Shown here: piece after piece, positions 1 to 64,000 of the stretch
Numbering within the stretch: the first letter of the stretch is position 1
Layout: the number at the start of each line of letters is the position of its first letter
Assembly (NCBI GenBank): GCA_044892525.1
Contig: CM097885.1
Location: forward strand, 3,536,001-3,600,000
Direction of reading: 5' to 3'
From: Schmidtea polychroa
Taxonomy: Eukaryota
DNA length: 64,000 nt
Translations under genes and position numbers: made by a program
The notes under the pieces: model-generated
The model's database searches: none
What the model was told of the DNA's origin: nothing
The model's input: the letters and a program-made list of their open reading frames with translations, nothing else

Positions 1-40
1 AAAATGTTAGAAGAGATTCTTAATATTTTAACATTTTAAA

Positions 41-1381
41 ATGTCTCTCTATTGGAGATGTGAAAGTTGTAATTGTCAAGTTACAAGACATCATAAAGCA
101 AGTCATCTAAAAACTAAAAAACATATAGGAGGCGATCTACAATCTTCAAAAGTGACATCTTCAATATTAAAACCTTTTACTAATGAAAAATATCCAGGTG
201 AAAGACATTTATTTAAACACAACTATACCGGACCAGGAACAAGATTAGATATTAGATTAGATGAAAATAATAATCCTAAACAAGGAGAAGAACCAATAAA
301 TAGAATTGATCAAGCAGCTTTAAAACATGATATTGTTTACAATTCAACAAATCTTAGAGATAGACATGTTGCAGATGTGAATTTAATACATGATTTAAAT
401 AATATACAAAATCCATCAACTCAAGAAAAGATTCAAAGAGCTCTAGTTAAATTAGCAATGAAAGGTAAGATTTTTATAGGTGCAGGACTTACTAGGAAAG
501 CAAAAGATGTTGCTAATAAAAAGATCCTCGAACAAGCAGACGCTGAAAGATCCCTCGAGAATATATCCAAGACTAGTTTACAAACCCCAACAGAATCACA
601 AATAAAATATGCCAACGAATTACACCATGAATTTAGAAAAAATAAAAAATATTTAAAAGTTCAAGTACATGAAAAAGATCAAACATGGTCTGCAGATTTA
701 GTCTTTATGCCAACCAAATCATCAGACCCTGAAAAATATAAAATAATTTTAACAGTAATAGATTTATATACAAGATTTGCTTTTGCAAGGTGTTTAGAAA
801 ATAAAACAGGATATTCTATTACAGAAGCATTTGAAAATATATTTGAACAACATCAAAGAATTCCAAAATATTTATGGTGTGATAAAGGAACAGAATTTTA
901 TAACAAAGTTTTTACAAAGTTTTTAAATGAAAATGATATTAAATTATATTCAACAGAAAACGAAGGAAAAGCAGTTGTGGTTGAAAGATTAAATAGAACA
1001 TTAAAAAATAAAATGTGGAAATATTTTACGGCTATTGGAAAACAAAAATGGAACAATGAATTGTTACAAAAGATTGTAAATGAATATAATAATGATGTAC
1101 ATAGTTCTATAAAATCAACACCTTTAAATGCTTCCATAAATCCTGAAACCATTAAAGTGGTAAATATTGAAAATGATGTTATTGAAAAACCAAAGTTTAA
1201 AATTGGTGACCGAGTAAGAATATTTAAATATAAACATAAATTTGAAAAAGGATTCACAGCAAAATGGACAAATGAAATTTTTATTATAAATAAAATAAAT
1301 TATACAACTCCAATAACATATAGCATCATTGATTTAAATAATGAAAAAATATTAGGTAGATTTTATAAAACAGATTTCTGA
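41..1381 (+). CDS. Retroviral-type (rve) DDE integrase with N-terminal C2H2 finger and parvovirus-like phospholipase A2 domain
   Basis: N-terminal CESC...H.....H. PLA2 motif NYTGPG...DQAALKHDIVY...D. Integrase core WSADLV / IDLYTR / CDKGTEF / VERLNRTLK. C-terminal FKIGDRVRI...FEKGFTAKWT typical of Polinton integrases. Confidence 0.92.
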   Translation: MSLYWRCESCNCQVTRHHKASHLKTKKHIGGDLQSSKVTSSILKPFTNEKYPGERHLFKHNYTGPGTRLDIRLDENNNPKQGEEPINRIDQAALKHDIVYNSTNLRDRHVADVNLIHDLNNIQNPSTQEKIQRALVKLAMKGKIFIGAGLTRKAKDVANKKILEQADAERSLENISKTSLQTPTESQIKYANELHHEFRKNKKYLKVQVHEKDQTWSADLVFMPTKSSDPEKYKIILTVIDLYTRFAFARCLENKTGYSITEAFENIFEQHQRIPKYLWCDKGTEFYNKVFTKFLNENDIKLYSTENEGKAVVVERLNRTLKNKMWKYFTAIGKQKWNNELLQKIVNEYNNDVHSSIKSTPLNASINPETIKVVNIENDVIEKPKFKIGDRVRIFKYKHKFEKGFTAKWTNEIFIINKINYTTPITYSIIDLNNEKILGRFYKTDF

Positions 1382-2200
1382 ACTATAGAAAACAAGTTAA
1401 AACAAACTTTTCCATATTTCAGCTTCTTCTCTATCCAAATAAATATAATTATATTTTTCTTTCCAATGATTATCAACAAACATATCAAACATATTCTTAT
1501 CAGGTTCAACATTTGAAAATAAATCATATTCTTATCACGGCGATCTAATTTAAAAAATATAAAACAATTAGAATTATTTCTTATAGAGGTTTTATCTAAA
1601 GCATAATAAGTTTGAGATATATAAATAACATTACAATTATTATGTCTTCCTCTTGTAAAGTAACTCTTTTGAATCTCTTGATTTTTCATGTTAACAACAT
1701 CATCAAATATAACTAGATTCTTTTTATCTTTAGGAAGTAAATCACAATGTAAAACATCTTCAGGTTTATTAGAGAATAAAACTTGAATCGCCTCTGCCTG
1801 CCCCTCATCTTCACAGATGTAATCAATTTTATTACTAATATCTGATTCTAAAATCTTTTCCTTATACCAATCAACCATATCACAAGGTTGAAAAACTTCT
1901 TCAGGACATCTATGTTGATTTTTAAAAATATCAATTATAGCTTTTTTAGTTAATTTATTTTCAAATCCACATTTCAAAAGTTGTAATTCTGGTTGATTTA
2001 ATGGTTGTAGAATAAAAGATTAAATTATTATAATCTAAAAAACCATCTTCAAGTAACATTTTCAAAACAAGTACATTCTTTCCACATCCAGAAGAACCAA
2101 CAATTAATAATCTAAAATTATCAGGAAATACTTTATTATTAAATTTAGATTTATGTCTATTTAAAATTGGTTTCCAAATTATTGGACTTCGTACATCCAT
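1363..2200 (-). pseudogene. A32/FtsK-like packaging ATPase, frameshifted
   Basis: Walker A IVGSSGCGKN (ORF 1961-2239, likely ATG 2200); Walker B LVIFDD and RGRH motif (ORF 1363-1977). Split across frames near 1990 and about 1520. Confidence 0.88.
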
Positions 2201-2215
2201 TTTATTTGTTATAAA

Positions 2216-2812
2216 ATGACAACTGAAGAATCTTTGCAAGAATTAATAAATTCAAATAAAAATAAATCAGTAGTAATTGATGGTAAAAAATATTTTATTG
2301 GAAAACATGTAAAAGAACAAGTTAGAGCGAAGCTGAAGGGCTCTTCGACTAAAGAAGGCGGCATTCTTCCATTAGCTGCTTTAATACCTGCAATCATTGC
2401 TGGTTTATCAGGTGCTGCTGGAATAGCTGGAGGAATTGCAACTACAGTTCAAAAAGCTAAAGAATCTCAAAAGACAGACCTAGGAAAAGAAAAACTACAA
2501 ACTGAAATCGATTCAATGAAGAAGGTAGGGCAAGCTAAGGGAAAAGTCCTCTATCTTAATCCATATGAGGGGACTCTGTCTGAAGGTCAAAAGTCTCAGG
2601 GGACTCTGTCCAAGGGAAAGGGTCTCTATCTTGATCCTTATAAAGGTAGAGGTTTAAATGATATTTTAAAAAATCAAATTTCTACATCTGAATCTTTATC
2701 TTCAAAAGATAAAGAAGATTTAAAAAAAATATGTAAATCTTTAAAGAATGGATGCCTTTGTAAAACTAAAAATGGTAAAGGTTTATACTTGAAGCCCTTC
2801 GAACCCCATTGA
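2216..2812 (+). CDS. Basic virion core/membrane-active precursor-like protein of the Polinton
   Basis: GG-ILPLAALIPAIIAGLSGAAGIAGGIA hydrophobic/amphipathic segment and repeated GKGLYL-type motifs, consistent with protease-processed core proteins. Confidence 0.6.
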   Translation: MTTEESLQELINSNKNKSVVIDGKKYFIGKHVKEQVRAKLKGSSTKEGGILPLAALIPAIIAGLSGAAGIAGGIATTVQKAKESQKTDLGKEKLQTEIDSMKKVGQAKGKVLYLNPYEGTLSEGQKSQGTLSKGKGLYLDPYKGRGLNDILKNQISTSESLSSKDKEDLKKICKSLKNGCLCKTKNGKGLYLKPFEPH

Positions 2813-3062
2813 TACCATTTTTAATACCATAAAAATGGTATATGAAGAAAGATTAGCACTTTTAAAAAAATTATAATCTGAACAAGATAAATATAATAAA
2901 AAAGATACAACTCAACATGCTGAATCTATAATATTAAATGAGGTAATAACACAACAACAGGGGCCAACAATTAAAACTATAGAGGGACTTAAAACTATAG
3001 AAGCTCCTCTAACCCCTGAACTTAAAGCTATAGAACCTTCTAAAAAGGAATTATCCAGATTA

Positions 3063-3680
3063 ATGGGATTAAGAAAACGTAGAAATACTATTGATTTAGA
3101 AGAAGATGAATTTCTTTCAAGATTAACACCTCTTAAGACTCCAGTTAATTTTAAAATTAATACATCACTAGCTAAATCAATTATACCTACTATAGGTTAT
3201 GATCCTAGAGGTTTTCAAACAATAACAATTAATAATCAAAAATTTTATATATATTTAAATTCAAAAAATAATCCAGCGATTATTTCAACAAATACTTTTA
3301 TGAATAGAGAGCGTGTAGACATTGAACTTTCAGATGGTTTTCATGGATTAATTTCTGGATATCTTCCAGATGATGTTAAGAAAGAAGAAATTGATAAATA
3401 TTTAAACTTAATAAAATTAATACATGGTAGTTCTAAAGCAAAACATATTCAAGATTTGAAGAATTATTTAAATAAAAATGAAAGGGGTTATGTTGTTACA
3501 GAGGGTAAGGGGATGCCTGTGGCTGCAAACCCAATCAATCTTTTTATTGAATTAAGAAAACTATTAGCAGCTAAAAAAGCAGGACATAATAATTTAGATT
3601 CTGATATTTTAAAGATTTCTAAAGATTTGTTAAAACAAGGAATAATTTCAAAAGATAAATTTAATAAGTATATAAAATGA
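3063..3680 (+). CDS. Polinton hypothetical protein (probably began near ATG 2835 before a lesion)
   Basis: 205-aa ORF with a C-terminal LAAKKAGHNN...LLKQGIISK segment; its stop overlaps the next start (ATGA at 3677-3680). Confidence 0.6.
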   Translation: MGLRKRRNTIDLEEDEFLSRLTPLKTPVNFKINTSLAKSIIPTIGYDPRGFQTITINNQKFYIYLNSKNNPAIISTNTFMNRERVDIELSDGFHGLISGYLPDDVKKEEIDKYLNLIKLIHGSSKAKHIQDLKNYLNKNERGYVVTEGKGMPVAANPINLFIELRKLLAAKKAGHNNLDSDILKISKDLLKQGIISKDKFNKYIK

Positions 3681-4162
3681 CTCCTTCAATATTCGATTTT
3701 TTAAAAACATTTGGAATAAATGCAAAAACAAATTTTGATTTAGAAGATTATGCAGATTATTTAAATTTAAAAATAAAAATATTAATGAATAAGGAATTGA
3801 AAGGTCCGAAGGTCAAAGGTCAAAGGGTCACTCCAAAGAATATAATAATCAATTATCAAAATTCAAATGAAAAAGGATCTCATTGGGTTTGTATATATAT
3901 GAACGAAGTCCTAATCTACTTTGATTCTTTTGGGATTAAACCCACTAAAGAAGTTGAAGACTATCTGTCCGGAGTAAGCTCGAAGAGAGACTATACTTTT
4001 AATTCTTTACAAGTTCAACCTAATAATACTAAAATATGTGGTATTTTAAGCTTATATGTTTTGTATAGATTGAATAAATCTCAAGGGACTCTGTCCAAAG
4101 GGGACTACTGTTTCACTTCCTTAATCCAAGAAATTTATAATGATTTAAAATCTCTACTATAA
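3677..4162 (+). CDS. Adenain-like cysteine protease
   Basis: GSHWVC (His), YFDSFG (Asp), QVQ......CG (Gln/Cys) catalytic motifs. Confidence 0.92.
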   Translation: MTPSIFDFLKTFGINAKTNFDLEDYADYLNLKIKILMNKELKGPKVKGQRVTPKNIIINYQNSNEKGSHWVCIYMNEVLIYFDSFGIKPTKEVEDYLSGVSSKRDYTFNSLQVQPNNTKICGILSLYVLYRLNKSQGTLSKGDYCFTSLIQEIYNDLKSLL

Positions 4163-4165
4163 GAA

Positions 4166-4903
4166 ATGGAAGATAATTTTAAAAAAATGGTAAACATAAT
4201 GTCAGATAAATATTCAAGAACTTTATCTATAAATTCAAAAGAATCAGACTTTACTATAAATTTTGAAGATTCAATAAAATTAGATCAAAATTTAAATTAT
4301 GAATTAGGTCTATTATGGTTTTGTGCTTATAATACTATTTTTAATGTAACTAAAGATATTAACACATTTAGTTATGTAAGCCCCCCAAAAACGGAGTATA
4401 TTATAATAATAATAGAACCCGGGGCTTATGAGATAAAAGATTTAAATGATATACTTTCTAAAAAAACAAATGGAGCTATTGAAATTAAAATAGATTTACC
4501 AACTTCAAAATGTATAATGACTTTAAAGAATATAGGACTTAGGTTTCAAAATAATAGTTTCTTTAGAACAATTTTAGGATTTACACAAAACCATTATACC
4601 ACACCTGAAGTTACATCAGAAAATATTATAAAAATAATAAATACAAATACAATAAATATTCATTGCGATTGTATAACAGGTTCTTATAATAATGGTAAAC
4701 AAAGTAATATTTTATATTCCTTTCCCTCAAACACAGTTCCTATGGGATATAAAATAGTTGAAAGAATGAATCCTCCAAATTATTTACCTTTATGTAGAAA
4801 ATATATAATGGATATTAATTTTAAAATTCTTAATCAAGAAGGAGAATTGATTGATTTTAATGGAGAAGAGATTTCAATGTATTTACATTTGAAACAGGTT
4901 TGA
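4166..4903 (+). CDS. Minor capsid (penton-like) protein
   Basis: 245-aa beta-rich ORF with IEPGAYEI, ILGF, INIHCDCI, ILYSFP, YLPL and G..IDFNGE motifs typical of Polinton minor capsid proteins; lies directly after the protease. Confidence 0.8.
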   Translation: MEDNFKKMVNIMSDKYSRTLSINSKESDFTINFEDSIKLDQNLNYELGLLWFCAYNTIFNVTKDINTFSYVSPPKTEYIIIIIEPGAYEIKDLNDILSKKTNGAIEIKIDLPTSKCIMTLKNIGLRFQNNSFFRTILGFTQNHYTTPEVTSENIIKIINTNTINIHCDCITGSYNNGKQSNILYSFPSNTVPMGYKIVERMNPPNYLPLCRKYIMDINFKILNQEGELIDFNGEEISMYLHLKQV

Positions 4904-4927
4904 AGATTCATTTTAAATTATTAATAA

Positions 4928-5320
4928 ATGAGTTCTTATATTCCTTGTAATAGAGGTGGTGGAACTATAAAAACAGGGTTTAATACAGAAGAAATATTAA
5001 CTTTAACAGAAAATAAATATATTAATGAAAGAGGTGATTCAATGAAGGGTGATTTAATTTTAAATGGACACAAGATAAAAGATTTATCTTTACCAATTGA
5101 TGAAGGTGATGCTGCTAATAAAAATTATACTGATTTAACAACAACAAGAATTGAAAGTTCATTAACAACAAAAATTGATTCAATGGAATCAAAGCTTAAT
5201 AATATCGAACAACGATTTAATGATAAATTTGACAAGTTACAAAGTCTGTTAACTGAACAAGTTGTAAAGTTAAATACTGCTATATTAAATTCTAAAGATA
5301 AACAAATTATGAATACTTAA
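4928..5320 (+). CDS. Fibre-like repeat plus coiled-coil protein
   Basis: GDSMKGDLILNGHKIKDLSLPIDEGDAANKNYTD resembles a tail-fibre/adhesin stalk-type repeat, followed by heptads. Confidence 0.55.
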   Translation: MSSYIPCNRGGGTIKTGFNTEEILTLTENKYINERGDSMKGDLILNGHKIKDLSLPIDEGDAANKNYTDLTTTRIESSLTTKIDSMESKLNNIEQRFNDKFDKLQSLLTEQVVKLNTAILNSKDKQIMNT

Positions 5321-5350
5321 TTTAATACAATATATAATATAATAAATGAG

Positions 5351-5905
5351 ATGATTACATCATTTAATAAAAGACTTTCAAATTTAGAGTCTCATGGAAC
5401 ACACATTAACACCACACATAGTATTAGAAAAAGAGCTGCTGAATTAGAACAGAATAGAACATTATTACCCCATACATATAAACATTTTATAGAACCAACT
5501 TTAATAACAACAAATAGTAAAGAATGGAGTGTTTTTATGGTTGTAAAGATTATTGATCCTTATTTCTTTTTATTTGATGATGATAATGAAAGAATGAAAT
5601 GGTTTGTGAAATGTGATTATAATAGTAAGTTTGAAAAGGGTGATGTTATAATAAGTGGTTATGATTTAACACATGGATATTGGCATGATAAAACTGATTC
5701 ACATAAAACACATAAAGTTAAAAGTAAGAATATTATTTTTAAAAGCACATATGTACAATATATAGATTTAATATTTTATGAAAAAAAGGTTGATGTTGAT
5801 GAAGTTCGTAAAGCATTGATGGAATTGTATAAAGACATTCTCTCAACAAGAGTCTCTTATGATATCCGAGTATTGGTACCAGATAATAAAATCTTATTTT
5901 TTTAA
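5351..5905 (+). CDS. Polinton hypothetical protein
   Basis: 184-aa ORF tightly packed between neighbours; no motif recognised. Confidence 0.5.
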   Translation: MITSFNKRLSNLESHGTHINTTHSIRKRAAELEQNRTLLPHTYKHFIEPTLITTNSKEWSVFMVVKIIDPYFFLFDDDNERMKWFVKCDYNSKFEKGDVIISGYDLTHGYWHDKTDSHKTHKVKSKNIIFKSTYVQYIDLIFYEKKVDVDEVRKALMELYKDILSTRVSYDIRVLVPDNKILFF

Positions 5906-5913
5906 TTATTAAA

Positions 5914-6513
5914 ATGGAAGAAGTAAGAGAAGAAAATGTTTACCCAGAATTGTCATCAGGATATTATTCCCCCAAACCTTCGGGACCTTCAGCTCCCACA
6001 GAACTTGAAATTATGAGAGTAAAAGAATTTAAATCAGAAACATTACATTTACAAGATTTATTAAAGCATTATAAAAAAATTAAAAATAGATGGAATAAAG
6101 GGAATACAGTTTTAAAAGTTATAGGTTATTCTTTAGGATTTGCATCTGCAATATTAACAGTTATTTTACCTATAACTTTACCAGTTTTAACACTTGCGCC
6201 AGTAATACTTGGAAGTATTTCTGTAGCTGATGGTTTCTTAACTGAAATAGTTTCATTATCTTATACTTCAAAAAAGAAAAGTTTATATCGTGAAGTTTGT
6301 TTGTCAATAGAATTAGGAATCTCTAAATTATTTTTATTTCAATTAAAAGCTTTGGAAGATGGAATCTTAACTGATGATGAAATAATGAAATCAAATCAAA
6401 TAATACAAGATATTAAAAATAATATTAATAGATTAAAAAGTGCTAATGTTATAACTAATGAATATTCTAAAAAAATTAAACGGGAGAAATGGTTAAAGAA
6501 TTCTTATTTATAA
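5914..6513 (+). CDS. Polinton membrane protein
   Basis: 199 aa with a central hydrophobic stretch VIGYSLGFASAILTVILPITLPVLTLAPVILGSISV and an N-terminal YPEL/PSAP. Confidence 0.6.
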   Translation: MEEVREENVYPELSSGYYSPKPSGPSAPTELEIMRVKEFKSETLHLQDLLKHYKKIKNRWNKGNTVLKVIGYSLGFASAILTVILPITLPVLTLAPVILGSISVADGFLTEIVSLSYTSKKKSLYREVCLSIELGISKLFLFQLKALEDGILTDDEIMKSNQIIQDIKNNINRLKSANVITNEYSKKIKREKWLKNSYL

Positions 6514-6653
6514 AATGGGTGTATTTTTAAAAAAGTAGATCAGGTTGCTATAGTTGCTTAAATTAATTGTCGACATTTTATTATTAAAAAATTAAATATC
6601 GTTGAAAGCCAACCTTTGAATCATTAATTTATGATCTTTAAATTCTTTATCAC

Positions 6654-9600
6654 TTAGACCTTTATATATTCAGGATCAGTATTAAAATATTTAAGTTCTA
6701 AACATATAGGATTAAAAACTTGAGAATATAAAGGCTTCTCGATTTCTCTCTCGGGATAAATGATTTCAACATTATAAATATCAAGATCAGTAATTTTTGT
6801 ATCATATAACTTATTCAACTTTTCTAGATTTTTTATTATAGGGATTAAATTATTTCCAATAGGTAGAGTTGTCTTTAAATCACTTAGGATGAATCTCTTA
6901 TCATCATAATTTGATAATGATACTTTTTGAGATTCTATCAAGTGAATATCATGGTTTTCGCTTTTAATCTGATGCACTTCATCAATTTTATCTTTATGAT
7001 TTGGATTCAATGTATCTATATAATCTTGATGAGAAAGATTCTTTGCAACGGATTTCTGTATTCCTTTACATCTGTTATCCTTTACAGGTTTTTCTTCTTG
7101 TCCCTCTGGTCCTTTAGGGAATATAGGATATTTAAATGAAATAATTTCCTCTTTTTCTGGGGTTTTAAATATAATTTCTCGGGTTATAAATTCAGGGTTT
7201 TTAAATGTTTCGTATGAATATTGTTTAGCACGAATAAATATTCCATTTTCTATAGGAGTAAAAGGTTTTTCATCTTTAAATGAAAATAATTCTCCAGTTG
7301 AATTTATTAAATTTGAAAGTATAGGATTTTCAGCTATATCTCTTTGTAAATCATGAGTTCTTATTGCTAAAAACATTGAATCTGTATCCATTGCATGCAT
7401 TGATATATTTGCTCCGTATATAGGTTGTAAGATGTTATAATATGTTTCATACATTTGTAATTTTGAAAGTTCTAAAATTGAAAACCCTATAAATATTGGT
7501 TTGTTGTATGTTTTCTCAAAACTCTTTAGTTCTATTGCAGTAAGACTTTCAGAAAATACTTGTGCGTTTTTAAATGTAGGCTTTCCTAGCATACGATTAT
7601 AACGCTTAATATCTTTGGCAGTATTAGTTAGGAGTTCAATATGAGTATATTTATCAACATTCTCCATTGTCTTCCCAAAGACTGAATTGTTTAAAAGTTT
7701 ATAATTATTATCTTTAAAAAGGTTACCTTCTCTTTTTGCAATGTTTCGACATCTAATGTTCTCCTCGATAAAAGCTTTCATGAATGGCCTCTGTTTAAAT
7801 CTTATGACACTATGAACTTTTTTTAATATCATACCTCGTGAAAGATAAAATTGGAGGAGTCTATAGTGACAAAGATAAAACCTTCGATCTGTTTGATCAC
7901 AAAGAAGTTTCATTGTTGGGGGTTTATCTTGTGAGATTTGCCATTCAGAAAGTTCGTTGATATCAATCTTTCTTCTTACAGGAGCTAATGGGAAATATCT
8001 TGTTCCTGATTTTATATCATCTGGATATAATAAGTCACATTCTACAAAGTAACCTATTGGAGAATCTTTAGGTGTTGAAAGTATTTCTTTTATAAGTTCT
8101 TTTGATGATTCTATTTCAATGAAATCACCCATTGGTAAATATTGAGTCATAATTCCTGAATATAAAGCTGTTGCATCTATATAAAGTATAAATATAGGAT
8201 TTTTCATTGTTTCTAATATTTCTTTTAATTCCTCATTGTTAATTTTTATATATGGATCAGAGGTCTTTGAAAGCATTCTGCTAGTAGTTATTGCATTTCT
8301 AGCTTTTATTTCTCTATTCCCCATTACTGAAGAGACTCCTCCTCTAATGTTTGTTTTAATTAGATTAAACATATCGAGGTTAGTTAAAAGATCTATAATT
8401 TTATCAGCTTCTTCTATATTTGAAGTCCAAATGGTATATAATAAAGTATCCCAAGCTAAAGAGGGTGCTGTTATATAATTGTAAGGTTTAAGAACAAAAG
8501 ATTTTGTAAATTCTTCAAAGCAATCTGCTAGAATATAAACATCCAAGGATAAATACATACTTGTATATTCTCCTAAAATTTTACACTTGAATAATTCCCA
8601 CATTTTATTTGCTCGAGAATATTCTTGATTTGTAATATGATTTTTTTGAAGTTGTGAATAGAAATCTTCTTGGCTAGGAAGACTTGTTTCATTATATCTT
8701 TCAAACGAGTCAACATAGTCATAAGGATATATTCCTTTTGCTAAACATGTAGGATATTCTTATAGAGGAATATTATTTTTTTCCAAGAATTCTCGAGTGA
8801 TTTTAAAATCTTCTGGTTTCATTGTTTTTGCTACTGCATCTAGAGACATTTGAAGAAAGTTTAACGAGTCTATAAATTTTAATTTTCCATATTCAACTGA
8901 TTTATATTTTTTCTTTGTAAGTCCTATAACTTTGAAAGAGTTTTTAGCATTTGCTGCTAATTGTTTAATAAATAGATGTATGTCATAACCAAAAAGATTA
9001 TGAAATATAACAGGTACAAATTTAGGAGTATGACAATTAAGATTACAATTTTTATGAGCTGCTCCTCGATAATTATTTTCCTTTTTTAAATGATCATGAT
9101 CGAGGACTTTTATATTCGGAGACTCTTCAAATGGTTGTTTACACATCCAACAGTTGGAAGTGTTTTCATATTCTTGTTGTTGTTGATTAGAAATATTTTG
9201 AGGATAGTTTGTTTTTAATACTTTAAATATTTCATGTTCTAGATCATTTAAACTTTTAGTAAAATGATTCAAGACTTCTGTTTCTGAAATTCCTCGAAAT
9301 GTATATTCTCTAGATTCTATGAGTTCAGGATAATTACTTTTAAATAATAATTTATAAGCAGATGGTAATTGTTTAGTTTCTTTAACACTATTAGGTTTAT
9401 TTCTTTTTCTTAGAAAGGCTTTCATCCTCTCTGGTTTCATCTTCTCTTCTGAGGAGTTCCATGAATCCATGAGTTAATTTTTTTCTATTATTTTTAAATA
9501 TTGGTTAACCAAATCTTGTTTACGATTTATAGATTCAAAGTCTCCATAAACCACTCCTACTGTTTGTAGAAAATTTGAAAAGTTTTTAAAATTCATCTTG

Positions 9601-10907
9601 GGATCTGTAGGCATGTTAATTAAAGCTGGTTCATCTTTTTCACAAAATCTTGTATGTTTAATCATAGAGTTTTTAGTTGTTGAATAATGAAGACATCTTT
9701 TACATGTTCCTCCTCCACTAGTTGGATTCTCTGGGGATGTAAAAGCTTGAAAGTTTTTTATTAAAATATAATGTTGATTATTTTGTTGTTCCAAGATTAA
9801 AAGATATATTTCTCTAGGGTTTTCTTGTACTTCGTTACCATTGGTTCCACTATCAGAAATGTAAATTGGAATAATTTCTCTACTTTTAATATTTTTCCCT
9901 TTAACCCGTTCATAAATATTAATTTTTAGATTATTTAAACTTTCAAATTTTGGAATGTCTTCTAGTTTCATTGGATGTTTGAATCCTTTTGGAAATATTA
10001 ATTCATTTTCATATTGTTTGTATTTTGAAACTCTTTGAGGGTTTGATTCTTGAGGGTGTAGATGTGCAAGTATTGACCAGACGAAACATTTGTTATCATT
10101 ATTCTGTATGTTTATAACATTTTTAGATTTAAAGGGTGTAGGAATATAAGATTTTGGATTAGGTGGTAATCCTCTCCAATAATCAATCACTAAAGTTTGG
10201 AAAGAGTTGAATACTAAGTTTGAATCTCCTAATTCATTTTCAACCTCTTCTTGTTTTGCTTCTACTGCTTGAATTATTTCTTTGATGGTTTTATCAAATC
10301 CTTTAGTTGAAAATAAATATTTAAAGGGTATTCCAATTTCAACATCTAAGGGTGTTGTCTTTTCTTCTGCTCCTCGCCAGTATTTTGCTTTGATTATAAT
10401 TTTATATTTTATAACATTATACCTTGTCGGTTTATAATTTTTTAAAGCTTCAGTGAAAGAATTTTTAATATTTTTTTTATTTTTATTTATATATTCTCCA
10501 GGAGTTATAGGTCCATTGATTTCTAATTGAAATTCATCTACATGATTAAAATCATCCCAGTTATATTTTTCTCTTTCAACATGATCAGGTTCTCCTTCTG
10601 AATGACATTCCTCATCGTCAGAATTTTGTTTTTTATTTTTACATTCTTTTATATGTTCTAAATAATAGAAATTTACTTTTGTTGAAAAGTTACAGTGAGA
10701 ACATGTAAATATTTCTCTATTTTTCCCGATACAATTTTCAAAATGTTTATTATATCCAGAATGTAGAAATTTTCCTTTACATTTAGGACAAACTTTTGAA
10801 TTTGTATCATTAAGATTGTTTTCTTTTTATAAATGAGCTTTCGATTTTAAGTGAGAAATTAATCCAGTTTTATTTTTAAAAACTTTATTACAAATATTAC
10901 AATTCAT
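6654..10907 (-). pseudogene. Protein-primed family B DNA polymerase of the Polinton, intronless, several stops and frameshifts
   Basis: ATG at 10907 opens a zinc finger (MNCNICNKVF...HLKSKAH). Motifs: QNNDNKCFVWSILA, ExoI VYGDFES, DHDH..GAAH..CNL, ExoII FHNLFGYD, FIDSLNFL, PolA YIDATALY, PolB KLLNNSVFGK, PolC DTDS, CKGI. Confidence 0.93.
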
Positions 10908-11006
10908 TTTTAGAAAAAAATTTTTTATTGGATATCCTGTTTTGATTTTTTATGTTTTTATATTTATTTTCATAATGTGACAGTATAAAAAATAACAAAA
11001 ATCCAA

Positions 11007-11094
11007 ACCTAGATAGCGCAGTGGGCTAGACTGGCACAGTGGTTCAAATGGATGGTGGTTCAAATCCTAACTGTGGTTAGTTTTTTTTTTTTTT
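11007..11094 (+). ncRNA. Putative Pol III tRNA-like small RNA cassette inside the Polinton
   Basis: A box TAGCGCAGTGG (11014-11024), B box GGTTCAAATCC (11057-11067), T14 terminator (11081-11094). No clean cloverleaf seen. Confidence 0.55.
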
Positions 11095-11134
11095 AAAAAT
11101 TTGAAAATAATAGTGTGGGTATCTTAGATTTATA

Positions 11135-11270
11135 TTTTATTTTATTTATTTTTATTTTATTTTATTTTATTTTATTTTATTTTATTTATTTTATTTATTT
11201 TATTTATTTTATTTATTTTATTTATTTTATTTATTTTATTTATTTTATTTATTTTATTAATTATTTTATT
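11135..11270. repeat. (TTTTA)n / (TTTATTTTA)n simple repeat in the Polinton subterminal region
   Basis: Directly visible. Confidence 0.9.
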
Positions 11271-11918
11271 TTTAAACATAAATATGAAAAAAAAATTATT
11301 GAAACGGGTGATGGTGGCGAACCGGTAATTATCGCCACCAGTCTTTCGAACACCCCCGGATCGATTCCATAATGTGCACATTTATTTCTCAGTTGTTTTC
11401 GGACCTCTTTCGAATTCACTTTCGAATTCATTTGTACTTTCGAGCAGCACGCTTAAAACGCCGATGAAATCGTATTCGAGCGAGAAGCGAATAATAAGGT
11501 GTGCTGCTATTATCGGATTGATTCTGATGTATGAGTCTGGCCAGCTTGTATATTAGAAGAGATTTAAAACACTATAAAAGCATAAGTTTTGGGTTGTTTT
11601 CTAATGGTTTAAGCGTAATGGAGGTATGTTTTTGTTGGGAGGGCTGTTTGGGTTAGGTCTATATACACACTACTTATATTCTTCATTTAATTCAGTTAAT
11701 CTAGGAATATTGAAATTTAAATTGTAAAAAAACATTAACCAGCATCATCTTCAATAAATAGTCTTTGACAACTCTATGGTTCATAAATGGCTTAAACAAC
11801 ATTCGTCAAAAAGAAAGTACTCTCTTGCCGCACGCGCAAGCACTGAAACATCAGAGACAGCTGCAGACACCCGTGAAGATAGACCTGATCAAGACTCAGA
11901 TGATGACAATCAAAAACT

Positions 11919-12125
11919 GCAAAAAAGTAAGGCGATATGATGATAATTATTTATCTTTTGGATTTTCGTAGTGTGGTGAAGAAAGAATTCCAAAGCCTCA
12001 ATGTGTCATGTGTGCTGAAAACCTATCGAATCATTCGATGAAGCATTCACTACTTCAGCGTTACTTCAATACAAAGCATGCAATTTTCAAGAATAAACCA
12101 CTCGAATTTTTCAAAAGAAAAGAAA
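11919..12125 (+). pseudogene. Buster/Charlie-type hAT transposase N-terminal remnant (BED finger)
   Basis: KKVRRYDDNYLSFGFS*CGEERIPKPQCVMCAENLSNHSMK...LQRYFNTKH.....KPLEFFKRK. Confidence 0.75.
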
Positions 12126-13264
12126 CTTTCCAGAATATAGCAAAACCATATGACGACTTAAGTATTGTACAATCTTATGGTGACAAATACCTGCATCCTT
12201 ATATACGTGAAGTTTTAACAAAATCTTGCCTAAACGGATCGCGAAATTATCAACATAAAAGGATCAAAAAATATGATGGAACGTTGGAGGATTTGAATTG
12301 TATAAAAGTAAACAAATAGACCAATTAAAACTGTTTGGTTTCATGCATGATTTATCGGAAAAGTCAAAAATATTAATTGAAAAAATTAATATTCCTTTGA
12401 GATATTTAAGCAGTTGCTGAAATTGTTTTAATGTCCAGCGACACCAAACGTGACGCTTGCCTGTTCATTGTTGATGATATTTTACAATCTGGCATTTTAA
12501 TTAATTGAAAATATTTTGAAAAAATATGATATAAAACATCTTACAGAAATAGAACTATTTATAATAAAGAGTAATTTGGATATGCTAGGTGTATGGATAT
12601 AGAATATAACCAACCCATTCACCAAATTATTTATGGAATATAGATATTAATAACGATGAAAATGGTGAGGAAACTGATGATGATATCAACGAAACGAGTG
12701 ACTCTTATACAGTGACGATAAAAATTTGAAAAGATTGGCTAATGAATAGCAACGCTACTTTTTCGGAAATTTATTCTAGTTTACTCTACTAAACTGTCAG
12801 GGCCACATTGCAAACAGATAGCTGTAGCGCCGACTTCTTTAAAAATTATGATATATTGACGATATATTCCTTTTTAAAGCACCCAACAATATATTACACA
12901 ATGTAAATCTCATCCTGAAACCCAGATAGTAACATATACTTTTAAACCTACTTTTAAAAATTCAGTTAAAATTGACTTAATAGCAGCATTGTCAAAAAAG
13001 AATACTCAAACCAAAAGAATACTCAAACAAACTAATCAATCTAGAGGACCAAATTCTAAAAAAACTAATTAGAAATGAAATTGAATCCAGATAATATTCA
13101 AAATAGCAACAATTATGACCAAAAACCCTGAAACGAAAAAAATTACCAGAGGGTTGAAACAAGGTGATCCGCTTTGTTCAGCAATGTTATCGATCTAGCC
13201 ATCCAGAAAACGTATGATACTGGAATTGACTATAAGATGGGGGAATTACTTATGCATTATTAGT

Positions 13265-13645
13265 TTACACCAACGACTTAGTAATAGTTAGCAATATCAA
13301 GTTCGAAAGAAGAACAAGGAAGAGAGGCCAAACGTACCCAAAGATCTGTGGTCCTCTGTCTGAAGATTGGTTTCTGCTTTGATATTGTCCTCTGGATCCA
13401 AATTGTTTTTGATTTCTATCATAATTTCTTCCTTTGTAATATGCTTCTGTTTTAACTGAATTTCTTCCGATGTCCCAACATTGATACTTGAAATGACCAT
13501 TTTTGGAACATTGAGAGCATTTTACATTTGGGCATTCTGCTCGAATATGTCCTTGCTCTCCACACGCCCAACATCTCTGCAGTTTAAATCGCCTGGTCCC
13601 GTTCTTCCACTCAGAAAAGGATGACTGCAGAAACCCGAAGAACAA
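13265..13645 (-). pseudogene. Retroelement Gag fragment with two CCHC zinc knuckles
   Basis: CWACGEQGHIRAEC and CSQCSKNGHFKYQC. Confidence 0.7.
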
Positions 13646-15218
13646 CCACGTTAAACTCAGTTAGTTAGAAGGGAGCATAGTGGGCATTAGCCTTCTCCCC
13701 CCAAAAAAAAATAAATCACACTCATAATCCGGAATATGATAATTGGATAGAATTGGTTGATCCAGATGATGAAATGCTTTCAAAGAGGAGTTCTTTTGTG
13801 TTATATATCCATAGTTCATTAGTTTATTTTATGTCTTTTGGATTAAATTAAAAATTATGTTACAGTTGAATATTAAGTATTGATATTAAGTAGGGATCAT
13901 AAAGGTCATACACAGAGGCTTCAATTCACCCGTTATTTGTAATAAAATTCAATTATTTGATTGGTTGCTCATTTATTCCTCCAAGTATTGAAGAGTGATA
14001 AAATTACATAATAGTGATTATTTTTTGAAATGCAATTCAATAAGAAGGCTTTTGGTGTTGAAATCATTTAATAATGTGTTTTAAGAAACAAGTTCTAATA
14101 AGGAAATAATTGAAGCATAAAAAACGAAACATATTGGCGTCAAACCAGTACAAATGTATCATATTCATAAGATATATTGCTTAGTAGATGAAATCCCATA
14201 TGAATTCTCAGATGCAGTCAAATTAATCAAGTCTCAATAATCAAGTTTCATGACTCATATAATGAAAAATGTTGCAATAAATAAAATATTGATGAAAATA
14301 AATAAGAATTTATTATACAATGCAGATATATTCATCAAATACAAAAAAACTTGTTTCCAGGATCTCTTTGAAAGAATTGAATTTAAAGGTAAGAAAAGCT
14401 GATTTGTCAATAAAAACAAATTAATAAAATTTATACTAACAAATGTAAAGTTAATTGTATATAGTAACCATTTCCATTCACATTTATTCCCTCGTGTTGT
14501 TTCATCTACTCTTATATTTAATTTAGAGAATTTTATGGAATTTCAAGAATCTCTGTGGGAATTTGTAATGATTTGGTACACCTATCTCGGGAACGACAAA
14601 TCGGAAAGAAGTCATGTTTTTCTTGCCATAATGAATGTTGAAACAATAAAATTGACAAGAATATTTGCCAAGATGAGTGAAAGGGATTAAAAATATTTCA
14701 TTTCTCCTGGATTTGGACAACTTCCTATGGATAGGTGAAAGGTTCGTGATCAGCAAAATGTCTGGACTCTACGAACTTTATAATTTTGCAAAGAAATATC
14801 AAAAATGCCAAGGAACAAATTTTCTAGCTCAAGCTATAAACTATCGCTAGGGGAGGAACTCGATACTTTGAAGGGAGTGTAAAAAAATGTTTAAAGAGAG
14901 ATCCGATTCAGATGTCTAGTTTTAAAGTCACTAGGAGTAATCCTTTATATGGTAATGGTAAGTAGTGAATAGTAAGGACTCCAGGACACTTTCAAGCTCA
15001 TGGAATATCAAGATCAAATATAGACCAATCGAATCATTTATTTTTTAAATTAACATTTTATTTAATTACTTCTTTTTAATTTTTTCTTTATAATTTTATT
15101 AATTAATTATTTTATGATGTTATATTTTTAATTACTTACTTTAGTTAATTTTTAATTTATTACATTTAATTAATTAATTTGTTTTTTAATATTTTGTTTT
15201 AATTACTAACGTTATTTA

Positions 15219-15269
<51 letters not shown>

Positions 15270-15633
15270 TTATTTATTTTTTTTTTCTAATTTTACATTT
15301 ACATTATATTCTAACAAGAACGTAAATTATAACAATATTATTTCAATTTGAATAAAATTTTAATTAGTAATTATTCAATTCGAATAAAATTTTAATTAGA
15401 AATTATTTAATTTATTATAAAATAAAACGCTGAGTTAATTTTAGATAAACCGGATATTAATATTTCGGAAAAAATAAATAAATAAATAAAATAAACACGA
15501 AAATAATATTTCTTACTTGAAACTAATTATCTAAATTAATTGGACAAATGAATAATTAAATGATAAAACACATTTAAATTAACTAAGTCAAATAATTCAC
15601 AATATATATTTATTATTCACATAAATTTAATTG

Positions 15634-18600
15634 TTAAAGTGCTTGTTTCGATTTGCATTCATTTCTAGACATTGCAGTTGCAATATGCATTTGACGAATC
15701 TTATAGTGACCGTAGGCATAGCTTTTATTAGAATTGAACCAATACCTTTTATCATCCAAACATTGGAGAGCTCGTTTTTCGGTCATGAAAGTATACAACT
15801 GATGATTGACACTTCCTATTCTTTTTTGTGGGATGCTCACTGTTCCACCATCAGTAAACACTTTTTTATAGGCTTCATGTGTAAGATTAGAGTTTGTAAG
15901 TCTTATTCCTTTGGCTTTTAGAGTGTTTTTATCGCCTTGGAGTGAGTAGCACTTGGGTCGAAGAAACACCCATTCTTTATATTGATTTCCTTTATTCTCA
16001 TCCTTGAATTTCCCGATTACCGAACAAATTTTATCTGAGAACAATGGATCAGTCACTGGATAATTTGAAGTATCTAGGAGCCCATCGGCAATCATTTTTG
16101 GATACAGTTGTAAGCGTAAATCAACATTTTTACACTCTAAAAAGAAGGAATCTGTGTCACCGGCTACGATATTAATTTGACAATTGAATTCTTCTCTGTA
16201 ACTCTGTAGTTCTTTATATTGAAACTGGTACATGCGAAGTTTAGATAAATCAAGTACGGTTTGTCCAATATACATTGGTCTATCTAAACACACCATTTCC
16301 TTATCAAGTATAACAGCAATGAGATCATCCGCAATCTTGATGCTACGACGAAACATAGGATTACTACAATAAGTTATCAATCTTTTGCTTTTGCTGCATA
16401 ATCTCAAATTTATACGTTTCTTCAAGTTTTCCACAGTTTTACCGTATAAACTGTTGTTCTTTAACTTATAAATATCTCGCTGAAATGAGTCTGTACTAGC
16501 TGCTCTCATTTGAGTATTGTAATCAATATAGCCTTTGAAAATAGCTACTTGCTTGAATTCAACAGCACGATTAACTTTTGTGACTTTTGCGCCATAACTC
16601 AACCATTCAGTCAAAACTCTACCATTAACTACATAGTTTTTCTTAGGCTCATGAATTAACAACAGCTTCTCAACTTTACTACCAGGTGGATAACAAAGCT
16701 CAGGAGCTATAGGTAATCATCTAGCTTATCTTGTATACTATCAGGAATGACGATGTCAACCTCTAGAACATATCCACGATCTCCATCAAACTCATCCCCA
16801 TTTGCACATCTTTCAACAATACCAATCATTTCAGTCTGATCATTTATCCATCTAAATTCACCAACAGGAAGGTTTTGCGACAGCGCCCATCCATATAAAT
16901 TATTAACATCTAGGTATGACATTTGTGTTGATTCATCAGCTTCAACATGATGTTTGTTGATAAATGTCATTCCACCACGAATACCAGCTTCAAATAAACG
17001 GTAAAGCTCTGGATCTTGAATAAGTTCTATCGGTTCAGGTAACTGTTTATTAGCTGATGCCCAACTTAATCCGGGTATGGAAAGAAACGATAGAGCCTCA
17101 AGTCCATCTTCCTCAAATGTTTTTTCTCTGAAAGCTTCAAAAACATCGGCCAACAGAAAAACATCCAACTTGAGATACACGAGCATGTAATCTAGCAGTG
17201 TCTCACAGTTGTATTGTCGCCAGATTTGATTTGCATGTATATAATCTTCTTGACTAACTCCCTCCCAAATCGATGGTAATTCTGTTATTGACTGTAAAAC
17301 ATCCATTGACGTTGCAATATCATAAGGAAATATGCCTTTACCAGTTATTAGATGCGAATTGAAAATCTTTGAAGTAAGTGGAAGACGTGGCAAGTTTTTT
17401 GATAAATTTGCCAAGCTGCTATTTAAAAATTGTAAAGAATCAATGAATCTAATTCTTCTGCCTTTCGATGTCGCTGTAAGTGTGAGAAACTTTTCTGTTG
17501 ATTGAGGAATAACAATTAAATTCCAATCGGGAAATTTTCCAATTGCATATTTTAATATATGATGAATGTCATATCCACGAAGATTATGAAATACAACAGG
17601 TAAAGACGGATTGATTCTTCTAGCCAAATTACAATCTTGACACGCTGCTCCGAGATATTGACTAGTAAAATGATCATGATCTCGAATAGGTATATTGATA
17701 ATCCTTTTACAAAGGTAGCAATGAGTTTGATTCGTAAATTCTTCCTGCTGTTCCCAAGTGAGTTCCATCATTTCCTTCGATCCATTAATTTTATACCACG
17801 GATAAACTATGTCTGTAGCTATATCATCCAATGCTTGTATGAACTGAATGATACAGCTTTTCCCAACAAATGTTTATTTCGGATCGGACAACCTTGATGA
17901 AGAACCACAAATTCAGATGCAATCGGCTCATGTTTTTGGAAGTGTTTGTCATCTAGAGGTAATATCGATTCAAAGTCCGCGTAGACAACAAACTGCTGTT
18001 TTATAGTTTTACTCCAGTCTTTAAATTCGATATATTTATTCTCTGGCATTGAGTATAGAGTCGTCCGCTCCACATTCTTCCTACAAAGACCTATATGTCT
18101 TTCAAAAGCAGGACGTTTTTGAAACCCATGAAGACATGTATGACACCAATGTGATTGGATTCTGACTCCTTCTACTCTATTTCTGTAATTCAGCAGTATA
18201 TCGAGATTAGTTACAGCCAAAAAATGATAATTTAATTCTAAAATTTAGTTAATATTTTAAATGATTAAAAGAAATATTACCTTCTTCAATCAATAGGAGA
18301 TATATCTGAGATCCCGTTAAAGTACTTCTATATACCAAGTCAACGAACGGATTCTTGAAAATATCATTAGTTTTTTGTTTAATTGGATCTTTATTATATT
18401 TGAGAACATTGATCGCTAGATTTGGATTCATTGCTTCGAATTGGCAAATGTTAACCAACTTCATCGGAAACCATTCAAATTTCCATTTTAAGTCTTAAAA
18501 ACAAATTTCAATGATTTATGACATTATATATATATATTACCACTTAAGTTATATTTTGTTGTTCTTTCTCTATCCCGACGTATGTCATCATAATGTAATA

Positions 18601-19615
18601 CGGCCAGTATGCTATATAAAAAGCAGAATTGATCATTATTTTGAACATTAACTAAAGCCTGGCAGTTTTTCAGGTAATTTGGCGTTTTAATGTAACTTGA
18701 ACCTAAGTAAATATCTAGATTTATATATATATAATAATGTAAATAAACTTACCAGATACATGTATTATGTCTGATAATTTAGTTAAAATCATAGTAACTT
18801 CTAATATTTTATGAATTCTCCACCCACTACTTTGTTGAGTGTATTTCTCCAACTTTTCTTTTAATTTTTCAATTCCATCATTAATAAATGAAGATGACAT
18901 TGTAATTGCTTTATTCGACAAACACCATTTTTTAATTTCACCATCCTCTTTGATAAACTCTGCACAAAGTCCAAATTGGATTTTTACTGTACCCATTCGT
19001 TGAATATGATCTTCTATTTCTTTGATGAGACAATCTGGAACAACAATGTCAGGAGAATTAATTGCAGATACATCGCTTGTCAATTCAACACGAGAACCAT
19101 TTAAGTCAGACTCCCGACGTGGACACAATTGTATGTTAGAGTCTCCATTTCCGTAAAATATTGACTTTCGTTTTGTGGTGCCAGAGTTTTGTCTAACTAT
19201 ATTTATAATTAATATTAAACAACTTAAATAACATAACTTGTAACATATTCTTTAATCTGCTTAGGATCGTATGATGTATTCATTTTCGATTGTACTATAA
19301 AAAATTAATAATTGTTAATAGTAGAAAGAGTATTACTTTTAGTGATCATCCTGCTCTTCGTTTCTTCGAATCTTCTAAGATGGTGTCCGTGTTGTCGTAC
19401 AAACATTAACCACCTACCTGGTGATATAATGAGACATTCCGGACATATGTAACCCGATAAGGTAGAGTCATTTATCTTGAAATATGATGATGTAACTGAT
19501 TTACAGTTCTCCACATCTTCATGACTTTCGGCAATACAAAATTTATATAAACTGCATCCGTTCACTAAAAGAAAATAATCATTAATATTAGATAGAGAAT
19601 AAAAAATTATTCACT
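15634..19615 (-). pseudogene. Spliced pPolB, arm A-left (6 introns; 1-nt deletions near 17877 and 16714)
   Basis: VYADFES, RDHDH..GAAC..CNL, FHNLRGYD, FIDSLQFL, YLDVNNLYGWA, KLKNNSLYGK, GDTDS, KAKGI. The upstream small ORFs join through GT-AG introns. Confidence 0.9.
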
Positions 19616-20349
19616 TATATAAGTTAAATTAAAAGTTTAAATGACAAACATTTGAAAAGTTACTGCTTATATATTACACATGATTACATTCTGACCAATC
19701 AAAATCAAGGAAGGGGTAGGAAAAATAAATATATTCTGACCAATTAAAATCATGGAAGGGGTAGGAAAATAAATGCATTACGTTGCAGTATTTTAAAACT
19801 TCAATATATTTTAAAACACATTTTAATGCTAAATTTGACTTATTCAACATTTTCATAATAATTTAATAAAAAATAATGCGATGAACCCACAAAGTAATAT
19901 CATTTTTCATCAAATTGCAAAACAGTAATAACGTTTTCATAAAATTGTAACAAAGTAATAACATATTTCAGATAAATTTTCAACAGTTGTAAAATATTTA
20001 AGCAAATTGTAACAAGATTAGAAAATATTACAACAAAATAGTAACATGTTTCAGAATATTTCAACAAAGTTGTAAAATATTTATCAAATTGTAACTAAAA
20101 TAATAAAAATATTGCAACAAAGTAATAAAATGATGATGTTAATTGGGACAAATCAATACATTATTTCGAAGACGGACAACAAATTAAAAAAGAATATTGT
20201 AATAAATTGTGAAGTCTTTCAGTAAATTACAACAAAGTAATAACATATTTCAGAAATATTTCACCAGATGTAAAATATTTAAGCAAATTGTTATAAGATT
20301 ATAAAAGTATTGCAACAAAGTAATAAAATAATACAACATTTTAAACTCA

Positions 20350-20758
20350 ATCCATTTTATAGAAAATTAAATTTTATCTCTATAATATATGAATAAATAT
20401 CCAAGGAAATTACGTTAACGTATAATAAATACAAATTTATTGTAAAAACATGTGTGTATTACACACAAAACAAGATACATAATTTTTAATCAAGCTATTT
20501 TATAGAAAATTAAATTTTATCTATATATTATTTGAATAAATATCCAAGAAAATAAAGTTAACTGTATGAAAATTACAAATTTATTGTAAAAACATGTGTG
20601 CATTACACACAAAACAATATACATAACTTTTGATCAAGCTATTTTATAGAAAATTAAATTTTATCTATATATTATATGAATAAAAATCCAAGAAAATAAC
20701 GTTAACCGCGCGAAAAAATACAAATTTATTGTAAAAACATGTGTGCATTACACACAAA
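20350..20758. repeat. About 3 copies of the ~145-bp core tandem repeat of element A (truncated)
   Basis: TTTTATAGAAAATTAAATTTTATC recurs at about 20355, 20498 and 20642; each unit has TGTGTG(T/C)ATTACACACA. Confidence 0.9.
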
Positions 20759-20845
20759 GCACCAAACTGAAATTGTAATTGCGCCATGTTGTAGAGAATT
20801 AAATTCTGCCTATACATGGTTACACTTAAATCTCGATCAGACCTG

Positions 20846-22379
20846 TTAAAAGCGACAAAAAAGAGAAAAACCTGTAGAGTAGATGGATAGGGCACCGCTA
20901 GACCAATCTCTGTTTAGAGCAAGTTCATCGATGTTCTGTCCCAGGCTTTTAGCAGTTTCTGCAATAACGAAAACAGCCTTGCGATCTGACACTTTAGTTC
21001 TATCTAAAGCTACTGCAAGTTCTGGAGTAATAACAGTCCGAAATGTGCTGCCTCCTGCAGCATCATCACTCAGATTTTCTCCACTTTTCATGTTTCCACC
21101 ATCTAAGCTGGTTTCAGAAGATGACGATATCAGTTCAGCGGTAGAAGCTGCTAACTGCTTCACTTGCTCCATTCGCTGTCGCCTCGCAAGCATTTGCTCA
21201 TCTCGTTCAAATGATCTTTTCTCCTTAGCAGCAAGTTTTTCATCTGCACCAGTCATCGACCCCCTTCTTCCTTTTTCTCTCTGGGCTAACAAGAAATTTT
21301 TATCTTCCTGTAGTACCGAGGGGCTGGTCAGTGCATCAACATGAGCAAGATCAAAGAGATCTTCGAGCTTGGAATTAAAAGCTGATTCTCTCGCTAGTTG
21401 AGTTGCTGATAATCGTGCCTTGTTCTTTTTCAGAAGACGCCATTCTTCAAATGCATGCTCAACCTTGGTTTGGCAGTTTTGATGATCTCTCATCGGGATC
21501 CTCGCTTTCTGCCAAAACTTCGATACTTCTGTAATGGTAACAGCCGATGATTGTCTTATTGTCTCTTTCAGTTCCAGATGGTGATGTAGGAAGAGTCCAA
21601 GAGCCATACGTAAAGATGGCAGCTTGCTGCCACGTAACTGAGTCACGGAATCGCCAAGAAGATACAACTCAGTTTGAGATCGTGTTGCTTTTGCAACTGA
21701 TGACATTTTCTTACAGAAATGAATCTGAAATGAATATTATAAAAATAGCATTGACTTTGGAATCATGGATTGATATGTTAATTTGAATAATTGTATTACA
21801 AAATTCACATTTACTTATCTAACTAATCTATATCTTCATTTAATTACTATTCACACTTAAACATTGAAAATAATATTCAATATTCAAATAACATTCAACT
21901 AACTTACCAGCAGCTATAGATTCAGGAAGGCTTGCTTCACTTCAGTGGCCTACCAGCAATTTAATGCTCACTTTAATAGTAGTGTTATCAACTGTTTACA
22001 ATTTAAATTTATAAACACATTTGTCAAACTCCTGCAATAGCCAGTCCACACAGTAAACATACTAAACAAGTCTGATCATGCCTGGACTATGAAGAATTTG
22101 TGTTAATTGTATATTGTAAAAATAGGATTGAAATGTTGTATGATTATCAGAGTCTGAGAAAGTCTCAATTTACTTAGTTCTCAGTTACTATAGTAAAGTA
22201 CCGTAAATAAATGGGCGGCCGCTGCTTAAGAGTATCAGAAACTTCTCTGTCCTTGAGCTACCCCAAAATATTGTTCAATTGTGTTCATATTTTGCCTGAA
22301 TTTTTCTTTCATATATAGGAACAGAATGGGAGGGTAAGAAGGTAATATTTTGAAAGTTCAAAAATAAGCTCCACCCTTA
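20846..22379 (-). mobile_element. hATm-type DNA transposon, 5' part only (transposase N-terminus 20846-21706)
   Basis: Terminus TAAGGGTGGAGC on the minus strand at 22379. Protein GSKLPS...FWQKARIP...LEDLFDLAH...EDKNFLLAQR...ALDRTKVSDRKA resembles hATm transposase N-termini. No catalytic domain or second TIR. Confidence 0.7.
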
Positions 22380-24261
22380 CATGCTCGTATATCTCAAGTT
22401 GGATGTTTTTCTGTTGGCCGATGTTTTTGAAGCTTTCATAGAAAAAACATTTGACGAAGATGGACTTGAGGCTCTATCGTTTCTTTCCATACCCGGATTA
22501 AGTTGGGCATCAGCTATTAAACAGAACCGATAGAACTTATTCAAGATCCAGAGCTTTACCGTTTATTTGAAGCTGGTATTCGTGGTGGAATGACATTTAT
22601 CAACAAACATCATGTTGAAGCTGATGAATCAACACAAATGTCATACCTAGATGTTAATAATTAATATGGATGGGCGCTGTCGCAAAACCTTCCTGTTGGT
22701 GAATTTAGATGGATAAATGATCAGACTGAAATGAATGGTATTCTTGAAAGATGTGCAAATGGGGATGAGTTTGATGGAGATCGTGGATATGTTCTAGAGG
22801 TTGACATCGTCATTCCTGATAGAATACAAGATAAGTTAGATGATTACCTATAGCTCCTGAGCTTTGTTATCCACCTGGTAGTAAAGTTGAAAAGCTGTTG
22901 TTAATTCATGAGCCTATGAAAAACTATGTAGTTAATGGTAGAGTTTTGACTGAATGGTTGAGTTATGGCGCAAAAGTCACAAAAGTTAATCGTACTGTAG
23001 AATTCAAGCAAGTAGCTATTTTCAAAGGCTATATTGATTACAATACTCAAATGAGAGCAGCTAGTACAGATTCATTTCAGCGAGATAATTATAAGTTAAA
23101 GAACAACAGTTTATACGGTAAAACCGTGGAAAACTTGAAGAAACGTATAAATTTGAGATTATGCAGCAAAAGCAAAAGATTGATAACTTATTTTAGGAAT
23201 CCTATGTTTCGTCGTAGCATCAAGATTGCGGATGATCTCATTGCTGTTATACTTGATAAGGAAATGGTGTGTTTAGACTAGTATTATGAGCCGGCAGGCC
23301 GCAACATAAATAATTGTTTTTCAGAACATGTGGAGTCTGAAACTCCGACGTTAATATTTATTTAATTAAAAACTCAACAAAACTAAAAACATTTTTTTAT
23401 TATTAAGAATAATAATAATAATAATAATTATAATAATAATTTGTATAACGTCATATGTATAAATAAAAATAATTAAAAAGATAAGTTTTAATTTATACAG
23501 CCAATTATGATTTTAATTGTTAAATAAGTTTGGTTAAATTACAAATCTGTTTTTTCGTTGCGGGCCCCCAAATGTAAAGCAGCGGGTCGCGTGTTTGAGA
23601 CCCCTGGTTTAGATAGACCAATGTATATTGGACAAACCGTACTTGATTTATCTAAACTTCGCATGTACCAGTTTCAATATAAAGAACTACAGAGTTACAG
23701 AGAAGAATTCAATTGTCAAATTAATATCGTAGCCGGTGACACAGATTCCTTCTTTTTAGAGTGTAAAAATGTTGATTTACGCTTACAACTGTATCCAAAA
23801 ATGATTGCCGATGGGCTCCTAGATACTTCAAATTATCCAGTGACTGATCCATTGTTCTCAGATAAAATTTGTTCGGTAATCGGGAAATTCAAGGATGAGA
23901 ATAAAGGAAATCAATATAAAGAATGGGTGTTTCTTCGACCCAAGTGCTACTCACTCCAAGGCGATAAAAACACTCTAAAAGCCAAAGGAATAAGACTTAC
24001 AAACTCTAATCTTACACATGAAGCCTATAAAAAAGTGTATACTGATGGTGGAACAGTGAGCATCCACAAAAAAGAATAGGAAGTGTCAATCATCAGTTGT
24101 ATACTTTCATGACCGAAAAACGAGCTCTCCAATGTTTGAATGATAAAAGGTATTGGTTCAATTCTAATAAAAGCTATGCCTACGGTCACTATAAGATTCT
24201 TCAAATGCATATTGCAACTGCTATGTCTAGAAATGAATGCAAATCGAAACAAGCACTTTAA
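22380..24261 (+). pseudogene. pPolB, arm A-right (C-terminal half only, from the YMLVYLKLDV motif)
   Basis: Reverse complement of about 15634-17190; carries a stop, indels and a nested insertion. Confidence 0.9.
23279..23606. mobile_element. Non-autonomous hAT (Buster/Charlie-like) insertion in pPolB
   Basis: Right end GTTTGAGACCCCTG; flanks GTTTAGAC (23271-23278) and GTTTAGAT (23607-23614); absent from the other three pPolB copies; left TIR degenerate. Confidence 0.8.
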
Positions 24262-24625
24262 CAATTAAATTTATGTGAATAATAAATATATATTGTGAAT
24301 TATTTGACTTAGTTAATTTAAATGTGTTTTATCATTTAATTATTCATTTGTCCAATTAATTTAGATAATTAGTTTCAAGTAAGAAATATTATTTTCGTGT
24401 TTATTTTATTTATTTATTTATTTTTTCCGAAATATTAATATCCAGTTTATCTAAAATTAACTCAGCGTTTTATTTTATAATAAATTAAATAATTTCTAAT
24501 TAAAATTTTATTCGAATTGAATAATTACTAATTAAAATTTTATTCAAATTGAAATAATATTGTTATAATTTACGTTCTTGTTAGAATATAATGTAAATGT
24601 AAAATTAGAAAAAAAAAATAAATAA

Positions 24626-24673
<48 letters not shown>

Positions 24674-26556
24674 TAAATAACGTTAGTAATTAAAACAAAA
24701 TATTAAAAAACAAATTAATTAATTAAATGTAATAAATTAAAAATTAACTAAAGTAAGTAATTAAAAATATAACATCATAAAATAATTAATTAATAAAATT
24801 ATAAAGAAAAAATTAAAAAGAAGTAATTAAATAAAATGTTAATTTAAAAAATAAATGATTCGATTGGTCTATATTTGATCTTGATATTCCATGAGCTTGA
24901 AAGTGTCCTGGAGTCCTTACTATTCACTACTATGGTAACATCCAAATAAGCTTGAAAATAGTCTGCTATTAAAAATGGTAGTGAACACTGCATTACAGTG
25001 TATTCCCCTTTGATAAAAATACATTACTCAAACTTCTAAAAATATTCTAACAGTGACCGAGTCCTAAAAATATTAAATCAAAGGTTTCATCCAGTCATTT
25101 ACCGCGCCACAAATAATTTATTTATTGAAAATAAAAATGTAAAAAATCTTGAACGTTTGTACATATCACCAAATTTCTTGTCAGTTTTCATCTATTGCAT
25201 TTTCTCCTCCTTTCATTGCCATTGTCTTTCTCCTGAATTCTGACAGTAAATTATTATTTATTTATGAAAATATCTTTTATTACTTTATCTTTATTATTAT
25301 ATACCCATAAGGTGTCATTTGGTCTCATAGAAATTGGAGTCTCTTTACCTTAGTTAGTGTTGATTAATCCATGAAATTTAATTCCAATACCTTTCTGAGA
25401 TTCTTGGAAAGGTTCGAGATACCTATTATAATCAGCATGGGTACTCATCAGGTCCTCATCTCTTGTTATTATTATTTTTGGCTACTCAAGAAGAGAATTA
25501 TTATTAATCATGGCGCATGAGATTTTATTATATTTTCCGGTCATTGGACTATTAATTCGTAAGAAAAGTTTGTTTATGTATATATTTGTGCATAGAATGG
25601 AAGTTACTCTTAGAAAATCGCTCTTCTTCATGAGTACAAAAAAGTGCCAATCAAATTTTGGAAACGCTAGCGGGAATTCAAAAATCTGCTCTAGACCCCT
25701 ATAAACCTATTTTGACCTAACACGGAAGATCCATTAGACTTAGATATTTCGATCACAATTTAATTTATTAATATTCAGACTCTTATTTATTTTAAACTTT
25801 TGATTAATAAACAAAAACATATTTATTGCAATTTTTAATAGTTTCCAGGGATTTATTTGAAATATAAACAAGTACTCATATTGTTGGAATATTGTTGTGA
25901 AATGAATTGGGGTATTTTCTCCCTAAGGCATGCGTCCAATCAAATCATCGAGGTGCATTTTGTTGTGTGAGTTTCTATGTAATGAGTTGCAGTGTGATGT
26001 GTGTGTGTGTGTGTGTTTCTTGTGTCTTGAAATGCGTGTAAAATATTATTTTTGGATAAAGATTTGAAAATTAAGATTTTGAAGTTGTAATTTGTAAATA
26101 TTTGTAAATATATCTGATTGTAAAGTTTTTTTAAAAAAAAACTTTGGTGGTCTTATTAATTTGGATATAAATGAATTTATCAATGAATGATAAATTAATC
26201 CAGATTCCAAATTCAAATGATATTCATGATTGTGTAAGTCAATGCCCTATGGAAAAGCAGGTGTATAGAATATAGAATGAATTCTGAATTTGTTAAATGG
26301 AAATTTGGATTACAAATTACGGAAATTCCTGCTATTTTAATTCATTCCTAGACGTTTATTTCAATATCGTTGAACTGAAAGTAGTTCCTAATATTTTATT
26401 AAATATCTTTTTTAAGTTTGATTTTACCAAAGTTTCCGAAGAAATAAAGGTTTCCTTCTCAAGATCTATCGATGTCATTAGAATTTATTAATAGTTACGT
26501 TACTTAAGTTTCTCCAAGCTCGAATAACTGTTATTTTGAAAGATTTTATTTTAAAG

Positions 26557-28830
26557 CAGGGGTGCCCATAAGGTCGATCGCGATCTACCGGTAGATAGCG
26601 AAGGATTTTTTAGTAGATCTTCATAAAAAAAATATTTTTTATATAAATTTAGATTTTATATAAAATTTCTGTTTTATGCTTAAATTTTTGTGTAACAAAG
26701 TGAAAAATTTTCTTAAGCTTTTTTGTTAAATTAATTTTGTTTAAAAATGCTAAATAAAAAAATGCTAAATAAAAAAGTCAAGACTTATCATTATAGCGAA
26801 GAAATGGAGAAGGAGTACTTTTTTGTAATGATTAAAGGTAAATGTTGTTGCTTAATTTGTAAAGCTACTATTTCATTACCAAAAAGAGGGAATTTGGAAA
26901 GGCATTTCAAGACAATTCATAAGAATTTTGCAGTTGATTTTCCAATTGACAGTGAACTACGCAATTCTAAAATCATGGAACTGAAAACATGCATTTCTTT
27001 TCAACAGTCATTTTTTACGAAGCTAACATCCAAATCAAAGTCAGCTACAGCTGCATCTTTCTGAGTAAGCTACATTCTGGCAAAAAATAAGAAATCTTTT
27101 AGTGATGGAGTAATTGTAAAAGAAGCATTTTTAGAAGCGGCAGAATCATTATTTTGTGATTTTAAAAATAAATCAGATATAATTTCTGCTATTACTGATA
27201 TGCAATTGTCCCGTAATACAGTTACACGGAGAGTCCAAGAAATAAGTACCAATTTAAAAAATCAGTCAATGTTAGACATAGGAAATTGTACCGCATTTTC
27301 ATTGCAAGCAGACGAATCAACTGATGCGGCTGATATTTCGCGGCTTATAATTTTTATTCGAATGGTCTTTAAAGATTTTTCTACGAAGGAAGAATTATTA
27401 ACAATTATACCACTCAAAAGTAAAACTCGAGGTGAGGATATATTTCAGAATTTTAAAGCTTATGCCAACAGCATTCAGCTCCAAATTTGTAAGCTTGTAT
27501 CAATAACAACAGATGGCGCACCAGCTATGACAGGGCGTCACAACGGATTTATAGCATATTGTAGGAATGATTGTGAACTCCCAGATTTTCTTTCCTACCA
27601 CTGTATTATTCATCAACAAGCCTTGTGTGCTAAAATTCTGAATATGAGAGATATTATGGAAATAACATTCAAAATTGCTAACTCGATTCGTGCAAGAAGT
27701 CTTCAGAGACGACTTTTCAAATTACAAATTGAAGAAAGTAATAGCGAAGGTCCTGCTGAATTACTGATGCATTCAGATGTAAGGTGGCTAAGTAGAGGAA
27801 AATTCTTACAAAGATTTAGAGATTTGCTTTCTGAGATTAAGTTGTTCCTTGCCGCAAGAGGTGATGAGTTCAAGCAATTGGAAGATGATGTTTGGCTCTT
27901 GGATTTGGCATTTTTAGTAGATATTACTGCAATTCCGAATGAATTAAATCTCGACTTACAAGGTAAGGATAAATTGATATTCGATATGATAAGTTCAATC
28001 AATGCATTTATACAAAAGCTTCATTTACTTATTACCAAAATAGAAGACAAAAATTTAAGATATTTTCCAAATATGTTGTCACAATTAAAAGAATCTGAAA
28101 ATGTCAACTTTAATATTACGAGATATGCGGAACAGATCAAAATTTTGGTTTTAGAGTTCGAGAGACGTTTTCAAGACTTCAAGAAACTTGAAATTGTGGC
28201 TGCATTTATGTCCTTTCCGTTTAATCCAAAAATAAAACCAGAAATTGTTGCAGATTCAATTTCAACTTTGTTTAAAATGGATATCCCTATACTTGAAATG
28301 GAAATAATCACACTTCAAAATGATATCTTCATTAAATCAAGATCTTCCGAACCAAATGTATTGAAATATCTATCAGAGGATAAATATTCAAACTTGAAAA
28401 AATGCTTCGAAAATTTAGTATCAATTTTTGCTTCAACTTATTTATGTGAGTCTGCATTTTCACATATGAAAATTATAAAGTCAAAGTACCGAGCAACATT
28501 AACAGATGACCATTTGGAATCCAGCCTAAGAAGTTGTCTTAGCACTTATATCCCAAACTACAAAAATCTAGTGGATTCAACCCAATGTAGAGCATCAACA
28601 TCGAAAAGTTCTATATAAAAATAATTTTCATTAAATTTAATTTCCTAAGTTACATTTTTTTATAATAAATAGTTATATAGTTTAATTTTCCATATTTTGA
28701 CATATATTTGTTTTATTGTGATGAATTTATTGCATTGTAGGTAAATATTATGTAAGTATTAAAAAAGTAGATCGCATACACATTTTGGATGTGAATGTAG
28801 CTCTCCTAGAAAAATTAGTGGGCACCCCTG
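26557..28830 (+). mobile_element. hAT transposon (Buster/SPIN/GTF2IRD2-like), full length
   Basis: TIR CAGGGGTGCCCA / TGGGCACCCCTG; perfect 8-bp TSD TTTTAAAG (26549-26556, 28831-28838); subterminal GTAGATC motifs. Confidence 0.95.
26747..28618 (+). pseudogene. hAT transposase with one premature TGA (27062-27064)
   Basis: BED finger CLIC...H....H; DESTD, TTDGAPAM, HCIIHQQAL, VRWLSRG, STYLCESAFS. The two ORFs are in the same frame. Confidence 0.92.
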
Positions 28831-29297
28831 TTTTAAAGTATATTATACAAAAATGAAAGAATAATCTCCCATCGCTATGGGTTGCTATTAAAAGTGGTAA
28901 ATTGCTTCCTAGTCTCTCAACCAAATAAACTTATTCAAAACTTTGTTATGAATTAATATGACATGAATACAATGTCACATGCATAGAAATGACTACCTGT
29001 CATATCCATTTTTAATTTCTTGTTTACTATCGACTTAGGAATTGATTAATATCAGTGAGCACAATAATGGATTAAAGAATAAAATGTATATATTTGCAAT
29101 GGTGCATAGAAAAATGAAGTGTGAATTTATATAAATGTAAAATGATGTTATGTAGGAAAGTAAAAATAGTATTAAATTTAATAAAAATAATTTTTTGGTG
29201 TTTTTAAAAATTAAATTTTTAATTTTAAATAAGAAATATTTTTGGCAATTAATAAATTTAACGATGACAGTGATTCTGTCGAAATATATATTGTAGT

Positions 29298-29300
<3 letters not shown>

Positions 29301-29374
<74 letters not shown>
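29301..29374. repeat. (AT)n microsatellite
   Basis: Directly visible. Confidence 0.95.
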
Positions 29375-29381
<7 letters not shown>

Positions 29382-30446
29382 TGCGTTTTTCATTATATTT
29401 AAATCGATGTCATTATTTAGTGACTGTCATAATCAATTAATAAATTATTTGGTTAATGATTTTTAAAAAGAAATTTTATAATTTTTTTTAAATAAGCGAT
29501 TCAAAATTTGTAAAGTTTCCGTTCCCATTTGAGAATGACCATGAATCTGACGAAATATATATTATAAAACTATGTTGGTTACATTACTCCATTCGGCGGT
29601 AGGTTTATGCCGCTCCAGAGTAAAATGTGCATAAGAAAGGTTAAACATTACAAACATAATTCATTTATTATTAAAAATTTTAATTTTATGCGTCAATGGC
29701 CACTTTGGCTACCGTTTCTATACGTACTGAAATTTTTGGAAAGGGTTGATATTATTGATTGGGATTGGGTTATAATGAAATAAAAATTTGTTATGGTTGT
29801 CGGTGAAATGTGAAATTAACAATTATTGATCTAACTCCATAGTGATAATGTTTTCTCTAATAATTTCCTAATTTAATCTATCTTCGTTTTAACTCTGTTT
29901 TGTCGTTCATTTTTTTTAATTTTTGTCCCTTAATCCAAGTTGTGTTTCCCTTTTGTAATCTGCAATCTAATTGCACTTACAGATAATTATATCATTTTTG
30001 ATTTCTTTCTCCAGTACAATCCTTTGGGTCATCCTCAGTTATTCTATAATCTCTGACAGCTGTCAAGATATAAAATTTTAAAAAATGTTATTTTCAAACT
30101 TCCCGGTGATTCATTTGTTTTTTCGGACATGCTATCGAGATAAAGTAATCCCATTTTCAAACTTTCCTCTTGTTTTTCGTTTCTAAATTTTAATTATTAC
30201 TTAAGAACGGCCTTTTCATGTTCTATTTTTGATTTTATTAATTTCCATCCCCTTACTTCTGATTACCCCCGATTATTTTGCTCATTCTAATAAGGGGCGC
30301 ATGGAGTTGTTGAATTGATATAAAATAAAGTCTAGACCTTATTACGACTGATATGAGGGAAGAGATGGCGATCATATGTCAGTTGGAAGTAATTCGGTTA
30401 AACTTTATTTTTGTAGGGAATGGAAATTAAATCATAATCTCAGTTC

Positions 30447-32198
30447 TTATATAAGAATAAATTCAGTAAATACTGAACATGTAAATCTTACTGTATGTCG
30501 AGAAGTAGAAACCATTGATATAAGTTTATTGGAGCGGGCCTTGGTATATGGCTTTCCGTAATAAACAGGTAACTCGTTTTCATTCACACAAGTTAGCGCT
30601 AACTTAAATCTTTCAAAATTACTTCTAACACAGAAATCTTCACAACTGAAATTCTCCTTCTTAAACTTCTTTGAATATTTGAAATGTTCCCAGATCAATT
30701 GTAAAAGCCCAGCGGCTATTACTGGTAATTTCTCAGCGTTTTCAGCTTGAACGGAATTTGATCTCTCGAGATGATCTTGGTAGAAAAGGTCTGATGAAAG
30801 CAAATAGATGCATGTCTTCACCCCATTCTTTTTGACAAAAATTCTGAAATAAGTTCAATAAATATAACAATTGCATTTAGTCAGAAGGTTACTCGAGTAA
30901 ATTCTCATTTGTCTGGAGGAGATAATAAATAAATGACAAAATGGAATATATGGTATTGAGACTGAGATATTCCTCAAGGATATCTAAGTTTTTGCCGGGG
31001 GAGTCTGGATCTAAAATTCTTTTGATATCTGGCCTACTCGGAGAAGGCAGGCATTGTAACATGTGAATTAAACAATGTGTTCCGATCAGTTCTAGATTTC
31101 TTAAATCTTCGGAGAGATTTCTAAGCGTAAGGATAGCAACCTTTACTACTATATCGGGACCGTTGATTACATGCATGACAAGAGATGGAAGACCTTTTCT
31201 TTTGCGAAACTGAAAGTAATAATAATTTGAAGCAACCTCCCTATAAAATTGTTCTACTCAATTAAATTCAGTCTTGTTCCAAAATTTATTTATTAATTAC
31301 AATTTTAATTTCTCTTGTTTTTCTGAAAATTTAATCAACCAATAAATGTTAATTATTAATATTGATGTAATTATTGATCATAAATATAATTTAAGTAGTA
31401 TGTAGTAACGACTCCGGCGCACTTTCAAGGTCATGGAATATCAAGATCAAATATAGACCAATCGAATCATTTATTTTTTAAATTAACATTTTATTTTATT
31501 ACTTCTTTTTAATTTTTCTTTTTAATTTTATTAATTAATAATTTTATGTTATATTTTAATTACTTACTTTATTTAATTTTTAATTTATTACATTTAATTA
31601 ATTTATTAGTTTATTAATATTTTATTTTAATTACTTACGCTTTATTATTATTTATTTTTATTTTTATTTATTTATATATTTTTTTTAATTTATTTATTTT
31701 TTTTTAATTAATTAATTTATTTATTTTTTAATTTAAATTTTATTTAATTACTTCTATTTATTTATTTATTTATTTATTTTTTTTTCTTTTTAATTTTATT
31801 AATTAATTTTTTTTTTATGATGTTATATTGTAATTACTTACTTTAGTTAATTTTTAATTTATTACATTTAATTAATTTATTAGTTTATTAATATTTTATT
31901 TTAATAACTTACGCTTTATTATTATTTATTTTTATTTTTATTCATTTTTTTTTAAATTTTTTTTTTATTTATTTATTTTTTTTTAATTAATTAATTAATT
32001 TTTTTTTTAATTTAAATTTTATTTAATTACTTCTATTTATTTATTTATTTTTTTCTTTTTAATTTTATTAATTAATTATTTTATGATGTTACATTTTAAT
32101 TACTTACTTTAGTTTATTTTTAATTTATTACATTTAATTAATTTATTAGTTTATTAATATTTTAATTATTTTATTATGTTTTTATTTTAGTATAATTT

Positions 32199-32234
<36 letters not shown>

Positions 32235-35200
32235 TTTTTTTTTTTTTTTTTTTTTAATTTTACATTTACATTATATTCTAACAAGAGGTAAATTATAACA
32301 ATAATATTTCAATTTGAATAAAATTTTAATTAGTAATTATTCAATTTGAATAAAATTTTAATCAGAAATTATTTAATTTATTATAAAATAAAACGCTGAG
32401 TTAATTTTGGATAAACCGGATATTAATTTTTCGGAAAAAATAAATAAAATAAACACAAAAATAATATTTCTTACTTGAAACTAATTATCTAAATTAATTG
32501 GACAAATGAATAATTAAATGATAAAACACATTTTAATTAACTAAGTCAAATAATTCACAATATATATATTTTATTATTCACATAAATTTAATTGTTAAAG
32601 TGCTTGTTTCGATTTGCATTCATTTGTAGACGGAGCAGTTGCAATATGCATTTGACGAATCTTATAGTGACCGTAGGCATAGCTTTCATTAGAATTGAAC
32701 CAATACCTTTTATCATCCAAACATTGGAGAGCTCGTTTTTCGGTCATGAAAGTATACAACTGATGATTGACACTTCCTATTCTTTTTTGTGGGATGCTCA
32801 CTGTTCCACCATCAGTATACACTTTTTTATAAGCTTCATGGGTGATATTAGAATTTGTAAGACTTATTCCTTTGGCTTTTAGAGTGTTTTTATCGCCTTG
32901 GAGTGAGTAGCATTTGGGTCGAAGAAACACCCATTCTTTATATTGATTTCCTGTATTCTCATCCTTAACTTTCCCGATTACCGAACAAATTTTATCTGAG
33001 AACAATGGATCAGTCACTGGATAATTTGAAGTATCTAGGAGCCCATCTTCAATCATTTTTGGATATAGTTGTAAGCGAAAATCAACATTTTTACACTCTA
33101 AAAAGAAGGAATCTGTGTCACCGGCTACGATATTAATTTGACAATTGAATTCTTCTCTATAACTCTGTAGTTCTTTATATTGGAACTGGTTCATGCGAAG
33201 TTTAGATAAATCAAGTACGGTTTGTCCAATATACATTGGTCTATCTAAACACACCATTTCCTTATCAAGTATAACAGCAATGAGATCATCCGCAATCTTG
33301 ATGCTACGACGAAACATAGGATTACTACAATAAGTTATCAATCTTTTGCTTTTGCTGCATAATCTCAAATTTATACGTTTCTTCAAGTTTTCCACGGTTT
33401 TACCGTATAAACTGTTGTTCTTTAACTTATAATAATCTCGCTGAAACGAATCCGTACTAGCTGCTCTCATTTTGGTATTGTAATCAATATAGCCTTTGAA
33501 AATAGCCACTTGCTTGAATTCTACAGCACGATTAACTTTTGTGACCTTTGCGCCGTAACTCAACCACTCTGTCAAAACTCTACCATTAACTACATAGTTT
33601 TTCTTAGGCTCATGAGTTAACAACAGCTTTTCAATTTTACTACCAGGCGGATATAAAAGCTCAGGAGCTATAGGTAAATCATCTAGTTTATCTTGTATAC
33701 TATCAGGAATGACGATGTCAACCTCTAGAACATATCCACGATCTCCATCAAACTCATCCCCATTTGCACATCTTTCAACAATACCATTCATTTCAGTCTG
33801 ATCTTCTAACCATCTAAATTCCCCAACAGGAAGTTTTTGCGACAGCGCCCATCCATATAAATTATTAACATCTAAGTATGACATTTGTGTTGATTCATCA
33901 GCTTCAACATGATGTTTGTTGATAAATGTCATTCCACCACGAATACCAGCTTCAAATAAACGGTAAAGCTCTGGATCTTGAATAAGTTCTACCGGTTCAG
34001 GTAACTGTTTAATAGCTGATGCCCAACTTAATCCGGGTATGGAAACAAACGATAAAGCCTCAAGTCCATCTTCGTCAAATGTTTTTTCTCTGAAAGCTTC
34101 AAAAACATCGGCCAACAGAAAAACATCCAGCTTGAGATATACTAGCATGTAATCTAGCAGTGTCTCACAGTTGTATTGTTGCCAGATTCGATTTGCATGT
34201 ATATAATCTTCTTCACTAACTCCCTCCCAAATCAGTGGTAATTCTGTTATTGACTGTAAAGCATCCATTGATGTAGCCATATCATAAGGAAAAATGGTTT
34301 TACAAGTCATCATCTGTGATTCGAAAACATCTGAGGTCAGTGGAAGACATGGTAAATTTTTTGATAAATTTGCCAAGCTGCTATTTAAAAATTGTAAAGA
34401 ATCAATGAATCTAATTCTTTTGCCTTTCGATGTCGCTGTAAGTGTGAGAAACTTTTCTGTTGATTGAGGAATAACATTTAAATTCCAATCGGGGAATTTT
34501 GCAATTGCATATTTTAATATATGATGAAAGTCATATCCACGAAGATTGTGAAATACAACAGGTAAAGACGGATTGATTCTTCTAGCCAAGTTGCAATGTT
34601 GACATGCTGCTCCGAGATATTGACCAGTAAAATGATCATGATCTCGAACAGGTATATTGATAATCTTTTTACAAAGGTAGCAATGAGTTTGATTCGTAAA
34701 TTCTTCCTGCTGTTCCCAAGTGAGTTCCATCATTTCCTTCGATCCATTAATTTTATACCACGGATAAACTATGTCTGTAGCTATATCATCCAATGCTTGT
34801 ATGAACTGAATGATACAGCTTTTCCCAACAAATGTTTATTTCGGATCGGACAACCTTGATGAAGAAGCACAAATTCAGATGCAATCGGCTCATGTTTTTG
34901 GAAGTGTTTGTCATCTAGAGGTAATATCGATTCAAAGTCCGCGTAGACAACAAACTGCTGTTTTATAGTTTTACTCCAGTCTTTAAATTCGATATATTTA
35001 TTCTCTGGCATTGAGTATAGAGTCGTCCGCTCCACATTCTTCCTACAAAGACCTATATGTCTTTCAAAAGCAGGACGTTTTTGAAACCCATGAAGACATG
35101 TATGACACCAATGTGATTGGATTCTGACTCCTTCTACTCTATCTCTGTAATTCAGCAGTATATCGAGATTAGTTACAGCCAAAAAATGATAATTTAATTC

Positions 35201-38200
35201 TAAAATTTAGTTAATATTTTTAATGATTAAAAGAAATATTACCTTCTTCAATCAATAGGAGATATATCTAAGATCCCGTCGAAGTACTTCTATATACCAA
35301 GTCAACGAACGGATTCTTGAAAATATCATTAGTTTTTTGTTTAATTGGATCTTTATTATATTTGAGAACATTGATCGCTAGATTTGGATTCATTGCTTCG
35401 AATTGGCAAATGTTAACCAACTTCATCGGAAACCATTCAAATTTCCATTTTAAGTCTTAAAAACAAATTTCAATGATTTATGACATTATATATATATATA
35501 TTACCACTTAAGTTATATTTTGTTGTTCTTTCTCTATCCCGACGTATGTCATCATAATGTAATACGGCCAGTATGCTATATAAAAAGCAGAATTGATCAT
35601 TATTTTGAACATTAACTAAAGCCTGGCAGTTTTTCAGGTAATTTGGCGTTTTAATGTAACATGAACCTAAGTAAATATCTAGATTTATATATATAATAAT
35701 GTAAATAAACTTACCAGATACATGTATTATGTCTGATAATTTAGTTAAAATCATAGTAACTTCTAATATTTTATGAATTCTCCACCCACTACTTTGTTGA
35801 GTGTATTTCTCCAACTTTTCTTTTAATTTTTCAATTCCATCATTAATAAATGAAGATGACATTGTAATTGCTTTATTTGACAAACACCATTTTTTAATTT
35901 CACCATCCTCTTTGATAAACTCTGCACAAAGTCCAAATTGGATTTTTACTGTACCCATTCGTTGAATATGATCTTCTATTTCTTTGATGAGACAATCTGG
36001 AACAACAATGTCAGGAGAATTAATTGCAGATACATCGCTTGTCAATTCAACACGAGAACCATTTAAGTCAGACTCCCGACGTGGACACAATTGTATGTTA
36101 GAGTCTCCATTTCCGTAAAATATTGACTTTCGTTTTGTGGTGCCAGAGTTTTGTCTAACTATATTTATAATTAATATTAAACAACTTAAATAACATAACT
36201 TGTAACATATTCTTTAATCTGCTTAGGATCGTATGATGTATTCATTTTCGATTGTACTATAAAAAATTAATAATTGTTAATAGTAGAAAGAGTATTACTT
36301 TTAGTGATCATCCTGCTCTTCGTTTCTTCGAATCTTCTAAGATGGTGTCCGTGTTGTCGTACAAACATTAACCACCTACCTGGTGATATAATGAGACATT
36401 CCGGACATATGTAACCCGATAAGGTAGAGTCATTTATCTTGAAATATGATGATGTAACTGATTTACAGTTCTCCACATCTTCATGACTTTCGGCAATACA
36501 AAATTTATATAAACTGCATCCGTTCACTAAAAGAAAATAATCATTAATATTAGATAGAGAATAAAAAATTATTCACTTATATAAGTTAAATTAAAAGTTT
36601 AAATGACAAACATTTGAAAAGTTACTGCTTATATATTACACATGATTACATTCTGACCAATCAAAATCAAGGAAGGAGTAGGAAAAATAAATATATTCTG
36701 ACCAATCAAAATCATGGAAGGGGTAGGAAAAATAAATGCATTACGTTGCAGTATTTTAAAACTTCAATATATTTTAAAACACATTTTAATGTTAAATTTG
36801 ACTTATTCAACATTTTTATAATAATTTAATAAAAAATAATGCGATGAACCCACAAAGTAATATCATTTTTCATCAAATTGCAAAACAGTAATAACGTTTT
36901 CATAAAATTGTAACAAAGTAATAACATATTTCAGATAAATTTTCAACAGTTGTAAAATATTTAAGCAAATTGTAACAAGATTAGAAAATATTACAACAAA
37001 GTAGTAACATATTTCAGAAAATTTCAACAAAGTTGTAAAATATTTATCAAATTGTAACTAAAATAATAAAAATATTGCAACAAAGTAATAAAATGATGAT
37101 GTTAATTGGGACAAATCAATACATTATTTCGAAGACGGACAACAAATTAAAAAAGAATATTGTAATAAATTGTGAAGTCTTTCAGTAAATTACAACAAAG
37201 TAATAACATATTTCGGAAATATTTCACCAGATGTAAAATATTTAAGCAAATTGTTATAAGATTATAAAAATATTGCAACAAAGTAATAAAATAATACAAC
37301 ATTTTAAACTCTAGATCAATCCATTTTATAGAAAATTAAATTTTATCTCTATAATATACAAGGAAATTACGTTAACTGTAAGAAAAATACAAATTTATCG
37401 TAAAAACATGTATGTATTACACACAACATACGAGAAATAATTTTTAATCTTAATTTTATAGAAAATTAAATTTTATCTTTATAATATATGAATAAATATA
37501 CAAGGAAATTACGTTAACTGTATGAAAAATACAAATTTATCGTAAAAATATGTGTGTGTGTATTACACACAACATACGAGACATAATTTTTAATCAAGCT
37601 ATTTTATAGAAAATTAAATTTTATCTATATAATATATGAATAAATATACAAGGAAATTACGTTAACTGTATGAAAAATACAAATTTATCGTAAAAATATG
37701 TGTGTGTGTATTACACACAACATACGAGACATAATTTTTAATCAAGCTATTTTATAGAAAATTAAATTTTATCTATATAATATATGAATAAATATACAAG
37801 GAAATTACGTTAACTGTATAAAAAATACAAATTTATCATAAAAACATGTGTGTATTACACACAAAACAAGATACATAATTTCTAATCAATCCATTTAATA
37901 GAAAATTAAATTTTATCTCTATAATATATGAATAAAATCCTAAGAACATTACGTTAACTATATGAAAAATACAAATTTATCGTAAAAACATGTGTGTATT
38001 ACACACAACATACGAGACATAAATTTTAATCAAGCTATTTTATAGAAAATTAAATTTTATCTATATATATTATATGAATAAAATCCTAAGAAAACTTTGA
38101 TTGGTCAGAATATATTTATTTTTCCTACTCCTTCCTTGATTTTGATTGGTCAGAATGTAATCATGTGTAATATATAAGCAGTAACTTTTCAAATGTTTGT

Positions 38201-41200
38201 CATTTAAACTTTTAATTTAACTTATATAAGTGAATAATTTTTTATTCTCTATCTAATATTAATGATTATTTTCTTTTAGTGAACGGATGCAGTTTATATA
38301 AATTTTGTATTGCCGAAAGTCATGAAGATGTGGAGAACTGTAAATCAGTTACATCATCATATTTCAAGATAAATGACTCTACCTTATCGGGTTACATATG
38401 TCCGGAATGTCTCATTATATCACCAGGTAGGTGGTTAATGTTTGTACGACAACACGGACACCATCTTAGAAGATTCGAAGAAACGAAGAGCAGGATGATC
38501 ACTAAAAGTAATACTCTTTCTACTATTAACAATTATTAATTTTTTATAGTACAATCGAAAATGAATACATCATACGATCCTAAGCAGATTAAAGAATATG
38601 TTACAAGTTATGTTATTTAAGTTGTTTAATATTAATTATAAATATAGTTAGACAAAACTCTGGCACCACAAAACGAAAGTCAATATTTTACGGAAATGGA
38701 GACTCTAACATACAATTGTGTCCACGTCGGGAGTCTGACTTAAATGGTTCTCGTGTTGAATTGACAAGCGATGTATCTGCAATTAATTCTCCTGACATTG
38801 TTGTTCCAGATTGTCTCATCAAAGAAATAGAAGATCATATTCAACGAATGGGTACAGTAAAAATCCAATTTGGACTTTGTGCAGAGTTTATCAAAGAGGA
38901 TGGTGAAATTAAAAAATGGTGTTTGTCGAATAAAGCAATTACAATGTCATCTTCATTTATTAATGATGGATTGAAAAATTAAAAGAAAAGTTGGAGAAAT
39001 ACACTCAACAAAGTAGTGGGTGGAGAATTCATAAAATATTAGAAGTTACTATGATTTTAACTAAATTATCAGACATAATACATGTATCTGGTAAGTTTAC
39101 TTACATTATTATATATATAAATCTAGATATTTACTTAGGTTCATGTTACATTAAAACGCCAAATTACCTGAAAAACTGCCAGGCTTTAGTTAATGTTCAA
39201 AATAATGATCGATTCTGCTTTTTATATAGAATACTGGCCGTATTACATTATGATGACATACGTCGGGATAGAGAAAGAACAACAAAATATAACTTAAGTG
39301 GTAATATATATATATATAATGTCATAAATCATTGAAATTTGTTTTTAAGACTTAAAATGGAAATTTGAATGGTTTCCGATGAAGTTGGTTAACATTTGCC
39401 AATTCGAAGCAATGAATCCAAATCTAGCGATCAATGTTCTCAAATATAATAAAGATCCAATTAAACAAAAAACTAATGATATTTTCAAGAATCCGTTCGT
39501 TGACTTGGTATATAGAAGTACTTCGACGGGATCTCAAATATATCTCTTATTGATTGAAGAAGGTAATATTTCCATTAATCATTAAAATATTAACTAAATT
39601 TTAGAATTAAATTATCATTTTTTGGCTGTAAGTAATCTCGATATACTGCTGAATTACAGAGATAGAGTAGAAGGAGTCAGAATCCAATCACATTGGTGTC
39701 ATACATGTCTTCATGGGTTTCAAAAACGTCCTGCTTTTGAAAGACATATAGGTCTTTGTAGGAAGAATGTGGAGCGGACGACTCTATACTCAATGCCAGA
39801 GAATAAATATATCGAATTTAAAGACTGGAGTAAAACTATAAAACAGCAGTTTGTTGTCTACGCGGACTTTGAATCGATATTACCTCTAGATGACAAGCAC
39901 TTCCAAAAACATGAGCCGATTGCATCTGAATTTGTGCTTCTTCATCAAGGTTGTCCGATTCGAAATGAAACATTTGTTGGGAAAAACTGTATCATTCAGT
40001 TTATACAAGCATTGAATGATATAGCTACAGACATAGTTTATCCGTGGTATAAAATTAATGGATCGAAGGAAATGATGGAACTCACTTGGGAACAGCAGGA
40101 AGAATTTACGAATCAAACTCATTGCTACCTTTGTAAAAAGATTATCAATATACCTGTTCGAGATCATGATCATTTTACTGGTCAATATCTCGGAGCAGCA
40201 TGTCAACATTGCAACTTGGCTAGAAGAATCAATCCGTCTTTACCTGTTGTATTTCACAATCTTCGTGGATATGACTTTCATCATATATTAAAATATGCAA
40301 TTGCAAAATTCCCCGATTGGAATTTAAATGTTATTCCTCAATCAACAGAAAAGTTTCTCACACTTACAGCGACATCGAAAGGCAAAAGAATTAGATTCAT
40401 TGATTCTTTACAATTTTTAAATAGCAGCTTGGCAAATTTATCAAAAAATTTACCATGTCTTCCACTGACCTCAGATGTTTTCGAATCACAGATGATGACT
40501 TGTAAAACCATTTTTCCTTATGATATGGCTACATCAATGGATGCTTTACAGTCAATAACAGAATTACCACTGATTTGGGAGGGAGTTAGTGAAGAAGATT
40601 ATATACATGCAAATCGAATCTGGCAACAATACAACTGTGAGACACTGCTAGATTACATGCTAGTATATCTCAAGCTGGATGTTTTTCTGTTGGCCGATGT
40701 TTTTGAAGCTTTCAGAGAAAAAACATTTGACGAAGATGGACTTGAGGCTTTATCGTTTGTTTCCATACCCGGATTAAGTTGGGCATCAGCTATTAAACAG
40801 TTACCTGAACCGGTAGAACTTATTCAAGATCCAGAGCTTTACCGTTTATTTGAAGCTGGTATTCGTGGTGGAATGACATTTATCAACAAACATCATGTTG
40901 AAGCTGATGAATCAACACAAATGTCATACCTAGATGTTAATAATTTATATGGATGGGCGCTGTCGCAAAAACTTCCTGTTGGGGAATTTAGATGGTTAGA
41001 AGATCAGACTGAAATGAATGGTATTGTTGAAAGATGTGCAAATGGGGATGAGTTTGATGGAGATCGTGGATATGTTCTAGAGGTTGACATCGTCATTCCT
41101 GATAGTATACAAGATAAACTAGATGATTTACCTATAGCTCCTGAGCTTTTATATCCGCCTGGTAGTAAAATTGAAAAGCTGTTGTTAACTCATGAGCCTA

Positions 41201-42465
41201 AGAAAAACTATGTAGTTAATGGTAGAGTTTTGACAGAGTTGTTGAGTTACGGCGCAAAGGTCACAAAAGTTAATCGTGCTGTAGAATTCAAGCAAGTGGC
41301 TATTTTCAAAGGATATATTTATTACAATACCAAAATGAGAGCAGCTAGTACGGATTCGTTTCAGCGAGATTATTATAAGTTAAAGAACAACAGTTTATAC
41401 GGTAAAACTGTGGAAAACTTGAAGAAACGTATAAATTTGAGATTATGCAGCAAAGCAAAAGATTGATAACTTATTGTAGTAATCCTATGTTTCGTCGTAG
41501 CATCAAGATTGCGGATGATCTCATTGCTGTTATACTTGATAAGGAAATGGTGTGTTTAGATAGACCAATGTATATTGGACAAACCGTACTTGATTTATCT
41601 AAACTTCGCATGTACCAGTTTCAATATAAAGAACTACAGAGTTACAGAGAAGAATTCAATTGTCAAATTAATATCGTAGCCGGTGACACAGATTCCTTTT
41701 TTTTAGAGTGTAAAAATGTTGATTTACGCTTACAACTATATCCAAAAATGATTGAAGATGGGCTCCTAGATACTTCAAATTATCCAGTGACTGATTCATT
41801 GTTGTCAGATAAAATTTGTTCGGATCGGGAAAGTTAAGGATGAGAATAAAGGAAATCAATATAAAGAATGGGTGTTTCTTCGACCCAAATGCTACTCACT
41901 CCAAGGCGATAAAAACACTCTAAAAGCCAAAGGAATAAGTCTTACAAATTCTAATATCACCCATGAAGCTTATAAAAAAGTGTATACTGATGGTGGAACA
42001 GTGAGCATCCAACAAAAGAGAATAGGAAGTGTTAATCATCAGTTGTATACTTTCATTACAGAAAAACGAGCTCTCCAATGTTTGGATGATAAAAGATATT
42101 GGTTCAATTCTAATGAAAGCTATGCCTACGGTCACTATAAGATTCGTCAAATGCATATTGCAACTGCTCCGTCTACAAATGAATGCAAATCGAAACAAGC
42201 ACTTTAACAATTAAATTTATGTGAATAATAAAATATATATTGTGAATTATTTTTGTGTTTATTTTATTTATTTTTTCCGAAAAATTAATATCCGGTTTAT
42301 CCAAAATTAACTCAGCGTTTTATTTTATAATAAATTAAATAATTTCTAATTAAAATTTTATTCAAATTGAAATATTATTGTTATAATTTACCTCTTGTTA
42401 GAATATAATGTAAATGTAAAATTAAAAAAAATAAAAAAATAAAAACAATAAAAAATAAAAATAAA

Positions 42466-42498
<33 letters not shown>

Positions 42499-45400
42499 AA
42501 ATAATACTAAAATAAAAACATAATAAAATAATTAAAATATTAATAAACTAATAAATTAATTAAATGTATAAATTAAAAATTAAGTAAAGTAAGTAATTAA
42601 AATATAACATCATAAAATAATTAATTAATAAAATTAAAAAGAAAAAAAAATAAATAAATAGAAGTAATTAAATAAAATTTAAATTAAAAAAAAATTAATT
42701 AATTAATTAAAAAATAAATGAATAAAAATAAAAATAAATAATAATAAAGCGTAAGTAATTAAAATAAAATATAAATAAACTAATAAATTAATTAAATGTA
42801 ATAAATTAAAAATTAACTAAAGTAAGTAATTACAATATAACATCATAAAAAAAAATTAATTAATAAAATTAAAAAGAAAAAAAAAATAAATAAATAAATA
42901 AATAAATAAAAGTAATTATATAAAATTTAAATTAAAAAATAAATAAATTAATTAAAAAAAAAATAAATAAATTAAAAAAAATAAATAAATAAATAAAAAT
43001 AAAAATAAATAATAATAAAGCGTAAGTAATTAAAATAAAATATTAATAAAATAAAAAAGAAAAATTAAAAAGAAGTAATTAAATAAAATGTTAATTTAAA
43101 AAATAAATGATTCGATTGGTCTATATTTGATCTTGATATTCCATGACCTTGAAAGTGCGCTGGAGTCCTTACTTCATACTACTAATTTAATATAGATTTT
43201 AATCTACAAATTTAACATTAACAGATACTTCAATTAACTGATCACCTTTATAACATTTAAACTATATTATTATTAAATAGGATTTTGGAAGTTCCTAAGA
43301 AAATGGTGTTACTGCTTTTAAAGACTATAAAAATAGGTATCACTTTGGCACTCTATTGATTCATAGACACATTGTTTATTTACAACCGATTTATTCCGCA
43401 AATTATTTTTTTGATATCTCGCCAATTCAGAGAAGGCTGGCATTGTAACATGTGAATTAGACCATGTATTATCATCAGTTATTTAATTCAGTTATTTAGA
43501 AACTTTTCCAGTTGAAAACTGTTGAAATATCATTCAATCATATCCTTCTATGAAGATATTCTATGACCAAAATTCTTTATTAAAATAAATTACACGTTTT
43601 TAATGAAACTATAAAATCCTATAAAAAATGATTGAGTACAAAGTTTTCTATTAATTTTTCTATTTAAATATTTTCCATTCAAAATAATTACATCTATTTT
43701 TAATTGAGATCACATCAATAAGTGAATAAACTTAATTAATTAACATTAAAAATAAACTTAATGCCATTAATATGTATGTGTGCATGCCTCAAATAGTACA
43801 AACATTTCTCTGCTTATGACAGATTGAATTTGGAAATGGTGTTTCATTACTATTGTAAATGATATGATAGAAACAAGAATTAATTATGATTTATATAATT
43901 TCTCGTAATTCACTTTAATGTTTAAGATATAGATAACTTTTGACTTACTTATAGTTAAATGCCTTTTTCATTAAATTTATTGTGTGAAAATTCATTGTAA
44001 AAACTCACATTTACTCTAAATTCTTCTGCAAGCTTTAATTTACAACACGCTAAATTCTGGACCGTCCCAATTGCCGCTTCAATTGATAAATAGTTCTTGG
44101 AGAAATTTATAATCTCCAGTAACAAGTCTATCATTTCTGAATTCCACAACAGCATTTGGCCTCCAATATCCATCTGGCGGGGATTTGAAACATTAATTTG
44201 GTCCCTATTATTTTTTTTAGTTTTTTTGTTGAATGAGTATTGATGATTGGATTGAAAGCTTTCATGGATGGAATAGCAGAGATTACGAATAGTACAAATA
44301 CAACTCTCTACGATCCTATTGTTGAACGCTTCTGTATTGAATGAGAACTGTATAATAGATGTAACGGAATCTAATAGCCCTTCACACATTCTCATAGATT
44401 GGCGAGTTTCATTAGGTCCACTGCTCATGTTCCTATTAAAATGTGAGCAATTCCTTCATTTATAGTAAAAATAATACTTTAAGAATGAGGTGACAAATTC
44501 CAATAGCGGTCCGTATGTGATAGTCAGGTCCGCTATCTTGAATAGGCTTATTCTGTTAGTTAGAGGGTCTACTATCATACCTAAGCTGGGCAATAATACA
44601 AAATGGACAAGTGTTGATATGCAACTGTGGGAAAGGACTATATGAAATAAAGTACAGCTGGAAAGATTGCATAAAATTGCAGCCAGATATTCGATAAATC
44701 TTGTCATATAACTAGAGTTTGATTCCATTTGACTCTCAATTATTTCAACTATTCTTTCTTTTCCCAATTCTTTCTAAAAATATATCGCATTAATATATAA
44801 TAAAAATTAGATTTACATCTTTCACAATTTATCACTGATCGGTCACTTAGTTAAAGGTTTCTTTCAATATCCTAAGTTGATTCACCAGGGGAGGGGGACT
44901 ACAATAATGGTTTATGACTTTTTATAACTTACAAGATTTGGTGGCACAAAAAGTCAAATAAAGTTTTACAGTAATTAGTAATGTTTGTACAGATGTATTA
45001 AATATTATTAAGGTGAAATGTTTATACATAATTATGTAAATAAAATATACTGATAAAGAGACAACAATAATATTACTTGCATCGATAATTAGACATTCAT
45101 TCACAAAATCAAGCGGCAAATTAAAAAGCTTATAAACAAAGAAAATAAATTGAATAATTTGAGATGACAAATATTAAGTTAATAAATTTGATAAATTTTA
45201 TTAGATAAAATATTAAAATAATAAAGTAGATAGAAATATAATTTTATAACATTGTCGAAAGATAAGAAAAAATCAAAGTCATCTAAAGATTTTTAAAAAG
45301 TTTAAAATGTTTAAAATAACGTATGAAATGCAAAGCCGAAAACAGGAAAACACATTAAAAAAACATCTCCCAAACGCTGTTGGACTAGATGGAGCGAGTT

Positions 45401-45878
45401 TTGATTGTATCCATTTAAATTAACTACAAATTCAATATTCAAACATTTACTATTATTTACAATATTCAAACAAGAGAATTATTTTACGCCAACAATATCT
45501 TAAACAAGAAAACATGAGACACTTCATTTTACTATCTGTCTATTAATTTAAATTATATAATTATATTATAAATATTTTACATTAAAATTGTTAATACAAT
45601 ATTTACAATTATTATTTACATAACATACATATTAAATTATACACTAATTAATACACAATATTTAAATTTTTTAATTAATTAAAAACGCTACTTTTGTTTA
45701 CCACTTTCAAATTCAAATTTATTTTAAAATTTTATTGTATATTTTTTCCTCAAATTATTGATCTGTTAAACGCGTAGTTCAATTTCAAAATTCGCACGCC
45801 TTATGCGTTGTATGTCCAAGGTCTTGACCTTTATACATGTCAAACGCAAGATATATACATTTATTACATTTTTGCAGA

Positions 45879-45930
<52 letters not shown>

Positions 45931-48882
45931 CGAGCGCAACAATTTTAAGTTTTGAAAGGACGTTGAACGTTTTTATTTTATTATTTCCCCTAAAACATCC
46001 TGCAAATCACGTGTTCTAGCAATTTGAAGGAATTTTCGGCAAATATTTTTTGTGGATTTTAAAGATTTTGAAACGTTACCATTATCAATGACCAGTTCTG
46101 GATCTAGTTCTATCTGTTCTATAATGATACAAGATCGGTTTGGAAATATTGGCTCCCGAATCAATCTTTTAATTTACATGAAATGACACCAAATGACAAA
46201 TGGTTTAGAGTACCAGACGGGCCTGATTGCATGATTACCATAAAAAACAAAAAACTACTCTCGAAGAGAAAATAATTATGAAACAAATTAAATTTTATGA
46301 ATAACCTTAATTTGAATATTGGGTCCATAGGACATGTTCCGGATCACGCCAGCAGCATTGAGTTGGACCAGTCGCTGAGAAGAGTTGAGAAACGGTAAGA
46401 TCAGAGGAATTCCATTTTTAAGTCTGAAAAAAATAGTAGATATGATAAAAATGTTATAAAGTTTAACAAATAGATAGCCTATTTCTTGCTAATATAAAAT
46501 CGAATGAAATAGAGAAAATGATGCAATTGGTATGAAGAGAATGACATGACATGAAAGTATGGAGATAGAAATCATATTTCAGAGCAAGAATTTTCTTTAT
46601 TTTGTCAATTTTCTTTATCTTATCTTTGATAATTCTTTTCTAGATAGAATGGTTACATTTTCTGCACCTACTTGCACTAACCTGCGACAGAGTCCTTCTT
46701 TTAGATGAATTACTGACAGACAGGTATGCAAGTTTTTCATCGAACCGCTGCCATTCAGTATGCTTTCTATGAAGGTCTTTTTTGTGTGAACAGAGCTGAA
46801 CTCCGTCCATTTTAGTAACATTGAAGATTTTTCCGCGGTCTTTCATAAAACCTCATAAGAATATTTCATGAGCATGAATTATGTCAAAAAACTGATGATA
46901 TTTTGCTGTTAAAAACTATGGACGAATTCTGGTTACAAAAAATTAAAACAAAGGTTATCATTAATTAAGAAGTACAAAGAGGAACAGGAATTCCAAATTC
47001 CAAAAAAAGCAGCTTGATACAGATATCGGAATTGCTAGAAAAGTCGGCAAAAAAGAGATAAAACAAGGCATATCTCGACATCTGTCAGAGATAAGACGGG
47101 AACAGTGGAAAATGCGGAAATAAGAAAAAAATGGAAAACAAAATTATCTCAAGTACCGCAAATGTAAGCTATAAAAGGGAAAAACACAGAAATCAGCAGG
47201 AGTGGAAAACGGAGTTCAATCAGAATTACAGGAGAGAATTCAGAAATATTTAATTGAGGGTAACGAGAATCTTTGGAAAAATCTAATATAAAAGTAGAAG
47301 TAGAGTAAATAATTTGTTGTCAAAGCAAATAAAGCAATCGATTAATGTATCCTGTTAGTGAGTCCGTCGATGACTAGAGATTATTGTTATTATTATACAC
47401 CTAGAGATATTCTTTACGTAAGTGTCGCAAAAAGCTCTGTATAATTCTCTTTTTTAGAGTTAATTGCTTTTTGCAACTTGTACAATCTGTTGTGAATATT
47501 AATAAAGCTTTATCTTGTTCGAGATTGTTAACTTGTGAATCGATAAACCATGCTTGGAGTCCGAGATGGGATTGTTGAATTTAGACGTTATCACTAATCA
47601 ATTAACCCAACAGAATTTATGTTTTAACTGGGCAATCTGTAAATATTTATATATGATTGAATTTCAGAACTCAAAATTTGTGAGAGATTATAATATATTG
47701 ATTATAGTATAAATATCATATTTTATTATTACAATAATGATTTTGATTTATTTTCAAAATAAGTTTTTTGAATGTTTTTATTGGTAGATTTTGGACCAAT
47801 CGGTTGAGATAAAATCGATCTAATCAAAAGTTTAGTTGACACGCTTGACAATAAACAATTAATTTCTAACTTATTAATCCAAGCATTCAATATACAAGTA
47901 AACAATATAAAATATATATTTATATCTTTATGGACTTTTATTATCATAAATATAAACGAATTCTAGTTCAAATTATAAAATGGAAGTTAATAAAATTATT
48001 TAGTTAATTATTTTTTTCATTTATTTTAAACAAATATTTCTATTAATTAATTGCAAAATATTTGTTTTATAGCTATTGTTAAACTGTGAGTAACAAAATT
48101 CCCAATTTATAAATCGCGGGTATCCTGTACCCTTATCAAAGGTGAGAAATTTTGAGTAAATGCCATACAAATCTTGGACATCCAGAATTAAAATGATGTA
48201 TCCTGCCAGCCTGAGAACATTGAGTACCTTGAAGCTCTTATGGATACAATGTTACTATGTCTGTTACCCTATGTTCTTCTATTGGATATCAGCTTGAGAG
48301 GGAAATAATAGAGCATAAGTCTTACACACCGAGGGTCTGAGGTGGATTAAAAAGACAGATTTTACTCTTTAGTTTAAACTTTTTAAATATATGAATGAAA
48401 TTATAAAGACTGACTTTATCGGCCTTTACATCTTATTAAATGCCTTTCATAAATAATGATCATTGAAAAATTCTTTGTTAAAAAAAACCGAAAGAAGAAA
48501 CATGACAAACTTTTTGACAAAACGATTAATAATATTTCAATAAAATGAAGAACTCTAATATATAAAAGCGCCGCTGAAAAGACGGAACGAACGAATCATA
48601 TTTGCTCAATTATCAACCACATCAAACAGAATTAGTAAATAAGTTTATTTAAAGTAAACAAATGTAATTGCTATTCAAAAATAGAGTAAACAAATATTTA
48701 TCTCAACACAAATGTTACCTGATTATCTCTTTGACGTTTTCGTCTTCAAAAGTAATGTGTTGAAGAAAGGCCAGCGCATTCAATTGGATATCAACATTTT
48801 CCGTTGCCAAAAGGTCGAACAGTTCAGGAATTCCTGGCTCGAGATTCGAAGGTTGCGTCATTCCATCGGTGGATGACCACAT
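30447..48882 (-). CDS. Host p120/delta-catenin-family armadillo-repeat gene (multi-exon, model incomplete)
   Basis: Exons: ~48882-48719 (IPELFDLL...NALAFLQHITF), 44773-44478 (AAILCNLSS), 44432-44009 (NMSS...RMCEGLLD...VESCICTIRNL...EAAIGTVQNLA), 31209-30893 (RKRKGLPSLV...LRNLSEDLRNLELIG), 30843-30447. The phase-compatible GT-AG introns between the last four are 45, 12799 and 49 nt. Exons between 48719 and 44773 were not resolved. Confidence 0.82.
32595..36577 (-). pseudogene. Spliced pPolB, arm B-left (TAG at 35268-35270; 1-nt deletion near 34838)
   Basis: Same motifs and introns as the other arms; uninterrupted 732-aa C-terminal ORF. Confidence 0.92.
36850..37290. repeat. Degenerate ~85-bp repeats in the element core (also at about 19890-20330)
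   Basis: Recurrent ACAAAGTAATAACATATTTCAG...TTGTAAAATATTT. Confidence 0.7.
37320..38095. repeat. About 5 copies of a 130-148 bp tandem repeat with internal palindromes
   Basis: TAGAAAATTAAATTTTATC recurs near 37329, 37459, 37607, 37755, 37899 and 38043; TGTGTGTATTACACACA or a variant is present in each full unit. Confidence 0.92.
38096..38205 (+). promoter_or_regulatory. Pol II promoter of pPolB: two CCAAT boxes, TATA box, initiator (mirrored in the left arms at about 36600-36710 and 19640-19750)
   Basis: ATTGG at 38100 and 38145 in a 45-bp direct repeat; TATATAAG at 38171-38178; TCATT at 38200, about 30 nt downstream of the TATA box. Confidence 0.7.
38229..42207 (+). pseudogene. Spliced pPolB, arm B-right (deletions of 1, 1 and 2 nt near 38971, 41452, 41825)
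   Basis: Introns 38230-38279, 38508-38549, 38607-38647, 39091-39138, 39301-39349, 39563-39604; AATAAA about 20 nt after the stop. Confidence 0.92.
45884..45927. repeat. (AT)n microsatellite
   Basis: Directly visible. Confidence 0.9.
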
Positions 48883-49080
48883 TTTACTTCTACAATCATT
48901 TACAGATTTGGATCAGTTTTCATTAATACCAAATCATTTAATTTTTTGAATCTGTTACTTAATTTATATGATCCGCCTTTGAGGTTTGTTATCAGTATGA
49001 TATTTTCACGCATCAATGACAAAGCATCACAATTCTTACACACCACAAATAACCAATCAATACTTTAATATAGATTTTTA

Positions 49081-49350
<270 letters not shown>

Positions 49351-49574
49351 AATTTTATTAAAGTAAACCAAAAAATAATAAGAAAATTATTTAAAATAAT
49401 AAGAAACATACTTGAAAAATATTTGCCCTGAAAATCCAAAAATTGAAATTTAAAAAATTTCCTGGAAATGGAAATAAGAGAAATTTCTAAATTGAGATTT
49501 GATTGGTGGAATGTTATTGACATTTTTGAGGTCACAAATACAGTTGGGATATTTCTTACAATACCGCATATTGA

Positions 49575-49778
<204 letters not shown>

Positions 49779-50414
49779 GAGTTTTCAATTAAATTAATAT
49801 TAAATTCGGTGTTTTAGACTTCACGTGTTTTATAAAAACAATTAGTTAACCAACACTCAACTTATATTTGTATGCGAATTATTACAATCTACAATTAACA
49901 AAACTCCGAATATCGCAATAACATGTCTACAATAATAATCATCGCTTTTCTTTAATCCTTGGACTCAACTTTATCCTTTATTTTTGTTCGTTCTAGCAGA
50001 GCCAAATGCCGATTGTTCCTAAGTTTTAGTTCCTTTATATAGTAAGAATATAGTCATATTCAAAAAGAACTATTATATGAAATATTTTAAAATTTCTTCA
50101 TATTTGGGCACATTTTAATATTTTATCAGTTTTGTCAGGTCCCAACGGAGAGAAAGATGTAAATGAACTATGTAAAAAAATTTTTAATTTAAGTTTAGCA
50201 GCAAATAGGTTTGAGGAGAGATGTTAAGGAATATTTTTAAATGACCCCTTTAACCATATTTGGCTGTAATTCCAACACATTATCCATCTGCTTTCTAGGG
50301 ATGTCGACAGTTCCCTTTCATAAAGCTCCTTTCATATGGAAAACAATATGATAAAATAATACAAAAATCATCAAATCTTTTTATTATTAAGGCAAAACAT
50401 AATGAAATTAATTA

Positions 50415-51932
50415 TCATTGTCTCTCTTCAAAGATTAAATTACTTTCTAGACAACTTCGGATAACCCCATCATTTCCACGAAGAATCTCTTGATATCTTA
50501 TTTCTGTCATTTCCTCAGCAAATTTAACTTTAAATCTTTGAAGGATACTGGAGAAAAAAATGAAATACTCCATTCTTGCAAGCGATTCTCCCAAACATTG
50601 CCGTTTACCGATTCCAAATGGGATCAAATCTTCCCGTGGGCAATACTTCATTGAGTTGTTATCATCTGCCGATAGAAAATGATTGGGAAAGAATTCAGAA
50701 GGATTACTCCAAACTTCTGGATCGTAATGGCATGCATATAAGTTAGGAAATATTAGAGTATCCTTCGGGACGAAATATTCTTTGACAGAACTATCAAACA
50801 TGGCTCTATGAAATGATCCTAAGGGAGTTACGGAACTCATTCTTAGTACTTCATCCATAACTGCTTGAGTATAGTCCATATTTTTTCTATCATTCATGCT
50901 TGGTAGTTTCTCTTTTCCAATTACGTTCACGATTTCGTTGTAAACCTTTTCTTGAATACCTTGATGTTGACTCATGAACATTAAACTCCAAACAAGAGTT
51001 GTCGAGGTAGTTTCAAACCCAGCAACTAACATTTCCAAAGAATTCCTTATCAATTGCCATTCCGTAAAGGTGTCAACTGAACCTGTTCTTCCCATAACCT
51101 TTTTCTGTTCTAATAAAAATCTATCAATCATATCCTCTCCATCGCTATTCAAATCTAACAATGTTTGATGATTCACTATTTCCTCCTTGAAGCTATCGTG
51201 AATCTTTTCAAACATTTTCAGGTGAGCTTTCAGTCTCAAAATGATATTGAAAATGATTGAGGAATTCTCGAAGCATGGAAAGATCAAGTAGAAAATCGTG
51301 ATAACATCAAGCTTTTTCACTGATTCCACGAGTACATTTTCGATCAGTTTGATTTTTGGATCCTCACGACAAAATCTTTTATTCATGATAAATTTCGAAA
51401 TGATATTTAAAGTGTAAATGGGGATTAAATGAGAGAAATTTACTCTCTTCCCGGTCAACTGTTTGATTTCGTCGAGGCAATTTTCACATTCAAGTTGAAC
51501 TATTTCCGATGTTTTGGATCTTCCATAATCTCTTAAAACCTTTTGTACAAATGCGCGTTGCTTTGCCCAAACCTCTCCATCTTTTAAAAATATTCCCGAA
51601 TCATGAGTCAAAGCTTTGACCAGGTATGTTGACCATCTTCCAGAAAATGCAGTTCCGTCAAATTTGAAGGTCTGCTTGAGAATTTCATAAGAATTGAACA
51701 CTAGAATCTCTCGAAATCCTAGTTTAATTCGATAAACAGGTCCATAGGTTTTACTGAGGTCCTTTAGATAACTATGCATAGGCAATTTGATATCAAACAA
51801 ACTGCCAACGAAAGGAAGACCTTTAACAAGGGGTGCCTGATTTCGAACACCAATTCTTTGGTGAGTTCGCCAATATTTACCGAAATAATACACAATTAAA
51901 ATGACACAAATCGAAGATAAAATCAGAATCAT
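50415..51932 (-). CDS. Cytochrome P450, CYP2-clan-like, intronless
   Basis: N-terminal TM anchor, GLPFVGSL, W...R (WAKQR), I-helix AGFETTSTT, EVLR, heme motif FGIGKRQCLG; first in-frame ATG at 51932. Confidence 0.95.
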   Translation of the reverse strand: MILILSSICVILIVYYFGKYWRTHQRIGVRNQAPLVKGLPFVGSLFDIKLPMHSYLKDLSKTYGPVYRIKLGFREILVFNSYEILKQTFKFDGTAFSGRWSTYLVKALTHDSGIFLKDGEVWAKQRAFVQKVLRDYGRSKTSEIVQLECENCLDEIKQLTGKRVNFSHLIPIYTLNIISKFIMNKRFCREDPKIKLIENVLVESVKKLDVITIFYLIFPCFENSSIIFNIILRLKAHLKMFEKIHDSFKEEIVNHQTLLDLNSDGEDMIDRFLLEQKKVMGRTGSVDTFTEWQLIRNSLEMLVAGFETTSTTLVWSLMFMSQHQGIQEKVYNEIVNVIGKEKLPSMNDRKNMDYTQAVMDEVLRMSSVTPLGSFHRAMFDSSVKEYFVPKDTLIFPNLYACHYDPEVWSNPSEFFPNHFLSADDNNSMKYCPREDLIPFGIGKRQCLGESLARMEYFIFFSSILQRFKVKFAEEMTEIRYQEILRGNDGVIRSCLESNLIFEERQ

Positions 51933-52054
51933 TAGTAAATTAAAAATAAACAAATTCAAGTTTCGATTTTATTTTAACTACATTTCAATGACAACAGCCC
52001 ATTTGCACATTATTCTGCACATGTCACAATAAGTTAATCAATATTTTTATATAG

Positions 52055-53102
<1,048 letters not shown>

Positions 53103-53116
53103 GTATAAAATGATGA

Positions 53117-53324
53117 TTTCTTGGTAGCAGCATTTATTATTTAAAACAATAAAATGATAATTTAAGCCTTTTGCTGCAAATAATGTATTTAATGAAAAAA
53201 ATTTCGACTATAAGATAGTGCTTGTCAATCTATCTTATAAATAAAAATTTTTTAATTAAAAACATTATTCGCAGCAAAAGGCTTAAATTAAATCTTTATT
53301 ATTATCATTACTGCTACCAGGAAA
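53117..53324. repeat. ~210-bp imperfect fold-back (MITE-like) palindrome
   Basis: TTTCTTGGTAGCAG/CTGCTACCAGGAAA; TAATTTAAGCCTTTTGCTGC/GCAGCAAAAGGCTTAAATTA (20/20); TATAAGATAG/CTATCTTATA. Confidence 0.8.
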
Positions 53325-53401
53325 GGTTGCAGTATTACATTATATGTCAATAATCTTACTAGTTTACTATGACCTCATTATTTGACAACTAATGTAGGAA
53401 T

Positions 53402-53585
<184 letters not shown>

Positions 53586-53717
53586 TATCTTGTAGGAATT
53601 CTACCTATATTAATAGTCTTTTTACCTTTTATGACTGTTATTATTATAATACATGTATTTGCCGTCTTATCAACTTCGCCACTATATTACTATAAATATA
53701 CTACTATAAATATATAA

Positions 53718-56118
53718 CACGGGTTCCCAACCGGGGGTCTATGGACCCCATAAGGGTACGTGGAGCACTCCTATGGGGTACGAGAAGCGCGGCCGGTAAG
53801 GATTTTTGTCTCGAATTTTTATTGATAATATTTCATTGTTTTAAAATTTAGTAACAAACAAAAATCGCAATTTTTTTGAACACGGTTCGGTTTTTTCAAA
53901 GTAAATTTCCTAAAATTAAATACAATAACAAATATGTACATATGGATTTCTTATTTTTGAAATAATAAATAAGTCGTTATAATATATTAATTATCAAATT
54001 GATATTGTTTTTACTACTAAAACGTGTACAAAAAATAAATATCTATAACGGGTTTCAATTTATTTGGGTAGTTACAATAAATAAACCATTGCATATTTAA
54101 TTGTCTTAGTTTTTAGAAATAATTATTTTTTATTATCGACAGCTAACCCATACTGTCACAATGTCAAAGAAGCGTTGTTATCAGGACTCATATATTCAAT
54201 TCGGTTTCACTTTCTTAGTTGACAAAGATGGATTGGAAAGGCCACAATGCATACTTTGCTCGAAAGTACTTTGTAATGGTTATATGAAACCATCCAAAGT
54301 TAAGGAACATCTACAAGCAGTCCATCCAAACAACGTTAATGACACAGAATCTTTATTCAAAATTAAGAGAGCCCGATTTGAAACAAGCACAAAGCTCACC
54401 AATCACGTACTTGTTCCCGAGAAAAAACCAGCTTTAGAAGCAAGTTATCGTGTGGCATTGAGGATTGCGAAAGATAAAAAACCTCATACAATCGCGGAAA
54501 CTTTGATTAAACCATGTGCGATGGAAATGGCCGAAATTATCTGTGGTAAGGACGCAAAACTTAAAATATCACAAATACCACTATCAAACAACACAATTCA
54601 CGATCGAATTAAAGATATGTCAGAAGATGTCTTAAAGCAGATTGTAGAACAAATAAAAGAAAGTTCAACAAAAATTGGATTGCAATTGGATGAATCCACT
54701 GATGTTTCTAACTGTGCTCAACTTCTTGTTTTTGTTAAATATGTGTATAGAAACGAAATCAAAGAGGATTTTCTTTTTTGTGAACCTCTGACAGAAACTA
54801 CAAAGGCTGTGGATATTATGTCAATTATGAATAATTTTTTTGTTGCCAATGGGCTTTCTTGGAACAATGTGGGATCTATTTGTACTGATGGTGCTCCAGC
54901 TATGCTCGGGAAAAAATATGGATTTACTGCTCTTGTGAAACAGATAAACCCAAATGTTTTTTCTAGTCATTGCATTCTTCATCGTCATGCCTTGGCATCA
55001 AAGACTCTTCCTTCTTATTTCAAAGAGGTATTGGATATTGTGTTGAAAACCGTAAATTTTATCAAATCAAAGGCATTGAATCAGCGCCTATTTCAAGTGT
55101 TATGCGAAGAAGTTGGGTGCGAACATACCGTACTTCTTTTACATACAGAAGTACGTTGGCTATCCAAGGGAAAAGTTCTTAACCGGGTATTTGAACTTAG
55201 ATATCAAATTGAGACATTTTTACGTGACAAAGAATCGACTCTTTCGCTTCACTTCACAGATACCAGCTTTGTGCTCTCTTTAGCTTACCTTGCAGATATA
55301 TTTAGCCATCTAAACTCCTTAAATATATCACTCCAAGGTAGAGGTATGAATGTATTAGATGCCGAGGAGAAAGTTACATCGTTTCAAGAAAAGCTGGCAC
55401 TCTATAGCAGAAGAGTTGAAAGTGAAAATTACGCCAATTTTTCGCTTTTTGATGAAATAGTTTCCTTGCAAGTTAAACGTGAAATTGATATCATGGTTCT
55501 GGACTGTTTTAAAATACATTTGGAAAATCTTCAAGTTACTTTCGATGGCATTATTCCTCGCACATTTGTTGTTGATAACTGGATAAGAAACCCTTTCACC
55601 ATTTCATTGGATCAAATTAGTGATGCTGATGACGCAAAAGATGAACTCATTGAACTGCGGAATAACAAAAAAATAAGCAGTGACTTTAAAGCAATGGCGT
55701 TGGATGTATTCTAGTGTAAGCAAAGCGAGGCATATCCTGTTTTAGTCAACCGGGCGTTGAAGGCTCTTATTCCGTTTGTTACTACTTACCTTTGCGAATC
55801 TGGATTTTCAGTGCTAGTGTCAATAAAAACAAAATTAAGGAACAAACTAAATGCTGAAAATGACATGCGTTTGGCTCTTTCACACACCCTACCACGAATA
55901 CAACATTTGGTTGACGGTAAGCAGCAACAACGTTCCCACTAAATTTAATTTTTTTTGTAATTTTTAATTAATTGCTTCTAAATATAAAGTGAATAAATGT
56001 TTTTTCTTTATATAATATTGTTTTTTGCTGTATATAAATAACAATAAAAGTTAAGGGTACGTAAGATTCCAAATTGTTGCCAAAGGGTACGATTACCCCA
56101 AAAGGTTGGGAACCATTG
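53718..56118 (+). mobile_element. hAT transposon (Buster; ZBED8/SCAND3-like), full length
   Basis: TIRs CACGGGTTCCCAACC / GGTTGGGAACCATTG (13/15); subterminal GGGTACG repeats; flanks ATATATAA / CTGTATAA (6/8). Confidence 0.88.
54161..55942 (+). pseudogene. Buster-type hAT transposase with one premature TAG (55712-55714)
   Basis: PQCILC...H....[43 protein letters not shown]. The two ORFs are in the same frame. Confidence 0.92.
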
Positions 56119-57140
56119 CTGTATAATATAAGTATTCAAACCTATCTTCGCTATAAACTTCGTCACTGAAGTCTTTCTACTCCACCAAACCTAATCTTCT
56201 AGAATCTAGATACTGAATATCCTACCCGAGCTACTCTAATAAAACTTACCCAAACAATCGAATTGATGCTTGGAATTTGATTCATTTCCAGACTATTGAA
56301 CATCGAAAAGCTTGACAATTTGCAAACTATTAAACCCTAAACATTACTGATGATCCTTTCTCTCTCAGATCGGGATGCTTCCGTTCCTGAACACTATAGA
56401 AAAACATCTATTAATCCCATAAATCCACGAAAGCATGTTCTAATGTTCGAGCCCCGGCTCGTCATTCAATGAAATTCAATTAAAAGCCTTAGAATAATTA
56501 TGAGTGAGAATCTCTCCCCTTCAGTTTTGACTGGCCAGCCGGATATTTTTTTTGAAATAAAATTTTATTTTGTGCGTGTGTGTGTGCAATCTTAAAAACT
56601 AGTTATTGTTGGGGTTACACCTCGGCTGACCACTCTACCATGTTGACGGGTCTAAGGGTTGATTGTCCATCTCGAATAAAAGGTGCCACCGATTTGTCAA
56701 CCTGGAGTGAAACCCCACATAACTTTCTTCCAACATAGTGCCCGTGAATCACTTCACGTTGGTACTGCACTATGCAGGCGAGACGCCAGCAAGCAGGTGA
56801 GCTTCTGCCTTAAAACTACTCCTTGCTGAGGCCTCGACTTCCCATTCACGACTGCCGATAGAAGGGCTTACGTCCATTTCCTTACACAACCGCTTATCGG
56901 GATTCGCTGAATGCAAATTGGGAATTTCTCACTAGATCTTGCGGGTTCTCTACTCGACCCACTTAATTAAAGTCTAATTATTCATGAACGAAGACGTGTA
57001 AGACAACAAGATTTATTAATTTCAAGGTTATGACACAAGGATTCAGCTGTACACTTTACTAACGTTTATCGAAAGAAGAGAAAACATCGTAATCAACATA
57101 GATCGGATCCTTGTTCCTCATCCTGACCGCCACTGGGATT

Positions 57141-57929
57141 TTATTGTTTCTCCCATTCAGCGTCGGCGAATAATTCGTCGAGGTTGAAAAACTCGGAAGC
57201 GTTCTCTTCCCACATTACGCCAGCGGCTGATATGATTCGTGCCGAGGGTCCCGTTGTTAGGTCGATGGACACGTGAGAGTTGCCACCGTTGGTTGAGTCC
57301 TCCATTGCTGGGATGTTTGGCTTTGTAGTAGCGCGCTCGCGCTGTCTCTTCTTGCGCTCTGCACGAGAGAGTTGTTTTCGCTTGGGTTTGCTTGAAGATG
57401 CCACTTGCAGAAGGGTGACTGATACGGATGGACTAGCAGTGGGGGGCTTACTGGTGCCCGTGATGACAACATCTGGTCGCTTGGGGGACAATTCGGTTTC
57501 GACGCAGTCTCGGCACGGTCTCTTGAACGGTGGAGTTGGATTCGAGGAAAGGTTGTGATGAGGCGGAAAGATGTCATCGGCCTCTCGGATGGGAATTTGC
57601 ACTATTTTTCGGGTTGTAGCCGCCTGCACGTAAACCTTATGCAGTGCCTCGGATTGTTCTCTGATTAGACTTCTTTGGGCACGGCTCTCAGATATTAGCG
57701 CGTCCCGGCAATGCTCGCTACGATCGAGCTTCCTTTGGATCTCTTTCATCCGAGCGGGACTAAACCATGTCCCTTCCAGCTCGTCTATCTTCCTCTTGTA
57801 ACGTCCAATCTGAGTTTGTAGGTCCTTTATCACCGTATTTTTATCCGCGCACGAGAAGCACGGCCGTAATGCTGATTTAGTGGTTGGTAGCATGCTTGCT
57901 ATAAATAATACTAATGAAATGTAGAACAT
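57141..57929 (-). CDS. Orphan intronless ORF (CxxC, coiled coil, basic patch, acidic tail)
   Basis: 262 aa, markedly more GC-rich than the surroundings; minus-strand AATAAA near 57013-57018. Confidence 0.5.
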   Translation of the reverse strand: MFYISLVLFIASMLPTTKSALRPCFSCADKNTVIKDLQTQIGRYKRKIDELEGTWFSPARMKEIQRKLDRSEHCRDALISESRAQRSLIREQSEALHKVYVQAATTRKIVQIPIREADDIFPPHHNLSSNPTPPFKRPCRDCVETELSPKRPDVVITGTSKPPTASPSVSVTLLQVASSSKPKRKQLSRAERKKRQRERATTKPNIPAMEDSTNGGNSHVSIDLTTGPSARIISAAGVMWEENASEFFNLDELFADAEWEKQ

Positions 57930-59839
57930 ACGATTTTAGAATAAATTAGATACGACCTACGGCCATTCGTGGATGCTTGACCGACGAAAAGAAGGAAAAC
58001 TTATTCTACAATCCGGTTTTACCACGGATCTTATTTGTTGAAACAATTTATTTAACCAAAGGCCATCGGTTTGACGCATGCTATTAACTTTGACTCTCTA
58101 TTGATCTAACCGTATACATGAGGGGCGTAATAATTAATAGGGGGTAAATATAATATTGGTGAAACAATATAATAATGCTTTAGTAGAGGGACATTATAGT
58201 ATGCGACTACACCTTGCTATAAATTATCTATTTAAATTTATTAAAAACAAATTACTATCGCTATTCTCAACATATTTTTTGATTCGAAATTTGTTATTGG
58301 AAGTGCACTTTTAATTCGGTAGTGAATGTGATTATCTATATTGTCTACCATTTGTCTGAGAATATGTGATGAGTTTACATCAGCCATTACTTGAACACCC
58401 TAATGGGATATCTCATCGGTCATAACACATGTCCAAATTTACGGATACTACTGTCGACTAGTTGATTACATTATCGACCTATTGTGAATGTCACGTGTCG
58501 CGACTATTATGTATGCTAGTCTGATATTCTGTGCTCTCACCACATAGATTCGTGTATGGCTACTATCTTATCTCACTCACTTGGTGTATGCCATTTTCAC
58601 GGTGATTTCATCGATCCTGCTGTCATATGATTTTCTCTGCACAGTGATTTATTTGAATCATGATTTATGCTGCCGTCAGTTCTCATCGCGGAATTTTACC
58701 CTTATCAACTTGTGTGAATGATCACCATCGTTTGGAAATTTATTGGATCTTTTCAGTGATCGTCGAGGGAATAATGCTACCAAATACTGAAGCATATTAC
58801 TACTCTCGTCATTCTACTCGGATTTTCCTATTCAGATGTAATGCCGTCTCGATGAAACCTGCCCTTAGCCATTCGAAATTTTCTCTCAGGTTCAATAATT
58901 TGGATGTATACAGTGAAGACCTGGCTCTTATTGTAGAAATAAATGTTATTAATTAAATTTGGTGATATTTTACCGTTTATAATTTTTAAATAGCTAAGTC
59001 TATAAAAACTTTCTGATTATAATATTAGAGAGGTTTTCGTAGAATCTCGCATTTTTCAGTTTCGAGTTAGTTAAAGTTTTTAGGATACTTTCGTAACCTG
59101 ACATACAATCTGGACAGGCTAGATGACATTGGGTCTATGATAACGGAATTTCATACGAAATTAGTTCTACTGAGTCCGGCAAATAGACGTTGTCGCAATT
59201 AACTTGATGAAACCATGTTTCCAGATGAAGCGTACTATGAGATGTCGTTATTTTTGACGAAGTTCACTAAATCGTTGTCTGGATCTCATTTTTCAATAGG
59301 GGTAAGATTTACGAAAACGACTTGACGAAAGAAAAAGGAATGCGACGCCCTCAGTCACTGTGCAAATCCTTGAAAATCCCTTCATTCGTACGACTATCTT
59401 TGTGAAATCATTGTCTACCAGTTATTTTTTAACCATACCCCATTGTGATAATTTAGTCGCATCTTCAGCGATAGGACCCGTGAAGAAGCCTTCACATTTC
59501 GGCCCAATCTAGCTGCGTGATTGAAATACTCCATGTCCACCGGCTGAGCTCCCGAAGGCACCTCATACCATGACATGGAGTATCTCAACTCCACGTTACT
59601 CGTTAAATGAAAATTCATAAAATCTTCAATTCAAATAAAATACGGACATCTGGATAAAAATATTTTATTAATTCTGAAATACTTAAATAATACAAATTCC
59701 ATCAATACGTTAAAGTTATTAAAATGAAGAATCAAATGAAGAGAGTTAACTAAAATATTTAATCGTTAATATTTAACATTACTATTAGCTTTGCAAATAC
59801 TTAAATAAATCTATAAACAAATGAAATACCCCTTACTAT

Positions 59840-60465
59840 TGTTAGGCTGAGTCAAAATTCAATGTTGTTCGTTCCAAATAGTCCTAATGGTGGTCCGTTG
59901 GATGTCGATGATTGTGATGAATGGTATTTCGGTCTCTGAACTGGTTTTGAATAGTCGTGGAGTTTTCTGAATGACGGTTGCTTGGCTAGTAGTGTCGATC
60001 CTATGAAATGCTCGGGGTTAACAGTAACAGTAAACATTTTTCTTACCTATGAAATGCTCGGGGTTAACAGTAAATTTAATGTTTTTGGTAGTTGTATATA
60101 TATCAAATTCTTATTTGTGCGGACCAATCAGAGTTGAGTACCGCTTATTTCTATTAATTTAATATAATTTTCTTGTTTTTAGGTTGTTTTTTCCTTATTT
60201 TCTTTATTTTTAATATGTTTTTCTATTTATTTCCTTAATTTCCTTATTATTTCTTGAATTCCTCTTTATTTATTTGTCAACTTGTTCTATTTTAATCTTT
60301 TCTTAATTTTATTTTTTGTTTTAATTCTTATGTCTTAATTATTATTTTCCTTATATCTTATTCTATTTTATTTCTGATTTTATTTATTTTATTATTATTT
60401 TTCTTAATGTTCTACTTCCCTACTTTCCTATTTTTCAACGATTAAATTTTCGACTCAGCCCAACA
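59840..60465. repeat. 626-bp TGT...ACA unit with ~28-bp imperfect terminal inverted repeats (LTR-like or non-autonomous DNA transposon)
   Basis: TGTTAGGCTGAGTCAAAATT vs AATTTTCGACTCAGCCCAACA; internal CCAAT (60123) and TATA-like (60095) motifs; no TSD. Confidence 0.55.
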
Positions 60466-60690
60466 AATCACTCGGGGACCCATCAAAATTGCGTCCCGCA
60501 ATTGCATAATTAACTTAATTCATTCATTCAAAAAAAAATATAACACGAACACGAAAATTATACAACAATGATAAAATTTTTATTGTAAGATCTAGGTCAA
60601 AGCAAGATCAAGCAAGTATCACTTAAGGTGATAGTTTGTACATACAATAAAAGTTTCCACATATAATAACACAAATGTTTGAGTTAGAGT

Positions 60691-61359
60691 TTATGAACTG
60701 TTAACCATTGATGCTTCTGCTGGCGGCTGTTGGTTGGTTTGGGTATTGATGTTGAGATAGGTCTGACTATTAGATTTCGGCTGGATTGGTTGATTACTCG
60801 GGGTTCGAGGTCGGAATGGGGTTGGGTTAAGATTTGTCAGGGGCACTTCTTGAGGATTTTGGTTCGAGGTTACTCTTATTGATGTCGAGACTCTACATCT
60901 ATTTCGAATTTCGTAAATTTTCATGAATATTGGTAGACATAGGAGGAGGGTCTCTGCGATCACCACATATATGAGATAATGGGTGTCATTGATCTCGGGA
61001 GGTGTTTTTGGCTTTTCTACAAGATTTTCAAAATCCTCTTGTTGCATTTGTTGTTCCAACTGGTCGATCTGTTGGCTTTGTTCGAAGATTTGTTTGTTTA
61101 TCATTTTACAAATGGGGTTCTTTTTACACATTGTTTGGATGTTGTTGATGTGGGATCGGGTTGATTGAATGGTTTGGATGATATGGGTTTTTACGGTCAT
61201 AGGGTATGTGCATTTGCCGGATTCTTGTTTAGGTTCTTGATTTTGATTGCGGTAATCTCGTACGATTTTCGGTTGGGCGTTTAATTGTTTGTTCTCCATC
61301 AGAATCATCAATACCATCATTGTTATCATCATCTCGCCTCGCATGATACTATTATACAT
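60691..61359 (-). CDS. Putative type I membrane protein
   Basis: Hydrophobic N-terminus, ectodomain with three Cys, TM YLIYVVIAETLLLCLPIFM, Pro/Gln/Asn-rich tail. Confidence 0.6.
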   Translation of the reverse strand: MYNSIMRGEMMITMMVLMILMENKQLNAQPKIVRDYRNQNQEPKQESGKCTYPMTVKTHIIQTIQSTRSHINNIQTMCKKNPICKMINKQIFEQSQQIDQLEQQMQQEDFENLVEKPKTPPEINDTHYLIYVVIAETLLLCLPIFMKIYEIRNRCRVSTSIRVTSNQNPQEVPLTNLNPTPFRPRTPSNQPIQPKSNSQTYLNINTQTNQQPPAEASMVNSS

Positions 61360-61399
61360 TCATTATGTTTATTTACAATTGGTTTTAATGACCCTTAAT

Positions 61400-62152
61400 T
61401 TAATGGTTCTGATTTGGATTATTTTCACCGATTCTCATCAAGGTGGACTCTGCTTTAATTACCCTGTGTCTTAACTCGGGCAGCATTTCCAATTGTCGGT
61501 CTTTTTCACGGGCTTCTCTCTTTAGATGTCTAATTTCTTTTTCCAAGCGTCTAATTTCTTCCCTTTTCTTTTCAAGGTTTCTTTTTAGCTCGATTTGTAG
61601 GAGATCTTGTTCGTTTTCTTGCAGGTAATTTTGTTGTTGATGTTTTCTTTCTATTTCTCTATATTTGCGGACCCACTTCCTCATTTCTTTACTTTCCCGT
61701 TGGTTTTCTTCTAGTTGTCGTTTTAATTTATTTATAGCTGTTTGGCGCTCCTTCGCCTCAGTTTTCCAGTAGTCTTGGATTACCTCCTTTGCTTTGAAGC
61801 TTGCCCTCTCTTTCCATAGCTCTTCCGCTATCTTTTCCCAGTTTTTCCCTCGCTTCCTTTGTTCGTGTAGCCATTCATTTTCCTCTTCCGTTTCTCTTTT
61901 TATTTCCCCCAACGCTTCGCACTCTTTCTTTAACACCTTTATCATTTTCCGGTCCTCCAGGTATTTGTTTATTAATCTCCCGTTTTCGTATTTCTCTTCC
62001 CGTAACTCGGCCTTTAGCGTTTGTGTTTCTGTTGTTTCTGCCTCAATCTCTCCCTCTTCTACGTCGCTCATAATTTCTATCATTTCCTCGATTTTCATAT
62101 CTATAATATGTACAGTTAATGGTGCGCTATAGTGCGACTTATACGTATACAT
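61400..62152 (-). CDS. Coiled-coil E/K/R-rich protein
   Basis: 250-aa intronless ORF ending 40 nt before the next start. Confidence 0.6.
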   Translation of the reverse strand: MYTYKSHYSAPLTVHIIDMKIEEMIEIMSDVEEGEIEAETTETQTLKAELREEKYENGRLINKYLEDRKMIKVLKKECEALGEIKRETEEENEWLHEQRKRGKNWEKIAEELWKERASFKAKEVIQDYWKTEAKERQTAINKLKRQLEENQRESKEMRKWVRKYREIERKHQQQNYLQENEQDLLQIELKRNLEKKREEIRRLEKEIRHLKREAREKDRQLEMLPELRHRVIKAESTLMRIGENNPNQNH

Positions 62153-62266
62153 TGATATAAAATTTAATAGTTTGGGTTACAGTCCCTTGAATACTTTTAC
62201 AATACTTTAATTTTTTTGTTTGGGATATACGTCCCGGTTTTTAGTTTTTCATTTTTTCATCCACCC

Positions 62267-63322
62267 TCATACGAAGGTTTCCTCCTGGCCTACATAACCT
62301 TCATCACTATCGACCGCGGAATGTAACTGTATCGCAATAGGGTCGTATGGTAGGTAATATTGGGGAATTTGAGCTCTCAATTCACTAACTTCGTCTCTTA
62401 GAGCTCGAGTGATATTCAATTCCTCGTCGAGCAGATAGGTGAGATACCTTGTCTCTTCATCTTGCGCCTCTATCTGTTTGTCTAGGGCCTTGATTTTCTC
62501 GTCGCCCTTCCATTTTTCAATTTCTATTTCTAAGTTTTTAATATTTTCGGTGTACATTTTCCTTTCGTTTTCTAATTTTCTGTTTTTTCCCGCTAGGACC
62601 ATGTTTCTTTGTTCCAGCGATCCTTGTAATCCATTAAGGTCTCTTTTCATCTCTTCTACCTGATTTACTAATTCCACAACCCGTCCCGCTTGTTGGGTTA
62701 TCATCTCTTCCATTGCGGCATTCTCGTGCTCTCTTATGTCGCACTTCATTGCCAAATGTCGCTCAAACTCCATAGCCTTTGTTTGCCAGGTTTGGCTTCG
62801 GGCGGCGACCTTTCTCAACCTTTTCAATTCTTCCTTTATTATTAAATTCTCCTCCCATTTACCTTGTTCGCTTTCATATCCGAGTCTCATGGGCAATTCT
62901 TTCATCTCTTTTTTCATTTCTCTGTTTTGTCTTTTCCATTTCCTCGCTTCTGCCACTAAGTGCATCATTTTCCTGTCTTCTATTTGTTTTTCCGCTTCGC
63001 GCTTGGTGTTCTCATCGGTAAGTCTCTTTCTCGCTTCCTGCACTAGCTGCTTTAAGTAGTGGCTGTGTGCTTCTTGGCGGGTATTTTCTAGTGACGCCCA
63101 TTTTGATGCTCTTTTGCATGCTTCTGCTTCCGCTCTTAAGTTGTGTATTAACCATTGGTATTGACTATTCTCATCTTCTCTAGTTTCTTCGATGTGATTT
63201 CGGGTGAGATTAGTTAGTTGGAACATTACTTTGTTCCATTTTTTGTTATGTTCTCGGGGAATTTGTGTCTTGTTGACATTGGTTGGGGCTATCGCAGTTT
63301 CGGTTATTTTCTCTTGTGTCAT
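62267..63322 (-). CDS. Coiled-coil protein
   Basis: 351-aa intronless ORF; minus-strand TATATAA motifs upstream (about 63470 and 63495). Confidence 0.62.
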   Translation of the reverse strand: MTQEKITETAIAPTNVNKTQIPREHNKKWNKVMFQLTNLTRNHIEETREDENSQYQWLIHNLRAEAEACKRASKWASLENTRQEAHSHYLKQLVQEARKRLTDENTKREAEKQIEDRKMMHLVAEARKWKRQNREMKKEMKELPMRLGYESEQGKWEENLIIKEELKRLRKVAARSQTWQTKAMEFERHLAMKCDIREHENAAMEEMITQQAGRVVELVNQVEEMKRDLNGLQGSLEQRNMVLAGKNRKLENERKMYTENIKNLEIEIEKWKGDEKIKALDKQIEAQDEETRYLTYLLDEELNITRALRDEVSELRAQIPQYYLPYDPIAIQLHSAVDSDEGYVGQEETFV

Positions 63323-63515
63323 CTCTAAATCATAGACATCGATTAATCTTTTTATTATGAAAAAGGAATTTATTCATTATTTACTGTTTCTTGGGAAATT
63401 TTCGCATCATTTTTGGGTTTTCGTATTTATGGTTTTCATACTATTATTATATAATATTTTATTGGTTATATACACCGATATATACAGATTATTATATACA
63501 ACATTATTCGATTGG

Positions 63516-64000
63516 TTACTCCGTTCTACCCTTCTCCTCTTTCCTCACGGTCATCTTGATATATATGGTATCATTTCTCGCCATATCTTCTACTCTTTGT
63601 TGTGAGATGAACGTAGGTGCTCCTGTTGCTGATCCTTCTTCGTTGAGGGGCCTCTGGTAAGCTATTTGATTCCCCGTTGTTTTGAAGCTTTGCTCATGTA
63701 TACTTCGGTTGTTCATCAGAGTAATATCGATTTTTGCCTGGAACGGCCATTCTAATATTTCGTCGTATTCTCCTTTACATAACAGAAAGAAAATCGAAAA
63801 GTGCGTATCTAATCCGGTTCCGTCCCCGTTGGGATATATCTTCATTTTCATTTTGTACCCATTTTTCCAAGAATGGAATGTAGGACTTGTTATTCTTGTC
63901 TCTTCTCCGGTTTTTGCTTTTCGTATTCTTTCTTTTACTCCCGTTATTTTCCATATGTAGGGTGCTGTTGGGGTTATCTCATTTAGATTTATTTCCCGTA
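63516..64000 (-). CDS. TRAF-type MATH domain protein, 5' end beyond the window
   Basis: YIWKITG...SPTFHSWKNGYKMKMKIYPNGDGTGLDTHFSIFFLLCKGEYDEILEWPF....DITLMN...NDTIYIK. Confidence 0.9.
   Translation of the reverse strand, partial: REINLNEITPTAPYIWKITGVKERIRKAKTGEETRITSPTFHSWKNGYKMKMKIYPNGDGTGLDTHFSIFFLLCKGEYDEILEWPFQAKIDITLMNNRSIHEQSFKTTGNQIAYQRPLNEEGSATGAPTFISQQRVEDMARNDTIYIKMTVRKEEKGRTE

Follow-up and report, generated by a model that had tools for sequence, protein, structure and literature searches.

The palindromic Polinton-type elements of Schmidtea polychroa harbour a virus-type DNA polymerase gene in which six short GT..AG segments, all in phase 1, are very probably spliceosomal introns of a gene still under selection, as judged from comparison of its copies and relatives. 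The gene was analysed in a stretch of 64,000 nt (GCA_044892525.1, contig CM097885.1, positions 3,536,001 to 3,600,000, forward strand), hereafter the window. It occurs twice, head to head, in a palindromic element of 10-12 kb whose arms of 5 kb each carry one gene, and both genes are read outward, away from the central spacer. The whole explanation, namely a split polymerase gene read through host splicing, an integrase acting in trans and introns that were partly gained, is assigned a probability of roughly 0.85.

The gene under study lies on the plus strand in the right arm of element B (38096..43183). Its six segments of 50, 42, 41, 48, 49 and 42 nt, located within 38230-39604, begin with GT, end with AG and are present in the sequence as the original prediction had described them. 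Exon 1 ends at 38229 with the A of a split start codon A|TG and is followed by intron 1 (38230..38279, 50 nt). Exon 2 (38280..38507, 228 nt) encodes an N-terminal Cys/His motif (C..C..SH..C, CPxC, H..H). Intron 2 (38508..38549, 42 nt) and intron 3 (38607..38647, 41 nt) enclose exon 3 (38550..38606), a micro-exon of 57 nt that is invariant among copies and is the least certain exon of the model. Exon 4 (38648..39090) has 443 nt here vs 444 nt in open copies, with a frame break near 38969. Intron 4 (39091..39138, 48 nt) is located at the start of a predicted OTU-like domain, where relatives show a gap of 16 residues, and exon 5 (39139..39300, 162 nt) encodes the Cys box of this domain, NNDRFCFLY. 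Intron 5 (39301..39349) measures 49 nt in this arm, its length in other copies being 45-101 nt. Exon 6 (39350..39562, 213 nt) is followed by intron 6 (39563..39604, 42 nt), which contains two in-frame stops and lies directly upstream of an invariant His; opposite to it, the relatives are gapped over about 14 residues. Exon 7 (39605..42207) has 2603 nt here vs 2606 nt in open copies, with frame breaks near 41453 and 41823.

Exon lengths in the open copies sum up to 3711 nt (1 + 228 + 57 + 444 + 162 + 213 + 2606), therefore all introns are in phase 1 and exons 2 to 6 are multiples of three. The six introns fall inside the first 369 of 1236 codons, consistent with the predicted location in the N-terminal third, and exon 7 carries the zinc finger, the HNH-like module and the PF03175 polymerase uninterrupted, which agrees with the predicted intron-free core. 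The 3′ ends of the introns are T-rich, as judged by eye. Joining A|TG yields an ATG in all 18 full-length copies, the base before intron 1 being A and exon 2 beginning with TG in each of them, while the first Met of the unspliced frame is found downstream of the CPxC motif. Exon 3 and intron 1 are the weak points of this model, both being placed by frame logic and by a single relative.

The comparison of 18 full-length genomic copies of the polymerase gene supports the intron borders. All 108 of the GT and AG dinucleotide pairs were retained in these copies, with lengths of 50-51 nt for intron 1, 41-42 nt for intron 2, 41 nt for intron 3, 46-53 nt for intron 4, 45-101 nt for intron 5 and 42-43 nt for intron 6. 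The length variants noticed originally (48 vs 50, 49 vs 47 and 42 vs 43 nt) were found among them. Fourteen indel events were counted in 272 intron nt vs seven in 3707 exon nt, and 13 of the 14 intron events were not multiples of three. Introns 4, 5 and 6 differ in length even among open copies, intron 5 having 45, 49, 50, 53, 61 or 96 nt. One open frame of 3711 nt (1236 codons) is present in 12 of the 18 copies, only once the six segments are taken out. This is the length that had been predicted after repair of small indels, and the unrepaired arms of the window have 3707, 3709 and 3710 nt. Since the reading frame is broken in each of the three full-length arms of the window, these copies are non-functional.

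Retention of intron 2, 3, 5 or 6 singly leads to a premature stop in 12/12 open copies. Retention of intron 4 breaks the frame in two of these copies and leaves it open in ten. The dN/dS ratio was 0.24 overall, 0.25 for exons 1 to 6 and 0.23 for the last exon. Variable sites at codon positions 1, 2 and 3 numbered 50, 40 and 109, and the third-position excess was present in exons 2, 4, 5, 6 and 7. The spliced frame is under purifying selection. Nucleotide diversity was lower in introns (0.011) than in exons (0.016), which is against the expectation for simple neutral introns.

Element B extends from 31394 to 43183 (11,790 bp; not assigned to a strand), has 5′-AG..CT-3′ ends and lies between the two copies of a 6-bp duplication, AATTTA (31388-31393 and 43184-43189). 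Its ORFs of at least 120 aa are polymerase pieces only. The left arm (31394..36710, minus strand) carries a polymerase gene with one frame break. The central spacer (36711..38095, also without assigned strand) is non-palindromic, contains repeats of about 95 nt and about 144 nt, and is 91% common with the spacer of element A. In the right arm, a TATA-like box, TATATAAG (38171..38178, plus strand), is found about 50 nt upstream of the intron 1 donor and may serve as promoter. The 79 nt preceding the end of exon 1 show the fewest variable columns among copies (three). The 3′ non-coding part of the arm (42208..43183, plus strand) starts with unique sequence, passes into A-rich DNA of low complexity and ends in the terminus ...GGAGTCCTTACT.CATACTACT, with a deletion of about 88 nt directly after 42252.

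Element A (14961..24931, 9,971 bp, no strand assigned) belongs to the family of element B and is flanked by the duplication ATGGTA. Its left arm is full length and broken; its right arm is cut off on the 5′ side, and 1.56 kb of other DNA is present at 20818-22376. Perfect 6-bp duplications (ATGGTA, AATTTA and AGCAGG) and AG..CT ends were found in 3/3 complete elements. A genome-wide search with the element terminus gave 260 forward and 261 reverse matches, with 0 and 0 for the control, which suggests several hundred element copies in the genome. A first look had given 17,238 candidates; this figure was dropped as a copy number and the terminus count was used instead.

No rve integrase was detected in elements A and B, where the ORFs of at least 120 aa correspond to polymerase pieces and to one ORF of 296 aa, for which no Pfam match was found. 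Likewise, these elements of 10-12 kb have no ORF and no room for capsid, packaging ATPase and protease genes. An rve ORF at 32-1381 of the window is part of a neighbouring Polinton, outside elements A and B. Given the missing integrase, the AG..CT ends and the 6-bp duplications, the palindromic element is a non-autonomous Polinton/Maverick derivative.

The polymerase matches Pfam PF03175 with an E-value of 2.5e-31 (109.5 bits vs a cutoff of 25.8). Its best named relative is adintovirus PolB, with 35% identity to the PolB of a dragonfly adintovirus. Regarding the N-terminal domains, no Pfam match was found at E-values up to 1, a profile of 25 relatives searched against PDB sequences gave chance-level rows only (phi29 polymerase at E ~1), an Atlas search returned unnamed clusters only, and Foldseek with the N-terminal model gave weak rows, none at E <=0.001. 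The N-terminus was modelled in the polymerase of the neighbouring Polinton, a paralogue at about 25% identity. Residues 229-361 of this model matched OTU deubiquitinases with middling Z scores (Z 7.0-7.5, rmsd 3.2-3.6 Å, 96-108 residues), 25 of the 50 structure matches of this neighbour model, rather than of the palindromic-element protein, having OTU in their title. Residues 95-224 matched the 'little finger' of Y-family polymerases. The region proposed in the original prediction as a putative terminal protein would rather comprise OTU-like and little-finger-like domains, as modelled in the homologous neighbour.

Alignments of 25 and of 30 relatives show no variation at the Cys of NNDxxCF and the His of HY, which are putatively catalytic. 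The six-intron gene possesses both of them, the Cys in exon 5 and the His at the start of exon 7. When mapped to the OTU fold, intron 4 falls at its start, intron 5 inside it and intron 6 directly before the invariant His, so that the model would place introns 4 to 6 within or close to an OTU-like protease domain.

Uninterrupted relatives confirm the segments that had been predicted to be restored by splicing (SG|SCYIKTP, NLSD|... and LLIEEE|LNYHFLAV): P0001 to P0007 have a gap opposite introns 4 and 6 and a frame switch at intron 5. The census was extended to 125 relatives. The intron 4 site is spanned by 53 of them, 40 with at least 13 gap columns, and the intron 6 site by 68, with 10 or more gap columns in 61. 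Both segments flanking intron 5 are present in 53 relatives, and in 49 of these they abut within -6 to 16 residues. Most of the relatives that cover the sites of introns 4 to 6 thus show gaps or abutting flanks there. In the same genome, another lineage (L033, L034) is uninterrupted in its genomic DNA at the sites of introns 4 to 6, and so is the polymerase of the neighbouring Polinton. The latter had been described as free of introns, which holds at these three sites; however, its long frame contains two in-frame stops and no ATG upstream of the first Cys motif, and because of this the gene may possess a leader intron.

The metagenome contig L103 carries a partly split relative. It has three phase-1 introns, the first of them at the position and in the phase of intron 2, and is uninterrupted at the sites of introns 4 to 6. 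The alignment of exon 2 with the first coding exon of L103 (E 2e-9) covers both over their whole length. Introns 4, 5 and 6 were observed in the palindromic-element family only and, since most of the relatives that cover these sites are uninterrupted, they look like private gains of this family. Among the closest relatives (P0123, P0125, P0130 and P0140), three proteins start with the first Met downstream of the intron 6 site; if an intron were located there, intron 6 would be older. Judged by the alignments, intron 2 is older or recurrent and not private. L036/P0126, which belongs to the clade of the palindromic-element gene, has no N-terminal introns; therefore, intron 2 requires a loss or a second gain. 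The phase-1 introns of L103, including the one at the intron 2 site, show that uniform phase 1 characterizes a broader group of these polymerase genes. Long nuclear residence with intron gain, as proposed earlier, accordingly fits introns 4 to 6, whereas intron 2 is common to L103. Contig L086 was considered as a carrier of a shared intron 6 and rejected; its 31 intron-like bases with an in-frame stop before the site are too short.

Contigs crossing unspliced introns 1 and 3 (run X1) and introns 2 and 3 (run X4) were found among read data guessed to be RNA, the kind of these runs not being on record. Among the joints listed for X1, X4 and one more run guessed to be RNA, there were none at intron borders. 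If X1 and X4 are RNA, unspliced transcripts exist; genomic DNA carry-over is an equal reading given the high DNA depth, and the unspliced contigs speak neither for nor against splicing. Programmed DNA elimination was dropped as an explanation; no intron-border joint was among those listed for X5, a run taken as DNA comparison whose kind is likewise not on record.

Introns 4 to 6 could be correct with the 5′ part of the transcript processed otherwise, by a 140-nt intron (38508-38647) that skips exon 3, by another first exon or by trans-splicing of a leader at 38279/38280. We consider this unlikely. The 57 nt of exon 3 have no variable site among 12 copies and consequently give no codon-position signal, skipping of this exon preserves the frame since the exons are multiples of three, the start codon arises only after joining A|TG, and the N-terminal linker is not alignable across relatives. 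In L103, however, the corresponding place is occupied by two micro-exons (87 and 60 nt), and its first intron coincides with the intron 2 site. Moreover, the A before intron 1 and the TG at the start of exon 2 are found in 18/18 copies, and the Met of L103 lies one to two codons upstream of the aligned Asn, where the joined ATG falls in the S. polychroa gene.

It was also considered whether all introns are in phase 1 so that exons can be skipped or introns retained in a regulated manner, which would lead to polymerase isoforms with varied N-termini. The arithmetic of in-frame skippable exons 2 to 6, as originally proposed, holds, and the frame stays open with intron 4 kept in ten of the 12 open copies. 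Nonetheless, without exon 5 the protein would lack the invariant Cys box, and without exon 6 the strand that precedes the invariant His; these are probably catalytic parts of the OTU-like domain. The introns of L103 are also all in phase 1, which would fit a bias in intron birth or persistence, for instance towards sites with a purine in the first codon position ahead of GT. A role in isoform production is therefore very unlikely.

A dead gene, in which the segments would be small insertions in a non-coding master copy of a family that spread gene-less, is highly improbable: the three broken arms of the window, the lack of a spliced joint among the joints listed for runs of unrecorded kind and the GeneWise-type 'introns' of degraded vertebrate Mavericks, which are insertions according to PMC8097293, would agree with it, but 12 of 18 copies are open through 1236 codons, variable sites in five exons favour the third codon position, dN/dS being 0.24, every segment starts with GT and ends with AG in every copy, and open copies differ widely in the length of intron 5.

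According to the preferred reading of a split gene expressed through host splicing, transcription of the polymerase gene by host RNA polymerase II would start at a promoter beside the central spacer. The host spliceosome would then remove the six phase-1 GT-AG introns of 41-50 nt, the first splice joining A|TG to the start codon. The predicted product of 1236 residues would comprise the Cys/His motif, little-finger-like, OTU-like Cys-His and zinc/HNH-like modules, and the exonuclease and polymerase. The polymerase encoded by the element would assist in its copying, and the integrase of autonomous Polintons, acting in trans, would insert the element, leading to the 6-bp target duplications. Introns 4 to 6 would have been gained in the palindromic-element family, while intron 2 and the N-terminal phase-1 habit would be common to the relative L103.

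A more specific combination, a polymerase-only Polinton satellite whose virus gene was turned into a split nuclear gene, is tentative, and we put it at somewhat less than even odds. It would include two inverted copies of a replication gene under selection, integration borrowed from autonomous elements, a start codon that exists only after splicing, and introns 4 to 6 arising while the family was still spreading in a genome that also holds uninterrupted sister lineages. If true, it would offer a dated natural series for the birth of short animal introns and their landing in phase 1. It would also support indirectly a polymerase that acts on its own encoding DNA and an integrase able to work in trans.

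Starrett et al. (2021, PMC8502044) describe alpha-type adintovirus/Polinton (Maverick) PolB with an OTU-like N-terminal domain and a pfam03175 polymerase. Similar to these, the six-intron gene encodes PF03175 with an HNH-like insert and a Cys/His box, an OTU-like fold being predicted by the model of the neighbour homologue, and the palindromic element has inverted termini with AG..CT ends and is bordered by a target duplication of 6 bp. Unlike the elements described there, it lacks integrase, capsid, ATPase and protease genes, and its terminal inverted repeat of about 5 kb encloses the whole six-intron polymerase gene. Intact vertebrate Mavericks have eight conserved intronless ORFs, with no introns observed, and a 6-bp duplication is the family length, according to Barreat and Katzourakis (2021, PMC8097293). 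Terminal inverted repeats, 6-bp duplications and the pPolB core gene are shared with them; in contrast, the core polymerase of the palindromic element has six introns.

According to PMC12166617, endogenous eupolintovirus-like elements of dinoflagellates contain introners. These are likewise spliceosomal introns inside Polinton-like elements and multiplied along with them, but there the hosts are protists and each intron is a copy of an intron-generating transposon, whereas here the host is an animal and the introns are in the polymerase gene. In nematode Mavericks, introns mark host-derived cargo, which is thereby set apart from the core genes (bioRxiv 10.1101/2022.07.12.499685). Both are animal Mavericks with intron-bearing genes; in the palindromic element, however, the intron-bearing gene is a core gene. 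A likeness also exists with L103, with short phase-1 introns in the N-terminal part and a common intron 2 site, while L103 and the other Polinton polymerase families of the genome are uninterrupted from the N-terminal motif or the linker onward. No description of an intron-split animal Polinton polymerase was found in the literature searched, with Kapitonov and Jurka 2006 and the 2024 Koonin review outside the search.

A core polymerase gene with six introns and a split start codon is unusual compared to the intronless core genes reported elsewhere. Such a gene implies expression only via the host nucleus and spliceosome, and therefore a lineage that lives as a nuclear transposon and not as a self-reliant virus. 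It also makes intron gains in an animal placeable on a tree, given that this genome holds uninterrupted relatives and that a partly split one exists elsewhere. The combination of two polymerase genes and Polinton-type ends bears on which functions must be encoded by the element and which can be supplied elsewhere.

An armadillo gene is located next to element B at about 43955-48912 on the minus strand. A homologue search with this gene found nothing, and a second PDB search returned designed repeat proteins only. At the one exon junction inspected, the only GT..AG candidate has 41 nt and is out of frame, and these analyses did not reproduce the catenin introns of 45 and 49 nt described originally. 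The gene matches catenin delta-1 and plakophilins.

The region 38229-39624 is located at the 5′ end of a polymerase gene. The final long frame of this gene, from 39598 to 41466 and beyond, matches the Pfam family DNA_pol_B_2 (PF03175, E 2.5e-31) and, weakly, an Endonuclease_7/HNH-like family. Six GT..AG segments were read by eye on the forward strand, namely I1 (38230-38279, 50 nt), I2 (38508-38549, 42 nt), I3 (38607-38647, 41 nt), I4 (39091-39138, 48 nt), I5 (39301-39349, 49 nt) and I6 (39563-39604, 42 nt). This reading and the comparison of copies bear out the six GT-AG introns of the original prediction, and the exon lengths agree with its phase 1 for all six. The base ahead of I1 is A and exon 2 opens with TG, so that the start codon is present only once both are joined; without splicing, the frame has its first Met only after the conserved CPxC motif. 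We assign a probability of about 0.95 to I4, I5 and I6 being introns; a splice of some form at I2/I3 is very likely, and I1 is probably an intron as well. The original observation as a whole is thus confirmed, and its interpretation proved partly right.

The genome (781 Mb) harbours many copies of the polymerase, with protein identities of 96-100%. Eighteen were compared, fifteen full-length copies in addition to the window's own three full-length arms. The GT and AG dinucleotides were intact at 108 of 108 sites, and intron lengths were 50-51 (I1), 41-42 (I2), 41 (I3), 46-53 (I4), 45-101 (I5) and 42-43 nt (I6). Indel events numbered 14 per 272 nt of intron versus 7 per 3707 nt of exon. Removal of the six segments, without any repair, leaves a single open frame of 3711 nt (1236 codons and a stop) in 12 of the 18 copies. 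The predicted length of 3711 nt or 1236 aa therefore holds for these genomic copies, but not for the window arms, which measure 3707, 3709 and 3710 nt unrepaired. All three belong to the six copies with frame breaks or a premature stop; those of the right arm of element B lie near 38969, 41453 and 41823. Retention of I2, I3, I5 or I6 leads to a premature stop in all 12 open copies. Retained I4 is in frame in ten of them, and its removal is needed in the two copies whose I4 measures 46 nt. At G000:C4:56334000-56343900 (L029), a palindrome of the same family lacks a spacer, and both its arms are cut 5′ and joined at locus position 4768. The interval G000:C1:178674475-178694196 contains six or more polymerase copies in the same orientation, four at exactly 3448-nt spacing; this is a tandem array of a shortened copy, not a palindrome.

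Pairwise comparison of the 12 open copies (66 pairs) gave a dN/dS of 0.24, with 0.25 in the N-terminal exons and 0.23 in the last exon. Variable sites at codon positions 1, 2 and 3 numbered 50, 40 and 109, and the third-position excess was found in exons 2, 4, 5, 6 and 7. Both patterns indicate that the frame of the intron model was read as protein during diversification of the family. An odd point is that variability was lower in introns (0.011) than in exons (0.016). Across the 12 copies, exon 5 (39139-39300) has 25 variable sites over its 162 nt, roughly threefold the density seen in other exons, and the adjoining I5 is the intron with the greatest length variation.

The original prediction named segments conserved as coding sequence in homologues as the contrary case; the relatives are mostly gapped or abutting at I4 to I6. 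In seven long relatives without interruption (P0001-P0007, 45-55% identity), the alignment is gapped by 16 residues at I4 and by about 14 at I6, and the frame changes at I5. Over 125 relatives, at least 13 gap columns were present in 40 of 53 spanning I4, and at least 10 in 61 of 68 spanning I6. At I5, the flanking segments abut within -6 to 16 residues in 49 of the 53 relatives having both. The remaining relatives look like alignment slippage beside insertions, as in P0006. Many of the related proteins are encoded on contigs of about 4 kb, whose kind is not on record and which could be cDNA; genomic DNA therefore weighs more. In genomic DNA, the polymerase of the neighbouring Polinton and two loci of a further polymerase lineage of this genome (L033, L034) are uninterrupted at I4, I5 and I6, as are the metagenome contigs L036 and L103. 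Polymerases of other Polintons in this genome are likewise unbroken from the N-terminal motif onward. For many related full-length polymerases, the contig measures just 3.8-4.6 kb, close to the length of a single arm or of the predicted mRNA; such records could therefore represent collapsed palindromes or cDNA. The palindrome-family polymerase came out as sister to P0140 (support 98/88) in a tree of 45 rows; in P0140, a single aligned segment crosses the I6 site. Both belong to a 14-row clade without resolution that also holds L036/P0126 and L103.

In the genomic contig L103, about 49% identical to the palindrome-family polymerase, an ATG exon of 238 nt is followed by two micro-exons (87 and 60 nt), which are flanked and separated by introns of 52, 44 and 52 nt. 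Each intron has GT..AG borders and is in phase 1; once all three are removed, 659 codons are open. The first coding exon of L103 and exon 2 of the palindrome family match over their full lengths (E 2e-9), and both end at an aligned Lys, which makes I2 common to the two in position and phase. L103 thus supports a split N-terminal part independently, and its Met is found at the position of the joined A|TG. Three runs, of a kind not on record but guessed to be RNA, contain contigs that cross I1-I3 unspliced, and no joints at intron borders were found among the joints listed for them. In run X4, labelled as organism B, a 711-nt contig has 2 differences over 38269-38970, which places the family, I2 and I3 included, under a second organism label as well.

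The N-terminal part had been predicted as a terminal-protein region. A predicted model of the homologous N-terminus of the neighbouring Polinton (P0241, 450 aa; pLDDT 88-97 over residues 230-400) matched OTU deubiquitinases at residues 229-361 (Z 7.0-7.5; 25 of 50 rows titled OTU). Ahead of this domain, residues 95-224 (about 10155-10542, reverse strand) resembled the little-finger, or polymerase-associated, domain found in Y-family polymerases (10 of 50 rows; Z 6.3-8.0). One Cys and one His are invariant in 25-30 relatives. These matches and residues leave the terminal-protein label unsupported, and some N-terminal part may have a priming role. On the OTU fold, I4 lies at the start, I5 inside and I6 just ahead of the His. 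The OTU match agrees with the OTU-like domain described for Alpha adintovirus PolB (PMC8502044).

The polymerase gene is present in each arm of a large palindrome. Element B (31394-43183) has arms of about 5.1-5.3 kb and a spacer of 1385 nt; element A spans 14961-24931. The ends read ...GGAGTCCTTACTACATACTACT, which defines the element as 5′-AG..CT-3′. Target duplications of 6 bp (ATGGTA, AATTTA, AGCAGG) were perfect in all three complete elements that were inspected. Genome-wide, the terminus had 260 forward and 261 reverse matches (control 0 and 0), which form (-,+) pairs 3.4-13 kb apart. Inner ends are variable: one arm is often cut 5′, and one pair lacks any spacer. In element A, 1.56 kb of unrelated DNA (20818-22376) replaces the inner part of the right arm, and its 296-aa ORF (20846-21736, reverse strand) had no Pfam match. 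At 36898-38094, the spacer of element B contains repeats of about 95 nt and about five 144-nt tandem repeats, adjoining the putative promoter of the right arm; the spacer of element A is similarly arranged. An A-rich low-complexity stretch just inside the ends (42400-43106) resembles simple repeats at 11077-11283, 49079-49800, 52028-53100 and 60145-60408, one of them beside the end of the neighbouring Polinton.

No integrase, capsid or other gene besides the polymerase was found inside the elements. The element is a non-autonomous Polinton derivative retaining the polymerase only, and we infer that integrase is supplied in trans. The neighbouring Polinton (32 to about 11674) encodes an rve integrase and has an end ...CACACTACT, like the ...CATACTACT of the palindromic family; from this likeness, both could use a common integrase. 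Its apparent end at 11660-11674 reads ...TATATACACACTACT, resembling the same family end. In the integrase ORF (32-1381, forward strand), an rve core (E 8e-12) occurs together with a phospholipase A2-like domain of parvovirus type (PF08398, E 5e-9); both families are also listed for P0021, a coral protein among the polymerase matches. The polymerase of this Polinton (6654-10826, reverse strand) extends over about 1390 codons in a single frame, which contains two stops. Its predicted lack of introns holds at I4 to I6; however, no ATG precedes the first CPxC motif, and an additional exon upstream may be required here too, for which no fitting donor was found.

Vertebrate Mavericks are described as intronless (PMC8097293), in contrast to the six introns of the palindrome-family polymerase. 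Introns of nematode Mavericks mark cargo genes (bioRxiv 10.1101/2022.07.12.499685), whereas those of the palindrome family lie in the polymerase gene. In dinoflagellates, introners are reported in a quarter of the surveyed integrated viral elements, mostly eupolintovirus-like or giant dsDNA viruses (PMC12166617). The literature searched, with incomplete coverage of key papers, contained no description of an animal Polinton polymerase split by introns.

Two hAT-like transposase ORFs (27065-28618 and 54110-55714, both forward strand), which weakly match DUF4371 and the hAT dimerisation family, are located next to the elements. The window also encodes a cytochrome P450 gene without introns (50415-51968, reverse strand).
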